The position numbers and the translations under genes are program-made. The notes below the pieces were generated by a model. It did no database searches. It was not told the DNA's origin and saw only the letters and a list, made by a program, of their open reading frames with translations. This document shows, one piece after another, positions 1-57,445 of a stretch of 57,445 nt of DNA. How positions within the stretch are numbered: position 1 is the stretch's first letter; each line of letters starts with the position of its first letter. Origin of the DNA: a virus (lineage: Duplodnaviria > Caudoviricetes); IMG/VR virus record IMGVR_UViG_3300033182_001174, positions 1 to 57,445 of that record; one strand, written 5' to 3'.

Positions 1-320
1 AATTTATCTTCGCGTTCTAAGCTACACTTTTTTTTGTTTTTTTAGCATGGGCAGTGGATGTTCAAATGTGATCAGGTGGAAACTTGATTTTTGACCCAGC
101 AGAGGTTACAATATCCGCAGGAGAATCAGTTCACTTTGTGAACAACATGCTACCTCCACATAACGTGATCGTTGAAGATCATCCAGAACTCGGTCATGAG
201 GCACTCGCACTGCTTCCTGGTGAAGAGTTTGATGTAGAATTCCCTGAAGCAGGAGATTTCATCTATTGGTGTGGTCCTCATAAGGGTGCTGGAATGATCG
301 GGACGGTACACGTTGAATGA
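1..320 (+). CDS. petE: Plastocyanin (5' end truncated/degraded; in-frame TGA at 69-71)
   Basis: PPHNV...YWCGPHKGAGM type-1 copper ligands; upstream AWA-VDVQM signal/mature junction; GGA expected at 69-71 reads TGA. Confidence 0.9.
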
Positions 321-337
321 AGTACACGCACAATTAC

Positions 338-982
338 ATGAAAATTTTTCTTGATACTGCTGACACAGAAATTATTAATGAATATTTTAAAACGGGACTG
401 GTAGATGGTGTCACTACCAATCCCACTTTGATTATGAAGAGTGGTAGAAATCCTGAGGATGTCTATCAAGAGATTAAGGACATTGGTGTCCGTGACATCA
501 GCATGGAAGTTGTTGGTGACGAGGGTGAGATGTATCGTGAAGGCAAACGTCTTTACGAAAAGTTTGGTGATGTTTGTACTGTGAAGGTTCCTTGCACACG
601 GGAGGGTCTTGCTGTCTGTAAGTCCCTCTCTGATCAGAACATCAAGGTCAACGTCACATTGATTTTCTGTGCTGCTCAGGCAGTTCTTGCAGCAAAGGCA
701 GGGGCAGAGTATGTCTCACCCTTTGTAGGACGGTTAGACGACCAGTCAGTGGCAGGTCTGGAGGTTGTACGATCTATCTCTGAACTGTATCGTATTCATG
801 GAGTCAGGACTCAGGTTCTGTCTGCATCTATTCGTAGTGTTCAACGTGCTATTAGGTCATGGTATAATGGTGCTCAGATCTGCACGATGCCACCCAAGGT
901 GTTTGATCAGATGTATGATCACATTCTTACAGATAAAGGTCTGGAAATTTTTGACAATGATTGGAAGGAGGTACAAAAGTGA
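338..982 (+). CDS. talC: Transaldolase (TalC/Fsa family)
   Basis: MKIFLDTAD, GVTTNPTL, VKVP, NVTLIF, YVSPFVGRLDD motifs; start taken at ATG 338. Confidence 0.96.
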   Translation: MKIFLDTADTEIINEYFKTGLVDGVTTNPTLIMKSGRNPEDVYQEIKDIGVRDISMEVVGDEGEMYREGKRLYEKFGDVCTVKVPCTREGLAVCKSLSDQNIKVNVTLIFCAAQAVLAAKAGAEYVSPFVGRLDDQSVAGLEVVRSISELYRIHGVRTQVLSASIRSVQRAIRSWYNGAQICTMPPKVFDQMYDHILTDKGLEIFDNDWKEVQK

Positions 983-1215
983 CATTCACAGTATATTCAA
1001 GAGATGGTTGCCCCTATTGCACTAAAGTAATTCAGGTGTTACAGTTGGCAGAGTTACGGTTTGTGGAGTATAAACTCGGTAGAGATTTTGAACGCAAAGA
1101 GTTCTATAAACTGTTTGGGCAGAGTGCAACTTTCCCAAGAGTTAAATATGGAGAGGAGCTCCTTGGTGGATGCACCGAAACCGTAAAGTATCTAAGGGAA
1201 CAAAAACTGGTCTAA
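979..1215 (+). CDS. Glutaredoxin
   Basis: CPYC active site, TFP and LGG motifs; GTG start overlaps the talC stop. Confidence 0.9.
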   Translation: MTFTVYSRDGCPYCTKVIQVLQLAELRFVEYKLGRDFERKEFYKLFGQSATFPRVKYGEELLGGCTETVKYLREQKLV

Positions 1216-1574
1216 TGGAACAAAACCTCATCGACATCTACGATCTTATTGAACACGCAATTGATAATGCCTTTGAGGGAAAAATGAATTTAAAGTTTTA
1301 TGATTATCTCAAAGAGTGTAAAATCAAAAAGCATGAAATAGATTCATTTATTTCAAGCACCACCATAAATGAAATCAATAATCTCATTGTAGATCTTGAT
1401 GAATATATCAAAGGTGGTTCTGATGATATACATAAGCAACTGCGTGAGGGGTATGGACACATACCAAAACCACAGGCAAGAAAGATTAGAAACTACTTAG
1501 AAAGTTTCATAGATGATGCAGAGAGGTATAGTTATGACCGAAGACCAGGAAGACGCAAAAAATCTTCTAAATAA
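1215..1574 (+). CDS. Conserved cyanophage hypothetical protein
   Basis: ATG overlaps upstream stop; QLREGYGHIPKPQARKI motif familiar from cyanomyovirus core genes. Confidence 0.75.
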   Translation: MEQNLIDIYDLIEHAIDNAFEGKMNLKFYDYLKECKIKKHEIDSFISSTTINEINNLIVDLDEYIKGGSDDIHKQLREGYGHIPKPQARKIRNYLESFIDDAERYSYDRRPGRRKKSSK

Positions 1575-1740
1575 TGAGGATACCCACATAAATCGTGGGT
1601 TTGAGTTACTACTACGTAATAGGAGGAGGAAACCAGATCCACCCAAAACTTTTCAGGTAAAGTTTGGTAAGATGGTCTCTCTCTTCCGAAGAGAGATTAT
1701 CTTTCATCTAAATTTCTACCTAGACATTAGAAAGAAATAG
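1513..1740 (+). CDS. Hypothetical basic protein (start uncertain)
   Basis: ORF fills the gap in a gene-dense operon. Confidence 0.55.
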   Translation: MMQRGIVMTEDQEDAKNLLNNEDTHINRGFELLLRNRRRKPDPPKTFQVKFGKMVSLFRREIIFHLNFYLDIRKK

Positions 1741-1758
1741 TCTCTGGAGGACAGAAAG

Positions 1759-1980
1759 ATGTTAGCAGTAACACTCACCATAGGAACTTTAGTTTCTCTT
1801 ATGATGTTTTTTGTGGGAGGTGTGGTAGGATGGTTGGCAAAGGACCATGTATATCAAACCCAACCCGTTTACACACATCCAGAGATGTTTGATGAAAACG
1901 GCAATGTATTACCAGACGAAATTTTAGCAGTACGATTTGAAAACAGTTATGACGAGTTCGACGAAGAAGACAACGAATAA
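1759..1980 (+). CDS. Hypothetical membrane protein
   Basis: GGAGG RBS, N-terminal TM helix, HPEMFDENG motif. Confidence 0.8.
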   Translation: MLAVTLTIGTLVSLMMFFVGGVVGWLAKDHVYQTQPVYTHPEMFDENGNVLPDEILAVRFENSYDEFDEEDNE

Positions 1981-2452
1981 AAAAAGTTTTACGGTGAAGA
2001 CATCTCCTAAACTTCCTCCTAATCCTTTTGCTCATGAAGTTCTTGAACTTGCTAGTAAGCAAAGATCTAAAGCAAAGAAGGTTGAAATTCTACAAGAGTA
2101 TGCTGATCCCTCTTTGAAGTCCCTCTTTATTTGGAACTTCGATGATACCGTAATCTCTGTAGTTCCATCTGGAGATGTTCCTTATAAAGAGAATGATGTT
2201 CCTGTAGGAACTGATCATACATCTCTTCGTAAGGAGTATAAGCATCTGTACAACTTTGTAAAGGGTGGTAATGATAGTCTCTCTAGTCTTCGTAGAGAGA
2301 CCATGTTTATTCAAATGCTTGAAGGACTTCATCCAGAAGAAGCAAAGATTCTTTGTTTGGTGAAAGATAAACAATTGCAAACTAAATATAAGATATCTTA
2401 CGAAGTTGTTAAAGACGCATACCCTGATATCCAATGGGGAGGTCGTTCATGA
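1949..2452 (+). CDS. Conserved T4-like phage hypothetical protein
   Basis: RRETMFIQMLEGLHPEEA motif typical of marine T4-like core gene. Confidence 0.8.
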   Translation: MTSSTKKTTNKKSFTVKTSPKLPPNPFAHEVLELASKQRSKAKKVEILQEYADPSLKSLFIWNFDDTVISVVPSGDVPYKENDVPVGTDHTSLRKEYKHLYNFVKGGNDSLSSLRRETMFIQMLEGLHPEEAKILCLVKDKQLQTKYKISYEVVKDAYPDIQWGGRS

Positions 2453-2787
2453 CAGTTGCTGTAGACCAAGAGAAAGAAATGGCAGAGTTCGGATCAGAGA
2501 TTAATAATGTAAATCCCTCTGATTATAGTTGCCAAATTTTACTAGAGAAAACAACTCTTGATGCAGCAGATGACAAATCTTTTCCAAATGATGCCAGACT
2601 TATTTGGTATGTTGTTGATGGAGTAGAGTACATTGATTTGACAAGATGCACTAAGACATCTAAATTATTTGACATGTACTATGACAAGTATGGTAAAGGT
2701 GCTGTCCAAAAAATTGATTTTGGATTTGGTACAGTGAATCCAAAACTCTGGGGTCAAAAACCAAAGAAAGATAAGAAGAGAAAATGA
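2449..2787 (+). CDS. Hypothetical protein
   Basis: ATGA overlap, GGAGG RBS. Confidence 0.75.
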   Translation: MTVAVDQEKEMAEFGSEINNVNPSDYSCQILLEKTTLDAADDKSFPNDARLIWYVVDGVEYIDLTRCTKTSKLFDMYYDKYGKGAVQKIDFGFGTVNPKLWGQKPKKDKKRK

Positions 2788-3056
2788 ATGACGAGGATCT
2801 CAAGGAACAAATTAACTCTCTGATCCGCGATGAAATCCAAGAGGTCATCAATGACTATGTTGATGACCAAGAACACACTCAGAAAAGTGGACTTGGATTT
2901 GTGGAGAATGAGGATGAATTAAAAGTCAGTGTCTCTCAGAAAGAGATTGATAAAATCATAAAAGAATACAAACGCATCAAGAAGAGTGAAAAATCAAACT
3001 TGTCTCATATTAAAAAGTTAGGACTGGTTGACAAACACGGAAGACCTTTAAAATAA
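2784..3056 (+). CDS. Hypothetical protein
   Basis: ATGA-coupled ORF. Confidence 0.7.
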   Translation: MNDEDLKEQINSLIRDEIQEVINDYVDDQEHTQKSGLGFVENEDELKVSVSQKEIDKIIKEYKRIKKSEKSNLSHIKKLGLVDKHGRPLK

Positions 3057-3078
3057 ATAAACTAGCAGGACAGACTTT

Positions 3079-3396
3079 ATGCTCTCTACTCAATATCGAT
3101 TGCGTTTGGAAGCAATCTGTAACAAGATTGTTTTAGGTGAAGAGGTTAGTTTAGATGACATGATATGGGCAAATAAACTAGCAAAATCAAATCAAAGTGC
3201 AGCATCAATTTTAAGAAAAGCACGTAGAAAAGCAAGTAATCCTGACATGCAAGAGGGTGGTCTTGATGATTTTATGAATCAGATGGACCTCGGGGATCCT
3301 GATCCATCTAATCACAGAACAGGATTCCAAAGTGCAGATGAAATCGTAGATTGGTTTAGTAGAGAAAAAACTGATGACTGGAGGCAAAGAGATTGA
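3079..3396 (+). CDS. Conserved cyanophage hypothetical protein
   Basis: Follows late promoter TAAATA (3054-3059); MLSTQYRLRLE...DDWRQRD. Confidence 0.75.
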   Translation: MLSTQYRLRLEAICNKIVLGEEVSLDDMIWANKLAKSNQSAASILRKARRKASNPDMQEGGLDDFMNQMDLGDPDPSNHRTGFQSADEIVDWFSREKTDDWRQRD

Positions 3397-3632
3397 AACA
3401 AGCACTAGTTTACGGCAATGGTGGACAAGAATCTGAACGAGCAGTCATGGTTCTTGAAGCATGTGGTCAAGATGTAAGACAATTCTTATTGGGTATTGAT
3501 TTCACCCATAAACAATTCAAAGCAGAATTTGGAGAAGAAGCAGAGTATCCACAAGTTGCTATTGGATTAGATCATCGTGGAACATTAAAAGAAACACTCA
3601 AGTACATGAGTGATAAAGGTATGTTTTTGTAA
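3393..3632 (+). CDS. Glutaredoxin-like protein lacking CxxC
   Basis: FKAEFG..AEYPQV resembles the thioredoxin-fold TFPQV region; active-site cysteines absent. Confidence 0.6.
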   Translation: MKQALVYGNGGQESERAVMVLEACGQDVRQFLLGIDFTHKQFKAEFGEEAEYPQVAIGLDHRGTLKETLKYMSDKGMFL

Positions 3633-3634
3633 AC

Positions 3635-3650
3635 TGTAACACAAGTTACA
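3635..3650. promoter_or_regulatory. NtcA-binding site
   Basis: TGTAACACAAGTTACA matches TGTA-N8-TACA, the cyanobacterial NtcA consensus. Confidence 0.8.
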
Positions 3651-3657
3651 AAAAAAC

Positions 3658-3686
3658 TTGACTATATAGTTCAACGGGTTTATAAT
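3658..3686 (+). promoter_or_regulatory. Sigma70-type promoter
   Basis: TTGACT-17 bp-TATAAT. Confidence 0.9.
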
Positions 3687-3705
3687 ACCCATACGTTCAT
3701 CCAAC

Positions 3706-3903
3706 ATGTTAACACTACTGTTGGCACTGACCTTAGCCCATCACGATCCGTCACCTTACGGGTGGCATATGTCTTGTGAAAGGTTCCTACAAAGAAAAAT
3801 TGAGATTCAGTTAGATGCAAACTTGGACTTTAGGTCTAAGGGAAATCTGATACTTTATCTCAAATCTAAAGTAGACGGTAAGTGTGAATCTGTGTTAACA
3901 TAG
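3706..3903 (+). CDS. Small protein with signal-peptide-like N-terminus, embedded in aptamer 1
   Basis: 65-aa ORF, MLTLLLALTLA N-terminus, Cys24 and Cys60. Confidence 0.65.
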   Translation: MLTLLLALTLAHHDPSPYGWHMSCERFLQRKIEIQLDANLDFRSKGNLILYLKSKVDGKCESVLT

Positions 3904-3938
3904 GACGCAAGTAAGTCGCGGAACGGAGCGTTCATCCC

Positions 3939-4100
3939 ATGTTTGATTTATTACTCTACTCTTCTATGCACTGCACTGATGCTGTTGATCTTATCAACCG
4001 TATTGATGCAAATAAAAGTGTAGATGTAATCATCAGGACTGAGGTGATTGAGACCGTAAAGGAAGCAACACCTGAGTGCAACTGGGACGCAAACGACTGA
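3939..4100 (+). CDS. Small protein embedded in aptamer 2
   Basis: 53-aa ORF MFDLLLYSSMHCTDA...PECNWDAND (not in the ORF track); Cys12 and Cys47. Confidence 0.6.
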   Translation: MFDLLLYSSMHCTDAVDLINRIDANKSVDVIIRTEVIETVKEATPECNWDAND

Positions 4101-4174
4101 AGGAACGGGAAAAAACGGATCCTGCGAAAGCAGAGAAGGTTCAATTTTCACCCTAGTATTTCAGGAGTAAACCA

Positions 4175-4339
4175 ATGAACACCTTAACACTCATCAAGAA
4201 GCAAATCGACAAGGCAGCAGCACTGCACGACGCACAAATCCTCGTTACCAAGTATCGTGGAGTTGATTGTAAAGTGCATGAGGCACCTGAGGAAACTCAC
4301 GGCACCTTCTGCTATCGTGGTCGCACTTACACCAAGTGA
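4175..4339 (+). CDS. DUF4278-type (YRG-motif) downstream peptide
   Basis: 54 aa MNTLTLIKKQ...KYRGV...CYRGRTYTK; AGGAG RBS; twin YRG motifs. Confidence 0.85.
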   Translation: MNTLTLIKKQIDKAAALHDAQILVTKYRGVDCKVHEAPEETHGTFCYRGRTYTK

Positions 4340-4368
4340 TTGCAAAACCAATTGAATAGTGTTAGAAT
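4340..4368 (+). promoter_or_regulatory. Sigma70-type promoter overlapping terminator
   Basis: TTGCAA-17 bp-TAGAAT. Confidence 0.5.
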
Positions 4369-4392
4369 GGGAGGGTTACCTCCCATTTTTTT
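4366..4392 (+). terminator. Rho-independent terminator
   Basis: ATGGGAGG-GTTA-CCTCCCAT followed by a T-tract. Confidence 0.85.
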
Positions 4393-4641
4393 ATGGAAAG
4401 AGATAAACTTAAACTGATAGTAAGGAATCTAAAACTGTTGGTTGAAGCTCTTGAATCAGAAGTATATTCAGATCCTGGTGCTTACACTGACAAACGGGAG
4501 AACTTTGATGATCCCATCCCTTACCCTGTAGCAGATTACGACGAAGTATTTAATGACGATGATGACTATGACGATAGTGCGACTAATCGTATAAATAATT
4601 CATACAGATTAGTCAACGACGATGATGGAGATGGATTATAG
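4393..4641 (+). CDS. Conserved cyanophage hypothetical protein (acidic C-terminus)
   Basis: KLKLIVRNLKLLVEALESEVYSD motif. Confidence 0.75.
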   Translation: MERDKLKLIVRNLKLLVEALESEVYSDPGAYTDKRENFDDPIPYPVADYDEVFNDDDDYDDSATNRINNSYRLVNDDDGDGL

Positions 4642-5125
4642 GATACTTGATGAGTATCCTCAATATAAAATATATCCAGATGGAAAAGTTTATTCAATTA
4701 AACTTAAAAAATATATTAACGGGCATAAAAATAAAAGAGGATACTATGCTTTTACCTTGTATGATTTAAAAGGAAAAAGAAAGCATAAGGGACTACATCA
4801 ACTTCTTGCTATGGCATTTATTCCAAATCCAAAGGGATATGAAATAGTCAGGCATCTTGATGATGACAAAGATAATAATTCTTTGTCTAATCTAAAATGG
4901 GGAACAATAAAAGAAAATATTGAAGATGCCATTAGGAATAATGTTTTTAAAATGCCAGACAACTCCAGAAAGTGGTTGGTTAAATCTCCTAGTGGTGATA
5001 TAATAGAAGTTGAAAACCTTTCAAAATTTTGTTCTGAAAATAATCTATCAAAACAAAATTTACATAAAACATACAAGGGTAATAGAAATCATCATAAAGA
5101 TTATAAATTGTTGAAAATGTTATGA
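4622..5125 (+). mobile_element. Free-standing HNH homing endonuclease
   Basis: HQLLAMAFIPNP..VRHLDDDKDNNSLSNLKW HNH motif; AT-rich; sits immediately upstream of thyX. Confidence 0.88.
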
Positions 5126-5763
5126 GTCAAGAAGTTAAACTGATTAGTGTCACCCCAGATGCAGAGAAACACATGGCCTACTGTGCCCGTGTGAGCAACC
5201 CAGCAAACCAAGAGAATGAAAAGTTCTCTGGTCTGCTCAAGTATTGTGTGAAGCATCAGCACTGGAGTATCTTTGAGCAGGCATACATGACCCTGGAAAT
5301 CAATACTACCAGGGGGGTGGCAGCTCAAGTGCTGCGCCACCGTTCGTTCACATATCAAGAATTTTCACAACGGTATGCTGATTCTTCCTTACTCGCGGAG
5401 ACGATCCCTCTACCTGAACTACGCAGGCAAGACACCAAGAATCGTCAGAATTCTATTGATGATATTGACCCGTTTGTCCGTCAAGAGTTTCAGATCAAAA
5501 TGCAAAAACACTTTGAAGAGGGAATGAAACTCTACAAAGAGATGCTTGATGCATCGATTGCAAAGGAGTGTGCTCGCTTTGTGCTTCCACTCGCCACACC
5601 CACAAGAATCTACATGACCGGTTCAGTGCGCTCATGGATTCATTATATCGATTTGCGTTCTGCAAACGGTACACAGAAGGAGCACATGGACATTGCTTTG
5701 GGTGCTAAGAAGATTTTTGTTGAGCAGTTTCCTGCCGTTGCTGAAGCAATGGAATGGATTTAA
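5122..5763 (+). CDS. thyX: Flavin-dependent thymidylate synthase
   Basis: HWSIFEQ, RHRSFTYQEFSQRY ThyX motif, KECARFVLP. Confidence 0.96.
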   Translation: MSQEVKLISVTPDAEKHMAYCARVSNPANQENEKFSGLLKYCVKHQHWSIFEQAYMTLEINTTRGVAAQVLRHRSFTYQEFSQRYADSSLLAETIPLPELRRQDTKNRQNSIDDIDPFVRQEFQIKMQKHFEEGMKLYKEMLDASIAKECARFVLPLATPTRIYMTGSVRSWIHYIDLRSANGTQKEHMDIALGAKKIFVEQFPAVAEAMEWI

Positions 5764-5790
5764 TAAATATTAGAAAAGGATTGAACGTTT

Positions 5791-6042
5791 ATGCCAACGT
5801 ACCCCGTTATTAATAAGAAGACAAAAGAAACAAAAACTCTTAGCATGACCATGAAAGAGTATTGTGATTGGAAAGACGAAAACCCAGATTGGGATAAGGA
5901 CTGGTCACAAGGTTGTGCTGGAATCGGTAACGAGTTTAGATGGACAGGAGAAGCAAAATCTAGCGGTTGGAACGAAGTTCTGGACCGTGCATCCAAACAA
6001 CCGGGTGCTACGGTTCGTAAACACCGCGACTACTCCTTCTAA
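5791..6042 (+). CDS. Conserved T4-like hypothetical protein (FmdB-like N-terminus)
   Basis: MPTYPV start; conserved position upstream of phoH; TAAATA at 5764. Confidence 0.75.
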   Translation: MPTYPVINKKTKETKTLSMTMKEYCDWKDENPDWDKDWSQGCAGIGNEFRWTGEAKSSGWNEVLDRASKQPGATVRKHRDYSF

Positions 6043-6051
6043 ATTTTCCTT

Positions 6052-6807
6052 ATGCCAGCAAAAAGAAAGTCCCAGTCTCCTATTGTTCCATTTGGAATGA
6101 GCAACAAACACATGAAAAGAAAGAAACCAATCAATTCAGATTTAATGAAGACGATTGATCCTCTTACAGAGAATCAACAAGAACTCTTCCGTTGCTATAA
6201 GAATGATCAGAACATTGTTGCCTATGGTGCAGCAGGTACTGGTAAAACTTTTATCACTCTCTACAATGCCTTGAGAGATGTGATGGACATGAAGAGTCCC
6301 TATGATAAGATCTACATCGTCAGGTCTCTTGTAGCAACCAGAGAGATTGGATTCCTTCCTGGAGATCATGAGGACAAGTCCTCTCTTTACCAGATTCCTT
6401 ATAAGAATATGGTGAAGTTTATGTTTGAGATGCCCACCGATACAGATTTTGAAATGCTGTATGGTAATCTCAAAGCACAAGGAACTATTTCTTTTTGGTC
6501 TACATCTTTCATTCGTGGTACAACTCTTGACAATTGTATTATTATTGTTGATGAGTTTCAGAACTTGAACTTCCACGAACTTGATAGTATAATTACAAGG
6601 GTTGGAGAGAACTCTAAGATTATGTTCTGTGGTGATGCCACTCAATCTGATTTGGTAAAAACAAATGAGAAGAACGGTATCATTGATTTCATGCGTATTC
6701 TTAGAACAATGCCATCTGTCGATTGTATCGAATTTGGTGTAGATGATATTGTACGTTCTGGTCTCTGCAAAGAATATCTTGTTGCGAAAACGGAAATGAA
6801 TTTATGA
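6052..6807 (+). CDS. phoH: PhoH-family ATPase
   Basis: GAAGTGKT Walker A, REIGFLPG, RGTTL, DEFQN, GDATQSD. Confidence 0.96.
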   Translation: MPAKRKSQSPIVPFGMSNKHMKRKKPINSDLMKTIDPLTENQQELFRCYKNDQNIVAYGAAGTGKTFITLYNALRDVMDMKSPYDKIYIVRSLVATREIGFLPGDHEDKSSLYQIPYKNMVKFMFEMPTDTDFEMLYGNLKAQGTISFWSTSFIRGTTLDNCIIIVDEFQNLNFHELDSIITRVGENSKIMFCGDATQSDLVKTNEKNGIIDFMRILRTMPSVDCIEFGVDDIVRSGLCKEYLVAKTEMNL

Positions 6808-7487
6808 TTTTTGAGCATTGTAATTATCTCGGTGACCTTGAACTAAACAAGAAAGAAACAAACGGCATCCGTCTCTATAACCTTCCAAATGGAGATTGGG
6901 TGCCTTCTATTACGTCTGTAACTTCTTTTTATAACCGACAGATCTTTGCCGACTGGCGCAAACGAGTTGGTATTGAAGAAGCAAATCGTATCACCAAGAA
7001 AGCAACGTCCCGTGGTACAGATTTCCATGCGGCAACTGAACTCTATATGTTGAATAAAGACATAAACTGGGATGAGTTTAAACCTCTAACCAAGTTCATG
7101 TTTCATCATGCCAAACCATATTTGGATAAGATAAATAATGTACATGCTATAGAAAGAACTCTGTACTCAGAGTATCTTGGATTAGCAGGAAGAGTTGACT
7201 GCATTGCCGAGTACGAAGGAGAGTTGGCAGTCATTGACTTTAAAACATCTGAAAAGATTAAACCAGAAAAGTGGTTGGAGAACTATTTCGTTCAAGAAAT
7301 GTTCTATGCAACTGCTTATTATGAGTTGACAGGTATCCCAGTCAAAAAACTAATCACCATCATGGTTACTCCTGGTGGTGAGGTCAAGGTATTTGACAAA
7401 CGTAACAAAGGGGACTATATTAAATTATTAGTACGTTATATTAAAGAATTTGTATCTCACAATCTTAGGACAGAGAATGGAGAATGA
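6804..7487 (+). CDS. PD-(D/E)XK exonuclease (Cas4/RecB-like)
   Basis: PSITSV, RGTDFH, AGRVDCI, IDFKTS, Q..FY motifs. Confidence 0.88.
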   Translation: MIFEHCNYLGDLELNKKETNGIRLYNLPNGDWVPSITSVTSFYNRQIFADWRKRVGIEEANRITKKATSRGTDFHAATELYMLNKDINWDEFKPLTKFMFHHAKPYLDKINNVHAIERTLYSEYLGLAGRVDCIAEYEGELAVIDFKTSEKIKPEKWLENYFVQEMFYATAYYELTGIPVKKLITIMVTPGGEVKVFDKRNKGDYIKLLVRYIKEFVSHNLRTENGE

Positions 7488-7734
7488 ACTAGAAAAAGTA
7501 TTAGAAAGTAAATTCTTTTGCCCTTCTCGATTTGCACAAGAGATTGAATCTCTTGTAATAGAAAACTCAGGCATGAGTTATATTGATGCTATTATATTTT
7601 TCTGCGAGAAAAATACTATAGATTTAGAGTCGGTTCCGAAGTTAATTTCTAAACCTCTTAAGGAAAAGATCAAGTATGAAGCAATGGAGTTGAACTTTTT
7701 AAAGAGAAGTTCCCGTGCCAAATTGCCCCTTTGA
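7477..7734 (+). CDS. gp33: Late-promoter transcription co-activator gp33
   Basis: YIDAI...LKEKIKYEAMELNFL; synteny exonuclease-33-59-32. Confidence 0.88.
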   Translation: MENELEKVLESKFFCPSRFAQEIESLVIENSGMSYIDAIIFFCEKNTIDLESVPKLISKPLKEKIKYEAMELNFLKRSSRAKLPL

Positions 7735-7792
7735 TTTCATTTAGGGTCGAAAAATTTTCCGGCAAAAATTTGACCATATTACTTTTTTCATG
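7735..7792 (+). repeat. Intergenic hairpin element, copy 1
   Basis: GGTCGAAAAATTTT-CCGGC-AAAAATTTGACC followed by TATTACTTTTTTCATG; similar to 32714-32770. Confidence 0.7.
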
Positions 7793-8383
7793 ATGCCTTT
7801 CGACGCATATAAACAATACCTTTCTCTGAAGAATCACTTCACGAAAGAGAAGTATGACTACCATAAGTATTGTGGTAAGAGTCGTGCGACTGTTCAATCT
7901 TTCTATAAAAGAAAAGATAGATTTTGGTTTGAAAAACTTGCTAGAAACAAAGACGATAAAGAAGTAATAGAGTTCTTTGTATCTAACTTTATCACCTGCA
8001 CTGATCCAAGTAAGCTTTGGATAGGAGAGATGATACGTGAAGGTGAAGGTAGATATACTTCATGGAAGAAGAGAACTCAGTCACTTTCATATCTTTTCAA
8101 GGAAGAGACAGAGAAAATATTTTCAAGTAATAGATTTGATGACATGTTCTCTATGGAAGGTTCTAGTCATCCACAAATTCTTAAAGAATATTTGAGAGAT
8201 AATATCTCGATTGAAACCTTTGTAATCCTTGATAGGATTCTAGGTTTCAGACAGGACTGGGATGATAAACTATCTGATCCAGTGTGGGAAACCGTCAGTA
8301 TGAGGATGAAAAAATATTCTCCGTTCCTAAATATTGAGGTATCTCGTTATAAAAAAATTCTTAAACAGGTAGTATTAGGGTAA
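7790..8383 (+). CDS. gp59: Loader of gp41 helicase gp59
   Basis: YLSLKNHF..KYDYHKY.GK, KRKDRFWFEKL, ISIETFVIL. Confidence 0.9.
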   Translation: MMPFDAYKQYLSLKNHFTKEKYDYHKYCGKSRATVQSFYKRKDRFWFEKLARNKDDKEVIEFFVSNFITCTDPSKLWIGEMIREGEGRYTSWKKRTQSLSYLFKEETEKIFSSNRFDDMFSMEGSSHPQILKEYLRDNISIETFVILDRILGFRQDWDDKLSDPVWETVSMRMKKYSPFLNIEVSRYKKILKQVVLG

Positions 8384-8727
8384 TGAGTTTTTTCGATTCC
8401 GATGTAGTCCGTGCAGAAATGACGGAGATCAGTGAGTTACAAGACGACGTTTACAAAAACGTTTTCAATTTTCCTTCGATGGATAAAGAAGAAAAACTTT
8501 TTCATGTGTCCATGCTTGAGAAACTTTTGGATAAACAAAAGATTCTTTATACTCGTTTGAGTTTGTCTGATGACCCTGAAGCAAAAATGATGAAACAAAA
8601 AATTGTTGACTCTGCTGTTATGATGGGTCTCCCAAAAGGGACTGACATGAAGATGGTCTTTGATAACATGACCAAAATGCTTGAGGTGATGAAGGACCAG
8701 ATTGACAAAACTGGTTCTGACATGTAG
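8383..8727 (+). CDS. Conserved cyanophage protein (DUF1825-like)
   Basis: MSFFDSDVVRAEM...RLSLSDDPEA. Confidence 0.75.
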   Translation: MSFFDSDVVRAEMTEISELQDDVYKNVFNFPSMDKEEKLFHVSMLEKLLDKQKILYTRLSLSDDPEAKMMKQKIVDSAVMMGLPKGTDMKMVFDNMTKMLEVMKDQIDKTGSDM

Positions 8728-8730
8728 AAT
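8702..8730 (+). promoter_or_regulatory. Sigma70-type promoter of gp32
   Basis: TTGACA-17 bp-TAGAAT. Confidence 0.85.
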
Positions 8731-8775
8731 ACCGAGGTACACACAAGCCAAATCCGTACAAATCCAACTAATCCT

Positions 8776-9699
8776 ATGTCTTTCGCAAATCTTAAAAAGC
8801 AATCCTCTCTTGGTTCCCTGACCTCCAAACTGGTCAAAGAAGTTGAGAAGATGAACAATACTGGTGGCGGTGGAGATGACCGTCTCTGGAAACCCGAAAT
8901 GGATAAAACTGGCAACGGTTATGCAGTCATCCGTTTCCTCCCTGCCCCTGAAGGAGAAGAACTTCCTTGGGCAAAGATGTACTCCCATGCCTTCCAAGGT
9001 CCTGGTGGTTGGTACATTGAGAACTCTCTGACCACTCTGGGTCAGAAAGATCCTGTGTCTGAGCACAACCGTGAGTTGTGGAACAGTGGTCTTGATTCTG
9101 ATAAGGATACTGTCCGTAAGCAGAAACGCAAACTGTCCTACTATGCCAACATCTATGTTGTACAGGACAAAGCAAACCCTCAGAACGAAGGTCAAGTATT
9201 CCTTTACAAGTTTGGTAAGAAGATCTTTGACAAGATCATGGAAGCAATGCAACCTGAGTATGAAGATGAAACTGCCATCAATCCCTTTGATTTCTGGCAG
9301 GGTGCCAACTTCAAACTGAAACTGAAGAAGGTTGCAGGTTACTGGAACTATGATTCTTCTGAGTTCGCAGCACCTAGTGCTCTCCTTGATGATGACGATG
9401 CACTGGAAGCAGTGTGGAAGAAGCAGTATTCTCTGACTGCTCTGACTGCTGCCGATCAATTCAAGTCCTATGAGGATCTGGACAAACGTCTGAAGATGGT
9501 TCTTGGTGCCAAACCTGCCCGTCGTGTGATGGATGAGGAACTGGAAGATGAGAGTGAAGGTCGTGGATCTTTCACTCCTAACTTTGAATCCAGCAAACCT
9601 CCTGCTGACTTCAATGCACCTGACATCACTCCTACCAAGTCAGCTGACTCTGATGAGGATGATGCTCTATCTTACTTCCAGAAACTTGCTGAGGAATGA
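8776..9699 (+). CDS. gp32: Single-stranded DNA-binding protein gp32
   Basis: DDRLWK..DKTGNGYAVIRFLP, YKFGKKIFDKI, GANFKLK, acidic C-terminal tail. Confidence 0.96.
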   Translation: MSFANLKKQSSLGSLTSKLVKEVEKMNNTGGGGDDRLWKPEMDKTGNGYAVIRFLPAPEGEELPWAKMYSHAFQGPGGWYIENSLTTLGQKDPVSEHNRELWNSGLDSDKDTVRKQKRKLSYYANIYVVQDKANPQNEGQVFLYKFGKKIFDKIMEAMQPEYEDETAINPFDFWQGANFKLKLKKVAGYWNYDSSEFAAPSALLDDDDALEAVWKKQYSLTALTAADQFKSYEDLDKRLKMVLGAKPARRVMDEELEDESEGRGSFTPNFESSKPPADFNAPDITPTKSADSDEDDALSYFQKLAEE

Positions 9700-9752
9700 T
9701 GAGATACAACCAGTTGTGCTTGACCCTTCTGGTTATCGCAGCATATATTAAC

Positions 9753-10412
9753 TTACTGAAATAATCTAATATTATCCCCACGTTTTAAGGATTCAGTCAC
9801 ATACTGACTGGATCCTTTTTTATATGTCATGATGTCTTCTAAATCATCCAGGATTATATTCAGATATCTTTGCTTCAGTAGGAATATATTTCTTCTATCT
9901 TTCTGTATGTTCTCTTCATACTCATAGTTCGTTACTTCTTTTACAGGAGATACTTTTCTTTGAGTGACACCATCAAAGTACTCTGTACTGTAGTTTGATG
10001 GAACACGAAGACCAGCTTGAACTATGATGATTCCGTTATTTGGATCTACAACTTCATAAGTTTCATAATGATGTACATCATTTAATTTTTCATAACTACC
10101 ATACTTATCTAACAAATAGACATCAAAATCATACTGTTTCATTGGCCATTCAGTTTGAATGTTGACAATATTATTAGAAGATAAAACAACCCAATCTAAT
10201 CTAGAGTCACCATAGACATTGAATGCTACATTGTCTGGTCTATCGTCACCTTGAATTTGATACTTGGTGAAGAATGCTAGTTCCTGAAAAATATCATCTC
10301 TGAGTTTTCCTCTCTTGAAAAAATTCTTTACAGTAATATAATCTGATATGCTGGCATCAGGGAGCCTGCTGACGTAATCAAGATTGGGAACTTTGCTAAA
10401 GTAATTTGACAT
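9753..10412 (-). CDS. gp53: Baseplate wedge subunit gp53
   Basis: Y.I..DDRPDNVAF..YGD..LDWVV..N LysM-like motif; synteny. Confidence 0.88.
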   Translation of the reverse strand: MSNYFSKVPNLDYVSRLPDASISDYITVKNFFKRGKLRDDIFQELAFFTKYQIQGDDRPDNVAFNVYGDSRLDWVVLSSNNIVNIQTEWPMKQYDFDVYLLDKYGSYEKLNDVHHYETYEVVDPNNGIIIVQAGLRVPSNYSTEYFDGVTQRKVSPVKEVTNYEYEENIQKDRRNIFLLKQRYLNIILDDLEDIMTYKKGSSQYVTESLKRGDNIRLFQ

Positions 10413-10413
10413 T

Positions 10414-11808
10414 TTAGAAACCTATTCTTGCGGGTAAGGTATTGTTGAGAGCAGCTTGTTCTGCAGGATCTTCTCTGAAAGATGCAAATTTATCATCGTT
10501 GTAATCATCATTGAATACAGGCTCAAGTTCAGTCATTTGTAATGTCAATCTGTATTGTGTCATATATCCACCTTTTAAAGTAGAATAATTTTGCTGAGGT
10601 GTGTAGTCAACAGCAACTCTTGTTATTGCACACTCTTTCATCTTTCCTATGAATGGATGTTCATCATTATTATCACCAGCAAGAACATAATGCACTTGGA
10701 AAGTATGTGGTGCTAACAAGAATAGGTTTGATTCTGATCTAATAGGTGCTGATCCTTGCTTGAAGAATCTAATAATTCTAACAATCATATCTGCTTCTTC
10801 TTTTGATCTTGCTGCAAGATCAAATGTAAAATCAAATGGTCTCAGTGTTGGTGCATTGAACAAGAGTTCTAAGTTGGGATTAAAAACTGCACCTCTAGTT
10901 CTTGAGAGAAGACCACCAAATCCTTTTCCTACTGCTTGAGAAGCAAATCCTTCCTCAAGTGCTTTCTTTACTTCTGGACTATTGTTTCCAATAGTGTCCT
11001 GCATATTTTGTAAAGATGAACTTACACTATCACCTGAAGCACCCGTCATTGATCTTGCTAAATCAGAACCTAAAATCTCAAATGCATTCATAGTATCAGG
11101 ACCCCACTCAGCTCCATTCTCATCTTTAATACCACCAGGAATTGGTAGTATGACTGCACCTAATCTTGTTCTACCCTCTGCTTGACCATCAGGACCTACT
11201 CTAGTTCTTGCTCCAAATCCAAAATTATTTGCAGCAACTTTCTTTGCTTTGTATTCAAGCATGGTGAATGATATGTAATCTTGTTGACCACTTTGTGAGA
11301 GGGGGTATCTAAGATCTCCACCACCAGGACCTGAGAAAGATCCAGGACCTTTTCTAGTTCCAGTTTTTACTGGAATATTTAAATCAGATAATTGATTATT
11401 CGCATCACTTACAATTGTATCTGGATCAGCATCAGTCGGAGTGTTCTGCTCTCCATTTTCTAATAATTCTTCTGTTCTTTTTCTGGCAACAGGTTCTTCA
11501 ACTCCAGCTGCTTTTTGTGCCCTTACTGATGTTTCAGTTGCTTGATCTTTTAATTTTTTTTGATTTTCTGGTTTTAAAAATTCTTTTTGCTGCTGCGGAT
11601 TAAAAACCCCACCAAATTGTGCGGTTGGTTTAAATTTTTCCCCAGGTTTAATGGTTCCTAACTTTACATCTAACCCCGAAAAAGCACCTTTTCTCTCATA
11701 ATAAGTTTGCTCACCAGTTTTTGCATCTATTATAACATACAACTTTTTACCAGGATCAACTGGTGAATCAAAAGTATTCTCGTCATTCCTTCCGCCGTAG
11801 GTTGCCAT
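10414..11808 (-). CDS. gp48: Baseplate tail-tube cap gp48
   Basis: NPNLELLFNAPTLRPFDFTF..ARSKEEA, VDYTP motifs. Confidence 0.85.
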   Translation of the reverse strand: MATYGGRNDENTFDSPVDPGKKLYVIIDAKTGEQTYYERKGAFSGLDVKLGTIKPGEKFKPTAQFGGVFNPQQQKEFLKPENQKKLKDQATETSVRAQKAAGVEEPVARKRTEELLENGEQNTPTDADPDTIVSDANNQLSDLNIPVKTGTRKGPGSFSGPGGGDLRYPLSQSGQQDYISFTMLEYKAKKVAANNFGFGARTRVGPDGQAEGRTRLGAVILPIPGGIKDENGAEWGPDTMNAFEILGSDLARSMTGASGDSVSSSLQNMQDTIGNNSPEVKKALEEGFASQAVGKGFGGLLSRTRGAVFNPNLELLFNAPTLRPFDFTFDLAARSKEEADMIVRIIRFFKQGSAPIRSESNLFLLAPHTFQVHYVLAGDNNDEHPFIGKMKECAITRVAVDYTPQQNYSTLKGGYMTQYRLTLQMTELEPVFNDDYNDDKFASFREDPAEQAALNNTLPARIGF

Positions 11809-11822
11809 TACACACTACATTT

Positions 11823-12284
11823 TTATCTATTTAGCACGAACTTTGCATATTGTACGGATAGTAAATCATCTAGTTCTTCTAATTTAACTTCATATAATAA
11901 TCCTGCTACTTCATTCCAAGTATAGTTTCTATATTTTCTCCAATGAAAATTAAGACCTCTGAATCCCCATCCATTTATTTCTACACATGCAATTAATGGA
12001 TGCTGATCATAAGTAATGTCTGGAGTTTTTGCATTGTAAACGAAAGTATATAAACTACCCTCTTCTGGTATGGGAGTTACAGTTTCTTTCAGTGCATCCA
12101 TGATCATGAGCATTTGATCTTCCTGATCCTGAGTGTCATTTAAGTCACCAAGTATTGGTAAAATACGATTGGATGATGATCTTAATTTTTCTAACCTTCT
12201 CTCCTCTTCTCTAGCATTTATTTGTGCTTTTACTTCTTCATAAGAAGGACCACCTGCTCTTCTTCTTTTAGCACGTCTTGCCAT
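11823..12284 (-). CDS. gp2: DNA end protector gp2-like protein
   Basis: YTFVYNAKT...YDQHPLI...GFRGLNFHW. Confidence 0.7.
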   Translation of the reverse strand: MARRAKRRRAGGPSYEEVKAQINAREEERRLEKLRSSSNRILPILGDLNDTQDQEDQMLMIMDALKETVTPIPEEGSLYTFVYNAKTPDITYDQHPLIACVEINGWGFRGLNFHWRKYRNYTWNEVAGLLYEVKLEELDDLLSVQYAKFVLNR

Positions 12285-12727
12285 TACTTGATACCTAACT
12301 CGTCTTCTGTGATTACTTTAAAGTTTATCCTTCTATCTTCACAAAACTCTACTGCTGCTTTCCACTTTGCTTGATTCACAGCATAAGTTTTGCATTCATA
12401 AAGGTATGATTTAGTAACTCTTGTTTTCTTTTTTGGTGGTTGAGTTTGTCTTTTTGGTTTTACTTCGATGACGTAGGTTTTGATTTGACCTGTACTTTCC
12501 CTCACTTTTATGATAAAATCTGGAAAGTATCTATGAACTCTTTTGTCAACTGGTGAGATATATGGAATCCAAAATTCTTCACTACCCCACTCAAGAATGT
12601 TCTCATTTAGATCACAGTAACGACAAAACTTTCTTTCCCAACTGCTACGACAAATAATATTGTCTGCATTTCCTTTATATTTCTTCGGGAAGGAAGGTTT
12701 GTATTTACTTTTTATACTTTCTCCCAT
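12284..12727 (-). CDS. gp4: Head completion nuclease gp4 (TnsA-like)
   Basis: RSSWERKF, WGSEE, HRYFPDF, IEVKP, NQAKW, ITEDEL. Confidence 0.92.
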   Translation of the reverse strand: MGESIKSKYKPSFPKKYKGNADNIICRSSWERKFCRYCDLNENILEWGSEEFWIPYISPVDKRVHRYFPDFIIKVRESTGQIKTYVIEVKPKRQTQPPKKKTRVTKSYLYECKTYAVNQAKWKAAVEFCEDRRINFKVITEDELGIK

Positions 12728-12749
12728 ACATAGTATATAAGGTAAAAAC

Positions 12750-12757
12750 TATTTATA
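12750..12757 (-). promoter_or_regulatory. T4-type late promoter for the gp4-2-48-53 operon
   Basis: TATAAATA on the minus strand upstream of gp4. Confidence 0.75.
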
Positions 12758-12758
12758 G

Positions 12759-13547
12759 ATGCCTAGCATAAAGTCGGTTTCGGATATTAAATCATCCCTT
12801 TTAAGACCTGCACTCACCTCTCATTATCTTGTCGAAATTGGTTTGCCCTCTAATGGGACGGCAGGGGACGGTGCTTTCAGATCTCATCTAAAAGAAGATG
12901 GTATCGAATTAAATACAATCAGACAGGAAAAACTAAACTTGCTCTGTGCCGAGGCAAGTCTTCCTGGATCTAGTGTCGCAACATTTGAAATTAATAATGA
13001 TTACAGTGGCACCACTGAGAGACATGCACACAGAAAGTTTTTTGATGATAGAATTGACTTTACTTTCTATGTTGATGCGGAAGATTATCTCCCCATCAAG
13101 TTCTTTGAATCTTGGATTAGATATGTAACTGGATCTGGAACTACAGATACTAACTCAGAGAAAGCAAAAACATATTTTTACAGGATGAATTTTCCTGATG
13201 AATATACCTCAGACCAAGGATTAACTGTCACTAAATTTGAGAAAGATACTTATAAGAGAGAGGGAAAATTTACAGCTACTGGAAATGGTCTGGTCTATAC
13301 TTTTATTAGATCTTTTCCTATTTCAATTACATCAATGCCAGTTTCTTATGAGGGTGCTAACCTATTGAAATGTACGGTCTCAATGTCATACATTAGATAT
13401 ATTGTTGAAGCATTGAAGGACACTCCAGGTGGAAGAGAGTCAACGACTAATAATGATGGATCAAGATTCTCTAATTCTTCGTTCTCTGCACAACAATTTT
13501 TAGACCAGAACGGTCAACTGAGATTAGGATCTCAAAATATTGCCTAA
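12759..13547 (+). CDS. Tail-tube-fold protein (gp19/gp54-like)
   Basis: LLCAEASLPG, FTFYVD..Y..IKFFESW, FPISI..MPVSY motifs. Confidence 0.75.
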   Translation: MPSIKSVSDIKSSLLRPALTSHYLVEIGLPSNGTAGDGAFRSHLKEDGIELNTIRQEKLNLLCAEASLPGSSVATFEINNDYSGTTERHAHRKFFDDRIDFTFYVDAEDYLPIKFFESWIRYVTGSGTTDTNSEKAKTYFYRMNFPDEYTSDQGLTVTKFEKDTYKREGKFTATGNGLVYTFIRSFPISITSMPVSYEGANLLKCTVSMSYIRYIVEALKDTPGGRESTTNNDGSRFSNSSFSAQQFLDQNGQLRLGSQNIA

Positions 13548-13578
13548 ATATTCACACTGAAAAACTCTATAGGACATT

Positions 13579-14298
13579 ATGCCTTTACCAAAGATTGCTA
13601 CACCAACTTATGAACTTGAGTTGCCATCTACAGGACAATCAATTCAGTACAGACCCTTCTTAGTAAAAGAAGAGAAGGTTCTGGTGATTGCTTTGGAAAG
13701 TGAAGACACAAAGCAAATCACAACTGCCATCAAAACAGTTATCAAGAACTGTATTAAAACTAAGGGAGTTAAGGTCGAAAGTCTTCCTACATTTGACATT
13801 GAATATTTGTTCTTGAATATTCGTGGTAAATCTGTCGGTGAAAAGATTGAAGTAAATATCATTTGTCCTGATGACGAAGAGACAGAAGTCCCTGTAGAAA
13901 TTAATATTGATGACATTCAAGTCATCAAAGATGACAGTCATGATAATAAGATCAAGATTGATGATAGTATTATGATGGTCATGAAGTATCCTTCATTGGA
14001 TCAATTCATTAAGAACAACTTTGATTTCAGTGATAAGAATGCGATGGATCAATCATTTGAATTGATTGGATCTTGTATTGATTCTATTTGTAGTGAAGAT
14101 GAAGTATGGGCAACAGCAGATTGTTCAAAGAAAGAAGTAAATGAGTTTCTTGAATCAATGAACTCATCACAATTCAAAGGCATTGAAAAATTCTTTGAGA
14201 CAATGCCTAAACTTTCACATACTATTTCAGTTACTAATCCAAAAACTAAAGTTGAAAGTGAGGTTGTGCTTGAGGGACTGGCAAGTTTTTTCGCATAG
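13579..14298 (+). CDS. gp26: Baseplate hub assembly protein gp26
   Basis: MPLPKI..PTYELELPS, YRPFLVKEEK, FDIEYLFLNIRGKSVGE. Confidence 0.9.
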   Translation: MPLPKIATPTYELELPSTGQSIQYRPFLVKEEKVLVIALESEDTKQITTAIKTVIKNCIKTKGVKVESLPTFDIEYLFLNIRGKSVGEKIEVNIICPDDEETEVPVEINIDDIQVIKDDSHDNKIKIDDSIMMVMKYPSLDQFIKNNFDFSDKNAMDQSFELIGSCIDSICSEDEVWATADCSKKEVNEFLESMNSSQFKGIEKFFETMPKLSHTISVTNPKTKVESEVVLEGLASFFA

Positions 14299-14309
14299 CC
14301 TTGGTTCAT

Positions 14310-14480
14310 ATGAACCTAGAGGCATACCTGAAGTTAAACTTTTCCTTGATCCAGTACCATAAATATTCATTAACGGAGATTGAAAACATGATTCCGTGGG
14401 AACGTGATATTTACGTTGCATTATTACAAAATCATCTTGAGGAAGAAAAACTAAAGCATCAGCAAGCGAATGGCATCTAG
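14310..14480 (+). CDS. gp51: Baseplate hub assembly catalyst gp51
   Basis: 56 aa MNLEAYLKLNFSLIQYHKYSLTEIENMIPWERDIYV (not in the ORF track). Confidence 0.85.
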   Translation: MNLEAYLKLNFSLIQYHKYSLTEIENMIPWERDIYVALLQNHLEEEKLKHQQANGI

Positions 14481-17316
14481 GACTAGCACCGATCCAATAG
14501 AAATACTCTTAGAGATGGGTGTAGACCTGGATAATCTCTCCGAAGAGGAAGATTATCTTAGTGCCTTGATGGAGGCAGTTAATACTTTAACGATTAAAGA
14601 TGCAAAGGATCCTCGCATCAGTCCTCTTCAGCAAGAAATAAGAAAGGTAAGAACAAAAAGAAAAGAAGCAGATCCTAAGTTTAAAGCAAAGAAAACAAAG
14701 ATATCTGCAGGTGCATTTAAAAAAGGATCTGCCACAGGAGTCAATCTTAAACCAAAAGCATTACCGACTAGTGCATTGGTTCCTTATCAGGCACCTGAAG
14801 CAGTAACAGAAGAAGAGGGTGGAGAAAAGAAAAAGAGAAAGAGAAAACCAAAAGAAAAAAATCTTTTAAAAGAGATTGCTAAATCTGTCACCAACATTGC
14901 TGACACACTGAAGAAACAATATGACTTAAAGAAAAAATTTACAGAAGAAGAAAGAAGGAGAGCAGAGCAGCAGAAAAGAAAGTTACAAGAAGCAGGACTT
15001 GAAAAAAGATTTAAGGGTATCTTAAAAACTGCTCAGAAAATTATTGCGCCTATCAGAAGTATCTTTGATAGAATAATACAGTTTCTTACGATGGTGTTCT
15101 TGGGTAAATTCTTATCTAAGTTAGTCGATTGGTTTACTAATCCTGAGAATCAAAGTAAGGTAAAATCTATTATTAGATTCCTCTCAGATAATTGGCCAAA
15201 GTTATTATCAGCATATATTATTTTTGGAACAGGTCTTGGTAAGTTCTCAAGGTTCCTTGTTAAGGTTCTTGCCAGAGGTGCTGTTCGATTAGCAGCAGCA
15301 ACAGCAGGGTTACTTGCTAGATTGTTTGGTGGAAGGGCACTGGGAAGGTTCTCAAGATTCCTTGGTAAGAGAGGTAAATTAATTGCTGGTGGTGTAGAAG
15401 CAGTCACCACTATCTTTGCATTCAAAGCACTTGAAGATGCTTTTACAAAAAATTTAGGTCCTGAAGAATCTGCAAGTATTGATAATGATATTCCTGTTAG
15501 TGGATATCAAGGTGGTGGATTAGTACAACCTATTTTTAAATTCCAAGGTGGAGGACCAGTAAAGTTTAATCTTCTTGATCCACGCACTTGGATGAGTGGT
15601 AAAGCTCAACAAACTGTTGATGATAAAACAGGTAGATATAATGATGATACCTTAAGTGGTAGACTTCTGAATAGAAGAAATGCCACCAACGAAGCGATCA
15701 TGAAGATGCGTGGTTATGAAGAAGGTGGAGAGGTAGACGGACCAGCTGGTATTGATAAAGTCCCTGCGATGCTCACTGATGGTGAGTTTGTTATGTCTCG
15801 TGGTGCTGTACAGAAGTATGGTGTCAGTCAATTAGAGGCAATGAATGCTGCTGGTGGTGGCACCAACAGACCAAAGATAATGAATGGCACGGTATTTGCC
15901 AAAGGTGGAGGACATGTCGGTGATCGTGAGAAAGCACCTGATAAGATGTTAACTCCTGTTGAAAAAATTGCACCATCTATTTCTTCAAGTACAATCAAAC
16001 CCTCTTTTGTTCTTGCACTTAAGGATGGAGTGCAAGGTAAGTTAGATAAAGCAACTGGTAAGTTCACTCCTGCAGAATTCACGGAAGCAGAGAGAGCAAG
16101 ATATACTAAGTTTGGTGGAAAAATTCCAGAGAAACCAAAGAAACCAGAGAGAAGTGATTTCCCTATGGGAAGATCTGGTGCTAAAAAATATCAAGAAGCA
16201 AAAAAAAGTTTTGAAGCAGCTGCCGCAACTTCTAAGGTAACTCCTGTAGCAACTCCTATAACTCCTAAAGCAACTACTAAAACATTAACAAAAGAACAGT
16301 TACTAGGAAAATCTGGTGTCATGCCAACGGCAGATCAACTTAGTGCGACGGCAACAAAGAGACATGCTGAGTTGATGAAGTCCACTGATCAAAAGAAAAT
16401 TGCTGATTATGATGCTAAGCATGGTGCTGGAGCATACTCTAAGAAACTGCAGGAAAAACTGAATAAAATGTATTCGCCTGAAAAGGCAAAACAGATGACG
16501 ACAGGTAAAGTAAAACCAACAGGAAAGGTTGTTGGAAGAGAAAATCTGTCACCTCAAGCACAGGCAGCAATAGCACGATTGGAGGCTAAAAAAGGATTGC
16601 CACCTGATATGCAGTACACCAGAAATGGTAAGAAGATATCTGCAGAAGAGTTTAATAGAACCAAAAACATGGTAGGTGCAGCAAAAGAGGGTGGTGCTAA
16701 AGGTGTGTTAAATCACATGCTCTCAGGTGTGAAGGGAATGTTTGGTGGAATGTTTAGTAAAGTTCAGGGTGCTGTTAGTGATCCTAAATCTTTTGTTGAA
16801 TCCATGGGTGGAACCGTTATGGATGGAAATAAACTACCACCAACAGCAGAAGAACAGAGATATATTGATGAAGATAGGGCAGGCAGAGCAAAGATAGATG
16901 CTAAGTACAAAGCCAGAAATGAAGAGAGGAGTAAGGCTGCAGCAAAACAAGATAAGCACGACCGTTTGTTTGGAGAATATAGATCGATTGTGATGAATGA
17001 AGATCATCCTCTACATCGTAAAGTAGCTGGTGATCTTTTTACTGATGATGAAGGCATGAAGTTTGCTGACTTTAAAAAATTTAAGGCACAGCAAAGTCAA
17101 GCAAAGTTATCACCAAATCAACCACAACCAAAGGTATCTGCACCACAACCACCAACACCTCCAAGCAATAATGTTCAGGTGATTAAATCTCCTAGAAAGA
17201 AACAAACAAGAGCAACAGAGTCGGGAAGCACTGGAGGGTCTAATACCCCCAATATCAATGCTGGTAATGGTGATTCAAGCAAGTTTAAAATTTATGGTTT
17301 TTCACCACCGAGGTAA
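14470..17316 (+). CDS. Tape-measure/baseplate hub-like protein (gp29-like)
   Basis: Long helical protein with TM-like stretch and GGEVDGPAGIDKVPAMLTDGEFVM motif common in tape measures. Confidence 0.65.
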   Translation: MASRTSTDPIEILLEMGVDLDNLSEEEDYLSALMEAVNTLTIKDAKDPRISPLQQEIRKVRTKRKEADPKFKAKKTKISAGAFKKGSATGVNLKPKALPTSALVPYQAPEAVTEEEGGEKKKRKRKPKEKNLLKEIAKSVTNIADTLKKQYDLKKKFTEEERRRAEQQKRKLQEAGLEKRFKGILKTAQKIIAPIRSIFDRIIQFLTMVFLGKFLSKLVDWFTNPENQSKVKSIIRFLSDNWPKLLSAYIIFGTGLGKFSRFLVKVLARGAVRLAAATAGLLARLFGGRALGRFSRFLGKRGKLIAGGVEAVTTIFAFKALEDAFTKNLGPEESASIDNDIPVSGYQGGGLVQPIFKFQGGGPVKFNLLDPRTWMSGKAQQTVDDKTGRYNDDTLSGRLLNRRNATNEAIMKMRGYEEGGEVDGPAGIDKVPAMLTDGEFVMSRGAVQKYGVSQLEAMNAAGGGTNRPKIMNGTVFAKGGGHVGDREKAPDKMLTPVEKIAPSISSSTIKPSFVLALKDGVQGKLDKATGKFTPAEFTEAERARYTKFGGKIPEKPKKPERSDFPMGRSGAKKYQEAKKSFEAAAATSKVTPVATPITPKATTKTLTKEQLLGKSGVMPTADQLSATATKRHAELMKSTDQKKIADYDAKHGAGAYSKKLQEKLNKMYSPEKAKQMTTGKVKPTGKVVGRENLSPQAQAAIARLEAKKGLPPDMQYTRNGKKISAEEFNRTKNMVGAAKEGGAKGVLNHMLSGVKGMFGGMFSKVQGAVSDPKSFVESMGGTVMDGNKLPPTAEEQRYIDEDRAGRAKIDAKYKARNEERSKAAAKQDKHDRLFGEYRSIVMNEDHPLHRKVAGDLFTDDEGMKFADFKKFKAQQSQAKLSPNQPQPKVSAPQPPTPPSNNVQVIKSPRKKQTRATESGSTGGSNTPNINAGNGDSSKFKIYGFSPPR

Positions 17317-17323
17317 GTAAATC

Positions 17324-20300
17324 ATGTTACCTATGTTAGCAAGAACAACTGGTAGTGCCTTAGCCCGTAACATTACGGGTAAGAGAAAGACAGTGCGAGC
17401 TGGTGCTATCAAACCAAACACTCAGATGATTCCTGATAGAAAGAGTGGTGCATTAGTTAAACAACCAAAATCATCTTCGGCAATCATGAAACCAATGGCA
17501 CCACTCAAGGAGGCCACTGGTTCTGCTGCTAAACCTGCTGCTAAGGATGATTATATGACAATCATTCATAGTAAAGTTCTTGAGATAGAAGGGATTCTCA
17601 AGGGAACATTAGCAGCAGAGAAGGAAGAGCAGAGACAAAAAAGAAAAGCACGAAAGGATGAGGACAAGGCAAACCAAGAAAAGAAACTAGAAGCAAAAGA
17701 CGATAAGCAAGATAAGAAAGGTATTAAGATGCCTAAGGTTCCTCAGGTAGGAATCTTTGGATGGATAAAAAGGTTTATTGGCAATGTAATACTTGGAATA
17801 TTTTTGTCCAAGATGGTTGACTTTGCACCTGCATTGGGTGGATTTATAAAAGCAGCAGATGGTATCACTACATTCTTAGCAGATGTAGGAATAAAATTAG
17901 TTGATGGTCTTGCTACATTTGTTGACTGGGGATACAAAGCATATGATGCAACTCAAGGATTCTTAGAAAACTTTGGTGTTGGTCAAGAACAATTTGATCA
18001 ATTCTCTGGTGCTGTGTCTGGAATGATTGATGCATTGATCATTGCATCAGTCATTCTCGCGGCAAGGGGTGAAGATGGTTTAGGACCTGGTGGTCTTGAC
18101 AAAGCAAGAAGACCTCAAGGACGTACACCTGGTGTAACACAAGGTCGTGGTGGACAAAGACCTAGAATGAGATTTCCTGGCACTGGACCAAGAATAACTC
18201 AGGGTCGTGGTGGTCCACGTCGTCCTGGAGCACCAGTCACTCAAGGTCGTGGTGGTCAAGGAACAAGTCCAAGATTTCCTGGAACAAGACCACCAGTGAC
18301 TGGTGGAGGGACAACTCCAAGACTTCCTAAAGGAACAAAAGGTGGAAAAGGTAATTGGTTACTAAGTTTAATCCTTGCACCATTTGAATTTTTTGGAAGA
18401 AAAGGTGAGGGACAAACCGATCTTCAAGCTGGAGTTGGCACTGCTGGTAGCACTGCTGGTGGATATGCTGGTATGAAAGCAGGTGGTGCATTAGGTGTTA
18501 AAATAGGAGCATTCCTTGGACCTAAAGGTGCATTAGTTGGTGGTATTCTTGGTGGAATAATAGGTGGAATTGTTGGAAGTGTAACAGGTGGAGCAGCAGC
18601 AGATAAGTTAACAGGTGCAGACAAGGTTGGACAATATCAAGAAGGTGGTAGAATTACCAAGAAGTCAAAAGTAAAACGTGGTATTAAAACTAAGAAGAAA
18701 CCAAAGAAATTAAATCTTAGAAAACCAATAAAACAAGATCTCAAAGATCTTCCACCTCCAGCAAAAGGTCAAGAACCTACACAACAGAGAGCATGGTGGG
18801 ACTTCCTTGGTTGGGCTGGCACTGGTCAGAAACAACCACTTGGTCCTGGTGGTGAGATGCTCGCAGAAAAAGTAACCAATGTAGGTAACACTCTTGGTAG
18901 AGATGATTTCTTCGGTCCTGTTTTAAAAGTAACCTCAAAAATTATTTTAGATCAGGAAGTTAACAACATAGATTATCAAAACGTAAGTCGTGGAATTAAC
19001 TTATTACTTAATGAAGGAATTAAAGCAAACAAAGTTGCTCAAGGTGCTTTTAAATATCAAGAGGGTGGGGAAGTATTGCCCATAAAAACTGCGATTGATG
19101 CTGGAAGGTGGATAGAGAGCACTTTTAGATCCACAATTAGAAACAGTTCTGAAAAATCAATCATGCGTTCTGGATCCTCATTTACTAAAAATAAAATGAA
19201 TGAGGCATCAACTGCAGGACCTGGAACTGCTGCTGGAGAAAGAGATTCTGCTTCTGGTGAAATGGTTCCTGGCACTCAAACAGGTTCCACAACTTCAAAA
19301 TTTGGAACGGTAGAGCAAAAGAAGATGCTTGATGCCATTGCTTTTGCTGAAGGAACGACAGGAAGTTATGGAACTCTTTATGGTGGTAGGGTAATAGATG
19401 AACTTGCTGCAGGGGAGATGACAATAGCAGAAGTTCTTAAGATGCAGAAGAGTAAAATGTATAAAGGTGAAAGTGTTTATGGTTCGGGATATGATTCTAA
19501 TGCTACTGGTAGATATCAGTTTATGTCCTATGTCTTAGAGGAAGAGATAGGCAAACAAGGTGCAGATCCCTCTGAGTTGTTCACCCCTGAGATGCAGGAT
19601 AAATTAATTCTCAATAGGATTTCAAGAATGAGAGGAGTTACTCCAGAACTCTTGGCAGCAGAGGGTATGAGTGATAAGGTTATTGATATGTTAGCACCTG
19701 AGTTTGCATCGTTCCCTAACTTGTTTGGTCCAGATGCTCAAGGTAGAGTGGGAACTAATACAAGTTACTATGGTCAGGGGGGCAAGACAGCAGCAGAAAT
19801 TAAAAAAGCATATGGAGATTCCACAGGAGAGTCCTCTGCTATTGAGATAGCAGACACTCAAGCACAACCTACTGCACTTAATATTGAACCGTCATCAATT
19901 ACTCCAGTTGAAAAAGCAAGTGAACCAGTTGGTCCAGCACCTGGTTCTGCAAATGCTGAGAAGGAGGCAATTGCAGGAGCACTTGGTGATTTTATGAAAG
20001 CAAATAGATCTAAGATTGGAGTTACTGGATCTATTCATCAATGGTTACCAAGACATCCACCCAAGAAGGTTAGAACAAGTTATCAATCATGGCATAATGT
20101 GAACAGAGCACTTGATATTGGTGGTTGGTCTCCATCTAGTCCTGAGGGAGGTGGTGCTGATGAACAGGCACCTGTGATTGCTGCATTACTTGAGTGGAAT
20201 AAGAAGAACGGATATAATCCCGTTGAATTAATTCATGGTTCTCCCGCATATAAGAACGTTGGAAGTTATAGAAAGTATCCCGATGTTCACCATCATCATG

Positions 20301-20638
20301 TTCATGTAGCATATGAAAAGGGTGGCATGACTCTTGACAAACCTCATCTTGCCATGTTAGGTGAGAAAGGAAAAGAGATTGTCATCGATAATGATAGTAG
20401 TGTCAGTGAAGTTTCCCCGATGCTTCTGGCAATCAATGCAGCAAAGAACAAACAAGGAGTTTTAGATGCTATTCAAAACTTTGCCCCATATGATGAGAGA
20501 TCAAGCAAAACCATCTCTGTTCAGGAAGAAGAAATGCCTGAAGAGAGTGGTTACGGTGGTCAAGCAAGAGGTGGATTGCTCCCAGTGATGATGGGTTCTC
20601 CAGATAATTCTTTTGACTTCTTAGAATATCAAGGTTAA
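17324..20638 (+). CDS. Tail-associated protein with lysozyme-like and peptidase-like domains
   Basis: AIAFAEGT...ATGRYQF (lambda-lysozyme/GH104-like); SWH...RALDI...HHHHVH (M15-like); AMLGEKGKE motif. Confidence 0.7.
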   Translation: MLPMLARTTGSALARNITGKRKTVRAGAIKPNTQMIPDRKSGALVKQPKSSSAIMKPMAPLKEATGSAAKPAAKDDYMTIIHSKVLEIEGILKGTLAAEKEEQRQKRKARKDEDKANQEKKLEAKDDKQDKKGIKMPKVPQVGIFGWIKRFIGNVILGIFLSKMVDFAPALGGFIKAADGITTFLADVGIKLVDGLATFVDWGYKAYDATQGFLENFGVGQEQFDQFSGAVSGMIDALIIASVILAARGEDGLGPGGLDKARRPQGRTPGVTQGRGGQRPRMRFPGTGPRITQGRGGPRRPGAPVTQGRGGQGTSPRFPGTRPPVTGGGTTPRLPKGTKGGKGNWLLSLILAPFEFFGRKGEGQTDLQAGVGTAGSTAGGYAGMKAGGALGVKIGAFLGPKGALVGGILGGIIGGIVGSVTGGAAADKLTGADKVGQYQEGGRITKKSKVKRGIKTKKKPKKLNLRKPIKQDLKDLPPPAKGQEPTQQRAWWDFLGWAGTGQKQPLGPGGEMLAEKVTNVGNTLGRDDFFGPVLKVTSKIILDQEVNNIDYQNVSRGINLLLNEGIKANKVAQGAFKYQEGGEVLPIKTAIDAGRWIESTFRSTIRNSSEKSIMRSGSSFTKNKMNEASTAGPGTAAGERDSASGEMVPGTQTGSTTSKFGTVEQKKMLDAIAFAEGTTGSYGTLYGGRVIDELAAGEMTIAEVLKMQKSKMYKGESVYGSGYDSNATGRYQFMSYVLEEEIGKQGADPSELFTPEMQDKLILNRISRMRGVTPELLAAEGMSDKVIDMLAPEFASFPNLFGPDAQGRVGTNTSYYGQGGKTAAEIKKAYGDSTGESSAIEIADTQAQPTALNIEPSSITPVEKASEPVGPAPGSANAEKEAIAGALGDFMKANRSKIGVTGSIHQWLPRHPPKKVRTSYQSWHNVNRALDIGGWSPSSPEGGGADEQAPVIAALLEWNKKNGYNPVELIHGSPAYKNVGSYRKYPDVHHHHVHVAYEKGGMTLDKPHLAMLGEKGKEIVIDNDSSVSEVSPMLLAINAAKNKQGVLDAIQNFAPYDERSSKTISVQEEEMPEESGYGGQARGGLLPVMMGSPDNSFDFLEYQG

Positions 20639-20661
20639 ATAGTAGTGAGAGGTAATAATTA

Positions 20662-22014
20662 ATGACACAACAAATATCTACAAAAGCAGCAGATCCTGGT
20701 ATTGTAGAACAGGTAGACATTTATTCTAATGTTGATCCAAGTAAAACTGTTAGCCTTGTCGGAGGTCTTCTTAGTTTCTCCTACATTGAAAGTATAATGA
20801 GTGACACTATCAAAGTGAATCTTTCATTTAGTGATAGTGGTGATAGTATTGATGGTAAAACAGTGACAGAGGGTCTTCCTCTTGTTGGACAAGAGAAAGT
20901 GGTAATAAAATTTGCAGATAATAATGAAAATTTTATTGGAGATACACCTCAATTAGTGATGTATGTTAATAAGATTACTAATGTCGGAGATAGAACACAG
21001 AAATCTGTTATAAATCTTGAACTTGTATCAAAAGAATATATCTTGAATGAAAAGATAAGAGTAACACAAAGATTTGATGGAAAAATATCAGATCATGTTC
21101 AAAAAATTCTAACAGATCAAAAGTATTTGAAGACAGAGAAACCAGTAACAGTAGAAGATACAATCAATGAATATAATTTCTTTGGTAATAATAAGAAATC
21201 ATTTTACACTGTGACTTGGTTGTCGAAGAAAGCAGTTTCCTCTGAGCATCAAAAACTAGGACAGAGTGCTGGATTCTTTTTCTACGAAACTTATGATGGA
21301 TTCTTTTTTAAATCTATCGATGGTCTTCTAAGTCAAGAACCAAAGTTAAAGTTGATCTATAATGAGACACCAGATACCTCAGGTGCAAATATTCCTGATG
21401 GATATGACCAGAAAATTTTAGATTTTCAGAAGAGTAATAATGTAAATGTGCAAGATAAATTAAAGATGGGTGCGTTCTCTACTAGAACAGTTTTGTTTGA
21501 TCCATTTACATGTTTTTATGAAGTCAAAACACCAAACGCAGAGGAATCTCAAGATTCTCTTAAAATGGGTGGTAAAAATTTGTACCTTGCCTCAGAGGAG
21601 TTGAGAAATAAAGAGTTTGATATTCCAGGAGCAAACAAAGAGTTTTCAAGGACACAATATTTTTTACTTGACAGTGGAACAGCTCCTTCGGGTAGCACTG
21701 ATCAACAGATTGAAAAGTCAGCAGAAGAAAACTTTGAGTATGGACAAATTGCAAACCAGTCAGTCATGAGATACAATCAATTGTATTCCATGAGATCTAG
21801 TATTACCATTGCTGGTAACTTTACATTGCGAGCTGGTGATACAATTTACATTGATTCTCCTGGATTGCAGAAGGAAAGGACCCAGGAGGTAGACCACAAA
21901 GATGGCGGTCTATATATTATAACGGATATCTGTCATCAACTTACCTCTGAAGGCACATACACTCGATGCAATTTAGCAAGAGATTCCTTCGGAAGAAAAC
22001 CTAAAAAACGTTAA
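20662..22014 (+). CDS. Baseplate hub protein (gp27/GpD-like)
   Basis: LPLVGQEKV, FFFYETYDGFFFKSID, LRAGD..GLYII..ICH; late promoter at 20636. Confidence 0.65.
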   Translation: MTQQISTKAADPGIVEQVDIYSNVDPSKTVSLVGGLLSFSYIESIMSDTIKVNLSFSDSGDSIDGKTVTEGLPLVGQEKVVIKFADNNENFIGDTPQLVMYVNKITNVGDRTQKSVINLELVSKEYILNEKIRVTQRFDGKISDHVQKILTDQKYLKTEKPVTVEDTINEYNFFGNNKKSFYTVTWLSKKAVSSEHQKLGQSAGFFFYETYDGFFFKSIDGLLSQEPKLKLIYNETPDTSGANIPDGYDQKILDFQKSNNVNVQDKLKMGAFSTRTVLFDPFTCFYEVKTPNAEESQDSLKMGGKNLYLASEELRNKEFDIPGANKEFSRTQYFLLDSGTAPSGSTDQQIEKSAEENFEYGQIANQSVMRYNQLYSMRSSITIAGNFTLRAGDTIYIDSPGLQKERTQEVDHKDGGLYIITDICHQLTSEGTYTRCNLARDSFGRKPKKR

Positions 22015-22020
22015 GGAACT

Positions 22021-22239
22021 ATGTCTGATAGAAGTATTCAACAACACATTAACGATGATAAGGACCTTTTGGAGAACGGAACTCTGTCTCCACAAATGCG
22101 TCGTCATGTAGCAGACGAACTGGATCACCTTGAGCAGTACCAAGCAAATCATCCTGATGATGATCATGACCCAACGTCATTTGAAATGTATTGTGATGAG
22201 AATCCAGAAGCAGATGAATGTAGAATTTACGAGGATTGA
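22021..22239 (+). CDS. cp12: CP12 Calvin-cycle inhibitor (phage type)
   Basis: C-terminal FEMYCDENPEADECRIYED CP12 signature. Confidence 0.92.
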   Translation: MSDRSIQQHINDDKDLLENGTLSPQMRRHVADELDHLEQYQANHPDDDHDPTSFEMYCDENPEADECRIYED

Positions 22240-22820
22240 TGGAAGGAGGAACACTATTTAATCCAGGATTTCTTGGAGCAGCTTTTCTATGGTGGGTCGG
22301 TCAAATTGCTGACGATTCCACTTGGAGAGATAATATCAATGCAGGAAATTATGAGGATGCAGATGGTGTTCCTGGATGGGGTAGAAGATATAAGGTAAGA
22401 ATTATTGGTCTCCATGATCAGGGTGAGGTAGAGATTCCTTCTGATCAGTTACCATGGGCAAACGTAATGTATCCCATCACTGCTGGTGGATTCCAAACAA
22501 ATAGTGGAGCAACACCACAACTTCGTCAAGGAAATATGGTGTTTGGATTCTTTCTTGATGGACAGGATCAACAAGTTCCTGTCATCATGGGAGTTTTAGG
22601 TAACAACTCTCAGACACAACTGTCTCAAGTTATTGGTGATGATTCTGTTACCAATGCTCAGGCAGGTAGTATTGCAAGAAGTGGATACTCTACTGGAGCA
22701 AGATCCAAAGGTGCTGCGACCGAAGTTGCACCAGATCAAGATTTAGTAATTAAACAACCTGCGAGAAGGAGAAGAGGACAAGGTGGTAGAGGTGGAGATA
22801 CTGTGAGGAGGGTAGCATGA
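22239..22820 (+). CDS. gp5: gp5 N-terminal OB-fold baseplate hub protein
   Basis: WWVGQI, RYKVRIIGLH, LPWA, VFGFFLDG..QVPVIMG. Confidence 0.82.
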   Translation: MEGGTLFNPGFLGAAFLWWVGQIADDSTWRDNINAGNYEDADGVPGWGRRYKVRIIGLHDQGEVEIPSDQLPWANVMYPITAGGFQTNSGATPQLRQGNMVFGFFLDGQDQQVPVIMGVLGNNSQTQLSQVIGDDSVTNAQAGSIARSGYSTGARSKGAATEVAPDQDLVIKQPARRRRGQGGRGGDTVRRVA

Positions 22821-24145
22821 CACAAACACCTTTTGATGCAGATGCTGCAAATGATAGAAAAAATGCAAGTGTTGATCGATCATTAGAGGCAACTCTTGCT
22901 AGAGAAGAGGCAGCAACAAATGCTGCTCTTGAAGCCGAGGCACAAAGACAGGCGCAACAACAGCAACAGCAAGAGGATAATGCAGAGGCAGGACCAGGTG
23001 CTGCACCAGAACCAGGTGCCACTCTTGAAAACGAAGGTGTTCATCACATCACTGCTGGTGATGTAAAGAGGCAGGAAAAATGTGAAGAGAAAATAGTTTT
23101 AATGAAACCAGACGAACCTGTCATGTCTGCTATGAAAGGCATTCAAACTGCCATTGAAAATATGACTAGAAAAATTGACAAATATCTTCAAGCAATTCAA
23201 AGTTATGTGGATGCAGTTTCTAGTGTAATTAACGACATTAAGAAACTTATATCAGATATTGCACGGGAAATTGCAAAATACATGAAGATTATCATGGACA
23301 AGATCATGGAATATGTCCTAAAGATTTTAAACAAAGGTCTTACTGCAGTTGTTGCTGCATTGCCATCTAGTTTAAGATATCAATTTGGTGATATGAAGGA
23401 GGTTTTTACTGAACTCATTCTTTGTCTTTACAATAAAATGATGGATGGTATGGGTGAAACAATTGCTGGTGCAATAACAGATGCTATCAATCCAGATCAA
23501 CTTGAGAAAAATGCTAATGATAGAGCAAACAATGGGCAAGATGCAAACGGGCAACTGAATGGTGCTCAAACAAGTCCACAAGTATCACCATGCTATGCTG
23601 ATGAATTAGTCAGTCAAGTTCTTTCAAGTAAGAGATCTCAGATAGATGATGCTAACAATAATTTAGTCGATAATATGAATGCATATCTTGAAGATGTCAC
23701 AGGGACATTATCAGGTATTAGTGGAGCACTTCAAGAGGGTCAGGATGCACTTGGAAACTTGGGTGATATTACAAACATGATTCCAGATATTTCTGGTGGA
23801 ATGGCAGCTGCATTAAATTTTACCAATATAAAGTTGAATGTATTTGGTTGTGAGTTGCAACCAAACATGGCAATATCAGATTTTTATACCTTCTGTAATG
23901 CAGGTGGTGCAGCACCCGCAGCAAAAACACCAAGCACTGCTGCTGTTGCAGAAAATGTAGAGAATGCACCAGCAGCACCTGCAGTAGAACCTGTTCCATT
24001 TGCAGAAGTTCCTAAGGATGCACCTGATGTTGATAATACAACTGCTGGTCAAAGTGATCCTATTGGAGCAGACATTGACGCAGAACTTGAAAGAGCTAGA
24101 GCAGGTGATAGATCTGGTCTTGATGATGCTCTTGATATCATCTGA
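22817..24145 (+). CDS. Baseplate-associated helical protein (gp5-linked)
   Basis: ATGA-coupled to the gp5-N ORF; coiled-coil content. Confidence 0.55.
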   Translation: MTQTPFDADAANDRKNASVDRSLEATLAREEAATNAALEAEAQRQAQQQQQQEDNAEAGPGAAPEPGATLENEGVHHITAGDVKRQEKCEEKIVLMKPDEPVMSAMKGIQTAIENMTRKIDKYLQAIQSYVDAVSSVINDIKKLISDIAREIAKYMKIIMDKIMEYVLKILNKGLTAVVAALPSSLRYQFGDMKEVFTELILCLYNKMMDGMGETIAGAITDAINPDQLEKNANDRANNGQDANGQLNGAQTSPQVSPCYADELVSQVLSSKRSQIDDANNNLVDNMNAYLEDVTGTLSGISGALQEGQDALGNLGDITNMIPDISGGMAAALNFTNIKLNVFGCELQPNMAISDFYTFCNAGGAAPAAKTPSTAAVAENVENAPAAPAVEPVPFAEVPKDAPDVDNTTAGQSDPIGADIDAELERARAGDRSGLDDALDII

Positions 24146-24180
24146 TAAATACAAAATATGAAGACAAGATGTAATCAATA

Positions 24181-27100
24181 ATGTCATTCAACGTATTCGG
24201 TCCCACTACTGGCAAAGATGTTAGAGTCGGATACATTTCGACAGAAAGAGGATATGTCACAGGTCTCACTGTCTTAGAAGCAAATCAACACGCCTTTAAA
24301 AATCCAGGTACTCAGTTTATTCTGACAACCAGAGATAAGACAAGATATTTAAACATTAATGAAGTAAATAAATTAACAAAGGAAGATCTTTTACCCAAAA
24401 ATAATGCAGCACAAGGAACTTGCGATGGTATAACGGGATTAGATCCTTCAGATACTAAACCAACCCCACCAACTGTCGTCATCAGTGGTGGTGGAGGAGT
24501 TGGTGCTGTTGGAAATCCTGTGATAGGAGAGGATGGATCTTTATTAGATATTATTGTTACTAACGGTGGTTATGGTTATGCGGTTCCACCACAAGTTTCA
24601 TTTGTAGATCCAGATAGATTTGGATCTGGAGTGGTAGCAAATGCAACTATTGGATTAACTACAACTACTATTTTAGAAGAGTACACTGCTGAAGATGAAT
24701 TTGAAGAATATAATTTTTCTCCTGACGGTTCAGAACTTTCTGGATATGGATCTGTAGTTGACGTTGATGGTCAAACAATTGGTGATTGGGATCCAACATT
24801 ATATACATCCTTTGAACAAGACCCTATTGGAATTGAGATTGCAAGGTATCAACAAATTTTAAGTGAAATTGATAATCCTTGGTGGCATACAAGAAAAGAG
24901 ACACCATTGTCTGTGACATTCCTTGACAAAACAACTAGAGTTGTTCATGAGGTTAAGCACCCAGAGTGGGCTAGAGCATTAACAAAGAAAAAAACTGATA
25001 CAACAAACACATCGAATACCACAAGCACAGTAAGCACAGAGTTTACTGAAGTTGAATTTGAAATCTATACTCAAGGAAATCGAGATGCGAGGCAGACCTT
25101 AACATTTAATTTTATTGCTGAGGATAACTCTCACAAACTTCAGTTTAAAGCATCTAATTATAGAGAAGAGAAGAAAACTAAAGTCACTAAAAGAATAAAG
25201 AAAAATACAAAATATAAAGTTGTTTCTACTGGATCTCACAGAGGTAAAGGTACTGAACAAGGTCTTGTTGCTGGCATTGGAAGAAAACCAAAGGAAATTA
25301 AAGGGAACAAAAAAGGATCTGTAATTTTTGCGGACTTTGTTAAGTCCGCAAATGATAATGATGACTTACAAATCAGAGCAACTAAAGGTATATTTACTGC
25401 AGATAGATTACCTGAAAAACCTGAGGGTCATAGTACATATGCTTTAACATATGAATTGAAAGATGATTCTGTCTCTAAAGCCCGTAAAACTAAACCATCA
25501 ACTAAAATTGTAAAGACAGAAGTAGACAGCTTCATGAATAAGTATGCTGTCTGTCCTACATCAATGTCTAATGTTCCTGGTAGTGACTATGCTGGTAGAA
25601 TTTGTACCTTTGAGTGGGAGGAGGACTTTCCGATAACTGGAGATTATATCTTCAGAGGCATGGCAGATAATATCAGTAAGGTTTATATTGATAATGATAT
25701 TATCATGCAACCCAAACATTTTAGAGGATATCCTCTTCCTAAAGATATTGTCAAAAAAACTATAGAATCTGGTCCACATAGAATTAAAATTGATTTATAT
25801 AATATTCCAATACTCGAACCCAAACCTCAGGCATCTGGACCACAAGATCTAACTATTACATATCATGGATTGAATCGTGGTTCTAGTATAAAAGTTTCTG
25901 AAGAAAGAGTATATCCAATTAAAGTAGCAGATCGTGGAAAATTAGGTAGGGGTAATAATGCTGCAGTTAAATCTGTTTCTAATAAGACAATTAAATTTAC
26001 AGATTCGACCAGTCAAAATGATACTGATGCAGAATTCAAGATCGTATCACCATCACCTGGAGTAAGTGCTAAATTTAGAGGAAGTAATGATAACAATCTT
26101 GAGTTAGTTGTCAAGGGAAAAGGGGATGTTACCCTTCGATTGGAATGGAATGATGACCCAAGGAGAAATGGTGAGGCAGTTGGCAACATCAAAGTCGCTG
26201 GTGAGACGTGGAAACAGAGAGCATTTAAAGATAAAAAAGGAGATGTAGAGAAAACTATCAATGTAGGATTTAAAGAAACTAAAGAGGTGGTGGGAAAAGG
26301 TGGATATATCGTTAGTGGTGATAAGAAAGAAGTTAGAATGAAGGATGGTCATGGTGATGACATCAACTCTACATTTTCAATCCAAGATTCTACAAATAAT
26401 GCCAGATTCTCTAATGATGGAAAGAGATTAATAACTGATGGTCCTGGTAACGTTGTATTAAGATTACAATGGAATGATAATCCCAAAACTGCGGGAGTTG
26501 CTGTAGATAAAATTGAGGTTGGTGGTGTAGTATTGGATCAAAGACGTGAAAAAGGTAGAGTTACAAAAACTCTTGTCGTTAAAGGTAGTTCATCATCAAG
26601 CAAGTCATCCAGTAATAGTCAAAGTCCTGGTATGATTTTCAACACCATTGATTATATTAAAAAAGCAGACAGGAAACTTTGGAGAACAAACGTATTTAAT
26701 CGTGGTGGATTCCTGAACGATTATGGTGTTTGTCCTTTTGACACCAGAAAGGTTTTAGATGATAACCCATATGGTGGTACTCATGTAATACGTTGGGAGC
26801 ATGTAACTTTCCCTGCTGATGGTAACTATAAAATTACAGTTGATTGTGATGATAGGGTAAAACTATTCATTGGCAATAGAACTGGTTCAGGTGCCATTGG
26901 AATTGGCAACGGACTAAAAGATATTGAGGAGGGTGGTGATGAAGTAATTATTGAAAATGGTATGGATAAGAAAACCTATACCAAATTCTTTAAGAAAGGA
27001 CAGTATCGGATTAGAGCAGAACTCTATCAGAAACCTGGTGGTAGGTTTGGTTTTGGTACAGATGGTCGTGCAGAACTTTCAGCAAGATTTTCAAAGCAGG

Positions 27101-30030
27101 GAAATGATCTCTTTTTAGTCGTCGATGGTAATGGCACGGGAACGATTAATTTCAAATTAAGAACAGATGATAATCCAAGGGCTAAGGGAAATGCTCTTAC
27201 TCAATTACAAATTGGTGGTGTTACTTTAAAAAGAACTAGAGATAGAAATAGAGGATTTAAAGAGAAAGAAGTTATAACTGGGTCTGGCACATTTACTGGA
27301 GGACAAAAATATAAAATTGTTGTAAGAGGTTCTTCTCCTACGTCAGGAAGTGTTATTCGTGGAGGAGGAGATAGAATAGTATTTGATGATGATATTGGTA
27401 ATGGAGTTGATATGAATGCAGAATTGACTCTTGGTCGGATAAAAGATGTTAAATCTTCTCCAGTCAAAGGATTAAATCCAATGGCTCTTGCGATGACTAT
27501 CGAGGGACAGGCTGCTGAAGAAAAGAAAATCTCTTCTAGATCTTGGCATCAAAATCCATTTGGAGCAGCACTTACAATTGAAGCACCACTACCACCGATA
27601 CCAGAATCTCCTAGAGTTCTTGCAGAAGGTAGATGTCCAGAGAATCCTACCTGGACAACTAGATTCTCAGGTGGACAAGAAAAATGGTGGCCAGTGACAC
27701 ATCGTCGTGCTGATGGTTCAAGAACATGGTCTAAGTTTATGAATAGATATGCGATCTCACCCATCCCACCACTTGCACAGAAAGGAACAGATGGTTCTGG
27801 TATAGTGTATACTAATAGTTGGACCATTGATGTACCGTACAGTGGATTCCATGCAATGAAAGGAACAGTTGATAATGGAGGTAGAGTATTAGTTGATGGT
27901 CAGGTAATCCTTCAAGGAGGATACTTCTCTGGTGCAAAGTTTGCAGGTAGTGTAAGAACTTTAGAGGGATTTGGTTCAGTATCTCCTAAACTTAAAAAAT
28001 TCTACCTAGAAAAAGGGAGTCATACCATTACAGTTGAAGTTGAGAATCGAGATCATTCCACGAAAAAAATTGTTGAAAAGAAAATCTTTACCACTAAAGA
28101 TTGGATTAAACCAGTTAAGGAAGGTTCTCCAGCTCCAACAGAACTCACAGTTGAGTATAGAGGATTGAATCAAGGGATTACCAAAACAGATACTGGTGAA
28201 AAAAGATATCCAATTAGAGTGGCAAACCCTGGATCTTTGGGTAGAGGACCTACTGCTAAAGTTAAATCTGTTTCTAAAAAGACAATTAAATTTACAGATG
28301 CGGCTTATCAGGATGATACTGATGCAGAGTTCAAAATTTTATCACCATCACCTGGAGTAAGTGCTAGATTTAGTGGGAGTAATGATGGCAACCTTGAATT
28401 AGTTGTTAAGGGGAAAGGAGATGTTACTCTTCAATTGGAGTGGGATGATGACCCAAAACGTAATGGAGAGGCAGTTGGTAACATTAAAGTTGCTGGTGAA
28501 ACATGGAAACAAACAGCATTTAAAGATAAAAAAGGAGACGTTAAGAAAACAATTAACGTAGGATCTAAAGAAACTAAAGAGGTAGTCGGTAAGGGTGGTT
28601 ACATCGTCAATGGAAAGAGAGACGAGGTTAGAATGAAGGATGGTCATGGTGATGACATCAACTCAACCTTTAAAATTGAAAGTTCAACTGTCGATGCAAA
28701 GTTTTCTTCAGATGGTAAGAGAATTGAATACAAAGGGTCTGGTACGATTACCCTTAAATTATTCTGGGATGATAATCCACGTACAGCTGGTGTTGCTGTT
28801 GATAGTATTGCCGTGGGTGGTAAAGTTTGGAATCAGAAAGGAACAAAAGGATCAAAAACTCAGACCATCAATGTAACATCTCAAAGTCCTGCAGAAGCTG
28901 CAGTAAAGGGTGGACAGAAAATTGGTGGAGTCACATATGAAGGTCCTCCATTATTCAACTTTAAGCACAGGCTTTGGAGTGACTTTATGAATAGTAATAG
29001 TGTGTCTCCATTCTTAGGAATTTCATTGGATGAGGATAATGACACCATCACTGGCACAAGAACATACATTTGGAAAAATGTTAACTTCCCTGAAACTGGT
29101 AGATATAAAATTTATTTTCAATCAGATGATCAAGCAGATCTTTTCATCGACGGCAATTTAACGAAAAAATCTAGAGGATTTAGAGGAGATCCAGAGGAGA
29201 CATATGCTGAAATTACCACGGGAAATTATGAGGTAAAAGTTGTATGTAACAATCTTAATTTTGCTGGTCGTAATAGATTTAGAAACAACCCTACTGGATT
29301 TGCTGTGAGAATTTTGAAAGACATCACGGTTCGAGGTGAAGGTCAGTCGTGGACAAACAATCCTGTGGGAATATCTGCTATACTGATTCCACCTCCATGC
29401 CCAAAAGTTATTGAAGGAAAAGGAAGGGTTGAAGATATTATTGTAAGACAACCAGGAAATGGATTCATTGCTCCTCCAGGAGAGGGATTCCCTACGATTG
29501 TAACTGTGAAGGATGTTGATATTACTAGTCCTGGTATTAATTATAGTACAGATGATGTTGCTTTAATTGATGGTATTCCTGTTCCAATTGTTGTTGATAA
29601 TTTTGGTAGAATCCAGTCCATAGATCCTACTGCTGGAGGTTCAATTTCTGTGACAAGATATCCTAGTCTCACCGTTCCATCCAGAACTGGAGCTGGGTTC
29701 AGAGGTAATCCTATCATGACAACATCAATTGTCCCTGAGGATGTATTTGATGAAGATCAAATCCTCCAAGTTACCGATCTGGTTGGACTCAAACAAACTG
29801 GTTATGTCAATGGAAAACCATATTATGGATCTGTTTTTGCCAAAGATGGACAGTTGTTTGCTGGAATTTATGAGACAATTGGAGAACTCATTCCAGTTTA
29901 TGCTACTCTACAAGAGAGTATTGATGCTAGAATTACAACCAGACCTTCTGCAATCCTTAGACAGGGTACAGATGTCACTAGCAATGATCCTAGACTTAAT
30001 ATTCCAGGAACTCCCCAAAATCTTATCTAG
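24181..30030 (+). CDS. Large virion structural protein with PA14-like domains and an internal duplication
   Basis: Repeated F..DD...LFID / GxY.I motifs; late promoter at 24146. Confidence 0.7.
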   Translation: MSFNVFGPTTGKDVRVGYISTERGYVTGLTVLEANQHAFKNPGTQFILTTRDKTRYLNINEVNKLTKEDLLPKNNAAQGTCDGITGLDPSDTKPTPPTVVISGGGGVGAVGNPVIGEDGSLLDIIVTNGGYGYAVPPQVSFVDPDRFGSGVVANATIGLTTTTILEEYTAEDEFEEYNFSPDGSELSGYGSVVDVDGQTIGDWDPTLYTSFEQDPIGIEIARYQQILSEIDNPWWHTRKETPLSVTFLDKTTRVVHEVKHPEWARALTKKKTDTTNTSNTTSTVSTEFTEVEFEIYTQGNRDARQTLTFNFIAEDNSHKLQFKASNYREEKKTKVTKRIKKNTKYKVVSTGSHRGKGTEQGLVAGIGRKPKEIKGNKKGSVIFADFVKSANDNDDLQIRATKGIFTADRLPEKPEGHSTYALTYELKDDSVSKARKTKPSTKIVKTEVDSFMNKYAVCPTSMSNVPGSDYAGRICTFEWEEDFPITGDYIFRGMADNISKVYIDNDIIMQPKHFRGYPLPKDIVKKTIESGPHRIKIDLYNIPILEPKPQASGPQDLTITYHGLNRGSSIKVSEERVYPIKVADRGKLGRGNNAAVKSVSNKTIKFTDSTSQNDTDAEFKIVSPSPGVSAKFRGSNDNNLELVVKGKGDVTLRLEWNDDPRRNGEAVGNIKVAGETWKQRAFKDKKGDVEKTINVGFKETKEVVGKGGYIVSGDKKEVRMKDGHGDDINSTFSIQDSTNNARFSNDGKRLITDGPGNVVLRLQWNDNPKTAGVAVDKIEVGGVVLDQRREKGRVTKTLVVKGSSSSSKSSSNSQSPGMIFNTIDYIKKADRKLWRTNVFNRGGFLNDYGVCPFDTRKVLDDNPYGGTHVIRWEHVTFPADGNYKITVDCDDRVKLFIGNRTGSGAIGIGNGLKDIEEGGDEVIIENGMDKKTYTKFFKKGQYRIRAELYQKPGGRFGFGTDGRAELSARFSKQGNDLFLVVDGNGTGTINFKLRTDDNPRAKGNALTQLQIGGVTLKRTRDRNRGFKEKEVITGSGTFTGGQKYKIVVRGSSPTSGSVIRGGGDRIVFDDDIGNGVDMNAELTLGRIKDVKSSPVKGLNPMALAMTIEGQAAEEKKISSRSWHQNPFGAALTIEAPLPPIPESPRVLAEGRCPENPTWTTRFSGGQEKWWPVTHRRADGSRTWSKFMNRYAISPIPPLAQKGTDGSGIVYTNSWTIDVPYSGFHAMKGTVDNGGRVLVDGQVILQGGYFSGAKFAGSVRTLEGFGSVSPKLKKFYLEKGSHTITVEVENRDHSTKKIVEKKIFTTKDWIKPVKEGSPAPTELTVEYRGLNQGITKTDTGEKRYPIRVANPGSLGRGPTAKVKSVSKKTIKFTDAAYQDDTDAEFKILSPSPGVSARFSGSNDGNLELVVKGKGDVTLQLEWDDDPKRNGEAVGNIKVAGETWKQTAFKDKKGDVKKTINVGSKETKEVVGKGGYIVNGKRDEVRMKDGHGDDINSTFKIESSTVDAKFSSDGKRIEYKGSGTITLKLFWDDNPRTAGVAVDSIAVGGKVWNQKGTKGSKTQTINVTSQSPAEAAVKGGQKIGGVTYEGPPLFNFKHRLWSDFMNSNSVSPFLGISLDEDNDTITGTRTYIWKNVNFPETGRYKIYFQSDDQADLFIDGNLTKKSRGFRGDPEETYAEITTGNYEVKVVCNNLNFAGRNRFRNNPTGFAVRILKDITVRGEGQSWTNNPVGISAILIPPPCPKVIEGKGRVEDIIVRQPGNGFIAPPGEGFPTIVTVKDVDITSPGINYSTDDVALIDGIPVPIVVDNFGRIQSIDPTAGGSISVTRYPSLTVPSRTGAGFRGNPIMTTSIVPEDVFDEDQILQVTDLVGLKQTGYVNGKPYYGSVFAKDGQLFAGIYETIGELIPVYATLQESIDARITTRPSAILRQGTDVTSNDPRLNIPGTPQNLI
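25848..28835 (+). repeat. ~700-bp intragenic direct repeat (~25848-26540 and ~28144-28835)
   Basis: Near-identical SPSPGVSA..NLELVVKGKGDVTL.LEW.DDP..NGEAVGNIKVAGETWKQ..DGHGDDINSTF blocks, also at nucleotide level. Confidence 0.92.
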
Positions 30031-30055
30031 ATAGTACATACCCTATCCTACAGAA

Positions 30056-30688
30056 ATGGCAACAAACCCGAATACTAATAATGATAGAGTCCCAAATACA
30101 GCTGCTGGTGGGAACAACCTGAAGCAGAATTATACTGCTATTAAATACGGGAATGATCATGGATCGATTGCCTTTGGTAAGATCCATAAGAGAGCAGATG
30201 TTACATCAGATATTATGCTTCAAGCATCTGATGGTGAACACTTCATGTCCATGGATAAGGATGGACAAAGACCTGGATGGACAACATTCATGGGTCCTGG
30301 ATGTTTTCAAGTTGAGGCTGGTAGCAATAGGGAGGAAGACCAAGATACAGTAATGATCAATGCCAAGAATGGTAATATTGACATTATTGCAACAAATGGT
30401 AAAATAAGATTGCAAGCCAATGATATTGAGTTAGTTGCATTTCATAGTGATACCAATAAAGGTAACATCAAAATGGAAGCCACAGAAAATATTTCTGGGC
30501 AAGCAAAGAAGATTCAATTCTCTTCAAAAAATAACACTAAAATTCTATCGGCAGGAATAACAGAGTGTATTGGCAATAGTTGTTTAAAGTTGTATGGTTC
30601 AGTGATTCGTGGTGTCAGTGACGCAGTTGCAGTTAAGGATTCTAAAGTTGCTGGTCAAAGATATCAACAACAACAAAATCAAGCATAA
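30056..30688 (+). CDS. gp5-C-like beta-helical spike protein
   Basis: Repeating I.A.NG.I.I strands; position in the baseplate cluster. Confidence 0.55.
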   Translation: MATNPNTNNDRVPNTAAGGNNLKQNYTAIKYGNDHGSIAFGKIHKRADVTSDIMLQASDGEHFMSMDKDGQRPGWTTFMGPGCFQVEAGSNREEDQDTVMINAKNGNIDIIATNGKIRLQANDIELVAFHSDTNKGNIKMEATENISGQAKKIQFSSKNNTKILSAGITECIGNSCLKLYGSVIRGVSDAVAVKDSKVAGQRYQQQQNQA

Positions 30689-30697
30689 GGAGTAGAG

Positions 30698-31465
30698 ATG
30701 TCATTTAATTTAGACGATGCCAATGTTGGTGGTCAGATAAAAGTAGGAACTGGCATCTTCCCGGCTATTGGTGAAGGTGTCACAAGAGTAAATGGATCGG
30801 CAGGCATAGAGGGTCCTGTGGTGATGGGGAATCCAACAACTTTCCCATTCCCATATGCGACTGTCAATATTGCACCTCTTACTAATAGTGATAATAAGAT
30901 TGGACCAATTATTCCTGGGGCATTGTGCTCAGGTGTAAACAATCCTTATTCTTTAGCAGTGAGTGGATCTGCTGCTTTCATGGGACCTCTTGACACTGCG
31001 GTGAACATTGGATGTGGTGGAAATGTTCTTGCACAAGGACATGTGATTTCCAATTGTGGTGGTCATGTTCTTGCTGCAAAGAAAGATTTTGATATCAAGC
31101 ACCCATCTAGAGAGGGGTGGAGACTTCGTTATGTTGCACCTGAAGCACCCACTGCTGATGTTTATTATAGGGGTAGGGTTGTAAACAAAAAGGAAATTGT
31201 TCTTCCATTGTATTGGAAAGATTTGGTTGACTGGACTACAATTACTGTCAATCTCACTCCGATTGGGGCACATCAAGATGTAATTGTTAAGAGAATTGAT
31301 GAGGAAAAGGTATATCTTCAAGCACAAGGAGGTATGCCAATTAATTGCTTCTTCCACATTTATGGGGAGAGACAAGATTGTGAAAGAAATATCGCAGAAT
31401 ATGAAGGTGAGTCACCCGCCGATTATCCAGGTGACAACTCAGAATACTTACAATCTGGAGGTTGA
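30698..31465 (+). CDS. Structural protein with C-terminal intramolecular-chaperone-like domain
   Basis: KDFDIKHPS..GWRLRY..PEAP...VYYRG. Confidence 0.65.
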   Translation: MSFNLDDANVGGQIKVGTGIFPAIGEGVTRVNGSAGIEGPVVMGNPTTFPFPYATVNIAPLTNSDNKIGPIIPGALCSGVNNPYSLAVSGSAAFMGPLDTAVNIGCGGNVLAQGHVISNCGGHVLAAKKDFDIKHPSREGWRLRYVAPEAPTADVYYRGRVVNKKEIVLPLYWKDLVDWTTITVNLTPIGAHQDVIVKRIDEEKVYLQAQGGMPINCFFHIYGERQDCERNIAEYEGESPADYPGDNSEYLQSGG

Positions 31466-31467
31466 TC

Positions 31468-32130
31468 ATGGCAGGAAAATTTGTAAAAGCAGAATCTGGG
31501 AAAGATTGTGATAAAAAGCCGGGTGGTTGGGGTGAACCAATGGCTGACTATGAATACATTTGGTATGGAAATAAGGATGAAAAAACTTATCCCGAAGAAG
31601 CATGTCAACCATACTATCATGTCTCAGCACAGATTGATAATCTGAGACTCAATACTTTGATGGATGGTGATGGTAGTATCACTTTGGCAGGACCCATCAC
31701 CAGTACCAATGAAGTGACTGCTGCAGGGATCACATTGACCTCTAGAAAACCATTCGATATTCCTCACCCAACCAAAGAAGGGTATCGTCTTCGTCATGTA
31801 TGTCTAGAGGGACCAGAATCTGGTGTCTATTACAGAGGTAGATTGACAGGTAAGAATGTCATTGAACTGCCTGAGTATTGGAGGGGACTGGTTGATCCAG
31901 AGACAATCACAGTAACTCTGACGCAGATTAAAACGTCTCAAGATCTTGTGGTCGATGCTATTGAATGGGGAAGTAGAATCAAAGTCAAATCTGGAAATGG
32001 AAATGACATTGATTGTTTTTATCTTGTTCATGCAGAGAGAGCAGACGGAGAAAAACTAATCGTAGAGTATGAAGGACAATCATCTGATGATTATCCTGGT
32101 GACAATTCAATTTACAGTATCAATAAGTAG
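31468..32130 (+). CDS. Structural protein with C-terminal intramolecular-chaperone-like domain (paralog)
   Basis: KPFDIPHPTKEGYRLRHVCLEGPESGVYYRG; GGAGG RBS. Confidence 0.65.
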   Translation: MAGKFVKAESGKDCDKKPGGWGEPMADYEYIWYGNKDEKTYPEEACQPYYHVSAQIDNLRLNTLMDGDGSITLAGPITSTNEVTAAGITLTSRKPFDIPHPTKEGYRLRHVCLEGPESGVYYRGRLTGKNVIELPEYWRGLVDPETITVTLTQIKTSQDLVVDAIEWGSRIKVKSGNGNDIDCFYLVHAERADGEKLIVEYEGQSSDDYPGDNSIYSINK

Positions 32131-32140
32131 GAGATAGATC

Positions 32141-32467
32141 ATGGCAAAGCGTTTTTATTTTATTGATGATAGTGTCGCAGCAGGACAAAATACAGTTGTT
32201 GCTATTGAGAACGAATCAGGAACATTTGGTATCGGTGCAACAACAACATTAGAACCAGATAATTTAGGTGTTGGCAATTCTCTCACTGTTGGTGTAGGAG
32301 TAACAGTGCAAGGTGGTATCGTTACCGCAACTGGTGGGTTCATCAGTGGAGTTAGTACAGATGGATTGTTGGGTGTCTCAACGACACCCATTCACATCAC
32401 TTTGGAGGGCAATGTGCTCTCTTTTGCTGCAGTGGGTATTGGGTCCACCTTCTTCACTCTTGCTTGA
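32141..32467 (+). CDS. Small fibre-like structural protein
   Basis: GIVTAT/GIGST repeats shared with the tail fibre genes. Confidence 0.6.
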   Translation: MAKRFYFIDDSVAAGQNTVVAIENESGTFGIGATTTLEPDNLGVGNSLTVGVGVTVQGGIVTATGGFISGVSTDGLLGVSTTPIHITLEGNVLSFAAVGIGSTFFTLA

Positions 32468-32492
32468 CATTGAGTCCAGGACACCCTATAAT
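32464..32492 (+). promoter_or_regulatory. Sigma70-type promoter
   Basis: Perfect TTGACA-17 bp-TATAAT. Confidence 0.9.
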
Positions 32493-32515
32493 AAGCAGGT
32501 AATCAAACGAACCCC

Positions 32516-32713
32516 ATGCAAGACGAGTACCTGACCCGATGTGTCGTGGATCCTGTGTCCCGTAAGTTCTTTCTTTATTCTAATGAAGGTGAAGAACGTG
32601 TAGTAGATTGTGACACCGTGGATCAGTTCATGGCAGTGCTTGAACTGTGTCGTGACAACCTTGATGAAGACACACTTGCGTATGCCGATCCCCTGACCAA
32701 AAACGAACTTTAA
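32516..32713 (+). CDS. Conserved cyanophage hypothetical protein
   Basis: First ORF after a strong promoter. Confidence 0.75.
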   Translation: MQDEYLTRCVVDPVSRKFFLYSNEGEERVVDCDTVDQFMAVLELCRDNLDEDTLAYADPLTKNEL

Positions 32714-32770
32714 TTCCATTTTTGGGGGAAAAAAATCCCGGCAAATTTTTGACCCTATTACTTTTTTATG
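32714..32770 (+). repeat. Intergenic hairpin element, copy 2
   Basis: GGGGGAAAAAAAT-CCCGGCA-AATTTTTGACCC followed by TATTACTTTTTTATG. Confidence 0.7.
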
Positions 32771-32831
32771 AATCATTATTGGTGGTCTAACAACCCAAAC
32801 TTTTACAAAGAAATTCTAAAGTGTTACGAGT

Positions 32832-32987
32832 ATGAGACCAGAAACCCGACAATCTATGGAAATGTTATTCGCAGCGAAGTGGAATTTACCCAAAGCAGCA
32901 AAGAATGCTGGTCTGACCAACAAGGAGATGAAAATCACCTTTAACGAATATTGTGCATTTCACCCTGCTACCTATGAGACTGAATAA
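32832..32987 (+). CDS. Small putative HTH protein
   Basis: 51 aa MRPETRQSMEMLFAAKWNLPKAAKNAGLT..., Fis-type HTH pattern. Confidence 0.65.
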   Translation: MRPETRQSMEMLFAAKWNLPKAAKNAGLTNKEMKITFNEYCAFHPATYETE

Positions 32988-33264
32988 TCTTAAAATCTAC
33001 TGTCAGACCGAAGAAGACCAATCTAACGTATTTGACTTTCTCTTTTGTGAATATCAAAATGACATCAAATACTGTACTTGGGAACCTGATGGTGATGACG
33101 AGAATCCAGGAACTTGGGGAATGTTCATTGATGATTTCCCACCCGAACTTTGGGACAAAATGATCAATTATCTAGAAAGTGAAGATTCTTGGGTTCTTGA
33201 AGAGACGGTAGAAATGGCATTGGATGATGATGACAATAATGTCTACAAGGAATATTATCCTTGA
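32974..33264 (+). CDS. Acidic hypothetical protein
   Basis: ORF with ATG at 32974 overlapping the upstream gene. Confidence 0.65.
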   Translation: MRLNNLKIYCQTEEDQSNVFDFLFCEYQNDIKYCTWEPDGDDENPGTWGMFIDDFPPELWDKMINYLESEDSWVLEETVEMALDDDDNNVYKEYYP

Positions 33265-33270
33265 TTTTTT

Positions 33271-33355
33271 GGGAGTGTGGCGGAATCGGTAGACGCACCA
33301 GACTTAAAATCTGTTGATTGTAAAGATCGTGGGGGTTCAAATCCCCCCACTCCCA
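33271..33355 (+). tRNA. tRNA-Leu(UAA)
   Basis: GGGAGTG/CACTCCC acceptor stem, anticodon TAA (33305-33307), long variable arm, GGTTCAAATCC T-arm. Confidence 0.95.
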
Positions 33356-33397
33356 TTACCCCACTAAATAAAGTTGGGGTTTCTCAATGGTATTCTA

Positions 33398-33673
33398 ATG
33401 AAATACCAAATAACTACAGAATACGCCTGGTACGACACACCTGAAGGTAGTAAGGTGATTTTAACGTATTTCATACAGAATGTTCCATTTACATTCGATG
33501 AAATGCCTGAAATAGCAAGAAACCTGCCAGAAGTGGAGATGGCAGCTAACGATAATAAACGGTGGACTCCTGAAGAAATGTATAAGGCAAGTATGTACCT
33601 TATGTACGAAGAAGCACACCCTATGATGTTTGAGTTAGAAGTAGACCGACCAGAACTGTTACCTGTAGATTGA
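33398..33673 (+). CDS. Conserved hypothetical protein
   Basis: ORF after TAAATA (33365); YFIQNVPFTFDE, EEAHP motifs. Confidence 0.7.
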   Translation: MKYQITTEYAWYDTPEGSKVILTYFIQNVPFTFDEMPEIARNLPEVEMAANDNKRWTPEEMYKASMYLMYEEAHPMMFELEVDRPELLPVD

Positions 33674-33674
33674 T

Positions 33675-33748
33675 GCCAACTTAGCTCAGCTGGATAGAGC
33701 AGGGTTTTTGTAAAGCTCAGGTCATCGGTTCAAGTCCGATAGTTGGCT
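33675..33748 (+). tRNA. tRNA-Thr(UGU)
   Basis: GCCAACT/AGTTGGC acceptor stem, anticodon loop TT-TGT-AA, GGTTCAAGTCC T-arm. Confidence 0.95.
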
Positions 33749-33764
33749 TATTAAGGAGGAAAAA

Positions 33765-33935
33765 ATGGTTATAAATCTTTGGTATAATAAGTGTATGAAA
33801 GAGTGGCGATGGACACTTACAGAAACAGGTCTTATGGATCAACACTCTGGAACCAGAGAAAAACTTCGTGATGCCATGAATGATGTTGCAAACACGGTCG
33901 AATACATACTTGACAACGAGTTAAAAGAAGAGTAA
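33765..33935 (+). CDS. Small hypothetical protein
   Basis: 56 aa MVINLWYNKCMKEWRWTL... with AAGGAGG RBS (not in the ORF track). Confidence 0.75.
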   Translation: MVINLWYNKCMKEWRWTLTETGLMDQHSGTREKLRDAMNDVANTVEYILDNELKEE

Positions 33936-33938
33936 TAT
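33910..33938 (+). promoter_or_regulatory. Sigma70-type promoter
   Basis: TTGACA-17 bp-TAATAT. Confidence 0.7.
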
Positions 33939-33944
33939 ATAAAG

Positions 33945-33994
33945 GTGTGAAGGAAGTGCGAAAAGGGTGACCCTATATTGGGTTGCCCTTTTTT
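33945..33994 (+). ncRNA. Putative ~50-nt sRNA ending in an intrinsic terminator
   Basis: GTGTGAAGGAAGTG head, then AAAAGGGTGACCC-TATATT-GGGTTGCCCTTTTTT hairpin; no ORF between promoter and terminator. Confidence 0.55.
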
Positions 33995-34036
33995 CGTTTG
34001 ATAAATAATCCATAACAGAACTTATAGTGTAATAAG

Positions 34037-37000
34037 ATGGGTCTTTCCAGATTAGATAATTTTCTGAAGTCTTCGCGTGGTACTATTCTTTATGTTGATC
34101 CTAACAGTCTTGATGCGACTGATAGCATAGAAAATAGAGGAAATTCATTAACACGTCCTTTTAAAACTATTCAACGTGCCTTGGTGGAGGCAGCAAGATT
34201 TTCCTATCAGAGAGGACTGAATAATGATAGATTTGGTAAGACGACCGTCTTGCTGTATCCAGGTGACCATGTAGTTGATAATAGACCTGGATGGATACCA
34301 GATGGAGCAAATAATTTTAGATTGAGGGATGGTTCTACCTCTACAGATTTGACTCCATTTGATCTGACTTCTAATTTTGACTTACAAACAACAGATAATG
34401 AACTCTATAAGCTTAATAGTATACATGGTGGAGTAATTCTTCCCAGAGGTACATCTATTGTTGGTCTTGATCTTCGTAAAACAAAGATTAGACCAAAATA
34501 TGTTCCAGACCCAACTAATAACAATATTGAAAGGGGTGCATTATTCCGTATTACTGGTGGATGTTATCTTTGGCAGTTCTCCATGTTTGACGGAGATCCA
34601 AATGGGGTTGTTTATAAAGATTACACTGCAAACACTTTTGTTCCTAACTTTTCTCACCATAAACTCACCTGTTTTGAATATGCAGATGGTCTGAATGGTG
34701 TATCTGTCAACGATGTTTTCCAAACATACACTACGTCCAGAACGGATCTGGATATGTATTATGAGAAAGTTGGAATAGTATATGGTCAATCTTCAGGTCG
34801 TCCCATTGAACCTGATTATCCTTCAACTTCACTAGATATTCAACCTAAGATTGACGAATATCGTATTGTTGGATCAACAGGTGCTAGTGTGGGCATTTCC
34901 AGCATTAAAGCAGGAAATGGTGTCACTCCAACCACCACGATCACAGTAACTACCACTAGTGCTGTTCCTGGATTGGATGTTGATACTCCTTTCCAAGTAA
35001 GTGGAATTAGTGCATCAGGATATGACGGTAAGTTTGTTGTATCTGAAAAAGTAAGTGATACAGAGATTAAATATACAGTTCAAAATGCTCCCGCAGTAGC
35101 ACTTCCAACTGCAACTGGATCTACACTGGCACTTTCATCTGATACTGTAACTGGTGCATCTCCATACATCTTCAACATCTCTCTGAGATCTGTCTTCGGT
35201 ATGTGTGGTATGCACGCTGATGGATCTAAGGCAACTGGATTTAAATCCATGGTTGTTGCCCAGTTTACTGGTATTGGATTACAAAAAGATGATGCTGCAT
35301 TTGTAAAATATAATGAAAATACACCACCAACAGGTAATTATGATGATAATACTGTTTCTGGTAATGAAAACCTTAGTAGCAATTCAAAAGCACGATATAA
35401 ACCATCTTACAGAAACTTCCACGTAAAGGTATCAAATAATTCCTTCATTCAGGCAGTTTCGATCTTTGCTATTGGATTCTCTGAGCATTTTGTAACGGAG
35501 AATGGTGGTGACATTTCACTGACCAACTCAAACTCCAACTTTGGTGCAAATGCTCTAACCTCTGTTGGTTTTAGAACTGATGCATTTTCTCAGGATGATA
35601 TTGGATATATTACACATATTATTCCACCTAAAGAAGTTTCTTTAACAGAATCTGCTATTGAATTTGATGCGATTGACGTAACAAAAACCGACTCTGTTGC
35701 TGGTGTTGGATCAACTGGAAATCTTTATCTCCTCAATAGATCTAATGTGGATCTTCCACCAGAAAACGTAATCGAAGGTTATAGAATTGGTGCAAGATCT
35801 GAAGATAAATTAAAAGTTTTAATTAATGAAGGTGGCACTACAACAGAGCATTTTGCTCGTATTGTCATGCCTGACAATACAGAATCACCTTCTAAGAGTG
35901 CTGAAAAGTCCTTTAAGGTTAATAGAAGTATTGCTGGTATCAATAGTATTGGTCAGTATAGTGATGGCAGTAAGACAAATCAAATAACATTAACTGAGGC
36001 ACATAACTTCTTAAATGGAGAATCTGTCAGAGTCATTGGTGATACTGGACAGATTCCTGATGGATTAACTCCAAATACAATATTCTATGCGATTACAACA
36101 TCAACTGGTATTACTACCAACACAAATATTAAACTTGCAAAAACTTTAAATGATGCAATCAATGATAGTGCAATTAATATTAACGAAAAAGGTGGTGCTT
36201 TAAGAGTTGTTAGTAGAGTTTCTGATAAAAACGCAGGAGATCTTGGTCACCCAATTCAATATGATACTACTAATAGTCAGTGGTATGTTAAAGTTTCTGG
36301 GGCTTCCACTGAAAACTCAATTTATAGAACAATTGTTTCTCTGGGCACGACTGCCCTTGGATCTGCCACACCAAGAACCTTCATCAATAGAAGAACCGAT
36401 GCAAGATCTGGTTTAGATAAAACATATAGAATGAGATATGTCATTCCTTCTAATGTTGGGGGAGCTGTTGGTAGACCTCCTGTTGAAGGATTCATCATTC
36501 AAGAATCAAACACATCTATTGGTTCAACTGATGGTGAGATTCAAACTTACTTCGGTAGTGGGGATCTTGCAAACATTAATCAGCAGAGAAACTTTAGATT
36601 CATTGCTGATGCAAATTGGTCTTCTGCAACAGCTAACATTATTACAGAACTCCCACATAATCTGAAGATTGGTTCTCAAGTTGAAATTAACAATATCATC
36701 AGTACGGGTAATACCGCAGGAGTGGGCAACTCTGGATTCAATGGAATCTTTAATGTCACTGGTATTGCTAGTGCAAAACAATTTAGCGTTGGATTGACAA
36801 CGAATCCTGGAACCTTTGATACTAACACTTCCAATAGAACAACAGATTTACCATATTACAAACGTAAGAAGTATTCTGATACTTATTATGTGTATAGACT
36901 TTCTGAAGCTCAGAAGTATATCACTGGAGAGCAAGATGGTGTATACTACATTAGTGTTCTTAACGCATCAAATACACCAACAGTAGCACCATTTACTGCT

Positions 37001-39949
37001 GACAAGTATTCTCAACCTGTTAAAGAACTTTTCCCACAAATTAGTAGAGACAATCCCGTTTCTGATCCTAAAGCAACAAAATGTTTTGCTGCGTCTAATT
37101 TAATTGGTAAAGTAGATGTAGATGACAATAGAAACAGTGTAACTAGAGAAACTGCTGAAAAAATTCGTATTGATAATGGAACTGGTATCGGAATAACTGA
37201 TATCTTCTCATCTGCTGGTGCTGCACATACAATTCATACTGCATATGATCATGGATTGAATCGACTGACCAAAGTTTCTATTGTTAGTGGTGAAGTAGGT
37301 GCAGGTTATAGTGATGGCACGTATTATAATGCTAGATTGGTTTCTATTGGATCTTCAGTAACAGGAAAACATGCAACTGCAAAAGTTGTAATTGCATCCA
37401 ATCAAGTTAGTAGTGTGACCATCATGGATGGTGGTTCTGCATATGGTATTGGCAATACGATGCATGTTATTGGAGTTACAACAAATGGAACATCTGGGTA
37501 TTCTCCTGCAGTTGTAGAGGTAGATAAGATTTATGATAACGTAGGTGATGTTGTAAGAGTTGTTGGTGTAACTTCGGAATCATATAATGCATATAATCAA
37601 CTTTATAGAATTACTCACATTGGAGTTGGAACTGCAACAGAAATAACTGTTTCAGCCGCAAGTTCAATTTCTAGTGACTCTTTAGTCGGAAATATAACAG
37701 GTGTTGGTGCTACAGTATGTACTGATGCATATGTTTATCTGACCGGTGAATCTCTAGCTGTAAATACGTTCACCTCTGACATTTCTGGTGTCACTACGAT
37801 TACAACAATTAATCGTCATGGTCTTTCTGTTGATAATTCTGTAACGATTACTGGTGCTGGACAAACTCAGTATAATGGATCATTTGTTGTTACAAAAGTC
37901 AACTCACTCACATCGTTTGAAGCAAATCTTGGTGTATCAACTGTTGCACCAACAGCAACTGGAACTATTTTTGCCTTACCAGAAGGTTTATCCTCAAATG
38001 ATGGTAATATTACTGTAGAAAATGAAAACGTTGCTGGTAGAATGGTTCCTACATATGCTGGAATTACAACTACCATCTCTGCTTCTATCGCAAATGCATC
38101 TACAGATTCGGTAAGTTTGCAAAATGTTGCAGATCTTGATGTCAACATCGGAGATTATCTGATGGTTGATGGAGAATTGATGAGAGTCAAGACAACGACC
38201 ACAGGATCAAACCCAATCAAAGTTTTCCGTGGTATTCTTGGAACTAAAGCAACATCTCATGTCATCAATTCTGTTATTAAGAAAGTAAAAGTTGAACCGA
38301 TTGAACTTAGAAGACACTCTATCATTCGTGCTTCGGGTCATACGTTTGAATATGTTGGATTTGGTCCTGGCAACTACTCTACTGCATTCCCAGATAAGCA
38401 AGATCGTGCAATTTCAGTTGATGAAGAACTTTTAGCACAATCTACTAAGAGAGAGGGTGGAATCAACTTCTACACTGGAATGAATGATAAGGGTATTTCA
38501 TACTCTGGTAACAAACGTCTCAGTACCATTACTGGTAGAGAAGAGATCTTTGATACTCCAGTTCAAACAGTAGAGGGTGAAGATATTAGTCAGGTTCCAA
38601 ACTTGAATGTTGTTGAACCTGTCGAAGTTGTTGCAAGTCGTTCAATTAGAGTTGAGGGTGGACCTGACAATAAAGTTATTTCTGAATTTAATGGTCCTTT
38701 AATTGTTAATAACAAGGTTACAGTTAATTCCACCAAAGGACTTGAGTCAAATAACATTTTCCTTCAAGGTGATGCAACAGTTTCTAGAAAGTATACTGTT
38801 GGCATCGCAACTCCTGCTCTTGCAGGCAACCCAGGTGATGTTGTTTATAATGCAAACCCTGCTCAAGGTGGATGGGTTGGTTGGGTGTACACAACTGATG
38901 ATGGTTGGAAACGTTTTGGAAGTGTAAGTGTCAATTCTGGTGCAAATCAATTCATTTTTGACACTGTTGGAATTGCAACTACATCTGCTGGTGAGTGTGC
39001 ATTAAAGGTTGGATCTGGTACATCTCTTGTATGTGCAGACAACGATGGTGTCGGTATTGGTTCAACTGCAAATGGATTTAAACTTCGTGTCGTTGGTGAA
39101 TCTAGATTCAGTGGATCCATTGTCGCAACAGCATTTACTGGTGATGGAAGAGGATTGACAAATCTTGCCACTGACAGCCTTTGGAGTGGGGTGAATGCTG
39201 GACTTGGAACGGGTATCTATCAAAATGACAATCTTCAGGTAGGTATCGGAACAACCAGACCCGATCAAAATGCGGATCTAACTGTTGGTGCTGTCGGTGC
39301 ATCTGGAACCACATTGATTGTAAGATCTGAAGCAAGATTCTCTGGAATTATCACTGCTAATGATGTAACAGTCACTGGATTCAGTACAGTCGTTGGTAAT
39401 TATGATATTCAGAATTCCTCTGGTAAGATCACTGCTGGTATTGTTACTTCAACTACATTGAATGTGGGTGCTGCTGGAACCATAATCACTACAAATGTTG
39501 GATTTGGTTCTGTTGGTATTGGTTCTACTCTTCCAACTGCAATGCTTGACGTTGTTGGACATACAAAACTGAAGACCTACTCTGAAACTGTTACATCACC
39601 ATCAATCGTTGCTAATGAAGTTGAATTAGATCTGTCTGCTGCACAATCATTTACGATCACTGCAGTGAATGACATCAACGCATTTGTTCTGAAAAATCCT
39701 CCTTCAGGATCAACTTCATTTACAGTTAAGATTCTTCAAGATTCAACTGGTGGTCGTTCTGTTGGCATAGATACCTTTAAGGATGGCAGTGGAACAGCAA
39801 TTCCAGTTTATTGGCCTGGTGGTGGTGTCCTACCAATCGTTACTACAACGGCAGATAGGGCAGACATCTATTCGTTCAAGACATTTGATGGTGATGATAT
39901 TACATCCGCTGGTCTGTATGGTGTCGTAGGAGGTCAGAACTTCGCATAA
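34037..39949 (+). CDS. Long tail fibre/virion structural protein
   Basis: MGLSRLDNFLK..ILYVDP..D, PFKTIQRAL; repeated T..H.L..G..V.I.G domains; VGIGT fibre repeats; late promoter at 34002. Confidence 0.8.
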   Translation: MGLSRLDNFLKSSRGTILYVDPNSLDATDSIENRGNSLTRPFKTIQRALVEAARFSYQRGLNNDRFGKTTVLLYPGDHVVDNRPGWIPDGANNFRLRDGSTSTDLTPFDLTSNFDLQTTDNELYKLNSIHGGVILPRGTSIVGLDLRKTKIRPKYVPDPTNNNIERGALFRITGGCYLWQFSMFDGDPNGVVYKDYTANTFVPNFSHHKLTCFEYADGLNGVSVNDVFQTYTTSRTDLDMYYEKVGIVYGQSSGRPIEPDYPSTSLDIQPKIDEYRIVGSTGASVGISSIKAGNGVTPTTTITVTTTSAVPGLDVDTPFQVSGISASGYDGKFVVSEKVSDTEIKYTVQNAPAVALPTATGSTLALSSDTVTGASPYIFNISLRSVFGMCGMHADGSKATGFKSMVVAQFTGIGLQKDDAAFVKYNENTPPTGNYDDNTVSGNENLSSNSKARYKPSYRNFHVKVSNNSFIQAVSIFAIGFSEHFVTENGGDISLTNSNSNFGANALTSVGFRTDAFSQDDIGYITHIIPPKEVSLTESAIEFDAIDVTKTDSVAGVGSTGNLYLLNRSNVDLPPENVIEGYRIGARSEDKLKVLINEGGTTTEHFARIVMPDNTESPSKSAEKSFKVNRSIAGINSIGQYSDGSKTNQITLTEAHNFLNGESVRVIGDTGQIPDGLTPNTIFYAITTSTGITTNTNIKLAKTLNDAINDSAININEKGGALRVVSRVSDKNAGDLGHPIQYDTTNSQWYVKVSGASTENSIYRTIVSLGTTALGSATPRTFINRRTDARSGLDKTYRMRYVIPSNVGGAVGRPPVEGFIIQESNTSIGSTDGEIQTYFGSGDLANINQQRNFRFIADANWSSATANIITELPHNLKIGSQVEINNIISTGNTAGVGNSGFNGIFNVTGIASAKQFSVGLTTNPGTFDTNTSNRTTDLPYYKRKKYSDTYYVYRLSEAQKYITGEQDGVYYISVLNASNTPTVAPFTADKYSQPVKELFPQISRDNPVSDPKATKCFAASNLIGKVDVDDNRNSVTRETAEKIRIDNGTGIGITDIFSSAGAAHTIHTAYDHGLNRLTKVSIVSGEVGAGYSDGTYYNARLVSIGSSVTGKHATAKVVIASNQVSSVTIMDGGSAYGIGNTMHVIGVTTNGTSGYSPAVVEVDKIYDNVGDVVRVVGVTSESYNAYNQLYRITHIGVGTATEITVSAASSISSDSLVGNITGVGATVCTDAYVYLTGESLAVNTFTSDISGVTTITTINRHGLSVDNSVTITGAGQTQYNGSFVVTKVNSLTSFEANLGVSTVAPTATGTIFALPEGLSSNDGNITVENENVAGRMVPTYAGITTTISASIANASTDSVSLQNVADLDVNIGDYLMVDGELMRVKTTTTGSNPIKVFRGILGTKATSHVINSVIKKVKVEPIELRRHSIIRASGHTFEYVGFGPGNYSTAFPDKQDRAISVDEELLAQSTKREGGINFYTGMNDKGISYSGNKRLSTITGREEIFDTPVQTVEGEDISQVPNLNVVEPVEVVASRSIRVEGGPDNKVISEFNGPLIVNNKVTVNSTKGLESNNIFLQGDATVSRKYTVGIATPALAGNPGDVVYNANPAQGGWVGWVYTTDDGWKRFGSVSVNSGANQFIFDTVGIATTSAGECALKVGSGTSLVCADNDGVGIGSTANGFKLRVVGESRFSGSIVATAFTGDGRGLTNLATDSLWSGVNAGLGTGIYQNDNLQVGIGTTRPDQNADLTVGAVGASGTTLIVRSEARFSGIITANDVTVTGFSTVVGNYDIQNSSGKITAGIVTSTTLNVGAAGTIITTNVGFGSVGIGSTLPTAMLDVVGHTKLKTYSETVTSPSIVANEVELDLSAAQSFTITAVNDINAFVLKNPPSGSTSFTVKILQDSTGGRSVGIDTFKDGSGTAIPVYWPGGGVLPIVTTTADRADIYSFKTFDGDDITSAGLYGVVGGQNFA

Positions 39950-42828
39950 TGGAGAATAATAATTTTAGAGGGATTCCAACATCCCTATTTCTCAACGGAC
40001 CAACTCTGGGGATTGTTACTGATCCCCAGAGTGTATCAAACGTCATAGGAATTGCAACATTTACGGGTATTGCAACAGCAACATTTACTGATACTAATTT
40101 TGATTTTGATAGTGTATCTAGTGGATCTATTGAATTTAAGTGGTATTTTGATGGATCTAGAATTTTAGATAGTAGTGAAGATAGCAATAGTAACGCGAGA
40201 ATTAGGAGTTTTGATTCTCCAACAGGCACTGGATCTACAATACAAATTACTGGTTTAGATGTAGGTGATGATAGTAAGGAAATTTATTTTGAAGCAGATT
40301 ATATACCCAGTGCCTACCAAAGTTCTTCACCTGTAACTGCAGGAACTGCAAGATCAACAGGAAATGCACTTAATGAACCACTACAATCTGGTATTGGAAC
40401 AATATCTGTATTTCCAATTATTGATATCACCACTCAACCAACAGGTCAGTTAGTATCTGTTGGTGATGATGCAAAGTTTTCTATTGCAGCACAAAAAACT
40501 CCTGGTGGTGGCACAGTAAATTATCAGTGGCAACTTAATGGAACTGACTTGTCTGATGGGACATCAAATACAAATGTTTTTACTGGAGCATCAGGCACAC
40601 CGACATTAACGATTAATGACGGAACAACTGATGTTGAAGTTGATTTTTCTAAGGTGTCCGTATATGATACATTTACACCTGGAGTAACTTATACTGCCAC
40701 TGCAAATGCAGACATAACTGTTAAATTAATTGCAGAAGGTGGTGGAGGAGGTGGATCAGGATTTAGAAATGTTACTGGAAGTAAAGGTGGCAGAACAGAA
40801 GGAACATTTACTTTTTTAGAAGGACAAACATACATAATTCAAGTTGGTGAAGCAGGTCAAGACGGAGCAACTCTTGGACAAGGTGCAGCTACAGCTAAAG
40901 GGGGAAAACCTGGTGGTGGTGATGCACCATCTTTCAATACTAGTTTTAATAGATCTGGTGGAGGTGGTGGATACACAGGAATTTTCATTACTTCAGTCAC
41001 TCAGGCAAATGCTATTTTAATTGCTGCTGGAGGAGGTGGTTCATCAGGAGACCCAGGTGTAGGTGGTGATGGTGGTGGATTAGAAGGTAATGCCGGAGGA
41101 AACCAAGGAGGTGGTAGAGCTGGTTTAGGTGGAACACAAACTGCTGGTGGTCAATCTGGATCCAACTATACTGCTGGAGAGGCTGGTTCAGCTTTGAAGG
41201 GTGGAAGTGGAGCTAATGCTGGTAATGGTGCAGGTGGTGGTGGAGCTGGTTACTTTGGTGGTGGTGGTGGAACAACTGGTGGACCTGGAACTGGAGGAGG
41301 TGGATCTAGTTATCTCCATCCAACATTAATTACTAATGGAACAACAACCACTGGTGGTTCTACTCAAGGAGTTGAACAGGATGGTACACTTTTAATTGAA
41401 CTAATTTCTGCAGTAAAATCTGTAACAACAACTGTCACTGGAGCAAATTCACCAAACCTTACAATTAGTTCAACTGGGTCTGGTATTGCTGGTATTAGAT
41501 GTAAAGTCAGTGCAACTGGTGTTCAAGAATCACCAAGATTCTCAAACACTGTCAGTTATGTTGTTGTAGAACCAAGATCACTGCTTGAGATTGAAACTTA
41601 TAACTACACAAATGCAACTGCAACACTCTCAGAGTTTGACTTAGCTAATGGTGACTTGACGATTGACTATGCATCATACACTGGAAATGCAGTATGCTTG
41701 TATGCAGGTGACAAGGATATTGAGATTGAGATGGAAATGTATGGTGGAAAAGGACCTACGGCAACAGCTGGTGTTGGTGCTGATGGTGGAGATGGTGGAT
41801 ATTCTAAGATTAGATTTACTATGGAGAGAGATGTAGAACATGTGTTGACTGGATTATTCTCTGCAGTAAATGCACCATTCCTTTATAGAAAAGCATCCTT
41901 AATCGCATGTGTTGGTGCAGGTGGTGCAGGTGCTCCATCAGGCGGAAATGCCGGTGGTCAAGGAGGTGGAATCGGTATTGCTGGAGAAGCAGGTCCAAAT
42001 AGAGAAGGTGGAAGTGGTGGTCCAGTTGTCCAAGCAGGACAGGGAACTTTAACAGGTATATTTGGTGGCAATTTTGACGGTCCAACATTAACTGGTGGAC
42101 TCGTCCCACCCGACATACAAAGAGGTGTCAACTCACAGGCAGGTAATAGTATAATATGTGCCAGAGGAGTTTATTGGAGAAATCAGGGAAAAGCACCTTG
42201 CGATGATGTTGGGACCGTTAAGTTCAGAACTCCAGATGGAACAGAAATATCTAATACTGCAACGATTGAAAGAGGATACAAATCTGGATATAATGTAATT
42301 CAGACAGCAGGAGGTGGACGGAACGACAAATCTGGAGATGGTGGGTGTGGTTTCACTGGTGGAGGTGGTGGAGATAATCGTGGTGGTGGAGGCGGATCAG
42401 GTTATACTGATGGATCTGTAACGGTTGTTGACACTCAACTTGGTGGTAGTGATGGTGATGCAAAAGTTATTATTCGTATTGCTGATCCAAGTTTAATTGC
42501 TCCAGCAACAACTCTTGAGACCGTAACATTTACTGTTACTAGAGAAGCAGCATTTAGTAATATAATTACTTTTGCAAAAGAAAGTGGTAATGGTCCAGAA
42601 AAACTTATATTTGGACCTAATGCAGGAACTGTTACTGTTTCACTTGCAAGAGGTGCTGTATATAATTTTGAATCAAAGAGTGTAAACGGTGATACTAATA
42701 GGGGTTCAATACGATTAAGTAATGGTGTGCTTCAGTTTGAAGATGCTGGTGATAATGACTTTAATGACTTAACTGTAACACCTAATTCTGGTCAATTTGT
42801 CAGTGCGACACGTTATCAGTTCGTATAA
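39949..42828 (+). CDS. Glycine-rich fibre protein with Ig-like domains
   Basis: ITTQP..YQWQ Ig-like motif, GGGG tracts, C-terminal FEDAGDNDFNDL. Confidence 0.75.
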   Translation: MENNNFRGIPTSLFLNGPTLGIVTDPQSVSNVIGIATFTGIATATFTDTNFDFDSVSSGSIEFKWYFDGSRILDSSEDSNSNARIRSFDSPTGTGSTIQITGLDVGDDSKEIYFEADYIPSAYQSSSPVTAGTARSTGNALNEPLQSGIGTISVFPIIDITTQPTGQLVSVGDDAKFSIAAQKTPGGGTVNYQWQLNGTDLSDGTSNTNVFTGASGTPTLTINDGTTDVEVDFSKVSVYDTFTPGVTYTATANADITVKLIAEGGGGGGSGFRNVTGSKGGRTEGTFTFLEGQTYIIQVGEAGQDGATLGQGAATAKGGKPGGGDAPSFNTSFNRSGGGGGYTGIFITSVTQANAILIAAGGGGSSGDPGVGGDGGGLEGNAGGNQGGGRAGLGGTQTAGGQSGSNYTAGEAGSALKGGSGANAGNGAGGGGAGYFGGGGGTTGGPGTGGGGSSYLHPTLITNGTTTTGGSTQGVEQDGTLLIELISAVKSVTTTVTGANSPNLTISSTGSGIAGIRCKVSATGVQESPRFSNTVSYVVVEPRSLLEIETYNYTNATATLSEFDLANGDLTIDYASYTGNAVCLYAGDKDIEIEMEMYGGKGPTATAGVGADGGDGGYSKIRFTMERDVEHVLTGLFSAVNAPFLYRKASLIACVGAGGAGAPSGGNAGGQGGGIGIAGEAGPNREGGSGGPVVQAGQGTLTGIFGGNFDGPTLTGGLVPPDIQRGVNSQAGNSIICARGVYWRNQGKAPCDDVGTVKFRTPDGTEISNTATIERGYKSGYNVIQTAGGGRNDKSGDGGCGFTGGGGGDNRGGGGGSGYTDGSVTVVDTQLGGSDGDAKVIIRIADPSLIAPATTLETVTFTVTREAAFSNIITFAKESGNGPEKLIFGPNAGTVTVSLARGAVYNFESKSVNGDTNRGSIRLSNGVLQFEDAGDNDFNDLTVTPNSGQFVSATRYQFV

Positions 42829-42866
42829 ATAAACATATAAAAATAAACGGGGGAGAGTGAACCCGA

Positions 42867-44108
42867 ATGGCAGTCAATAAGAATTTTGTCGTCAAAAACG
42901 GGTTAGAAGTCGCAACAGATGTAATCCTTGCGGATGCTACTTCTAAAAACGTAGGTATTGGTTCTACCATACCTGTAAATACACTTGATGTTAGAGGTGG
43001 CATTGGTGCTACCGATTTGAATGTCACTGGCATAACAACTGTTGTCAGTGAATTTCGTGTTGGAACTGGAGGAACAGTTCTTGCAGTTAATCAATCCCCT
43101 GGTCGAGTAGGTGTCGGGTCAACACAACCCGAATATCTGCTCGATGTTCGTTCTGAGGTATCTTCTGGAACGACCGCTTTATATGTTCAAGGTGATGTTA
43201 GGATCACTGGTGATCTTAACGTTGATGATCTCACATTATCTGATATCTCTGGTCAAAGCCTGAATATCAGTGGACTGAGCACACTTGGTGGATATGTTGA
43301 TATCAATTCAAGTGTTGATGTCGCAGGAAGTTTGAATGTTGTTGGAGTTTCAACATTAGCAACAACAGAAATCACTGACGTAAATGTTAGTGGTACTGCA
43401 ACTGTTGGAACTTTATTTGCAGCAGCAGGTATTTTTACAGGAACATCTGTAAATGTCAGCACTGCAACGACAACTAAAGATCTGTTAGTCACGGGAATCG
43501 CAACCATTGCTGATGCCCGTATTGCTGCAGGTATCTTAACTGCGACACAAGTTGATATTACTGATTTGAATGTCAGTGGTATTACAACATCAACTGACAA
43601 AGAAATTTATAATCAGTTTGATATAACTAATGATGGGTCGTCTGCGTATCAGTTTGCAGCAACTGGTATTGGATTTACTGAAGCAACGAATAATCCAACT
43701 CTTTATCTGACAAGAGGAAAGAATTATCGTTTCTCTGTAAATGCATCTGGTCACCCATTCTTCATTAAGACCGTTAATTCCACGGGTGTTGGTAACTCAT
43801 ATAATGATGGGGTAGATAATAATGGTGCTGCAGTAGGAATCATTACATTTAAGGTTCCTTATAATGCACCTGATATCTTACATTATAATTGTTCTGTTCA
43901 CTCTGCAATGCACGGAGAAATTCGTGTAGGTGCTCAGGGTGGTGGTGTTGGTGTTGGTTCTGAAGGAACTTTCATTGGTGCTGGTGCAACAATGATTGAC
44001 TTTAAATCATCAAATGCTAGCAATACTGTTGACCTCACAGCAGGCATTGCAACTGTAACAGTTCAAACCGGGGTTTCACTTGGTCTCGCAATCGCTCTTG
44101 GCGGTTAA
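42867..44108 (+). CDS. Tail fibre protein with cupredoxin-like domain
   Basis: KNFVVKNGL start, VGIGST repeats, NPTLYL.RG..GHPF..APD.LHYNCSVHSAMHG. Confidence 0.75.
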   Translation: MAVNKNFVVKNGLEVATDVILADATSKNVGIGSTIPVNTLDVRGGIGATDLNVTGITTVVSEFRVGTGGTVLAVNQSPGRVGVGSTQPEYLLDVRSEVSSGTTALYVQGDVRITGDLNVDDLTLSDISGQSLNISGLSTLGGYVDINSSVDVAGSLNVVGVSTLATTEITDVNVSGTATVGTLFAAAGIFTGTSVNVSTATTTKDLLVTGIATIADARIAAGILTATQVDITDLNVSGITTSTDKEIYNQFDITNDGSSAYQFAATGIGFTEATNNPTLYLTRGKNYRFSVNASGHPFFIKTVNSTGVGNSYNDGVDNNGAAVGIITFKVPYNAPDILHYNCSVHSAMHGEIRVGAQGGGVGVGSEGTFIGAGATMIDFKSSNASNTVDLTAGIATVTVQTGVSLGLAIALGG

Positions 44109-44140
44109 TTTCAATAAATACTCTTAACACATAAAGGAAG

Positions 44141-44692
44141 ATGGCAGAAGCTTTTTCAAATTCTATAACAAGAGCTGTGGGGATTGTGACAACATACTCT
44201 GGCAGCACGATTGGTGCAGCAGGGACCACAATTACGGTGACTGCTAATACTGGCATTGGAGTTTCTGACTTAATTGATAATCAAAACTTTATTGCAGGAA
44301 CTAGAGTTGCTCAGATTGATGGCACAACGATCTATGCAGACCGTGACTCTACCAACACTGCAAGTGCAACCAGTCAAACCATAAGATTCCTTGGTCCAAC
44401 GACTTCATATACATCTCCTGCGGCAACCAAGAGTATCATTATTGGTGGAACATTTGCTAATAACACAAGCAATTCGGTCAATTTAACGGTTGAAGTTCTT
44501 GACAGTAGTGTAGGAGTTACTTCAACTGGTGCAGTTGCTATTGCAAGTAAGATTCCCATTCCTGCAGGAAGTTCTTTCGTCATCTCCGACACAGGTAAAA
44601 CTTTGTTGGAGGGAACTGATGAGTTGAGAGTTTATTGTGATACCGCAAATGCAGTCGATGTCAGCCTCAGTATTCTGACAGGAGTTAACTGA
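44141..44692 (+). CDS. Tail fibre-associated structural protein
   Basis: Late promoter at 44115; IPAGSSFVI..K.LLE.TD.LRV motif. Confidence 0.65.
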   Translation: MAEAFSNSITRAVGIVTTYSGSTIGAAGTTITVTANTGIGVSDLIDNQNFIAGTRVAQIDGTTIYADRDSTNTASATSQTIRFLGPTTSYTSPAATKSIIIGGTFANNTSNSVNLTVEVLDSSVGVTSTGAVAIASKIPIPAGSSFVISDTGKTLLEGTDELRVYCDTANAVDVSLSILTGVN

Positions 44693-45477
44693 TGGCAGAT
44701 CGTAACGGTTATATCGGAAGAGCACCAAGTGACTCATCAGTCACAGTTGCAAGACAAACTTTTACTCCTACCGGAGTTACGACTGATTTTACTTTTTCCT
44801 CTGGATATGTTCCAGGTTATTTTGACATCTATATTAATGGTGTAAAACAAATTGAGGCAAGTGATTATACATCTACGGATGGATCAACATTCTCAGTATT
44901 AAATGGTGGGGCAGAAAACGGAGATGTAATTGAAGCAGTTGCATATAAAGCATTTAATGCTGCAGCTGTTTCTAGTGCAGCAGATTTCACTGTTTCTGGA
45001 AACTTAACAGTAAACGGAACTTCTACACTTGGAGCAGGAACATCAGTTTCTTTTGCAACAACAGCATTTAATCTTGCTAATACACCAAACATTGCTGTTA
45101 ATAATGTAACAGGAACTGCCGCAACATTTACTGGTAATGTAAACATTGGTGGAGTGTTAACTTATGATGATGTAACTAACGTTGACTCTCTTGGTATTGT
45201 TACTGCTAGAGGTGGATTTGAGATTGGTGAATCTGGAGTTGGTGGTACAATCACTGCAGTTGGTAATGCAACCTTTACTGGTATTGTCACTGCATCCAGT
45301 TTTGTTGGTAATGTAACTGGTAATGCAGATACTGCAACTACTGCAACAAATGCACAAGGGTTGACCGGTACACCAGATATAACTGTAAATAATGTTGTTG
45401 CTGGTGTTATTACTGCCACAACATATGTTGGAGTTCCAGAGGGAACTAATGTCCTGAAGGCTATGCTCTTCGTCTAA
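44692..45477 (+). CDS. Tail fibre protein
   Basis: GYIGRAP, YINGVKQ..SDYT, TYDDVTNVDSLGIVTAR. Confidence 0.7.
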   Translation: MADRNGYIGRAPSDSSVTVARQTFTPTGVTTDFTFSSGYVPGYFDIYINGVKQIEASDYTSTDGSTFSVLNGGAENGDVIEAVAYKAFNAAAVSSAADFTVSGNLTVNGTSTLGAGTSVSFATTAFNLANTPNIAVNNVTGTAATFTGNVNIGGVLTYDDVTNVDSLGIVTARGGFEIGESGVGGTITAVGNATFTGIVTASSFVGNVTGNADTATTATNAQGLTGTPDITVNNVVAGVITATTYVGVPEGTNVLKAMLFV

Positions 45478-45499
45478 ATAGATTTAAAACAGAAATACA

Positions 45500-45862
45500 A
45501 TGGCTCTTGCACAGGTAGGATTAGGAAGTATTACACAGGTTGCTGCTGGAACCACGCAGGTTGTTTACTCTGTTGGTTCGGCACAGACTGCATATATCCG
45601 AGCACTTGAGATTCATAGTTTGGATACGGCTAACACTGCTAATGTGCAGATTCATATTGTTCCTACAGAAGGTGGTGGAGTTGTTGGAACTGCATCATCA
45701 ATCACAAGAATTGCAAGATTAGGTATATCAACAGAAGATACATATTTCTTTGAGAATGCATATCCCATTACACTCAACGATAACGGAGATGCAGTTTTGA
45801 TTTATAACGAAAATACAGCAGATGCAGTTAATGTATTAGTCCTTGGTGACAGAGAGGGTTGA
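45500..45862 (+). CDS. Tail fibre-associated structural protein
   Basis: Late promoter at 45475; beta-rich ORF. Confidence 0.6.
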   Translation: MALAQVGLGSITQVAAGTTQVVYSVGSAQTAYIRALEIHSLDTANTANVQIHIVPTEGGGVVGTASSITRIARLGISTEDTYFFENAYPITLNDNGDAVLIYNENTADAVNVLVLGDREG

Positions 45863-45865
45863 TAA

Positions 45866-47713
45866 ATGGCAGGAAGAAGTTCTAAGAATAACAACAGGGG
45901 ATCCGACCTATTTGGATATTTTGTAAGTGGAAAATATAAAGAATATCACACAAATCAGTTTGCTGCTCCAGTTAGTCCATCAGGATTAACAGCAACTGGT
46001 GGCGTCATCAGTGACTATACTGATCCAGGACCGGGCACAATATACAGAGCACATATATTTACTGCATCTGGTGCCTTAAATGTAACTGAATTAGCACAGG
46101 GTGGTACACCCAATAATGTTGACTATATTATCGTCGGTGGAGGCGGCGGTGGTGGATTTGATAGAGGTGGTGGAGGAGGTGCTGGTGCTTTTGTTCCAGG
46201 ATCTCTAACAGCTTCCGTTCAATCGTATCCAGTTGTTATTGGTGCTGGTGGTGTCGGTGCGGTGGTTGCTGCAGAAAGAGGTCGTAATGGATCAACAACA
46301 ACTTTTGGACCTATTACTGTAAAAGGTGGTGGTGGAGGAGGATCCAATAGTTCTGGAAAAAGATCTGGTGATCCATCAGCTGATCCTTATGGTGGTTCTG
46401 GTGGTGGTGGAGCACAGGGACAAACCACACCATATGATGGTGGTAGTGGTGGAACATATGGTAATGATGGTGGACCTGCTGGCACCCTTTATTGGGGTGG
46501 TGGCGGTGGTGGTGCTGGTGGCGCTGCACGCGCTCCAACGACAAGAACAGGTGGATTGGGTGTACAAAATGGCATAACTGGAATTACAACAACATACGCT
46601 GGTGGCGGTGGTGCTGGTGGTGATAACCCTGGTTTCCCTGGTGGTCCTGATGATGGCAGTGGTGGTGGTGCTGGTGCTGGACCAAGTGGAAATGGAACTG
46701 CTGGAGTTTTCGCTACTGGTTCTGGAGGAGGTGGCGGTGCTGGTTCCCCACCAGGTAGAGAAGGTGGTCCCGGTGGTTCGGGAATTGTTGTAGCTCGCTA
46801 TGAAATTGGATCAGTAGCAGCCGCAAAAGCGACTGGTGGTGCTATTTCCTTTACTGACACTAAAACTATTCATACCTTCACTAAGAGTGGAGTATTTACA
46901 AATCCACAATCACTTACTATTGACTACCTTATGGTAGGTGGCGGAGGTGCTGGTGGATCTAATAATGGTGGCGGCGGAGGCGGCGGTGGTATTGTCGCTG
47001 CTACATCACAACCATTACCTGCTAGTACATATAACGTCGTTATTGGTGGTGGTGGTAACGCTGTGATGGGTGGACCAACAGCACTAACTAGACAAGGTGG
47101 AAGTAATACAACTTTCAATTCATTAACAGCTGGATCTGGTGGTGGTGGTGGACAACTGAGCACATATAATAATGGTGGTAATGGAGCACCATCTAACGGT
47201 AGTGGCGGTGGTGCTGCTGCTAGTGGATCAACTGCTGGAACAGGAAATGGCACTGGCAACCCTGGCGGTACTGGCGCTGGAGCTCCTGGATATGGATCTG
47301 GTTCTGGTGGAGGTGCCGGTGGTGCCGGTGCTAATGGATCTTCTACTGGACAAACAGCATCTGCTGGTGGTAACGGAGCACCAAATAGTATTTTAGGAAC
47401 TGACTACACCTGGGCAGGTGGTGGCGGTGGCGTCAACAGTGGTGGTGATGGAGGAGCAGGTGGAACCGGAGGCGGTGGCGGCGGTGGAGCAGAAAATGCT
47501 TATAGCGGCGGTGCTGGAGGCACTGGTGGATTATTTGATGGTGAAGATGGAACCGCAGCACCAGGAGCTGATCCTGGAAATAACCAAGGTGGCCATGGAG
47601 GAGCTAGTACCGGAGGCGGTGGTGGCGGTGGTGGCACCCAAGGAAACGGTGATACTGGCGCACGGGGTGGAAATGGTGGTTCCGGTATCGTTATCATCGC
47701 ATATGATACTTGA
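45866..47713 (+). CDS. Glycine-rich fibre/receptor-binding protein (two Gly-rich domains)
   Basis: ATGG..YRAHIFT..VGGGGGGG..GGSGIVVARY architecture repeated twice. Confidence 0.78.
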   Translation: MAGRSSKNNNRGSDLFGYFVSGKYKEYHTNQFAAPVSPSGLTATGGVISDYTDPGPGTIYRAHIFTASGALNVTELAQGGTPNNVDYIIVGGGGGGGFDRGGGGGAGAFVPGSLTASVQSYPVVIGAGGVGAVVAAERGRNGSTTTFGPITVKGGGGGGSNSSGKRSGDPSADPYGGSGGGGAQGQTTPYDGGSGGTYGNDGGPAGTLYWGGGGGGAGGAARAPTTRTGGLGVQNGITGITTTYAGGGGAGGDNPGFPGGPDDGSGGGAGAGPSGNGTAGVFATGSGGGGGAGSPPGREGGPGGSGIVVARYEIGSVAAAKATGGAISFTDTKTIHTFTKSGVFTNPQSLTIDYLMVGGGGAGGSNNGGGGGGGGIVAATSQPLPASTYNVVIGGGGNAVMGGPTALTRQGGSNTTFNSLTAGSGGGGGQLSTYNNGGNGAPSNGSGGGAAASGSTAGTGNGTGNPGGTGAGAPGYGSGSGGGAGGAGANGSSTGQTASAGGNGAPNSILGTDYTWAGGGGGVNSGGDGGAGGTGGGGGGGAENAYSGGAGGTGGLFDGEDGTAAPGADPGNNQGGHGGASTGGGGGGGGTQGNGDTGARGGNGGSGIVIIAYDT

Positions 47714-47777
47714 TAAATAACCAAAGGATTGCTATAATCCTAAATATCTAAAACAAACATAGTTAAGATAAAAAACG

Positions 47778-48206
47778 ATGGCACATTTCGCTCAATTAGA
47801 CGAAAATAATGTCGTTACTCAAGTGATTGTTGTGAGTAACGATGATACATCAGATTCTAATGGTGTAGAAACTGAAAGCATTGGTGTTGCTTTCTGTCAA
47901 AAACTCCTTGGTGCTGATACCAACTGGAAGCAAACCTCATATAACAACAACTTCCGTGTGAGATACGCAGGTATTGGATACAGTTTTTCAGAAGAACTAA
48001 ATGCATTTATTCCACCACGCCCATTTGATAGTTGGGAACTTCAAGAGGAAACCGCAGATTGGCAGTCCCCTCTTGGACCTGCTCCAGAATTAACTCAAGA
48101 ACAGATTGATTCTAGAAGTTTCTACAGATGGGATGAGGATGCATATCAAGCCGATAACACCACCGGATGGGTTCTAGAAACCCCTCCAGCGCCCGAAGAG
48201 GAGTGA
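47778..48206 (+). CDS. Conserved protein accompanying Gly-rich fibres
   Basis: MAHFAQLDENNVVTQVIVV, WKQTSYN..FR.RYAGIGY. Confidence 0.75.
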   Translation: MAHFAQLDENNVVTQVIVVSNDDTSDSNGVETESIGVAFCQKLLGADTNWKQTSYNNNFRVRYAGIGYSFSEELNAFIPPRPFDSWELQEETADWQSPLGPAPELTQEQIDSRSFYRWDEDAYQADNTTGWVLETPPAPEEE

Positions 48207-48279
48207 TAAATAACTATTCCTGAATGGGTAGCACTTTTCAGGTGGGAGGGGCAGAAATGCTCCTTTTTTAGTATAAATA
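48207..48279 (+). ncRNA. Late promoter + small stem-loop RNA + terminator + second late promoter (cassette 1)
   Basis: TAAATA; CCTGAA-TGGGTAGCACTT-TTCAGG; GGAGGGGCA-GAAA-TGCTCCTTT and T-tract; TATAAATA. Confidence 0.65.
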
Positions 48280-48304
48280 TATCTGTCACCTGTTTAGAGT
48301 AGAA

Positions 48305-48985
48305 ATGTATTACGTTTATTCGTATTTAAGAGAAGATTATAGTCCTTATTATATTGGAAAAGGTTCTGGCAGAAGAGCATATACAAAAGGACTAAAGGAA
48401 GTTAAACCACCAAAAGACAAATCAAGAGTTAGAATACTCAAAGCAGATTTAGCAGAAAAAGAGGCATTTCTGTTAGAGAAACTTTATATTCTAATGTTCG
48501 GTAGAATTGATTTAGGTACTGGTATTTTAAGAAACAAAAGTGATGGTGGTGATGGTGCTTCTGGTGCAGTAAGAAGTGAAGAGACCAAAGAAAAAATCCG
48601 TCAAGCAAATCTTGGTAAGCAGAGACCTAAAGAAGTTGGAGAAAAGATATCAAAGGCATTATCTGGTAGAAAACTATCAGAAGAGATGAAAGTGAAATTA
48701 AGTGCAATTCGTAAAGGTAGAAAATGTACAGAGGAACATAAGAAAAATGTGAGTGAAGCAAAGAAAGGATTTAAGCATACTGAAGAAGCAAAAAAATTAA
48801 TGGGCATCAATCAACGTAAAAAAGCAAAACCCCATAAACTTATTTTTGTTGATGGTAGAGAATTAATTGTTGATAATATTATGGAATGGTGTGAAACTAA
48901 TCCTTATTCTGATAGTTGTGTTTATCGTGTTAAGAATAGGGGTATTCCTCATAAAGACATTATAAAAGTAGAACTTGTAAATTGA
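48305..48985 (+). mobile_element. GIY-YIG-like (Seg-type) homing endonuclease with NUMOD3 repeats
   Basis: YYVYSY..PYYIGKG, LRNKSDGG, EETKEKIR / HTEEAKK repeats. Confidence 0.85.
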
Positions 48986-49010
48986 CACTCTCTCATAACT
49001 CATATATAAT
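48982..49010 (+). promoter_or_regulatory. Sigma70-type promoter
   Basis: Perfect TTGACA-17 bp-TATAAT. Confidence 0.88.
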
Positions 49011-49040
49011 ATCGTTGAACACATAATAGGAGATTGAACT

Positions 49041-49661
49041 TTGGCTTTTCAGAGCATATGGTTTTTCAGTGACCTCCCAGAAGATATTGTAGATATCATC
49101 GAGAGGGACGTATCTGAAACTTTTGATGAACAAATGGCAGACTCCAGGTTGCACGGAGATGCCCTAAACAAAGATAAAAGAAACTCACAGAATGCTTGGA
49201 TTCCAACGACTCACTGGGTTGGTGGTTTCTTGTGGCACTATATTCAACGTGCAAATCGTGAGAACTTCCTTTATGATCTGCGGTGTATTGATGGAGAATC
49301 AATGCAATACACCCGATATGGTGAAGGTCAGTTCTACGGATGGCATAATGATGCTGGACTTGCGACACAATACAAACCAGTAGCAGTTGGTAATCGTGTT
49401 GATGGTCTGGGACAGGACTTTGTGAATGAGAATATTGAGATGGTTCGTAAACTGTCTTTTGCGATGCAACTCTCTGACCCCGATGATTATGAAGGTGGTA
49501 ACCTGCAACTTCTTGATGAAGCAGGTAACTCTTATATTGCTCCCCGTAAACGTGGTACGATTGTATTGTTTGACTCCCGCACACAACACCGAGTTCTCAA
49601 GGTAACAAAAGGAACCCGTAAGAGTATTGTTGGATGGGTAGTAGGAAAAAGATGGTCTTAA
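49041..49661 (+). CDS. 2OG-Fe(II) oxygenase (PKHD-type)
   Basis: YGWHND, RKLS, YEGG, FDSRTQHRV..VTKGTRKSIVGW. Confidence 0.92.
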   Translation: MAFQSIWFFSDLPEDIVDIIERDVSETFDEQMADSRLHGDALNKDKRNSQNAWIPTTHWVGGFLWHYIQRANRENFLYDLRCIDGESMQYTRYGEGQFYGWHNDAGLATQYKPVAVGNRVDGLGQDFVNENIEMVRKLSFAMQLSDPDDYEGGNLQLLDEAGNSYIAPRKRGTIVLFDSRTQHRVLKVTKGTRKSIVGWVVGKRWS

Positions 49662-49709
49662 ACTACGGTGGAGGTAATATAAATAGTTCCACCGTTGTCC
49701 AATAAAAAC

Positions 49710-50375
49710 ATGGAAAATCATTATGTTTATTATTCTTATGAGGAGTTTGGAAGAGGTTACATAGGTTGTAGAACTTGTGAGGCATCTCCAGAAAAAGATA
49801 GTTATATGGGTTCATTTCATGATGAATCTTTTAATCCTTCTCATAAAATAATTCTTAAAACTTTCCCCACAAGGAAAGAAGCTCTTCAAGCAGAAGTTAA
49901 TCTCCATGAGTTTTATCAGGTAGATAAAAATCCACATTTTGCAAACAAATCAAAGCAAAAAACAACAGGATTTTACTACTCAGAGAAAAAGTTTGGTAAA
50001 GAAAATCCATTTTATGGAAAATCTCACTCAGAAGAAACAAAAAAAGTTATTCGCCAACATCAAATAGAAAACAATGGATATGTAAAGAATCGTAGATCTT
50101 ATGAAGGGGAAAACAACCCATTTTATGGAAAAACCCACTCAGAAGAAACAAAAGAACTTCTTAAAGAAAAATCTACTAAAACTTGGGAAGATAAACCTCA
50201 TCCTTGGATAGGTAGAAAACATAGTGAAGAATCTAAAGCAAAGTTTAGAGAAAATAACAAGGGAGAAAAGAATCCAAACTTCGGCAAAAAACATAGTGAG
50301 GAAACACTTATCAAAATGAAAGAAGCAAGAAAACTTTGGTGGGAAAAGAAACGCCAACAACAATCGGAGGCATAA
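49710..50375 (+). mobile_element. GIY-YIG-like homing endonuclease with NUMOD3 repeats
   Basis: YVYYS..RGYIG, YMGS; NPFYGKSHSEET repeats. Confidence 0.85.
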
Positions 50376-50378
50376 ATT

Positions 50379-51116
50379 ATGGCAGAACAAATGACAGAAC
50401 TGCAACTGATGATGCAGGAGAAGACCAATACAGGAACTGCCTGGACACGCAATGATAGTTTTGAAAAGAATGGATATCTTGTAGTTAAAAACCTCTGGGA
50501 TCCTGAAGAACTTTATCATCCAGTCCCCGAAGAGAAAGGTCAGTACAACTATTGGGATAAGAACCCTGAACACTTTAATCATGTTCCCGTTGAGCAACAG
50601 GTAGAAGGTTCTACTTCACGATATTGGCACCCACAATATCGTGCGATTCACTCTGGTATTCGTATGAAACTAGAAGAACATCTGGGTCGTAAACTTTATA
50701 ATACCTATTACTATGATAGGTTCTACTATCCTGGACAGGAATTGACGAAACATGCTGATCGTGATGCATGTGAGATTTCTGTGACTGTTCATGTCAGCAC
50801 CAATCTAGAAGGTAAAGATAAAGATTGGCCGATCTGGATTAAAACTCCCGATACTTACACTGATAAGAAGAAGACAACTGTCCTTGTTCCTGGTGAGAAT
50901 CGTTCGGTCGTTCTTCAACCTGGTGATGGCATGATCTACAAAGGATGTGAAAGACCACACTGGCGTGATAAGATGCCTGGATCTCAAAAGAAGAAGAACA
51001 AGAAACTGTTTGGTAAGAAAACTTCTGATACTGAACTTTATTATCATCAGATCTTTTTTCATTATTGCTTGCAAGACGGTCAAAGAGCACACTGTGCATG
51101 GGATAGAGCACGATAA
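50379..51116 (+). CDS. 2OG-Fe(II) oxygenase-like protein
   Basis: LTKHADRDACEISVT, PGDGMIYKGC..PHWR, QIFFHY. Confidence 0.82.
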   Translation: MAEQMTELQLMMQEKTNTGTAWTRNDSFEKNGYLVVKNLWDPEELYHPVPEEKGQYNYWDKNPEHFNHVPVEQQVEGSTSRYWHPQYRAIHSGIRMKLEEHLGRKLYNTYYYDRFYYPGQELTKHADRDACEISVTVHVSTNLEGKDKDWPIWIKTPDTYTDKKKTTVLVPGENRSVVLQPGDGMIYKGCERPHWRDKMPGSQKKKNKKLFGKKTSDTELYYHQIFFHYCLQDGQRAHCAWDRAR

Positions 51117-51211
51117 ATACTAATACCTGATTGGGTTGCACTTTTCAGGAGGAGGGTGAAAGTCCCTCCTTTTTAATGTGATATAATAAATAATAATGCA
51201 ACCCAAATCAG
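51114..51211 (+). ncRNA. Late promoter + antisense stem-loop RNA + terminator + second late promoter/leader (cassette 2)
   Basis: CTGATTGGGTTGCA (51127-51140) complementary to leader TGCAACCCAAATCAG (51197-51211). Confidence 0.7.
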
Positions 51212-51218
51212 TAAAGAA

Positions 51219-51800
51219 ATGTATTACACTTACGCTTATCTGCGTGAAGACGGAACTCCTTATTATATTGGAAAAGGTAGTGGGGATAGAATTAATAAAC
51301 CTCACGGTAGACCTTGCAGCAAACCACCATTAAATAGAAGAATAAAGTTAAAAACAAATCTCACCGAAAAAGAAGCATTTAGACACGAAATCTATATGAT
51401 TGCTGTTTTCGGAAGAAAAGATTTAGGAACGGGTATTCTTTACAATAAAAGTAATGGTGGCGAAGGAAACTCTGGTCTTATAATGTCGCAGGAAAGTAGA
51501 GAAAAGATGAGTAGGGTTGGTAAAGGAAAAAAGAAACCACCAGGACATGGTGAGGCAGTCAGTAGGGCAAGAAAAGGAAAACCAAGTCCTTTAAGAAACA
51601 GAACATTAACAGAAGAACATAAGAGAAAAATTGGTAACTCTCATGCCAAAACATTTCATTTTATAAACCCAGAGGGAGAACTGATAGAAATAAAGGATTT
51701 GCAAAATTACTGCAAAGATAATAAACTATCAAGAGGTTATTTTTATAAACTTATGAGAGGAGAAAGAAATGAGTATCGTGGTTGGAGATTACCGGAATGA
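51219..51800 (+). mobile_element. GIY-YIG-like homing endonuclease
   Basis: YYTYAYLREDGTPYYIGKG, LYNKSNGG. Confidence 0.85.
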
Positions 51801-52348
51801 AAGCACCACTTTTTGAATATCCATCATATCAATATCAAATAGACGATTGGTCGTTTAAACGCAAAGGACTCCTCAAAAGAATCAACTCTCAGAAGTTTGT
51901 AAGAACCACTCTGCAAACTTTTGAGACAGATCGTCAAACAAATCGCAAAAGTTATCTTCATTACTTCCAAGACCTCATTCGCCCACAACTCTTTGAGTTT
52001 TGTCAAGAAGCCCAAGTTACTTGTAGTATGACAGATTGTTGGGCAGTTCGTTATCAGAAGGGTGACCAACAGACCATACATAACCACAGAAGTTGGGGAT
52101 TTACTGGTATTCTTTATGTTGACTTTGATCCTAAAGTTCATACTCCTACCTGTTTTGTAGCACCATGGCAAGATCCTAGAAGTGATACAACATCTCTTGC
52201 ATATCCACAGAATGTAAAAGAAGGAACAATCTTTATCTCTCCATCTTATACATTACATTTTGTGCATCCCAATCAAGTAAGAAAATATAGAACGATTATA
52301 TCTTTTGATCTTCTTCCCAAACTTCCAGATCACCAGTCAGTGGACTGA
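51797..52348 (+). CDS. 2OG-Fe(II) oxygenase-like protein
   Basis: W...YQKGD..HNH, GILY, PS..LHFV.PN...R.IISF. Confidence 0.82.
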   Translation: MKAPLFEYPSYQYQIDDWSFKRKGLLKRINSQKFVRTTLQTFETDRQTNRKSYLHYFQDLIRPQLFEFCQEAQVTCSMTDCWAVRYQKGDQQTIHNHRSWGFTGILYVDFDPKVHTPTCFVAPWQDPRSDTTSLAYPQNVKEGTIFISPSYTLHFVHPNQVRKYRTIISFDLLPKLPDHQSVD

Positions 52349-52361
52349 GTGGTCTTTTTTT
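52327..52361 (+). terminator. Rho-independent terminator
   Basis: AGATCACCAGTC-AGTG-GACTGAGTGGTCT followed by a T-tract. Confidence 0.65.
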
Positions 52362-52392
52362 ATGTGCTAAATAACTAGAAAGAAGTTGTGCA

Positions 52393-52797
52393 ATGACGAG
52401 AGCACGGAGTTTAGCAAGATTAGCTAATTCAAATGCATTTACTGTTAGTACTGACTTAAATGTCGGTGTTAATTCAACTTCTCCTGTTGAAAAACTGAAC
52501 GTCGTTGGTGTTGTCAGTGCAACTAGTTTTTATGGTGATGGTAGTGAACTGAGTGGAGTTACTGGACTGGGAACTGCATTATCCAATTCTGGTCCTACAA
52601 ATTTCTTTTACTACGTAAACAATGATCTCAATATCACAGAAACCACCACACTTGATGTGCCTAGCAGTGCAACATTAAGTGCCGATGGGTTCCGTGTTGC
52701 ATATACAAACTATTCAAATATCATCGTTGATGATAGTTATGACTTAATTATTTCTGATGGTGATGAATTAGTTCCTGATGTTTTATCTTTATCATAA
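52393..52797 (+). CDS. Fibre-associated structural protein
   Basis: Late promoter at 52368; VSATSFYGDGSELSG motif. Confidence 0.7.
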   Translation: MTRARSLARLANSNAFTVSTDLNVGVNSTSPVEKLNVVGVVSATSFYGDGSELSGVTGLGTALSNSGPTNFFYYVNNDLNITETTTLDVPSSATLSADGFRVAYTNYSNIIVDDSYDLIISDGDELVPDVLSLS

Positions 52798-52827
52798 TCT
52801 ATAAATAAGTAAAAAGATCCTAGAGTA

Positions 52828-53643
52828 ATGTCAAGAATTAGAGCCGACAAATTTGTAGATAGGGCAGCGACTGGTGCTCCAGAGGTTACCTATGGTATTG
52901 AAGTTCCTGTTGGATATGGAGTCACTGGTGATGGTGGTATTAACATTGCTGGTGTTGTCACTGCTGCAAGTTTTTCAGGTGCTGCCACTGGATTATCTGG
53001 CACTCCAGACATCACTGTTAGAAATATTGTTGGTGTTGCTGCTACTTTTAGTGGAACTGTTTCTTATGAGGATGTAACTAATATTGATGCAGTTGGAATC
53101 GTTACCTCACAATCTGGAGTTAGAGTTGTCGGTGGTGGATTATCAGTCACCAGTGGGGCATCAAGATTTAGAGGTGTTATTGAAAACGTTGCTGTTGCAT
53201 CAACCCACTTAAGTGGTGCAGGAATGGTGCTTGAAATGGATGTTGCAGAAGCAACTACATTTACATTTGGGAATACTGGTGGTAATATCGGTATTATTTC
53301 ATTCAGAAATATGCCTGCAGATGAGGCAAATGGAACAACAATTACTCTAATTCATACGCAAAATTCTTCAACACCTTCGGGAGTCGGCAACACAACTGCT
53401 GCGACAGGTATTGGAACATATATTCACATTTCACCTACTGTGGGTGGAACAATTCAGACAGGAATTGACACAACAGGTAATATTGGATCTGCGTCTACTG
53501 TAACATTATCTGAAACTGCATCAGATAAGGATTTTGTTTCATTCTTTATTCATTACACTGGTGGTGGTGCAGGAGTTGCAACATGTTTCCAAACTTACGT
53601 CACTAAGAACGGTAACTTCCGTCAGGGCAACATAGGTGTTTGA
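52828..53643 (+). CDS. Tail fibre protein
   Basis: MSRIRAD, SYEDVTNIDAVGIVT; paralogous to 44692-45477. Confidence 0.7.
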   Translation: MSRIRADKFVDRAATGAPEVTYGIEVPVGYGVTGDGGINIAGVVTAASFSGAATGLSGTPDITVRNIVGVAATFSGTVSYEDVTNIDAVGIVTSQSGVRVVGGGLSVTSGASRFRGVIENVAVASTHLSGAGMVLEMDVAEATTFTFGNTGGNIGIISFRNMPADEANGTTITLIHTQNSSTPSGVGNTTAATGIGTYIHISPTVGGTIQTGIDTTGNIGSASTVTLSETASDKDFVSFFIHYTGGGAGVATCFQTYVTKNGNFRQGNIGV

Positions 53644-53658
53644 TAGGAGGTAACTAGG

Positions 53659-54762
53659 ATGAGTATTTTTAAAGATTTTTTTGTAAAACAAAAACCAGTA
53701 TTTACTGGACTTAAATTTGGTTTTGGTGCTGGTGGTGGTGGTGCGGGAGGTCCTGCACCAATCAGTGCTTCAGGTGGTAACATTGCTGATGCACTAGAAC
53801 CAGGAAATGGATATAAGTACCATACATTTGGAACACCAGGCACTTTTACTGTTACTGGTGGACCAAACACAATTGAGGTATTAGTTGTTGCTGGTGGAGG
53901 TGGTGGATCAAAAGCTAATAATATCGCTTCTGGTGGTGCTGGTGCTGGTGGTGTTGTTCATGCTACATCCTACGTTGTAACAGCAGGAACGTATGATGTA
54001 TCAGTTGGTGATGGTGGGGCAGGTGGTGATGGCACCACCACTGCTGGATCCAATGGAGGGGATTCATATTTTGGAGCAGCACCAGTAAGAATAACTGCAA
54101 AAGGTGGTGGTGGTACTGGACTTTGGCCTGGAACCGGTGCGAGCACTGGTGGATCAGGTGGTGGTGGAACAGGAACCACTGCAACTTACCCATGGCCAGC
54201 AGCAGTAATTGCTGGAAAAGCAGCAACCCAAGGGGATGAAACTCACCCAGGAGCACCAGGAACTATCACTAATTACGGAAACCCAGGTGGAAATGGTGGT
54301 GGTGGTGATGCTGCTGGTGGTGGAGCACCCGATGCTTATCTGTCTGGTGGTGCCGGTGGTGGTGCTGGTACTGCTGGTGATAATGGTGGGGGCGACGGCA
54401 CCAGACCTAACGGTGGTGATGGACAACCATTCCCACAATTTGCATATCCATTATGTTTCCCTTCACCATATCTTCCAGGATTTGCTACACCAAGTACTCC
54501 AATTGCTGGATATACAGCTTCACCTACTTCTGATCATTATGGTGGTGGTGGAGGTGGCGGTAAGCACCGTGCTGGCAGCGGAAATGCTCAAACAGGCACT
54601 GGTGCGGGTGGCATCGGCGGTGGTGGCGGTGGAGGTAATGGTCAACCAACTCATTCTTTTAGTGGATTAGATTATCTTGGTGGTGGTGCAGGAGACTCAG
54701 CAGGATATGAGACCACCGCACGCACTGGTGGAAAAGGTGTTGTTATTGTAAGATACACATAG
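53659..54762 (+). CDS. Glycine-rich fibre/receptor-binding protein
   Basis: ASGG..YKYHTF..VVAGGGGG..GGKGVVIVRY. Confidence 0.78.
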   Translation: MSIFKDFFVKQKPVFTGLKFGFGAGGGGAGGPAPISASGGNIADALEPGNGYKYHTFGTPGTFTVTGGPNTIEVLVVAGGGGGSKANNIASGGAGAGGVVHATSYVVTAGTYDVSVGDGGAGGDGTTTAGSNGGDSYFGAAPVRITAKGGGGTGLWPGTGASTGGSGGGGTGTTATYPWPAAVIAGKAATQGDETHPGAPGTITNYGNPGGNGGGGDAAGGGAPDAYLSGGAGGGAGTAGDNGGGDGTRPNGGDGQPFPQFAYPLCFPSPYLPGFATPSTPIAGYTASPTSDHYGGGGGGGKHRAGSGNAQTGTGAGGIGGGGGGGNGQPTHSFSGLDYLGGGAGDSAGYETTARTGGKGVVIVRYT

Positions 54763-54781
54763 TAATTAAATTATTTTTACA

Positions 54782-55288
54782 ATGGAATTGAATATTATTG
54801 ATGATTTTTTATCACATGAAGATCATCGTCAACTAAAAAATTTAATAGTGTTTAACCAAAACTTCCCTTTGCATTTTCAGAGAGAAGTTTCTGGTGAGAA
54901 GGTAAAACGTGAAAATTGGGATTGGTATGCTACTCATACCTTTTATCACCAAGATCATCCATGCAGCCCATATGCGAATGACATTTGTAATTACTTTATT
55001 CCTAAGTTTGTGAAAATGGATATTTTTAAATCTCTGATGAGAATTAGAGTTAATTTTTATCCATACACCAATGAAATAAAAGAACATGAACCACATATTG
55101 ACTACAAGTTTTCACACCATGCTGCAATTTATTGTTTAAATACTTGTGATGGTTTTACAAGGATAGGTAGAGAAAAAGTTAAGAGTGTTGCTAACAGAAT
55201 GTATTTCTTTGATGGAAGTGTAGAACACAATTCATCAACAACATCAGATAATGCGGGAAGATACAATATAAACTTTAACTTCTTGTAG
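54782..55288 (+). CDS. 2OG-Fe(II) oxygenase-like protein
   Basis: IIDDFL, HID, NTCDG, NRM.FFDG..EHNS, RYNINFN. Confidence 0.82.
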   Translation: MELNIIDDFLSHEDHRQLKNLIVFNQNFPLHFQREVSGEKVKRENWDWYATHTFYHQDHPCSPYANDICNYFIPKFVKMDIFKSLMRIRVNFYPYTNEIKEHEPHIDYKFSHHAAIYCLNTCDGFTRIGREKVKSVANRMYFFDGSVEHNSSTTSDNAGRYNINFNFL

Positions 55289-55368
55289 ACACTCCATAAA
55301 CCGTCCACTGAGCCTCACAGAACCCTCTGTGAGGTTTTATAGTATCTGCATACAACACACAGGGGGGT

Positions 55369-55467
55369 ATGACTGCCACTCACAAGTTAATCTTCATTGC
55401 ATCGTTCTTCTGGTTCATGAACTGGGCTCAAAGAATTTGTTATCTTGTATTTTCAAATGTTCTCTAA
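55369..55467 (+). CDS. Small hydrophobic peptide
   Basis: 32 aa MTATHKLIFIASFFWFMNW...; GGGGGG RBS and TATAGT -10 at 55338. Confidence 0.55.
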   Translation: MTATHKLIFIASFFWFMNWAQRICYLVFSNVL

Positions 55468-55551
55468 ATACAGATGCTTGACTGTGGTTATTCAAGCAAG
55501 GGGGGGTGGAAACACCCTCCACCATAAATAATACATACCACAGTCAAAGCA
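55465..55551 (+). ncRNA. Late promoter + antisense stem-loop RNA + hairpin + second late promoter/leader (cassette 3)
   Basis: TGCTTGACTGTGGT (55475-55488) complementary to leader ACCACAGTCAAAGCA. Confidence 0.7.
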
Positions 55552-55553
55552 GT

Positions 55554-56120
55554 ATGAATAACTATTATACTTACGCTTATTTGCGTGAGGATGGAACTCC
55601 TTATTACATCGGCAAGGGTGTCGGAAGGAGAGTCCATCATAAAAATCACTGTTTACCAATTCCCCCTAAAGATAGGATATTGATGCTTAAGCAGAACCTT
55701 TCAGAGGATGATGCGTTCAAACATGAAATCTATATGATTAGTGTGCTTGGACGTAAAGATAAGGGAACAGGTATGCTAAGAAATCTTACAGATGGTGGAG
55801 AAGGAACATCCGGCAACATACTGTCAGATGAAACTAAAAGAAAAATAGGAACAGCAAACAGTGGACAGAACAACGGAATGTATGGAAAGTCCGGCGAGAG
55901 CAACCCCTTCTATGGGAAACATCACACAGATGATTTCAAACAGCAAAAAAGTAGGGAGGTAAAAGAGCACTGGAAAAAGAACCCTCACCCCTGGATAGGT
56001 AGAAAGCACTCCCCAGAAACCATTGAAAAAATTAGACAGACAAAACTTGGTAGAAAACTCTCCCCAGAACATAAGGAGAAAATAAGACAGTCTATGTTGA
56101 AACGCAATGCTCTATCTTGA
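55554..56120 (+). mobile_element. GIY-YIG-like homing endonuclease with NUMOD3 repeats
   Basis: YYTYAYLREDGTPYYIGKG, LRNLTDGGEG, NPFYGKHH, GRKHSPET. Confidence 0.85.
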
Positions 56121-56173
56121 CATCACCGGAAAGGCGTCTAAAAGACGCTGTAAGGACATCATTCCCTAATCGC

Positions 56174-56202
56174 TTGACAAGTTCTAAAAAACCCTGTATA
56201 AT
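56174..56202 (+). promoter_or_regulatory. Sigma70-type promoter
   Basis: Perfect TTGACA-17 bp-TATAAT. Confidence 0.88.
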
Positions 56203-56227
56203 TACCTTTGTGGAGGTTGATCAAACC

Positions 56228-56434
56228 ATGGCTATTAAAACTAAAAAAGAACTCATTAATGTCTCTCCAAAAACTAAACGTGCCCGAAACAGATTCTGTA
56301 ATCAAATGGATTCTTTACACGCATGTGTAGTAGAACAACGTAAAGATGGAAAACTATTTCTTGCTTCTATCTCTGGTAAATACTTCTTTTGGATGAATGA
56401 ATCATCCGACGATCACTGGGAGATTGTAAAATGA
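56228..56434 (+). CDS. Conserved cyanophage hypothetical protein
   Basis: GGAGG RBS; ARNRF.NQMD.LHAC.VEQ. Confidence 0.75.
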   Translation: MAIKTKKELINVSPKTKRARNRFCNQMDSLHACVVEQRKDGKLFLASISGKYFFWMNESSDDHWEIVK

Positions 56435-56628
56435 AAGATCAGAACAACATCGAAGATAATGAAAGTAAGCAAGACAAATGGAATCGTGGTCTTGATATTT
56501 TCATTGAATCTGTAATCAAACCTGATCCTGCTTTACGACAGTGTGCCCACAATCAGTTGTGTTATCATGAATTGATGGATGTTCGTCAGGATGTTCTTGA
56601 TTATCTTAAAACCAAAAGATGGAACTAA
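56431..56628 (+). CDS. Conserved hypothetical protein
   Basis: KWNRGLDIFIESV.KPD..LRQCAHNQ. Confidence 0.75.
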   Translation: MKDQNNIEDNESKQDKWNRGLDIFIESVIKPDPALRQCAHNQLCYHELMDVRQDVLDYLKTKRWN

Positions 56629-56837
56629 TTAAACCTAACGATCCACAGTATTTTACACTTTCATCTGATGAACCTTATGATCGTCATCACTACAAAGTGA
56701 CCAGTAAATCTGGTGATATTATTACTGTGGATAATTGGGAAGATTTGAGAACTATTTGGTGGAACAAAAAAGCATTTCTTTCACATGTAGAAGTCATTGA
56801 CAAACCAAAAGCAAAACAATCCAGAGGATTTCAATAG
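56619..56837 (+). CDS. Hypothetical protein
   Basis: Overlapping ORF; PYDRHHYK motif. Confidence 0.7.
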   Translation: MELIKPNDPQYFTLSSDEPYDRHHYKVTSKSGDIITVDNWEDLRTIWWNKKAFLSHVEVIDKPKAKQSRGFQ

Positions 56838-56961
56838 AATACCTTATGTTCTATCACTCTTGGTTGTAATTTTCTCTTGTATCTGTGTTATAGTGGCAGG
56901 ATACATACATGGAAACATGCATGTTAGTGCTGTTTACAAGTCCCTCACTAATTTCACATGA
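56797..56961 (+). CDS. Small membrane protein
   Basis: 54 aa, TTG start, TM segment followed by AGYIHGNMH (not in the ORF track). Confidence 0.55.
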   Translation: MTNQKQNNPEDFNRIPYVLSLLVVIFSCICVIVAGYIHGNMHVSAVYKSLTNFT

Positions 56962-57116
56962 ATCTATCACTGCAAGAAGTCGATCACCTTTTGAAAGCAT
57001 TGGATACAATGTCAGCACATGATGTTGCAAGAGCAAGGGAACAAATTGCACCAGGAGTTGTAGATCATCTGCGACTGGTACAAAAACTACAAGATTATCG
57101 TGTTCGTTTAACCTGA
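56958..57116 (+). CDS. Small hypothetical protein
   Basis: 52 aa MNLSLQEVDHLL..., coupled by ATGA and TGATG overlaps. Confidence 0.65.
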   Translation: MNLSLQEVDHLLKALDTMSAHDVARAREQIAPGVVDHLRLVQKLQDYRVRLT

Positions 57117-57445
57117 TGAGTATTCATGAAAGAATTGAGGAACTATCTCAGATTGGTCGTAATGAAGATGGTTCGATTTACAGAAAAGCAGGAACAAAAG
57201 AATATTATGATGCAATTAAAGTAGTCAGTGACTGGATGATTGCAGATGGGATGCACACCTATGTTGATGAACATAACAATCTCATTGGTACAATCCCTGG
57301 AACAGATCGTGATGCAAAACCAATCGTAGTTGGTTCACACATTGACACCGTACCTACTGGTGGTAAGTATGATGGTGTCTTAGGTGTGTTAGGTGGCATG
57401 GAGGCAGCAAAAAGATTGAAAGGAACTACTAAACATCCTATTCAG
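57116..57445 (+). CDS. M20-family Zn amidohydrolase (allantoate amidohydrolase/N-carbamoyl-amino-acid hydrolase-like), 3' truncated
   Basis: Manual translation gives NLIGTIPG...IVVGSHIDTVPTGGKYDGVLGVLGGME; runs off the window. Confidence 0.88.
   Translation, partial: MSIHERIEELSQIGRNEDGSIYRKAGTKEYYDAIKVVSDWMIADGMHTYVDEHNNLIGTIPGTDRDAKPIVVGSHIDTVPTGGKYDGVLGVLGGMEAAKRLKGTTKHPIQ

Follow-up and report, generated by a model that had tools for sequence, protein, structure and literature searches.

In the 57,445-nt stretch of viral DNA analysed here (the window), positions 3658-4392 hold, from 5' to 3', a promoter, a first aptamer-like unit, a second aptamer-like unit, a DUF4278 (IF17-like) gene and a terminator. 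The two units are arranged head to tail with 3-4 nt between them. Direct reading bears out the pattern CGTTC-A-stem...stem-CGCAA...GGAACG that the preliminary description had placed twice at 3694-4107, and it equally bears out that the stem of each unit encloses a complete ORF (65 aa in unit 1, 53 aa in unit 2). The individual features are as follows, where MFE is the minimum-energy fold and SD a Shine-Dalgarno sequence.

3658-3686, + strand: sigma-70-type (early-type) promoter, TTGACT, 17 nt, TATAAT, with 11/12 matches
3694-3698, + strand: CGUUC of unit 1, 5' strand of the P1/pseudoknot helix, paired with 3921-3925 in the MFE and located at the Rfam consensus positions
3700-3715, + strand: 5' strand of the unit 1 closing hairpin, UCC, a 3-nt bulge, then AUGUUAACAC with the start codon
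3706-3903, + strand: ORF1, 65 aa, two-cysteine small protein, phrog_6471, nested in the unit 1 hairpin
3892-3905, + strand: 3' strand of the unit 1 closing hairpin, GUGUUAACAU, A, GGA, holding the stop UAG (3901-3903)
3906-3920, + strand: core/linking strand of unit 1, CGCAAGUAAGUCGCG (CGCAAGTAAGTCGCG in the DNA reading), aligned to RF01739/RF01704
3921-3925, + strand: GAACG of unit 1, 3' strand of the P1/pseudoknot helix, from sequence and MFE
3925-3928, + strand: GGAG, SD of ORF2, 10 nt 5' of the AUG; the unit 1 helix ends on the first G of this GGAG
3929-3933, + strand: CGUUC of unit 2, 5' strand of the pseudoknot helix, between the ORF2 SD and AUG and followed by A (3934)
3935-3939, + strand: UCCCA, 5' strand of the unit 2 closing hairpin; its last A opens the ORF2 start codon
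3939-4100, + strand: ORF2, 53 aa, two-cysteine small protein, phrog_504, nested in the unit 2 hairpin
4083-4087, + strand: UGGGA, 3' strand of the unit 2 closing hairpin, paired with 3935-3939
4088-4096, + strand: linking strand of unit 2, CGCAAACGA, made of ORF2 codons, yet with columns that are invariant or conserved at 90% and above
4097-4102, + strand: CUGAAG of unit 2, 5' strand of a glutamine-II-type P2, containing the ORF2 stop UGA (4098-4100), from the Rfam RF01704 alignment of an ORF-less allele
4103-4107, + strand: GAACG of unit 2, 3' strand of the pseudoknot helix, invariant in 109/109
4159-4167, + strand: UUUCAG, 3' strand of P2, overlapping the ORF3 SD AGGAG (4163-4167), from sequence and pairing
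4175-4339, + strand: ORF3, 54 aa, DUF4278 (IF17/GifB-like), phrog_545, 67 nt 3' of unit 2
4366-4392, + strand: intrinsic terminator, a GGGAGG-GUUA-CCUCCC stem, then U7; the hairpin is present in the MFE, extended to 10 bp

With the -10 box of the promoter ending 8 nt 5' of the C of CGTTC, transcription is predicted to begin on the first aptamer nucleotide or right next to it. An element of the form TTGAnn-N16-18-TAnnnT ending 7-9 nt 5' of CGTTCA was found at 87 of 119 loci. The terminator was read from the sequence and is absent from the list of the terminator scanner; a hairpin followed by T5 or more lies within 90 nt 3' of ORF3 at 70 of 109 loci. Pieces of 3716-4407 are covered by contigs from four RNA libraries of two studies, one of them matching 3920-4067 with a single differing letter, but these contigs are no proof of transcription: strand and ends are unreadable, DNA carry-over is possible and contigs of relatives are attracted.

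In unit 1, an A (3699) follows CGTTC, TCC (3700-3702) pairs with GGA (3903-3905), and the perfect pairing of ATGTTAACAC (3706-3715) with GTGTTAACAT (3892-3901) that had been described was confirmed by reading. The ORF1 start lies within the 5' strand, and the TAG stop (3901-3903) within the 3' strand, of this closing hairpin. Folded alone with RNAfold, unit 1 adopts exactly the proposed architecture (z = -4.33). The unit 2 closing stem is likewise present in the minimum-energy fold of that unit (z = -3.22). The initiation region of ORF2 runs in the order SD, CGUUC, A, UCCC, AUG, and the end of the gene, TGG GAC GCA AAC GAC TGA (W-D-A-N-D-stop), can be read directly as aptamer core nucleotides, as had been proposed. 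The accompanying inference that folding would sequester both start codons fits unit 2 only in part. In unit 2 of the window just the A of the ATG is paired (T:C and G:A are mismatched), and across relatives the U of this AUG is paired in 47 and the G in 49 of 109 sequences.

Allele states and closing-stem covariation

Of 50,697 phage records, 421 contain the 40-nt junction between the units (3902-3941), with one copy in each genome, and 360 of them match it at 95% identity or better. For the region as a whole, identity is 60-80% in 289 of 377 records. Combined with the folding, the recurrence of this junction places the two-unit architecture far beyond chance. Relatives were further compared at 125 loci, which were picked by an exact 21-nt core word, making conservation of that word circular, and which include related sequences that are not independent. 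Hairpin lengths at these loci fall into two separate ranges, 12-47 nt (91 loci) and 199-234 nt (32 loci) for unit 1, and 12-27 nt (8 loci) and 140-203 nt (112 loci) for unit 2, with none between. The short class, termed compact here, is an ORF-less hairpin at positions equivalent to those of the ORF-bearing one. Given as unit 1/unit 2, the combinations are compact/ORF at 79 loci, ORF/ORF at 31, compact/compact at 7 and ORF/compact at 1. Cultured phages also carry different states: Bellamy is compact/compact, S-SM2 is compact/ORF, and both Syn9 and Syn19 are ORF/ORF.

Stem covariation across cyanophages had been named in the preliminary description as a check on the fold, and the closing helix does keep its pairing by compensatory changes across ~140-230 nt. 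All 28 distinct unit 1 stems are paired at the third pair, which is C:G in 16 and T:A in 12. Among 109 distinct ORF-bearing copies of unit 2, the helix 9-12/247-250 is 99.5% paired, and 4/4 of its pairs have changed on both sides. Six unit 2 pairs have changed on both sides, as compared to 2.2 ± 0.8 in shuffles (0/500 reach six), and 88.9% of cells are paired, as compared to at most 61.8% with the partner slid. The pairing permutation test gave 0/5000 for both units, and in one relative (L059) the stem is wholly different, with 8 bp (GAUUAUGG/CCAUAAUC).

Minimum-energy folds of distinct units contain the closing stem in 32/32 copies of unit 1 and 81/109 of unit 2, and the CGUUC/GAACG helix in 32/32 and only 38/109, respectively. 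CGUUC and GAACG are both invariant in the 109 distinct ORF-bearing copies of unit 2; a helix that never varies has no covariation support of its own. Synonymous changes are almost absent from the codons that make up the unit 2 core. Using RNAalifold on 30 of the 32 ORF-bearing unit 1 sequences (leaving aside the divergent L041 and L054), we recovered the pocket helix and a GAC/GUC mini-hairpin. The same 30-sequence run did not recover the closing stem, since MAFFT misaligns bulged stems, and found no conserved structure inside the ORF.

When the whole transcript is folded, GAACG of unit 1 pairs instead with CGUUC of unit 2. This favours a local, circularly permuted aptamer, in which 3903-3939 would fold alone as a capped GAACG-GAG-CGUUC helix and the outer halves would be irrelevant. 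We rejected this candidate because covariation follows the long-range partners: among 29 distinct ORF/ORF loci, all five first long-range pairs are present in 18 (unit 1) and 27 (unit 2), versus 1/29 for the local pairs, and the third local pair is C:A in 11/29. Compact alleles, moreover, have the ordinary topology, and overall we give a permuted aptamer almost no credence.

The alleles differ exactly between conserved arms, which could also mean that ORF-bearing units are no longer riboswitches and that their halves are kept as recombination arms or only as coding and SD sequence. Promoter/stem-loop (PeSL) elements have been proposed to mediate shuffling in T4-like phages (PMC4122927), and a covarying palindrome at this locus embraces the upstream -10 box. 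Recombination arms, however, require matching sequence rather than base pairing, and here compensatory changes maintain the closing helix across the ORF. Additionally, the non-coding CGUUC lying between SD and AUG is unchanged in all 109 sequences and third codon positions in the core do not drift, so we regard loss of the aptamer function as very improbable.

Coding evidence for the nested ORFs

An ORF running from an ATG 3-15 nt past CGTTCA to a stop at -18 to +10 of CGCAA is present in 32/32 ORF-bearing copies of unit 1 and 109/112 of unit 2. The ATG lies precisely 4 nt past CGTTCA in 24 of the former and 103 of the latter. Median dN/dS, which had been suggested as a measure of coding conservation, is 0.18 for ORF1 and 0.41 for ORF2, and codon-position entropy within the nested ORFs follows the order 3 > 1 > 2. 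By these measures of sequence evolution, ORF1 and ORF2 are real coding genes under purifying selection.

PHROG matches of the nested ORFs are full-length, and the two families are paralogous (hhalign between families, 95%, E = 4e-8). Two cysteines are conserved in the nested proteins. AF2 predicts a helical hairpin for ORF1 (pLDDT 79.8) and a helical hairpin plus a low-confidence tail for ORF2. ORF2 homologs, gathered by a single-protein search that reaches relatives at 55% identity or more, lie between aptamer halves in all 60 cases with readable flanks (57 strict and 3 variant), and three more lie at contig ends. No Pfam family matched the nested proteins, Foldseek against the PDB gave no match at E <= 0.001, and the ESM Atlas returned only viral hypothetical clusters (scores 0.86-0.88). 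A pattern-based scan for relatives in one genome for each of 185,579 prokaryote species gave 12 pattern matches, none of which was confirmed, and no second copy of the nested genes was found in the window's own 57-kb record.

Compared with shuffles, both units fold better, by the z values given above, and inserts that are structured non-coding RNA domains, untranslated, would be consistent with this. Against it, frames are open in 141/144 inserts, dN/dS is below 1, and unit 2 lengths differ in threes (153, 156, 159 or 162 in 83/112). The two conserved cysteines and the confident AF2 helical hairpin further argue for proteins, RNAalifold found no conserved interior structure, and the SD is found only alongside the ORF. 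The linker GAG occurs at 109/112 loci with an ORF in unit 2 versus 0/8 with an ORF-less unit 2 (Fisher p = 2e-10, ignoring relatedness). We find untranslated inserts scarcely believable.

Likeness to glutamine riboswitches

The proposal that the units are glutamine-riboswitch-type aptamers gains from relatives, whose ORF-less alleles of both units match RF01739/RF01704. The RF01739 gathering score (35) is reached by 4/5 doubly compact loci, at 38.4-43.6 bits and with alignments spanning both units; of the 15 other loci searched, 0 pass. One single compact unit passes the RF01704 gathering score (33) at 34.0 bits; the other single compact units score 32.8-34.5 bits (unit 2) and 19.1-29.8 bits (unit 1), mostly just below the gathering scores. 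The window itself has no Rfam match at the gathering threshold and none at E <= 10 over 3600-4200, and the ORF-bearing loci L002 and L003 have none at E <= 1. An ORF insert of 150-230 nt leaves the Rfam models unable to bridge the window units. A covariance model of 67 ORF-less units (60 of unit 1 with loops of at most 24 nt, and 7 of unit 2), searched against the window with filters off, was similarly unable to span an ORF. It matched only 3851-3927 (28 bits, E = 2e-5), which is the 3' half of unit 1 with a spurious nearby 5' partner, and left unit 2 unmatched.

Element by element, the pocket helix strands CGUUC and GAACG are present in both window units. The variable hairpin directly after the junction A is present and covarying, with an ORF as its loop instead of ~4 nt. 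The preliminary description had located the ORFs in the short variable P2 loop, and the ORF-less alleles place both of them at exactly that hairpin loop (called P2 in the glutamine-I class and P1 in glutamine-II; PMC6698751). The hairpin lies outside the conserved pocket and carried a UUCG cap for crystallisation (PMC6698751). The linking strand is CGCAA in both units, nearer type II (CGC A) than type I (CGG AA), and the CGC of the unit 1 core corresponds to C17-G18-C19 of the glutamine-II aptamer structure described in PMC6698751. The third hairpin of the RF01739 three-way junction is absent, 10-13 consensus positions being replaced by 4-6 nt. The P2 helix in the glutamine-II sense is formed in unit 2 by CUGAAG (4097-4102) and UUUCAG (4159-4164), bracketing GGAACG; unit 1 has only a 3-bp CGC/GCG candidate for it. 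Across relatives, CTAAAG is found with CTTTAG in 33/33 cases and never with TTCAG, and CTGAAG is found with TTCAG in 51 and with TTTAG in 26 of 79.

Downstream, ORF3 matches Pfam DUF4278 (PF14105) at E = 4e-4 with 21.1 bits, below the gathering cut-off of 25.3. In its family 55/60 members match DUF4278 at E <= 0.01 (best 2.3e-7) and two YRG motifs are invariant or nearly so; the ORF3 profile found nothing among PDB sequences at E <= 1. Glutamine riboswitches precede gifB/DUF4278 genes and turn translation on, as reported in PMC6212724. The locus had been presented as a riboswitch controlling genes inside itself. The nested ORFs are indeed real, but the downstream DUF4278 gene (4175-4339) had been missed. 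The SD of this gene adjoins P2 of unit 2, and because the gene belongs to the usual target class, control of genes inside the riboswitch is at most half of the story.

Judged by their likeness to known aptamers, the units would bind glutamine, and with CGCAA for CGGAA and no third hairpin this ligand identity is assumed from likeness. Variant riboswitches with altered specificity exist in other classes. The units might similarly form a phage-specific variant class that senses a ligand other than L-glutamine on a shared scaffold; the CGCAA strand, the missing third hairpin, the differences from both Rfam consensus sequences and the mere 19-30 bits of unit 1 would all fit. The glutamine-II ligand contacts C1, G2, G18, C19, C39 and G40 (PMC6698751), however, have counterparts in both units, namely the CG of CGUUC, the GC of CGC and the CG of GAACG, and the downstream gene is of a family tied to glutamine riboswitches in cyanobacteria. 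We therefore consider a different ligand quite improbable.

Regulatory reading and significance

Taken jointly, these observations make it probable that a T4-like marine cyanophage carries at 3658-4392 a self-contained transcription unit of early type, with glutamine-type aptamers that contain nested genes and in which folding and translation are mutually exclusive. The start region of each nested gene is built from the aptamer's own 5' strands. With starts and stops placed in aptamer strands, geometry predicts that a 30S footprint cannot coexist with the fold. A folded aptamer would thereby block initiation on its nested gene, and a ribosome initiating, reading or terminating on that gene would hold the aptamer open. 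Glutamine binding stabilises the CGUUC/GAACG helix in the account of PMC6698751, and here it would stabilise the aptamer fold that closes over the nested start. Translation of ORF2 would also open the P2 helix beside the SD of the DUF4278 gene. In such a scheme, the leader would combine the host glutamine level and translation status into a ratio of nested proteins to IF17-like protein.

A more specific and tentative version, which we hold to be possible, is a translation-gated reciprocal relay. At low glutamine the aptamers would remain open and ribosomes, loading onto their 5' strands, would make the nested two-cysteine proteins; at high glutamine the nested starts would be shut and the IF17-like gene released, and ribosomes that terminate on ORF2 within the aptamer core and P2 helix would hand translation to the IF17-like gene. 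The sign of regulation, together with any effect on host glutamine synthetase, is what we infer: published members of the class switch ON when glutamine is present, whereas the phage geometry predicts that the nested ORFs would go OFF, a discrepancy that counts against this reading. If the relay is true, one 700-nt phage RNA would use whole genes as riboswitch loops to compute on the host nitrogen state.

The ORFs could instead be passengers in insertion-tolerant loops, neither controlled nor feeding back, with the tandem switch serving only the DUF4278 gene. Free swapping of compact and ORF alleles among close relatives fits this idea (L125 has 94% ORF2 identity to the window and a compact unit 1), as do ORF interiors that lack conserved RNA structure and a hairpin loop that lies outside the conserved ligand pocket (PMC6698751). 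Against it, the nested genes have not brought an initiation region along: the SD sits outside the aptamer, and pocket strand and stem make up the 10 nt from SD to AUG. The recurring distance from CGTTCA to ATG described above, and stops that fall inside stem or core with no spacer, point the same way. We consider passenger ORFs unlikely, and the mutual exclusion of folding and translation remains our preferred reading.

The layout seems undescribed. In the literature searched there is no description of a gene in an aptamer loop; Additional file 1 to Weinberg et al. 2010 and the supplementary material of Klähn et al. 2018 may contain phage representatives or alignments relevant to this. In attenuation leader peptides and in the Salmonella mgtA leader with mgtL, a short ORF in a regulatory RNA decides the fold, and ribosome occupancy of the embedded ORF competes with structures governing a downstream gene, as would be the case here. 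Those ORFs are short sensors that sit between alternative hairpins and are not known to encode a functional protein, whereas the phage ORFs encode conserved proteins of 53-66 aa under purifying selection and replace an aptamer loop, and their starts and stops form the helix. Group I and II introns carry genes in peripheral loops (homing endonucleases, maturases and reverse transcriptases for intron mobility) and share with the phage units a terminal loop that tolerates a whole gene and a long-range closure across the ORF. In the introns, the RNA that houses the gene is a ribozyme; here it is a putative metabolite sensor.

Within the glutamine riboswitches, glutamine-II RNAs (RF01704, the Downstream-peptide motif of marine picocyanobacteria) have in common with the phage units the CGUUC/GGAACG pocket helix, the variable hairpin, the CGC linking strand, a P2 that brackets GGAACG with its 3' strand beside the SD, and a DUF4278 gene downstream, as far as described in PMC6698751 and PMC6212724. 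The phage units differ in that a translated gene of 49-75 codons replaces a hairpin loop of ~4 nt, in having two head-to-tail units, and in a P2 loop that is long in some alleles. The module here is also phage-encoded with an early-type promoter, and its window units are invisible to the Rfam models. With glutamine-I RNAs (glnA RNA, RF01739) the shared elements are the P1 CGUUC/GAACG helix, the P2 hairpin and GAAGGAACG; phage alleles that are compact in both units reach the gathering score of RF01739, and Weinberg et al. 2010 noted glnA RNAs in tandem (PMC2864571). The phage units differ from these in having no third hairpin, CGCAA for CGGAA, and ORFs in P2.

These findings suggest that a whole translated gene can be housed in the helix of a metabolite-binding aptamer, with the start and stop codons forming the helix. 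Within the literature searched, this would be a coupling of ligand sensing to translation of a new kind for riboswitches. According to a 2017 survey (PMC5473149), only two glutamine aptamers were found in cyanophage genomes, and phages were concluded to use riboswitches rarely. The junction studied here is present in 421 phage records, and Rfam detects only loci in which both units are ORF-less (4/5, versus 0/15 others), which points to a blind spot. If the relay is true, most such phage riboswitches would be missed by covariance-model surveys, as their fold is interrupted. Cultured phages carrying different allele states make the interplay of translation and riboswitch folding directly testable. 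More broadly, the locus points to nitrogen sensing in early infection, where cyanophages may gauge host glutamine and adjust accordingly the dose of an IF17-like protein and of a phage-only family of small proteins.

Layout of the tandem units

The preliminary description had placed two aptamer units in tandem, and this layout matched base for base on our reading of 3400-4400. Three bases separate the units in the window. The elements, all on the + strand, are as follows.

3658-3686, +: predicted promoter, TTGACT-17-TATAAT
3694-3698, +: unit 1 CGTTC, then A (sequence reading)
3700-3702 with 3903-3905, +: unit 1 outer stem, TCC with GGA (sequence reading)
3706-3715 with 3892-3901, +: unit 1 inner stem beyond a small asymmetric bulge, ATGTTAACAC with GTGTTAACAT, perfect pairing
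3706-3903, +: ORF1, 65 aa; start in the 5′ stem strand, TAG stop (3901-3903) in the 3′ strand
3906-3920, +: unit 1 core, CGCAAGTAAGTCGCG, then GAACG (3921-3925)
3929-3933, +: unit 2 CGTTC, then A (sequence reading)
3935-3939 with 4083-4087, +: unit 2 stem, TCCCA with TGGGA (sequence reading)
3939-4100, +: ORF2, 53 aa; its first base is the last A of TCCCA
4103-4107, +: GAACG of unit 2, after the core CGCAAACGACTGAAG
4097-4102 with 4159-4164, +: P2 helix, CUGAAG with UUUCAG, overlapping the ORF3 Shine-Dalgarno (SD) AGGAG (4163-4167)
4366-4392, +: predicted terminator, hairpin plus U7

ORF1 lacks an SD; from the promoter position, transcription is predicted to start at the aptamer, giving an ORF1 leader of ~13 nt. 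A similar promoter layout is present in 87 of the 119 related loci listed. For ORF2, the inter-unit GAG yields a GGAG SD 10 nt upstream of the AUG. The unit 1 pocket helix (CGUUC/GAACG) ends on the base that is also the first G of this SD. The interval from SD to AUG holds nothing beyond the CGUUC pocket strand, the A of the junction and the 5′ strand of the stem. Among the loci listed, the three bases are GAG in 109 of 112 with a unit 2 ORF and GAT, GAA or GGT in 8 of 8 in which unit 2 is compact, i.e., ORF-less with a short hairpin (Fisher p = 2e-10 for the GAG association, a statistic that ignores relatedness). Stops fall in the 3′ stem strand, that of ORF2 in CUGAAG, beyond a linking strand that is read as codons. 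The ORF2 3′ end, TGG GAC GCA AAC GAC TGA, thus reads the aptamer core as codons, and synonymous change is nearly absent from the linking-strand codons in a 109-sequence alignment. Because start and stop sites are built from aptamer parts, the geometry predicts that a ribosome at initiation or termination and the folded aptamer would be mutually exclusive on one RNA.

A perfect inverted repeat surrounds the -10 hexamer 5′ of aptamer 1 in the window (3674-3692, GGGTTTATAATACCC) and in the L005-L124 set of related loci, with arms of at least 5 nt in 103 of the 119 loci listed (raw count). Arm sequences vary by locus (GGTCTAT/ATAGACC, TGGTA/TACCA, AGGGT/ACCCT), so the palindrome covaries. Its possible roles are those of an operator or of a promoter/stem-loop element like the PeSLs described in an excerpt of PMC4122927.

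ORF-less alleles and riboswitch identity

The window units gave no Rfam match at gathering thresholds, nor at E ≤ 10 over 3600-4200, and the loci of phages Syn9 and Syn19 gave zero matches at E ≤ 1. Both of these phages carry an ORF in each unit, and their stems differ yet stay complementary (TCTCATG/CATGAGA; TCCTATG/CATGGGA). Phage S-SM2 has a compact unit 1 and an ORF in unit 2, and in Bellamy both units are ORF-less, with short hairpins CCCA-CA-TGGG and CCC-TTCG-GGG. Bellamy unit 2 scored 34.5 bits against RF01739, the glutamine-I model (E = 1.2e-4; threshold 35); S-SM2 unit 1 scored 29.8 against RF01704, the glutamine-II model, and 28.5 against RF01739.

We searched 20 of 124 loci with Rfam, 5 doubly compact and 15 with an ORF in a unit. 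Among the doubly compact loci, 4 of 5 reached the RF01739 gathering score (43.6, 42.9, 40.3 and 38.4 bits), in alignments covering both units; among those with an ORF, 0 of 15 reached a gathering score. One single unit in the 20 loci reached that of RF01704 (34.0 vs 33); the single compact units of locus L019 scored 32.8 (unit 2) and 19.1 (unit 1). The helix concerned in these alignments is the short hairpin right after CGUUCA, which an excerpt of PMC6698751 names P2 in glutamine-I and P1 in glutamine-II. The CGC linking strand of the phage units is that of glutamine-II; a third hairpin, present in glutamine-I, is absent from them. Judged by sequence, the compact alleles are natural loop deletions that reveal the units as glutamine-riboswitch-type. 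The identity first proposed, glutamine-type aptamers with an ORF at the short P2 hairpin, is thus supported by ORF-less alleles that match RF01739 and RF01704. Recognition of another ligand is an unlikely rival reading.

Constraint on the nested genes and their closing helices

The region is common to 377 cyanomyovirus records. An exact 21-nt core word retrieved at least 120 IMG/VR loci, which with four named phages and the window made 125. Both unit 1 anchors are present in 123 of these listed loci, with a CGTTCA-CGCAA distance of 12-47 nt in 91, 199-234 nt in 32 and none intermediate; for unit 2, 120 loci have both anchors, 8 with a distance of 12-27 nt and 112 with one of 140-203 nt. Every combination of unit 1/unit 2 state occurs among the loci listed (compact/ORF 79, ORF/ORF 31, compact/compact 7, ORF/compact 1). 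The 40-nt junction 3902-3941 was found in 421 of 50,697 phage records, one copy per genome (Synechococcus 344, Cyanophage 63, Prochlorococcus 10, Marine 4), at ≥95% identity in 360 of the 421; the wider region is 60-80% identical in most records.

A second sample of 63 loci was picked by ORF2 protein similarity, not the RNA word, with a reach of ≥55% identity. Both aptamer halves were present in 57 by strict patterns, three were variants (L154, L156, L157) and three were cut by contig ends; no ORF2 relative with readable flanks in this sample therefore lay outside an aptamer. Loci sampled by exact core word or close protein similarity are kin, so none of these counts are of independent events. 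In the three variants CCCAAG replaces the unit 2 CUGAAG, and ORF2, without its usual stop, continues in frame. L156 and L157 lack unit 1 upstream and are single ORF-bearing units.

Non-coding inserts are a very unlikely rival to nested genes. An open frame, from an ATG 3-15 nt past CGTTCA to a stop at -18 to +10 of CGCAA, is present in 32/32 expanded (ORF-bearing) unit 1 and 109/112 unit 2 sequences, the three exceptions being two without an ATG and one whose frame runs on. Unit 2 insert lengths concentrate at 153, 156, 159 and 162 nt (83/112). Pairwise dN/dS has a median of 0.18 in ORF1 (from 165 usable pairs) and of 0.41 in ORF2 (from 764 of 1500 pairs sampled), in keeping with the genes posited in the preliminary description, and entropy is maximal at codon position three. 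ORF1 and ORF2 match phrog_6471 (1e-30) and phrog_504 (2e-22) end to end. Two cysteines are almost invariant in each family, and the families are homologous (hhalign 95%, E = 4e-8), cysteines aligned with cysteines. AlphaFold predicts a helical hairpin between the cysteines (pLDDT 79.8 for ORF1, 83.6 for ORF2), with low confidence for the ORF2 WDAND tail, which is dictated by the RNA core. Searches of Pfam, the PDB and the ESM Atlas assigned no function to the nested proteins, and a pattern-based scan of one genome for each of 185,579 prokaryote species yielded no cellular relative. Judged by these sequence signatures, the inserts are protein-coding paralogous genes.

Covariation was assessed in a MAFFT alignment of 109 distinct ORF-bearing unit 2 sequences with structure assigned by hand. 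Pairing at the inner four positions reaches 99.5%, and both partners vary at each of them (e.g., U:A 104, C:G 4, G:C 1; and C:G 80, U:A 18, U:G 7). Six pairs are altered on both sides vs 2.2 ± 0.8 after shuffling (0/500 shuffles reach 6), with 30 doubly changed cells vs 5.6, and 88.9% of cells are paired vs at most 61.8% when 3′ partners are slid. Within the ORF2 AUG, the U is paired in only 47/109 and the G in only 49/109. The pocket helix is invariant in this set, and so neither gains nor loses support from covariation.

In unit 1, an offset-based count of 28 distinct stems gave C:G 16 and T:A 12 at pair 3, paired in all. Its covarying positions take in the stop codon, where TAG, TGA and TAA swap with compensating changes just 5′ of the ATG. 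Cognate partners outperformed permuted partners in 5000/5000 trials for both units, and the closing stem lies within the RNAfold minimum free energy structure in 32/32 unit 1 and 81/109 unit 2 sequences. At locus L059 the closing stem is an 8-bp helix unrelated in sequence (GAUUAUGG/CCAUAAUC). Of 29 distinct ORF/ORF loci, just 1 could form the whole of a permuted local fold that joins the unit 1 3′ half to the unit 2 5′ half; the long-range pairing was complete in 18 (unit 1) and 27 (unit 2). The stem covariation anticipated across cyanophages is thus present in both units, and the pattern indicates a closing helix under selection across the ORF. Less likely readings of the module are that the nested ORFs are passenger genes, or that the flanks are relic halves retained as recombination arms.

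The DUF4278-like gene and a proposed model of control

The preliminary description overlooked ORF3 (4175-4339), the probable target, a DUF4278-like gene. Its match in the window is weak and under the Pfam cut-off (E = 4e-4); 55 of 60 ORF3 relatives match the family. According to an excerpt of PMC6212724, IF17/GifB and the IF17-like proteins belong to DUF4278, glutamine riboswitches precede their genes in cyanobacteria, and glutamine turns translation ON in those leaders. Across the window and the L005-L124 set, ORF3 comes in two subtypes under the same phage leader, one of 54-55 aa (N-terminus MNTL..KKQI, two YRG motifs) and one of 47-48 aa (N-terminus MTTITYRG).

Rfam aligns the compact unit 2 tail as the glutamine-II P2 helix. 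Among the 113 loci listed with a recognisable SD, CTAAAG is partnered with CTTTAG in 33/33 and never with TTCAG, and CTGAAG (n = 79) with TTCAG in 51, TTTAG in 26 and others in 2. As the ORF2 stop lies within P2, a terminating ribosome should open this helix. The spacer to ORF3 comes in two sizes, with the SD 20-28 nt past GGAACG in 93 of the loci listed and 45-55 nt in 20. The long spacer (window 4113-4141; L051, L064, L068, L086, L109) holds a hairpin with a GAAA cap (GUAA in L064) and compensatory changes (CUGC/GCAG, CAGC/GCUG, CACC/GGUG), an extra conserved structure in the P2 loop.

Of 109 loci listed, 70 have a similar hairpin and U-tract after ORF3. RNA-library contigs match pieces of 3716-4407, which would fit transcription and DNA carry-over alike. 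Between the module and thyX (5122-5763; Thy1, E = 7e-48) the window carries an HNH_3 endonuclease gene (4622-5125, E = 1.8e-7), and homing/HNH endonucleases are annotated at the corresponding site in two other phages (H24, H25). The window also has tRNA genes at 33271-33355 (62.1 bits, long variable arm) and 33675-33748 (59.9 bits). The L058 contig bears wcaG (80.7 bits) and PhotoRC-II (55.7 bits) motifs at 633-732 and 6027-6124.

The aptamer class and its DUF4278 link are already known, as are, from excerpts, tandem glutamine aptamers (PMC2864571) and the class in T4-like cyanophages (PMC9964418, PMC9602691). Portions of PMC5473149 count just two glutamine aptamers across cyanophage genomes and infer that riboswitch use is rare in phages, a term also used in part of PMC9004378. 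Within the literature searched, main texts seen in part and including PMC5473149, PMC9004378, PMC12379486 and PMC7760959, we found no description of a gene within an aptamer helix, and the layout is new to that extent.

The phages carry a promoter-to-terminator module that joins two aptamers of the glutamine-riboswitch type to a DUF4278 gene. Each aptamer hairpin is either short or carries a protein-coding paralogous gene, and the fold is under selection in ORF-bearing forms. In our model, glutamine would stabilise the pocket helices, much as it does in the type II aptamer of known structure (PMC6698751, in part), and would so bury the ORF1 and ORF2 start regions; if the cyanobacterial switches are a guide, it would promote DUF4278 translation as well. 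Ribosomes on the nested genes would hold the aptamers open, and termination on ORF2 would free the ORF3 SD. Whereas the published class is ON with glutamine, the nested ORF1 and ORF2 are predicted to be OFF.

Follow-up and report, generated by a model that had tools for sequence, protein, structure and literature searches.

Which RNA fold accounts for a pair of perfectly complementary 5-mers that lie about 180 nt apart in a cyanophage mRNA and are flanked by the E-loop signature of glutamine riboswitches? The locus belongs to a T4-like cyanomyovirus fragment, the IMG/VR virus contig IMGVR_UViG_3300033182_001174, which was analyzed as one window of 57,445 nt. A blastn search with positions 3400-4700 found 374 phage records, nearly all from Synechococcus or Prochlorococcus phages. 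A sequence-only reading had assigned the two 5-mers to two glutamine aptamers in linear order, interlocked by the shared helix as a pseudoknot. From this it inferred an obligate two-site and possibly cooperative sensor. Our analysis confirmed the observation itself, since both strands are present and pair. The interpretation was supported only in part: two complete glutamine-aptamer cores do share this helix, which spans ORF2, but the covariation data favor a nested instead of an interlocked arrangement.

The locus and its conserved elements

The conserved blocks read CGUUCAUCC at 3694, GGACGCAAGUAAGUCGCGGAACG-GAG-CGUUCAUCCC at 3903-3938 and UGGGACGCAAACGACUGAAGGAACGGG at 4083-4110. AGUA and GAA face each other at the same end of the AGUCG/CGACU duplex. 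By chance, a given 5-mer is inferred to meet its complement in a fixed register about 1 time in 1024. Each of the two cores has CGUUCA, a GACGCA linking strand and GGAACGG. The stretch from about 3693 to 4392 is best explained as one short transcription unit with three small ORFs.

Table 1. Features of the locus and of further sites in the window
Position	Strand	Feature	Remarks
3658-3686	+	Sigma-70-type promoter TTGACT-17-TATAAT	11 of 12 consensus matches; transcript should start about 7 nt downstream, just before the first CGUUC; a -10 box lies at the same distance in S-SM2, Syn9 and S-SCSM1
3694-3700	+	Outer aptamer, P1 5' strand CGUUC (3694-98), then A and U	Invariant in 82 of 82 aligned loci; matches the Rfam glutamine consensus
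3701-3904	+	Outer P2a, long-range stem: C3701-G3904, C3702-G3903, and A3706-C3715 with G3892-U3901	Encloses ORF1 (3706-3903, 65 aa, phrog_6471); start and stop codons both in the stem
3904-3913	+	Outer linking strand GACGCA (linchpin base C3908) and E-loop 5' strand AGUA (3910-13)	AAGUA begins at 3909
3914-3918	+	Shared P3, 5' strand AGUCG	Covaries with 4094-4098
3920-3935	+	Inner aptamer, P1' hairpin: GGAACG (3920-25), loop G3926-A-G, CGUUC (3929-33), then A and U	G3926 is the inner linchpin base and covaries with 4090; loop always 3 nt or longer across loci
3936-4086	+	Inner P2b: CCCA (3936-39) with UGGG (4083-86)	Encloses ORF2 (3939-4100, 53 aa, phrog_504); the A of the AUG is in the stem
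4086-4093	+	Inner linking strand GACGCA (4086-91, linchpin base C4090), then AA
4094-4101	+	Shared P3, 3' strand CGACU (4094-98), and E-loop 3' strand GAA (4099-4101)	ORF2 stop codon UGA is 4098-4100
4102-4108	+	Outer P1 3' strand GGAACG (pairing bases 4103-07) and outer linchpin base G4108
4108-4153	+	P4 domain directly after P1: GGG/CCC and AAAA/UUUU enclosing an inserted hairpin	From the minimum-free-energy fold
4117-4142	+	Inserted hairpin in P4, GGAUC-CUGC-GAAA-GCAG-AGAA-GGUUC	GAAA loop and 4-nt bulge
4159-4167	+	UUUCAG (4159-64), can pair with CUGAAG (4097-4102)	Overlaps the Shine-Dalgarno site AGGAG (4163-67)
4175-4339	+	ORF3, 54 aa, DUF4278-like (IF17-like), phrog_545	Presumed regulated gene
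4340-4368		Second promoter-like site TTGCAA-17-TAGAAT	9 of 12 matches, with TG; just before the terminator hairpin and the next ORF at 4393
4369-4392	+	Likely intrinsic terminator GGGAGG-GUUA-CCUCCC, then A and seven U	Read from the sequence; not listed by a consensus scan
33271-33355		tRNA gene	62.1 bits; long variable arm
33675-33748		tRNA gene	59.9 bits

Searches of the window with Rfam models did not detect a glutamine riboswitch, neither at the gathering score nor at E values up to 10. A direct search with the glutamine model RF01739 gave nothing, and the glutamine-II model RF01704 gave a 9-nt fragment at 4.7 bits. This is expected from the 150-200 nt insertions, although membership by score is thus not reached. 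In phage S-SM2, where ORF1 is replaced by a short hairpin, the homologous 50 nt scored 29.8 bits against Glutamine-II (cut-off 33) and 28.5 bits against Glutamine (cut-off 35), and the consensus matches the blocks of the window letter for letter in the conserved positions. A natural compact form, locus L263 of our collection of related loci, scored 36.8 bits, which is above the gathering score of 35. In this case positions 149-194 were read as a linear unit with a truncated P3. This is how ordinary annotation, and also the sequence-only reading, would see a tandem.

Covariation of the shared helix

Related loci were collected from IMG/VR with degenerate patterns that left the two 5-mers free, and then with patterns that demanded a change at one position. 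The latter also returned matches without a CGUUCA nearby. Of these, 27 inspected loci were located in unrelated phage sequence and were dropped as chance matches. A further scan gave 74 distinct matches, most of them in unrelated sequence, and only those with the full motif set were used.

The covariation analysis, proposed beforehand as a check, proved the P3 helix. Among 186 distinct loci holding both blocks, 183 keep all five pairs and three keep 4 of 5. The combinations were AGUCG/CGACU (120 loci), AGUCA/UGACU (31), AAUCG/CGAUU (10), GAUCG/CGAUU (7, with G.U), AGUCU/AGACU (4), AGUCG/CGGCU (3, with U.G), AGACU/AGUCU (3), AUUCG/CGAAU (3), AAUCU/AGAUU (1), and AGUCA/UGGCU (1). Changes on both sides occurred at positions 2, 3, and 5, and G.U pairs at positions 1 and 3. 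In an 82-sequence MAFFT alignment, 100% of the P3 cells were paired. Three of the five pairs changed on both sides, one changed through G.U, and one never varied. For the whole structure, 0 of 500 shuffles reached the observed covariation score, and sliding the partner by 1-3 columns reduced pairing to 28-51%. The G.U pairs show that the pairing takes place in RNA of the + strand.

The P2 stems and the enclosed genes

The stem P2a covaries freely (CG, UA, AU, and GC pairs; CCCC/GGGG, CUCC/GGAG, CAGAG/CUCUG and others). In 73 of 124 loci it is a hairpin of 15-41 nt, and in 45 it is a long-range stem around ORF1. One locus is intermediate, and in 5 no upstream CGTTCA was found, four of these being at a contig end and one, L122, having none within the sequence inspected. 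Where ORF1 is present, its AUG pairs with a CAU just before the stop codon, which gives a 10-bp duplex in the window. The AUG lies inside the best duplex in 35 of 46 distinct loci. Two of 46 ORF1-type inserts from the first scan stop at a UAA beyond the P2a stem. In the compact-inner loci L193, L197, L222 and relatives, the upstream ORF, read by eye, seems to run through the linking strand and to stop at the UAA inside AAGUAA of the E-loop 5' strand. P2b shows compensatory variation as well (CG/UG/UA, 98.8% of cells paired), and in 23 of 186 loci a short hairpin replaces ORF2.

Both ORFs are genuine genes. Their lengths differ by multiples of three (162, 165, 168, 171, and 177 nt for ORF2) and third codon positions vary most. 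For ORF2, entropy decreased from position 3 to position 1 to position 2, and 1 of 94 sequences had an internal stop. Both match PHROG families of unknown function, and BLASTP found no similarity between the two. The conserved C-terminus WDAND of the phrog_504 proteins is encoded by the P2b, linking-strand, and P3 sequence of the aptamer. RNA structure therefore fixes a protein tail, or the reverse. It may be asked whether the conserved blocks are protein-coding or DNA-level signals, as they overlap the ends of ORF1 and ORF2. This is very unlikely, because the blocks persist in the loci lacking ORF1 or ORF2, the covariation including G.U pairs is specific to RNA of the + strand, and the blocks match the Rfam glutamine models. 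The compact forms already largely refute this explanation.

Nested or tandem arrangement of the two cores

There are two CGUUC strands and two GAACG strands, all invariant. Thus, covariation of P1 cannot distinguish between pairing of the 5' with the middle and the middle with the 3' strands (linear tandem units with P1a 3694-98/3921-25 and P1b 3929-33/4103-07, P3 being a pseudoknot) and pairing of the 5' with the 3' strand around a local middle hairpin. The crystal structure of glutamine-II (PMC6698751) contains a long-range linchpin pair, C19:G41, between the linking-strand base after ACG and the base following GAACG, and the P1 of glutamine-I is likewise ended by an equivalent pair. We used this pair to discriminate between the two arrangements.

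Across the 186 loci, the bases of the 5' linking strand, after the middle GGAACG, of the 3' linking strand, and after the 3' GGAACG read C,G,C,G in 158, C,G,A,G in 16, C,C,G,G in 11, and C,G,G,G in 1. Whenever the base after the middle GGAACG is C, the 3' linking strand has G (11 of 11), while the 5' linking strand stays C in 186 of 186 and its partner after the 3' GGAACG is G in 186 of 186. In these 11 loci the tandem model gives C.C and G.G at the linchpins, whereas the nested model gives two Watson-Crick pairs. The pair counts on the alignment agree, with 2 unpaired and 6 unpaired cells against 2 compensated cells. The 11 loci fall into at least three architecturally different groups (compact inner aptamer with ORF1, fully compact, and ORF2-bearing) and have near relatives carrying G/C, G/A, or the uncompensated G/G, so more than one event is likely. 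Independent geometry points in the same direction. AGUA and GAA flank the same end of P3, which by homology to glutamine-I places the 5' linking strand and the 3' GGAACG in one core.

The fold is therefore nested and free of pseudoknots apart from the linchpins. An outer, canonical glnA-type (glutamine-I) three-way junction has a P3 without a hairpin loop. The far end of P3 opens into a second three-way junction, which is a circularly permuted glutamine aptamer lacking the E-loop, with C and AA in its place. In compact loci such as L193 and L263 the whole inner aptamer comprises about 40 nt inside P3, showing the design without ORFs. We hold this assignment with good but not full confidence, since it rests on one covarying tertiary pair, and a 3-nt loop that also supplies the linchpin base may be sterically tight.

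The interlocked tandem model remains unlikely. In its favor, the linear order of motifs fits, Rfam reads the compact form and the S-SM2 homologue in this way, tandem glutamine riboswitches are known, and glutamine-II RNAs swap strands in crystals (PMC6698751). The free-energy fold of the whole window also prefers P1a, which could represent a ligand-free conformer. A local hairpin of CGC 3906-08 with GCG 3918-20 in the same fold was judged weak. The claim that class II builds the shared helix as a pseudoknot was not supported either: according to PMC6698751, the glutamine-II pseudoknot helix is the equivalent of glutamine-I P1, and P3 has no equivalent in class II.

It is also unlikely, though conceivable, that only the outer aptamer senses glutamine and that the inner domain is a structural cap for P3 or a relic. 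The missing E-loop, the tight P1' loop, and the 17 of 186 loci with A or G opposite G at the inner linchpin would fit this view, and the inner site may be weak or inactive in some phages. However, the ligand-contacting motifs of the inner core are invariant or nearly so in 82 of 82 aligned loci, and the compensatory change in 11 loci indicates selection on the binding-site geometry.

Predicted read-out and regulated gene

Free-energy folds of six compact variants and of the window predict a helix between CU(G/A)AAG, which comprises the end of P3, the E-loop 3' strand and the first G of GGAACG, and (Y)UU(C/U)AG at the ribosome site of ORF3. Of 180 loci with a recognizable ribosome site, 161 have 6 of 6 pairs, 18 have 5, and 1 has 3, while shifted registers give 2.2-4.4 pairs. 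The E-loop G/A position pairs as GC in 104, AU in 38, GU in 37, and GG in 1 locus, and never as A.C. The A-U cases may share ancestry, and the helix covers only 2 of the 5 Shine-Dalgarno bases. This helix and the aptamer fold exclude each other. Hence, glutamine-stabilized folding should expose the ribosome site and switch ORF3 on, in agreement with the ON behavior reported for cyanobacterial glutamine riboswitches and with the proposal that ligand binding melts a helix attached to P1 (PMC6212724).

ORF3 of the window scored 21.1 bits against DUF4278 (cut-off 25.3), and 5 of 7 homologous downstream genes passed the cut-off. DUF4278, the usual partner of glutamine riboswitches, marks IF17 and IF17-like glutamine synthetase inactivating factors (PMC6212724). 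The P4 domain is a simple GGGn/nCCC hairpin with compensatory variants in many other loci. The hairpin inserted here and in some relatives covaries in its top stem (UGC/GCA, AGC/GCU, UCC/GGA, UCG/CGA).

Both cores carry every nucleotide that contacts glutamine in the solved structures, so two ligand sites are expected. A 5-bp P3 closed by 40-170 nt would be stable only if the inner domain folds, and the outer site should therefore depend on the inner one, which predicts a cooperative or sequential response. We consider P3 and the P2 stems (by covariation), the nested assignment, the coding status of ORF1 and ORF2, and the DUF4278 affiliation of the ORF3 family to be established by our data, within the limits given above for P1, the linchpin, and the score of ORF3 itself. 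In contrast, ligand binding, two-site occupancy, cooperativity, the direction of the switch, and any coupling to translation of ORF1 and ORF2 are inferred from sequence alone, in the absence of binding or expression data for this element. One such inferred point is that ribosomes finishing ORF2, whose stop codon lies inside the competing strand, would also free the ORF3 ribosome site.

A more far-reaching and tentative possibility is that two protein-coding genes are literally loops of a two-site, cooperative glutamine sensor. In this view, the start and stop codons of ORF1 and ORF2 would lie inside the P2 stems, with the ORF2 stop codon in the strand competing for the ORF3 ribosome site, and ribosome traffic and glutamine binding would jointly decide the fold. 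Together they would gate an IF17-like inhibitor of host glutamine synthetase during infection. This would be a nested, translation-coupled riboswitch logic that is not known to have been described for any class.

Distribution in phages

The 40-nt junction block (3902-3941) was found in 425 of 50,697 phage records, 420 of them at 80% coverage or more. By the first word of the organism name these were Synechococcus (346), Cyanophage (63), Prochlorococcus (10), and Marine (6). It also occurs in well over 100 uncultured viral contigs, of which the first scan alone yielded at least 120. In S-SM2, Syn9, and Syn19 the element sits in a variable island, the annotated neighbors of which differ between phages and include glutaredoxin/thioredoxin, nrdB, thymidylate synthase, and talC.

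A scan of genome contigs returned at least 120 stretches, and most of the 120 obtained were chance hits. Six loci with the real architecture (L376, L402, L421, L445, L449, and L465) lie on contigs that look like binned phage DNA, and the only hits in cellular bins lie on contigs that look like phage. The exact junction signature was not found in the 300 other genomes searched of the same family as the genome designated G001. Contigs from four metatranscriptome runs cover the aptamer blocks and ORF3 and include compact variants that skip ORF2 or the P4 insert. As contigs can neither show transcript ends nor exclude DNA carry-over, and uncovered flanks are no evidence, this indicates presence in RNA libraries only.

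A survey from 2017 found only two glutamine aptamers in cyanophage genomes and concluded that phages rarely use riboswitches (PMC5473149), and glutamine riboswitches in T4-like cyanophages are mentioned in passing (PMC9602691, PMC9964418). Our data suggest that a common, putative phage riboswitch has been hidden from covariance-model searches by its nesting and by genes in its loops. It would link phage gene control to host nitrogen status through an IF17-like protein. Insertion of a circularly permuted aptamer into a stem of another offers a compact route to cooperative, digital sensing, and the compact core of about 125 nt is easy to test.

Comparison with known riboswitches

Our literature searches found no description of a nested or circularly permuted glutamine aptamer or of genes inside riboswitch loops, although they did not extend to supplementary data or to the original binding study (Ames and Breaker 2011), so that prior recognition of a shared P3 in tandem glnA RNAs cannot be excluded. 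Glutamine-I and glutamine-II riboswitches, their shared ligand site, and tandem arrangements are established. We regard the element as a variant of the glutamine riboswitch that is not a scored member of either Rfam family. The outer aptamer has every consensus element of the glutamine-I riboswitch (glnA RNA motif, RF01739) in canonical order, namely CGUUCA, P2, the GACGNA linking strand, AAGUA, P3, GAAGGAACG and the linchpin (PMC6698751), and the downstream gene belongs to the DUF4278-like group. P1 CGUUC/GAACG, P2 after CGUUCA(U), and the linking strand are present twice, the E-loop leading into P3 in the outer aptamer only. It differs from glutamine-I in that P3 leads into a second aptamer instead of a hairpin, P2 holds a 65-codon gene, and the linchpin is C:G, as in class II, rather than G:C.

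With the glutamine-II riboswitch (Downstream-peptide motif, RF01704) the element shares the ligand-site motifs, the C:G linchpin orientation, the absence of an E-loop in the inner aptamer, the marine picocyanobacterial setting, and the DUF4278 partner. In class II the GGAACG strand lies in the loop of a 3' hairpin next to the start codon and forms a pseudoknot with the 5' CGUUC. No such hairpin exists around either GGAACG of the window, the inner P1' being a simple hairpin in a domain closed by P3.

Tandem glutamine riboswitches (157 doublets and 4 triplets, PMC9481103) also place two glutamine aptamers on one leader, and a steeper dose response is proposed. They are described as separate units acting pseudo-cooperatively and are tabulated under multiple expression platforms, although some published doublets may in fact have the present fold. 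Here, the two cores share a helix, are nested, and have one predicted read-out. In the tandem glycine riboswitch, two homologous aptamers for one amino acid are physically coupled and have a single expression platform. The glycine aptamers lie side by side and touch through tertiary contacts, whereas in the element from this cyanophage one aptamer is inserted in a stem of the other and is circularly permuted.

Follow-up and report, generated by a model that had tools for sequence, protein, structure and literature searches.

A candidate small RNA gene of a T4-like cyanophage with a 5' head antisense to host tRNA-Val(CAC)

Introduction

What is encoded in the short ORF-less stretch between a 56-aa ORF and the fibre gene of a T4-like cyanomyovirus, and with which molecule of the host would its product pair? 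The stretch belongs to a 57-kb fragment of such a virus (57,445 nt in full length, here called the window). The nearest isolates are the Synechococcus phages Bellamy and S-SM2, which show ~78% nucleotide identity over the locus. An initial annotation had placed a candidate sRNA gene here and proposed that its product, imitating the 5' end of Yfr2, serves as a minimal decoy for the titration of the host sRNA Yfr1. Base-pairing sRNAs act on mRNAs and on other sRNAs; an antisense RNA of natural origin against the anticodon arm of a mature tRNA is not known to us. The noncoding RNAs of cyanophages reported in PMC9964418 and PMC2864571 are CfrI, PhotoRC-II, wcaG, manA, the glnA riboswitch, and abiF.

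Organization of the locus

The genes around the locus all lie on the + strand. The features are as follows.

33270–33356, + strand: tRNA-Leu(UAA), found by ARAGORN
33374–33673, + strand: 99-aa ORF
33675–33748, + strand: phage tRNA-Thr(UGU), found by ARAGORN, 197 nt upstream of the sRNA
33765–33935, + strand: 56-aa ORF, the 3' end of which holds the sRNA promoter
33910–33996, + strand: candidate sRNA module, from promoter to terminator
33910–33915, + strand: −35 element TTGACA, within the final codons of the 56-aa ORF
33933–33938, + strand: −10 element TAATAT, overlapping the ORF stop codon TAA (33933–33935)
33945–33994, + strand: predicted sRNA of ~50 nt, both ends deduced from promoter spacing and terminator
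33945–33960, + strand: 5' head GUGUGAAGGAAGUGCG, antisense of host tRNA-Val(CAC)
33961–33994, + strand: intrinsic terminator with a 13-bp stem including two G-U pairs, a 6-nt loop, and a U-tract
34001–34036, + strand: conserved late-type promoter and leader
34037–39949, + strand: 1970-aa fibre gene

The two promoter hexamers are separated by a spacer of 17 nt, and the predicted start, G33945, is the seventh base past the −10 element. The terminator follows the head directly in the order AAAAGGGUGACCC, UAUAUU, and GGGUUGCCCUUUU (33961–33992), and its U-run reaches 33994. Spacing, start at ~33945, and adjacent terminator are as the initial annotation had described them, and its assignment of a ~50-nt RNA without ORF agrees with the finding that no + strand ORF of at least 30 aa is present within 33945–33996. 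The predicted RNA folds at −21.8 to −22.0 kcal/mol and leaves its 5' 15 nt unpaired (RNAfold). The locus has the sequence features of a trans-acting base-pairing sRNA gene—promoter, Rho-independent terminator, lack of an ORF, and a conserved unpaired seed—and looks like a stand-alone gene for an sRNA, the 5' seed of which would be functional. A late-type promoter of its own, strongly conserved and located after the sRNA terminator, serves the fibre gene.

An Rfam scan of 32500–35000 at E ≤ 10 yields only tRNAs, leaving the sRNA without a family, and a scan of the whole window at gathering score yields two tRNAs, with wcaG (RF01761) absent. These agree with ARAGORN, which finds tRNA-Leu and tRNA-Thr as the only tRNAs of the window and none at the sRNA site. 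A simple terminator scan does not list the hairpin at 33961–33994. Promoter-like sites occur 14 times in 32000–36000 as compared with 12.9 ± 4.1 in shuffles, so that the promoter alone is not above chance. The hairpin begins 26 nt past the stop codon of the 56-aa ORF, the counterparts of which in Bellamy and S-SM2 are annotated as hypothetical protein.

In assembled contigs of four metatranscriptomes, which carry no information on start, end, strand, or level, the summed depth over 33860–34070 exceeds that over 33818–33859. The deeper-covered stretch is the part conserved among relatives, and contig ends at 33932 fall on a variable base. Two other products were considered for the site. A leaderless GUG-UGA mini-ORF at the 5' end was dropped, as many family members begin upstream at UCC. 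A transcript of the minus strand was rejected; the neighbours are all on the + strand, and promoter and terminator are absent in reverse orientation.

Conservation among related loci

Related loci were picked by a 22-mer anchor downstream of the terminator, and their selection is therefore independent of the sRNA feature. The set of 40 loci comprises the window, Bellamy, S-SM2, and 37 IMG/VR loci—two of the latter being copies of isolates—and reduces to 28 distinct upstream sequences. Promoter, head, and terminator are kept together in 24 of the 40 loci (19 distinct sequences). A group of six near-identical loci, called L011 here, keeps promoter and terminator around a different body. The module is absent in 10 loci (8 distinct sequences), where TTGACA is replaced by TTTACA or TTTGCA and the homologues of the 56-aa ORF stop earlier.

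Among the 15 module sequences that were aligned, TTG, TAATATA, GTGTGAAGG, and the stem cores are invariant in all; the neighbouring codons drift while the −35 element, the −10 element, and the head do not. The terminator stem features two pairs with compensatory changes on both sides and three with one-sided wobble changes, around a variable loop (alifold). In L018 and L020, the module sits behind a different, unrelated upstream ORF, and in L036, the terminator differs from that of the other module loci. Because the module is conserved, the candidate sRNA gene stands above chance, for which the promoter match would be insufficient. This pattern is the signature of a small RNA gene. That part of the first observation therefore stands: as judged by sequence conservation, a real small RNA gene was recognized and its class guessed correctly.

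Predicted pairing with tRNA-Val(CAC)

Over its 16 nt, the head is perfectly antisense to raw nt 22–37 of host tRNA-Val(CAC). The span covered comprises three nucleotides of the 3' strand of the D-stem, the junction nucleotide, the anticodon stem on its 5' strand, and the complete anticodon loop including CAC. Of 121 Cyanobiaceae genomes, 63 contain the reverse complement of the head, each in exactly one copy; all 63 have the larger genome size of the Synechococcus type. This copy is tRNA-Val(CAC) in all six loci checked. The 27-nt anticodon arm is identical in the 63 target-bearing genomes; the other 58 hold no variant of the arm within 3 mismatches. For comparison, an exact 14-mer match is expected by chance ~0.02 times per genome. 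No second copy of the head was found in the 121 Cyanobiaceae genomes. Five small Prochlorococcus-type genomes feature genes for Val(GAC) and Val(UAC) and none for Val(CAC).

Against the 43 tRNAs of one host genome and Yfr1, the net cofold ΔΔG of the head is −16.8 for Val(CAC), −13.3 for Val(GAC), −12.5 for Yfr1, and −4.9 or weaker for the rest; these are nearest-neighbour energies, which omit tertiary structure, tRNA modifications, and bound synthetase or EF-Tu. Compared with the same 43 tRNAs, the 16-nt head is the longest match in the window outside the phage tRNA genes. The next long match, 15 nt antisense to tRNA-Cys at 51690–51704, lies inside an ORF and is at about chance level. As to targets within the phage itself, the reverse complement of the head matches the window at 9 sites when as many as 3 mismatches are allowed (7.2 expected). 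An anti-Shine-Dalgarno target was tried and rejected; it would account for AAGGAAGUG only and neither for GUGUG nor for the 3'-side forms, which lack AAGGAAG. The complementarity points to host tRNA-Val(CAC), and not Yfr1, as the partner of the predicted sRNA.

The variants of the head follow the tRNA. All 19 distinct module forms have 13 to 16 nt of perfect complementarity to tRNA-Val(CAC), whereas all eight distinct module-less forms reach only 5 to 8 nt. The complementary windows on the tRNA, in raw numbering, are listed below.

nt 22–37 (16 nt): 15 distinct forms
nt 23–37: L025
nt 24–37: L005
nt 26–40: L036
nt 29–41, then a G-U pair and two further pairs: L028
nt 33–46 (14 nt): L011 group

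Every such window among the 20 distinct promoter-bearing forms includes the anticodon, and the net ΔΔG to tRNA-Val(CAC) ranges from −14.3 to −21.1 over all of these forms. In the divergent ones, the tRNA is favoured over Yfr1 (L011: −19.7 versus −5.5; L028: −15.0 versus −10.1; L036: −21.1 versus −10.2). The block of the L036 and L028 type may fold into a small hairpin, the 7-nt loop of which (GUGUGAA) would mirror the anticodon loop in a kissing-loop layout. Variation of the host tRNA was rejected as the cause of the head variants, the arm being invariant in all 63 genomes.

Distribution among phages

IMG/VR was scanned with three head patterns of 14–16 nt, each of which returned at least 119–120 stretches. 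Among the 346 matches listed, 9 are in tRNA-Val genes, and the remainder represents at least 329 distinct places. At least 232 of these are of the head type, with 15–21 complementary nucleotides, unrelated flanks, and unrelated terminator hairpins, and at least 94 of the matches listed are of a 3'-side type that covers tRNA nt 32/33–46/48. Three listed places were set aside: one is unclassified, and the other two have long matches (27 and 48 nt). A promoter-like site upstream together with a T-run downstream is found at 149 of the 222 assessable listed head-type places and at 3 of 222 in reverse orientation. Where a −10-like hexamer is present (154 listed places), it ends 5–6 nt before the complementary block in 80. 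The listed heads are frequently extended by UCC upstream (120 of 232) or UGCG downstream (118 of 232), both of which match the tRNA and neither of which matches Yfr1.

A tRNA gene lies within 3 kb of the head in 117 of the 232 listed places. In 35, the head directly precedes a same-strand phage tRNA gene, which is tRNA-Gly(UCC) in 30. As controls, the corresponding 16-mers of tRNA-Val(GAC) and tRNA-Ala(GGC) match 17 and 35 places, respectively, scattered in coding sequence and without common architecture; in 2.96 Mb of viral loci, antisense matches to other host tRNAs are at background only. The head is present in 110 isolate records, 105 of which are Synechococcus phages including Syn9, and none of the 110 is named a Prochlorococcus phage. 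In Syn9 (DQ149023.2, around 119,410–119,470), it is located between gp134 and gp135, downstream of a late-type ATAAATA promoter and upstream of a terminator of its own. The promoter of the window is σ70-like, and the timing of expression would therefore not be uniform. The cultured Synechococcus phages Syn9, S-SM2, and Bellamy carry the head.

Codon usage and possible mechanism

The phage uses GUG sparingly: it makes up 9.9% of the Val codons in 43 phage ORFs (105 GUG codons, 6.6 per 1000), and GUU and GUC together account for 64%. In high-GC host loci, GUG represents 45–55% of Val codons (27–47 per 1000), as estimated from crude host ORF sets. The listed viral loci (2.96 Mb) contain 48 tRNA-Val(UAC) genes. 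A dependence of Syn9 translation in Synechococcus on tRNA supply is described in PMC11726456.

A trans-acting phage anti-tRNA sRNA for codon-selective host shut-off is the best reading of these data, and we give it about an even chance of being correct. The codon selectivity would follow from GUG being the main Val codon of the host and the rarest of the phage, and from the tRNA-Val(UAC) that phages often carry. Transcription would start at ~G33945 from the σ70-type promoter and end at ~33994 at the intrinsic terminator. The unpaired 5' 16 nt of the sRNA would pair with host tRNA-Val(CAC), probably beginning at the 7-nt anticodon loop and then extending into the anticodon stem, along its 5' strand, and into the edge of the D-stem. 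So bound, the tRNA would no longer take part in decoding, and cleavage of the duplex is a further possibility. With the CAC isoacceptor lost, translation of the host would then slow more than that of the phage. Binding to the folded and modified tRNA in vivo and the effect on translation are, like transcription, predictions from sequence.

Several points weigh against this mechanism. Opening of the anticodon stem may be slow. The abundance of tRNAs would call either for near-stoichiometric levels of the sRNA or for catalytic cleavage by a nuclease. The phage itself still makes use of GUG, with 105 such codons in the 43 ORFs, and the class of promoter varies among the phages. Wobble reading of GUG by tRNA-Val(UAC) may blunt the shut-off, and self-harm is possible through predicted cross-pairing of the sRNA with tRNA-Val(GAC) (ΔΔG −13.3), which the phage needs for GUU and GUC. 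The targeting of one tRNA only is odd for a general codon-bias strategy.

A broader proposal is that Synechococcus phages widely encode anti-tRNA-Val(CAC) RNAs for host shut-off, while phage tRNA-Val(UAC) covers the needs of the phage. Such RNAs would occur in three forms: stand-alone sRNAs, 5' leaders of tRNA arrays, and blocks attached to wcaG. This generalization is tentative, and we regard it as possible rather than probable.

Alternative explanations

Titration of Yfr1 as the main role, as put forward in the initial annotation, is very unlikely. Host Yfr2/Cyano-1 RNAs, presumably one and the same family, begin with GUGAGGAG or GUGUGUAGGAG ~6–7 nt past the −10 element, and the phage seed shares this layout; the resemblance of layout to the 5' end of Yfr2 is supported. 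According to PMC6778093, Yfr2 binds and blocks Yfr1. The site on Yfr1 is single-stranded, which makes it accessible in kinetic terms. Yfr1 (RF01116) was located by the 17-nt motif printed in PMC2190773, which gives the conserved motif ACUCCUCACAC just as the annotation had quoted it. It was recovered from 97 of 121 Cyanobiaceae genomes, small and large alike, yet the head is absent from Prochlorococcus-phage records. Pairing between the head and the Yfr1 linker takes the layout GUGUG-A-AGGA-A-GUG, with the two bulged A's noted at the outset, at a duplex energy of −14.8 to −15.4 and a net cofold ΔΔG of −12.5 to −14.6 over 28 distinct Yfr1 sequences. This energy ranks in the top 0.24–0.27% of 114,862 window 14-mers. 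It is equalled by 399–464 of 5000 composition-preserving shuffles (8–9%), because any G/A-rich string pairs with the pyrimidine-rich linker, and the pairing is hence only moderately unusual. Three of four host Yfr2–Yfr1 pairs are stronger (−16.3 to −17.7; the fourth is −8.7) than the −12.5 of the phage head. L011, L028, and L036 lose the Yfr1 pairing, the UCC and UGCG extensions of the listed heads fit the tRNA and not Yfr1, and no Rfam Cyano-1 match is found at E ≤ 10. The partial match to Yfr1 arises because its linker (GCAC-ACUCCU-CACAC) resembles the tRNA arm (GCAC-UUCCUU-CACAC), to which the head is perfectly complementary; a secondary interaction with Yfr1 is possible.

Two further explanations dispense with a trans-acting RNA that silences a tRNA. 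The locus might encode no such RNA at all: the hairpin, given its position 26 nt after the stop of the 56-aa ORF, would terminate transcripts of the upstream tRNAs and small ORF, the hexamers would be incidental in a region where promoter-like sites occur at chance frequency, and the 16-mer would be a recombination relic or an att-like site, tRNA genes being classic sites of recombination. We consider this quite unlikely. The −35 element, −10 element, and head stay invariant amid drifting codons, the module turns up elsewhere with upstream sequences and terminators that are unrelated, and its strand bias is 149 versus 3 of the 222 assessable listed places. Moreover, the complementary windows shift along the tRNA, whereas a relic or att core would match it in a single unbroken block confined to one side; T4-like cyanomyoviruses are lytic, and ARAGORN finds no tRNA here. 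A tRNA gene, pseudogene, or att core as such was discarded, since identity to tRNA-Val(CAC) ends after 16 nt and the windows differ. Alternatively, the RNA might act in cis. As a leader or attenuator of the T-box kind, it would sense tRNA-Val(CAC) and govern read-through, in the window into the fibre gene and elsewhere into a tRNA array. The head does abut the terminator stem, and head and hairpin are immediately upstream of a same-strand tRNA gene in 35 of the 232 listed places. However, folds show no alternative antiterminator pairing, neither T-box nor any other leader family is matched in Rfam, the fibre gene is served by its own conserved late-type promoter past the terminator, and a complementarity of 16–21 nt far exceeds a specifier codon. 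A cis-acting leader is therefore rated the least probable of the explanations considered.

The main alternative keeps the sRNA–tRNA interaction and changes its purpose: the sRNA would bind tRNA-Val(CAC) in order to shield its loop from an infection-triggered anticodon nuclease of the host or to interfere with a defence or signal that depends on a tRNA. The complementarity behind this reading is that of the shut-off, and a single targeted tRNA suits a specific defence better than a general codon strategy. We know of no nuclease specific for tRNA-Val(CAC) in cyanobacteria. A shielded tRNA would be equally unusable in translation, and the strong GUG bias between host and phage would be left unexplained. 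Host anticodon nucleases that deplete tRNAs in infection, as well as phage counter-measures, are established according to PMC10264068. Taken together, shielding is judged unlikely.

Relation to known systems

Read as an anti-tRNA sRNA for host shut-off, the predicted phage RNA resembles several known systems in part. Like Yfr2 (Cyano-1, RF01701), it is a short sRNA with a G/A-rich seed that starts with GUG(U)G at the extreme 5' end, and Yfr2, as described in PMC6778093, also sequesters another small stable RNA. Unlike Yfr2, it is encoded by a phage, its perfect partner is a tRNA instead of Yfr1, and it consists of head and terminator only, without the GGAAACA-type loop; the host copies carry GUGGAAACAAGG. 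The RF01701 model has no match in the window and finds 3–6 copies in each of five host genomes. The phage feature would work like a Yfr2-type sponge, yet its sequence does not place it in the Yfr2 family.

With T-box leaders, it shares the recognition of one tRNA through the anticodon beside an intrinsic terminator. A T-box, which works in cis via an antiterminator, pairs with 3 nt and with the acceptor end of a tRNA that stays folded. In contrast, the 13–21 nt of pairing seen here would unfold the anticodon arm, and neither an antiterminator nor an Rfam match was seen. The 3'ETS-leuZ of E. coli is a tRNA spacer that soaks up sRNAs. It likewise links tRNAs and base-pairing sRNAs by sequestration with the roles reversed, as the phage sRNA would soak up a mature tRNA.

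The outcome would also resemble the manipulation of tRNA pools by phages, namely a pool shifted toward the AT-rich codons of the phage, and the locus adjoins tRNA-Leu(UAA) and tRNA-Thr(UGU). Host tRNA-Leu is cleaved after T-even infection. The known routes use proteins (nucleases, ligases) or added tRNAs, whereas the phage candidate would be an antisense RNA that removes one isoacceptor. Known examples are phage-encoded tRNAs and the host anticodon nucleases described in PMC10264068.

Full-text literature searches, with many subscription papers outside their scope, returned no phage or bacterial sRNA aimed at a mature tRNA. If the proposed reading is true, it would add the first known case of a natural antisense RNA directed at a mature tRNA. 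Marine cyanophages would then seize translation doubly—by adding tRNAs for AT-rich codons and by removing the isoacceptor for the favourite Val codon of the host. This bears on how T4-like cyanophages of ~40% GC out-compete the mRNAs of hosts of ~60% GC, and on why phage tRNA regions hold conserved unannotated RNAs.

It would also bear on what wcaG RNAs do and give this orphan motif a lead to function. The wcaG RNA (RF01761) is, like the candidate described here, a noncoding RNA of cyanophages often located in tRNA regions. In PMC2864571, it is presented as a structured RNA of three hairpins and a proposed riboswitch. The RNA of the window differs from it in being a head-plus-terminator sRNA without a wcaG match. 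The wcaG covariance model matches the viral loci L437, L443, L498, and L221. In the first three of these, a block of 14–16 nt antisense to tRNA-Val(CAC) nt 33–48 starts 2 nt past the wcaG match.

Variants at the module position

The second predicted sRNA form occupies the same genomic position as the window module (promoter, 16-nt head, and terminator) and is defined by its sequence layout:

L011:3340-3400, second predicted sRNA form, with two antisense blocks between promoter and terminator

The elements of this form are ordered as −10, GGCGAUACU, 5–8 nt, ACCCCUUCCGUGUG, and terminator, and similar forms occur in the loci L434, L435, L441, L499, L507, and L515. GGCGAUACU is antisense to the acceptor 3′ strand of tRNA-Val(CAC) (raw nt 61–69) and ACCCCUUCCGUGUG to nt 33–46; because the blocks match these two stretches, the predicted pairing would skip the T arm of the tRNA. 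Among the IMG/VR matches listed, GG(C/U)GAUAC lies upstream in 25 of the 94 places of the 3′-side type (tRNA 32/33–46/48).

The module is absent at this position in L003 (SynMITS9220M01), L004, L006, L010, L016, L022, L027, L029, L031, L032, L037, and L039. In these relatives, the small ORF stops earlier and is directly continuous with the late promoter. A single metatranscriptome contig has position 33904 fused to 34002, and the module-less form is therefore also present in the sea. The adjoining element is conserved across phages:

34001-34036, late-type promoter (ATAAATA) and fibre-gene leader, GATAAATAATCCATAACAGAACTTATAGTG...AATAAGATG

It is nearly invariant among phages whose flanking genes are only ~70–78% identical, and exact copies of a 22-mer from it occur at 37 IMG/VR loci.

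Association with phage tRNA genes and wcaG RNAs

In 35 of the 232 head-type places among the IMG/VR matches listed, the head immediately precedes a phage tRNA gene. The layout of promoter, head, and short hairpin directly 5′ of the tRNA gene, mostly tRNA-Gly(UCC), is found in L208, L212, L221, L225, L235, L312, L313, L320, L339, and L363. Because this unit directly precedes the tRNA gene, the predicted anti-tRNA RNA could be freed as a 5′ leader upon RNase P processing of the tRNA array.

Three viral loci combine an Rfam match to the cyanophage RNA motif wcaG with an antisense block:

L437:1422-1531, wcaG and anti-tRNA-Val(CAC) block
L443:1718-1831, wcaG and anti-tRNA-Val(CAC) block
L498:1250-1359, wcaG and anti-tRNA-Val(CAC) block

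These units sit within phage tRNA arrays; the block of 14–16 nt starts 2 nt past the 3′ end of the wcaG match and is antisense to tRNA-Val(CAC) nt 33–48. A wcaG-like GUGG(U/C)G end occurs ≤25 nt upstream in 33 of the 94 3′-side type places among the IMG/VR matches listed. The adjoining block may be a lead to the role of this orphan motif.

Other RNA complementarities

A further 15-nt perfect match to a host tRNA takes in its anticodon loop:

51690-51704, ATAAAGGATTTGCAA, antisense to host tRNA-Cys(GCA)

The site falls within the ORF 51219–51800, has neither promoter nor terminator, and is about what chance predicts across the whole window.

The initial annotation had proposed the host sRNA Yfr1 as target, from a bulged match to the head. 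In the host loci compared (L102–L131 for Yfr1, L158–L169 for tRNA-Val), this match arises because the Yfr1 linker GCAC-ACUCCU-CACAC resembles the tRNA-Val(CAC) anticodon arm GCAC-UUCCUU-CACAC.

What the first reader, a model, noticed from the sequence alone, without database searches (positions are those of the whole stretch)
55465..55556. Second sRNA-leader pair with a different sequence but identical geometry
Seen: TAAATA, TGCTTGA-CTGTGGTTAT-TCAAGCA, a GAAA-capped hairpin, TAAATA, then ACCACAGTCAAAGCA-GT-ATG. Again 14 nt of complementarity with a single bulged A, although the sequence differs completely from the 51114 cassette while the nuclease N-termini are nearly identical. Inference: sRNA and target co-vary, giving orthogonal specificity groups that let related elements coexist.
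Basis: partly seen in the sequence, partly recalled or inferred. Interest (0 to 1): 0.75.

Follow-up and report, generated by a model that had tools for sequence, protein, structure and literature searches.

The report
Fold-back leader controlling a cyanophage homing endonuclease
Upstream of a phage homing-endonuclease gene lies a conserved RNA switch: a stretch before a late promoter pairs with the gene's leader and hides its start codon, a known way for such selfish nucleases to be made only late in infection.

Summary
At 55463-55556 lie TAAATA, a local hairpin, a GAAA-capped GC hairpin, a second TAAATA, and a leader that pairs with the first hairpin's 5' half (14 bp, one bulged A), ending 2 nt before the ATG of a GIY-YIG-like homing endonuclease. 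The same layout precedes two other nuclease genes in the window, at least 47 further distinct metagenomic cassettes, and six genes of the cultured phage S-SRM01. Arm pairing covaries strongly.

Best reading (0.6): a cis fold-back leader of the kind known from T4 I-TevI/segB and Aeh1 mobE. Transcripts carrying both arms bury the start region (about 13 kcal/mol to open). Transcripts begun at the internal late promoter lack the 5' arm and leave it open (about 1).

The upstream [A/C]TAAATA is invariant, matches this phage's own promoter-like motif, keeps fixed spacing, and is followed in 45 of 50 cassettes by hairpin plus terminator. This particular cassette, however, lacks the terminator's T run.

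Selection for "orthogonal groups" is not supported: cassettes sharing a genome cross-pair no less than random pairs. A new member of a known kind, and a well-supported RNA family absent from Rfam.

The parts
55463..55470 (+). P1: TCTAAATA, the upstream late-promoter-like motif ([A/C]TAAATA). Its TAA (55465-55467) also ends the small ORF 55369-55467.
   Evidence: TAAATA is invariant in the 45-sequence alignment. The base before it is A or C in 45 of 46 and in 43 of 43 pattern-scan cassettes. The same 8-mer types lie 15-40 nt upstream of ordinary genes in this window.
55475..55488 (+). 5' arm (anti-leader) TGCTTGACTGTGGT
   Evidence: pairs with 55537-55551, 14 bp plus one bulged A.
55475..55498 (+). 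Local hairpin SL1 (TGCTTGA / loop CTGTGGTTAT / TCAAGCA). It is the alternative structure of the 5' arm and puts the variable part in the loop.
   Evidence: RNA 55475-55524 folds into SL1 plus the GC hairpin, -23.9 kcal/mol. Family-wide, local MFE is -6.5 against -3.1 for shuffles, and own halves pair at -7.1 against -3.9 for swapped halves.
55501..55520 (+). GC hairpin with GAAA loop. It sits where relatives have an intrinsic terminator, but here no T run follows.
   Evidence: hairpin -11.4 kcal/mol, with 1 T in the next 8 nt. 45 of 50 relatives have at least 5 T. This helix covaries in 6 of 6 pairs.
55523..55530 (+). P2: CATAAATA, T4-type late-promoter-like motif between the arms
   Evidence: TATAAATA in 46 of 51 relatives, AATAAATA in 4, CATAAATA only here. 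It lies 23 nt before the ATG.
55537..55551 (+). 3' arm (leader) ACCACAGTCAAAGCA, ending 2 nt before the ATG
55554..56120 (+). Homing endonuclease gene, 188 aa: GIY-YIG-like N-terminal domain plus NUMOD3 repeats
   Evidence: NUMOD3 at E 5.5e-18. PHROG 314 'homing endonuclease' at E 9.4e-16. Predicted fold: the top 9 PDB matches are all the UvrC GIY-YIG domain, E 0.03-0.19. Pfam's GIY-YIG models are not matched.
55427..56170 (+). Approximate extent of the insertion relative to Synechococcus phage Bellamy, which has the flanking genes but no endonuclease
   Evidence: homology to Bellamy gp57 ends near 55426 and resumes at the TTGACA promoter near 56173.
51112..51221 (+). Sibling cassette 1. P1 GATAAATA 51112-51119; 5' arm 51127-51140; hairpin plus T run about 51150-51174; P2 AATAAATA 51185-51192; 3' arm 51197-51211; ATG 51219.
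   Evidence: (model R1, 67.5 bits).
48205..48307 (+). Sibling cassette 0. P1 GATAAATA; 5' arm 48219-48233; terminator; P2 TATAAATA 48272-48279; 3' arm 48284-48299; ATG 48305. The arms pair weakly, with several G-U pairs.
   Evidence: 79.1 bits; long-range stem in the MFE, -32.2, z -2.56; opening cost only 6.7 against 3.8.

Best explanation
The element is the leader of a portable homing-endonuclease (HEG) gene cassette inserted in a T4-like cyanomyovirus. It works mainly in cis.

Its order is: [A/C]TAAATA (P1), 5' arm folded as a local hairpin, GC hairpin (an intrinsic terminator in most relatives), T4-type late promoter (P2), 3' arm, ATG. Any transcript that enters from upstream and passes the GC hairpin carries both arms. 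These form a 14-bp stem that buries the translation-initiation region, so the nuclease is not made. Transcripts that start at P2 late in infection begin at the 3' arm, lack the 5' arm, and leave the start region open.

The terminator and the fold-back are two layers that insulate the nuclease gene from outside transcription, and P2 gives late-only expression.

Shown: the sequence anatomy, the covariation, the predicted energetics, and the motif statistics. Inferred: promoter activity, start sites, termination, and the effect on translation.
For: (1) Structure. The MFE of RNA 55455-55575 is the long-range stem around the GC hairpin (-38.4 kcal/mol, z -5.5). The same holds for the 51112 and 48205 cassettes.

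(2) Switch energetics. Opening -18..+6 costs 12.7 kcal/mol in a read-through RNA and 1.0 in an RNA started after P2. Over 50 cassettes the means are 13.7 and 3.2 (one row, L079, has a mutated P2 and was mis-assigned). The P2-started RNA 55536-55600 leaves leader and AUG unpaired.

(3) Family and covariation. Of 63 distinct upstream regions of relatives, 51 have a leader/upstream duplex of -18 kcal/mol or better. Self pairing averages -22.4 and swapped pairing -11.5, and the own partner is best for 41 of 51. On the structure-guided alignment of 50 distinct cassettes, 94.1% of cells pair (shuffles 72.8%). The covariation score is 0.657 (shuffles 0.249; slid registers 0.07-0.18). 16 of 19 pairs show double changes, and 0 of 500 shuffles reach any of these measures.

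(4) RNA level, + strand. In the long-range helices G-U/U-G occurs 36 times and A-C/C-A 11 times. The + strand pairs better in 37 of 51 cassettes.

(5) Late promoter. P2 is TATAAATA in 46 of 51. In the window [A/C]TAAATA occurs 26 times on the + strand and twice on the - strand, and 17 of the 26 lie 15-40 nt upstream of an ORF of at least 50 aa (4.1% expected). NATAAATA is the reported cyanomyovirus late promoter (PMC2984593, passage read).

(6) Precedent. RBS-sequestering hairpins with an internal late promoter are described for I-TevI, I-TevII, I-TevIII, segB and Aeh1 mobE (PMC2988022, passages read). Hairpins with TATAAATA and two mutually complementary motifs were seen before 15 of 16 free-standing endonuclease genes in marine metagenomes (PMC2677866, passages read).

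(7) The halves are never apart. 0 of 43 true cassettes in a scan for the 5' unit alone lacked the cognate leader. A second class of 6 cassettes keeps arms and P2 without P1.

(8) The GC hairpin of this cassette lacks a T run, so read-through, the situation the fold-back acts on, is likely here.
Against: No transcript ends were measured. The only RNA data were assembled metatranscriptome contigs at low depth.

The cis model gives no role to three conserved features. P1 is invariant, yet it supplies the upstream gene's stop codon in only 14 of 39 loci. The P1-to-arm spacing is gap-free in 49 of 50 cassettes. The local hairpin SL1 competes with the long-range stem.

In 45 of 50 relatives a good terminator sits between the arms, so most incoming transcripts may never contain the 3' arm. 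No clear Shine-Dalgarno sequence is present; the 3' arm is only purine-rich.

The start-site distance from TATAAATA that I used (about 6 nt) is recalled from T4, not measured. A simple terminator scan did not list the cassette hairpins.
Confidence: 0.6

Rival explanations
1. Trans-acting anti-leader sRNA. P1 is a late promoter that makes a 50-65-nt RNA consisting of SL1, an A-rich linker and a terminator hairpin. The loop and 5' half of SL1 pair with the 5' UTR of the P2 mRNA and throttle nuclease translation late in infection.
For: P1's TAAATA is invariant. The base before it is A or C in 45 of 46 and 43 of 43 cassettes, while flanks differ right up to it. The same 8-mer types (GATAAATA, TCTAAATA, GCTAAATA) lie 19-35 nt before ordinary genes of this phage. 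The 4-nt spacing to the arm is gap-free in 49 of 50 although the spacer sequence varies. P1 is the upstream gene's stop codon in only 14 of 39 loci. SL1 is conserved with class-level covariation and exposes the variable part in its loop. 45 of 50 relatives have a hairpin (mean -10.4 kcal/mol) plus at least 5 T in 8 nt. RNA 55475-55524 folds into two clean hairpins.
Against: This cassette has no T run. A second class of 6 cassettes has arms and P2 but no P1. No orphan 5' unit was found (0 of 43), and no distant partner for the 10 arm-less leaders. There is no extra orthogonality among co-resident cassettes (p 0.32). Any RNA that reads through pairs in cis anyway. No RNA of this size has been observed.
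Confidence: 0.3
2. The long-range stem is a processing or stability element, for example a double-strand-specific RNase site that cuts read-through RNA between the upstream gene and the nuclease gene, rather than a translational block.
For: The stem is conserved, imperfect (one bulged A) and encloses a hairpin. RNase E processing is reported for T4 segB and segG and for Aeh1 mobE transcripts (PMC2988022, passage read).
Against: The stem is only 14-18 bp. Its 3' strand always ends 0-8 nt before the ATG. That placement is what a translational block predicts and a cleavage site does not need.
Confidence: 0.05
3. DNA-level inverted repeat: an operator pair for autorepression by the nuclease (as I-TevI binds an operator over its late promoter), or a cruciform.
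For: The inverted repeat flanks P2. I-TevI autorepression at its late promoter is documented (PMC2988022, passage read).
Against: G-U is favoured over A-C, 36 to 11, in the long-range helices. The arms differ completely between nucleases with near-identical N-termini, and the same leader type serves unrelated HNH and GIY-YIG genes. The bulged A is asymmetric.
Confidence: 0.03

Closest known systems
Translational control hairpins of T4 I-TevI, I-TevII, I-TevIII and segB, and of Aeh1 mobE (Gott/Shub; Gibb and Edgell; reviewed in PMC2988022, passages read; the two primary mobE papers are not held)
   Same: A homing-endonuclease gene in a T4-like phage. An RNA structure buries the initiation region on long transcripts. 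A TATAAATA-type late promoter is placed so that late transcripts lack the 5' strand. Terminators act as a further layer.
   Different: Here the two strands lie about 50 nt apart. The loop holds a complete hairpin (a terminator in most relatives) plus the promoter. The 5' strand has its own local hairpin. A second promoter-like motif precedes it. No obvious Shine-Dalgarno sequence. Nothing is tested experimentally.
Hairpins upstream of free-standing endonuclease genes in 'fractured genes' of marine metagenomes (Dassa et al. 2009, PMC2677866, passages read; figure and supplement not seen)
   Same: Marine phage-like DNA. Hairpin just upstream of the start codon in 15 of 16 genes, 10 with TATAAATA. 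[quoted passage not shown] The same hairpin type is shared by different endonuclease families.
   Different: That text mentions no terminator (0 occurrences of the word) and no upstream TAAATA. Whether their motifs are this same family could not be checked, because Figure 4 and Supplementary Figure S4 were not available. Here the cassettes sit between genes, not inside split genes.
Mobile-element control of transposase translation: IS10 fold-back inhibition and RNA-OUT (recalled, no call); IS200 with 5'UTR structure, sRNA art200 and Hfq (PMC4513863, listing and start of abstract only)
   Same: A selfish nuclease or transposase gene is shielded from outside transcription by mRNA structure that hides the ribosome site. 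In those elements a short complementary RNA acts as well.
   Different: Those antisense RNAs are transcribed from the opposite strand of the same DNA. Here the complementary segment is a separate, same-strand copy upstream. The elements are transposons, not phage HEGs.
PeSL composite terminator/early-promoter motifs of T4-like phages (PMC2839356, listing only; PMC4122927, passages read)
   Same: A compact terminator-plus-promoter module that travels with variable genes in T4-like genomes.
   Different: PeSLs carry an early sigma-70-type promoter and have no leader complementarity. Here the promoter is of the late type and is bracketed by pairing arms.

Membership tests
T4-type fold-back control of a homing endonuclease (I-TevI / segB / mobE kind) | A stable RNA structure includes the translation-initiation region | tested here: met
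   the 3' arm ends 2 nt before the ATG, and opening -18..+6 costs 12.7 kcal/mol on read-through RNA.
T4-type fold-back control of a homing endonuclease (I-TevI / segB / mobE kind) | A late promoter is placed so that late transcripts lack the 5' strand | tested here: inconclusive
   The motif CATAAATA lies between the arms, is TATAAATA in 46 of 51 relatives, and is gene-proximal and strand-biased in this phage. Promoter activity and start site were not measured.
T4-type fold-back control of a homing endonuclease (I-TevI / segB / mobE kind) | The controlled gene is a homing endonuclease of a T4-like phage | tested here: met
   NUMOD3, PHROG 314, GIY-YIG-like fold. The gene is absent from the otherwise collinear site in phage Bellamy. 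Nearest records are Kyanoviridae.
T4-type fold-back control of a homing endonuclease (I-TevI / segB / mobE kind) | Translation is repressed on early/middle transcripts and active on late ones | not testable with these tools
   Needs reporter assays or ribosome profiling during infection.
Trans-acting antisense sRNA with its target | Own promoter for the short RNA | tested here: inconclusive
   [A/C]TAAATA is invariant and promoter-like. No transcript data.
Trans-acting antisense sRNA with its target | A defined 3' end (intrinsic terminator) before the target gene | tested here: not met
   For this cassette, 1 T in the 8 nt after the hairpin. The feature is met in 45 of 50 relatives.
Trans-acting antisense sRNA with its target | The short RNA accumulates and represses in trans | not testable with these tools
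   Only assembled RNA contigs were available.
   Co-resident cross pairs average -9.6 (n 40) and other cross pairs -10.1 (n 2716), p 0.32. 2 of 40 against 144 of 2716 reach -17 or better.
Any Rfam family | Match to a curated covariance model | tested here: not met
   At gathering threshold, only two tRNAs in the whole window. In E-value mode on 48150-55650, only a chance miRNA hit elsewhere.
GIY-YIG homing endonuclease | GIY-YIG catalytic domain | tested here: inconclusive
   Pfam GIY-YIG models are not matched (best LEM-3_GIY-YIG, E 1.3), and there is no PDB sequence hit. The predicted fold's top 9 matches are UvrC GIY-YIG domains (E 0.03-0.19, none at or below 0.001). The N-terminal YxY...YIGKG...R...E pattern is invariant in 60 relatives; reading it as the GIY-YIG motif is from recall.

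The most novel reading that the evidence does not exclude
Each cassette is a self-contained, sequence-addressed throttle. The upstream [A/C]TAAATA is a real late promoter that makes a 50-65-nt hairpin-plus-terminator RNA. The loop of that RNA carries a private 'address' complementary to the 5' UTR of its own nuclease mRNA. A phage carrying several homing endonucleases would then run several independent sRNA/leader pairs alongside the cis fold-back. This would be a same-strand, dual-late-promoter sRNA system that travels with HEGs of unrelated families.
Probability: 0.3. Interest if true: 0.7.

Novelty: new member of a known kind. Interest (0 to 1): 0.42.

Why it matters
The finding ties a raw-sequence curiosity to a well-precedented way of keeping selfish nucleases quiet until late infection. 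It also shows that in cyanophages this control comes as a portable module shared by GIY-YIG and HNH endonuclease genes: 50 distinct cassettes in the structure-guided alignment, and six in one cultured phage.

The module is a strongly covarying RNA structure that Rfam does not hold. A model of it would help annotate homing endonucleases, late promoters and insertion boundaries in cyanophage metagenomes.

The conserved upstream promoter-like motif and the local hairpin are not explained by the classical cis model. Whether phage HEGs also use a dedicated small RNA is therefore a testable question in S-SRM01.

Tried and rejected
RNA evidence. One search found three metatranscriptome runs with small shares, all kept as assembled contigs. 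Laid on 54800-56400, they gave seven short pieces at depth 4-19. One 216-nt contig (98% alike) covers 55528-55743, beginning inside P2 and not reaching the arms. Contig ends are not transcript ends, so I draw nothing from it or from the uncovered 5' unit.

Databases. Rfam at both thresholds gave nothing. A PDB sequence search with the nuclease gave no hit. Pfam's GIY-YIG models gave no significant hit.

The simple terminator scan listed none of the cassette hairpins, probably because G-T pairs let its stem run into the T tract. I therefore scored hairpin energy and T content myself.

Halves apart. A search for the two halves apart found none. The 25 incomplete pattern matches are, by eye, unrelated chance matches without GC hairpin, T run or TATAAATA. 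The 10 arm-less leaders have no convincing partner within their loci (one search was spoiled by counting the leader's own antisense strand).

ORF 1759 ranked 3rd in the in-window control, but its region folds no better than shuffles (z -1.57).

Stop-codon explanation for P1. Rejected as sufficient: it holds in only 14 of 39 loci.

Not available. The primary mobE papers are not held. One literature search was too loose and returned nothing useful. I did not examine whether the window encodes gp55, gp33 or gp45; the record is a 28%-complete fragment.

Full report
WHAT IS THERE

The window is a fragment of a T4-like cyanomyovirus. Its nearest records are Synechococcus phages Bellamy and S-SM2, and the record is the whole 57,445-base contig, about 28% complete.

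At the reported place the sequence reads as follows:
- TCTAAATA at 55463-55470. Its TAA ends a small ORF, 55369-55467.
- A 4-nt spacer.
- TGCTTGA-CTGTGGTTAT-TCAAGCA at 55475-55498.
- An 8-bp GC hairpin with a GAAA loop at 55501-55520.
- CATAAATA at 55523-55530.
- ACCACAGTCAAAGCA at 55537-55551, then GT, then ATG at 55554.

The gene that follows (188 aa) carries NUMOD3 repeats and matches PHROG 314 'homing endonuclease'. Its predicted N-terminal fold (mean pLDDT 77.7) finds the UvrC GIY-YIG domain as its top nine PDB matches, though only at E 0.03-0.19. Pfam's GIY-YIG models are not matched. Phage Bellamy has the flanking genes but not this gene. About 745 bp (roughly 55427-56170) are an insertion between its gp57 and gp58.

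IS IT MORE THAN CHANCE?

Yes. The 121-nt RNA folds to -38.4 kcal/mol, against -20.6 +/- 3.2 for shuffles (0 of 200 as good). The minimum-energy structure is the two arms paired in cis around the GC hairpin. Among 90 ORF starts in the window, the three cassette genes rank 1st, 2nd and 4th for leader-to-upstream complementarity. The 3rd-ranked place is not a structured element.

A LARGE FAMILY

I collected 80 loci encoding relatives of the nuclease from IMG/VR. Of 63 distinct upstream regions, 59 have TAAATA within 45 nt of the ATG, and 51 have a leader/upstream duplex of -18 kcal/mol or better.

Forty-five of these, including the three in the window, share one layout:
- [A/C]TAAATA (P1), then 4 nt.
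- The 5' arm, which also forms a local hairpin with its variable part in the loop.
- An A-rich linker.
- A GC hairpin with a T run.
- TATAAATA (P2, 46 of 51), then about 4 nt.
- The 3' arm, then 0-8 nt, then the ATG.

Six belong to a second layout, in which the 5' arm sits inside a larger GC hairpin and P1 is absent. Ten distinct regions have no arms at all.

A covariance model built from the 45 finds 50 distinct full-length copies in 46 sources. All are on the gene strand, and there are only three in the window (48205, 51112, 55463).

On that alignment:
- 94.1% of pair cells are standard pairs (shuffles 72.8%).
- The covariation score is 0.657 (shuffles 0.249; slid registers 0.07-0.18).
- 16 of 19 pairs show changes on both sides.
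- No shuffle of 500 reaches any of these measures.

Swapping partners between cassettes weakens pairing from -22.4 to -11.5 kcal/mol. G-U outnumbers A-C by 36 to 11 in the long-range helices and 34 to 8 in the hairpin. The structure is therefore RNA, read from the gene strand.

The same leader precedes other nuclease types: an HNH gene (L054), a second GIY-YIG subfamily (L029), and several others in a pattern scan. The cultured freshwater phage S-SRM01 has six copies, each before a different nuclease-like ORF.

HOW IT MOST LIKELY WORKS

The arrangement is the one described for T4 I-TevI, I-TevII, I-TevIII, segB and Aeh1 mobE. A structure hides the ribosome site on long early or middle transcripts, and a late promoter inside the structure gives transcripts that cannot form it (PMC2988022, passages read).

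Dassa et al. saw hairpins before 15 of 16 free-standing endonuclease genes in marine metagenomes. Ten held TATAAATA, and two conserved motifs complemented each other on the stem (PMC2677866, passages read; figure and supplement not seen).

In this phage [A/C]TAAATA behaves as a promoter motif. It occurs 26 times on the gene strand against twice on the other. Seventeen of the 26 lie 15-40 nt upstream of an ORF, where 4.1% is expected. The reported cyanomyovirus late promoter is NATAAATA (PMC2984593, passage read).

Computed accessibility fits a switch. Opening -18..+6 costs 12.7 kcal/mol on read-through RNA and 1.0 on RNA begun after P2. The family means are 13.7 and 3.2, and the P2-started RNA leaves the AUG free. 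I took the start site as about 6 nt after TATAAATA, from recall of T4.

In 45 of 50 cassettes the GC hairpin is followed by at least 5 T in 8 nt, making it a terminator that adds a second barrier. The cassette under study is the only one with 2 or fewer T. Read-through, and hence the fold-back, should matter most here.

WHAT THE CIS MODEL LEAVES UNEXPLAINED

- P1 is as invariant as P2. The base before it is A or C in 45 of 46 and 43 of 43 cassettes, and flanks differ right up to it.
- P1 is the stop codon of the upstream gene in only 14 of 39 loci.
- Its 4-nt distance to the arm is gap-free in 49 of 50, although the spacer letters vary.
- P1's 8-mers are the same kinds that precede ordinary genes of this phage.
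- The local hairpin is conserved: -6.5 against -3.1 kcal/mol for shuffles, and own halves pair at -7.1 against -3.9 for swapped halves.

Promoter, loop-presenting hairpin, A-rich linker and terminator are the anatomy of a small-RNA gene.

Points against the trans reading:
- This cassette has no T run.
- The second layout has no P1.
- The halves are never found apart (0 of 43; no distant partners).
- Any spanning RNA pairs in cis regardless.

'ORTHOGONAL GROUPS'

Co-resident cassettes do differ. In the window, cross-pairing is -7.9 to -15.1 against -17.9 to -21.6 self. In S-SRM01 it is -3.7 to -17.3 against -20.7 to -27.0 self. But they differ no more than random pairs from different genomes: mean -9.6 (n 40) against -10.1 (n 2716), p 0.32. 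Arm diversity is adequately explained by drift with compensatory change. I see no sign of selection for coexistence.

VERDICT

The element is a new member of a known kind of homing-endonuclease control. It belongs to a well-supported RNA family that Rfam lacks, and it carries an open, testable question about a possible companion small RNA.

Noticed in passing
window 48305-56120: Four homing-endonuclease genes lie within 8 kb: 48305-48985, 49710-50375, 51219-51800 and 55554-56120. They are interleaved with 2OG-Fe(II) oxygenase genes (49041-49661 and 51782-52348 match Pfam). ORFs 50379-51116 and 54782-55288 have no Pfam hit.
   Followed up: partly
window 49665-49695: The fourth endonuclease gene (a different GIY-YIG subfamily, MENHYVYYSYEE...) has a simpler hairpin, ACGGTGGA/TCCACCGT, with TATAAATA (49678-49685) in its loop. 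The MFE is -19.6, z -2.66. The 3' strand ends 14 nt before the ATG, so it does not cover the start codon.
   Followed up: partly
window 48982-49010 and 56174-56202: Two perfect sigma-70-type promoters (TTGACA, 17 nt, TATAAT; 12 of 12) sit at or just after endonuclease gene ends. The first overlaps the TGA stop of the 48305 gene. Many related loci likewise end the nuclease ORF in ...TTGA followed by a TATAAT-like box. This suggests the cassettes carry or abut the early promoter of the next gene.
   Followed up: partly
window, whole: [A/C]TAAATA is strongly strand-biased (26 on +, 2 on -). It lies 19-35 nt before many ORFs, including the two giant ORFs 24181-30030 and 34037-39949 (GATAAATA). This is a usable late-promoter map for this phage.
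   Followed up: partly
window 55369-55467 vs L001 3012-3131: The small ORF upstream (32 aa) is the homologue of Bellamy gp57. Its C-terminal part is replaced by sequence that came with the insertion.
   Followed up: no
L031, L050, L055, L063, L070, L076 (about 100 nt before the match at 1201): A second leader layout: the 5' arm (e.g. GTAAGTCTTGGCG) lies inside a larger GC hairpin, followed by TATAAATA or AATAAATA and a 3' arm that runs right up to the ATG. There is no upstream TAAATA.
   Followed up: partly
window 48205-48307: Cassette 0 keeps a 5' arm close to that of cassette 1, but its 3' arm has diverged. The stem relies on several G-U pairs, and the predicted block is weak (opening cost 6.7 against 3.8 kcal/mol). 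It may be a decaying or recombinant cassette.
   Followed up: partly
window 53659-54762: A 367-aa ORF extremely rich in glycine (long GGxGG runs), next to likely structural genes.
   Followed up: no
window 33271-33355 and 33675-33748: Two tRNA genes, the only Rfam matches at gathering threshold.
   Followed up: no
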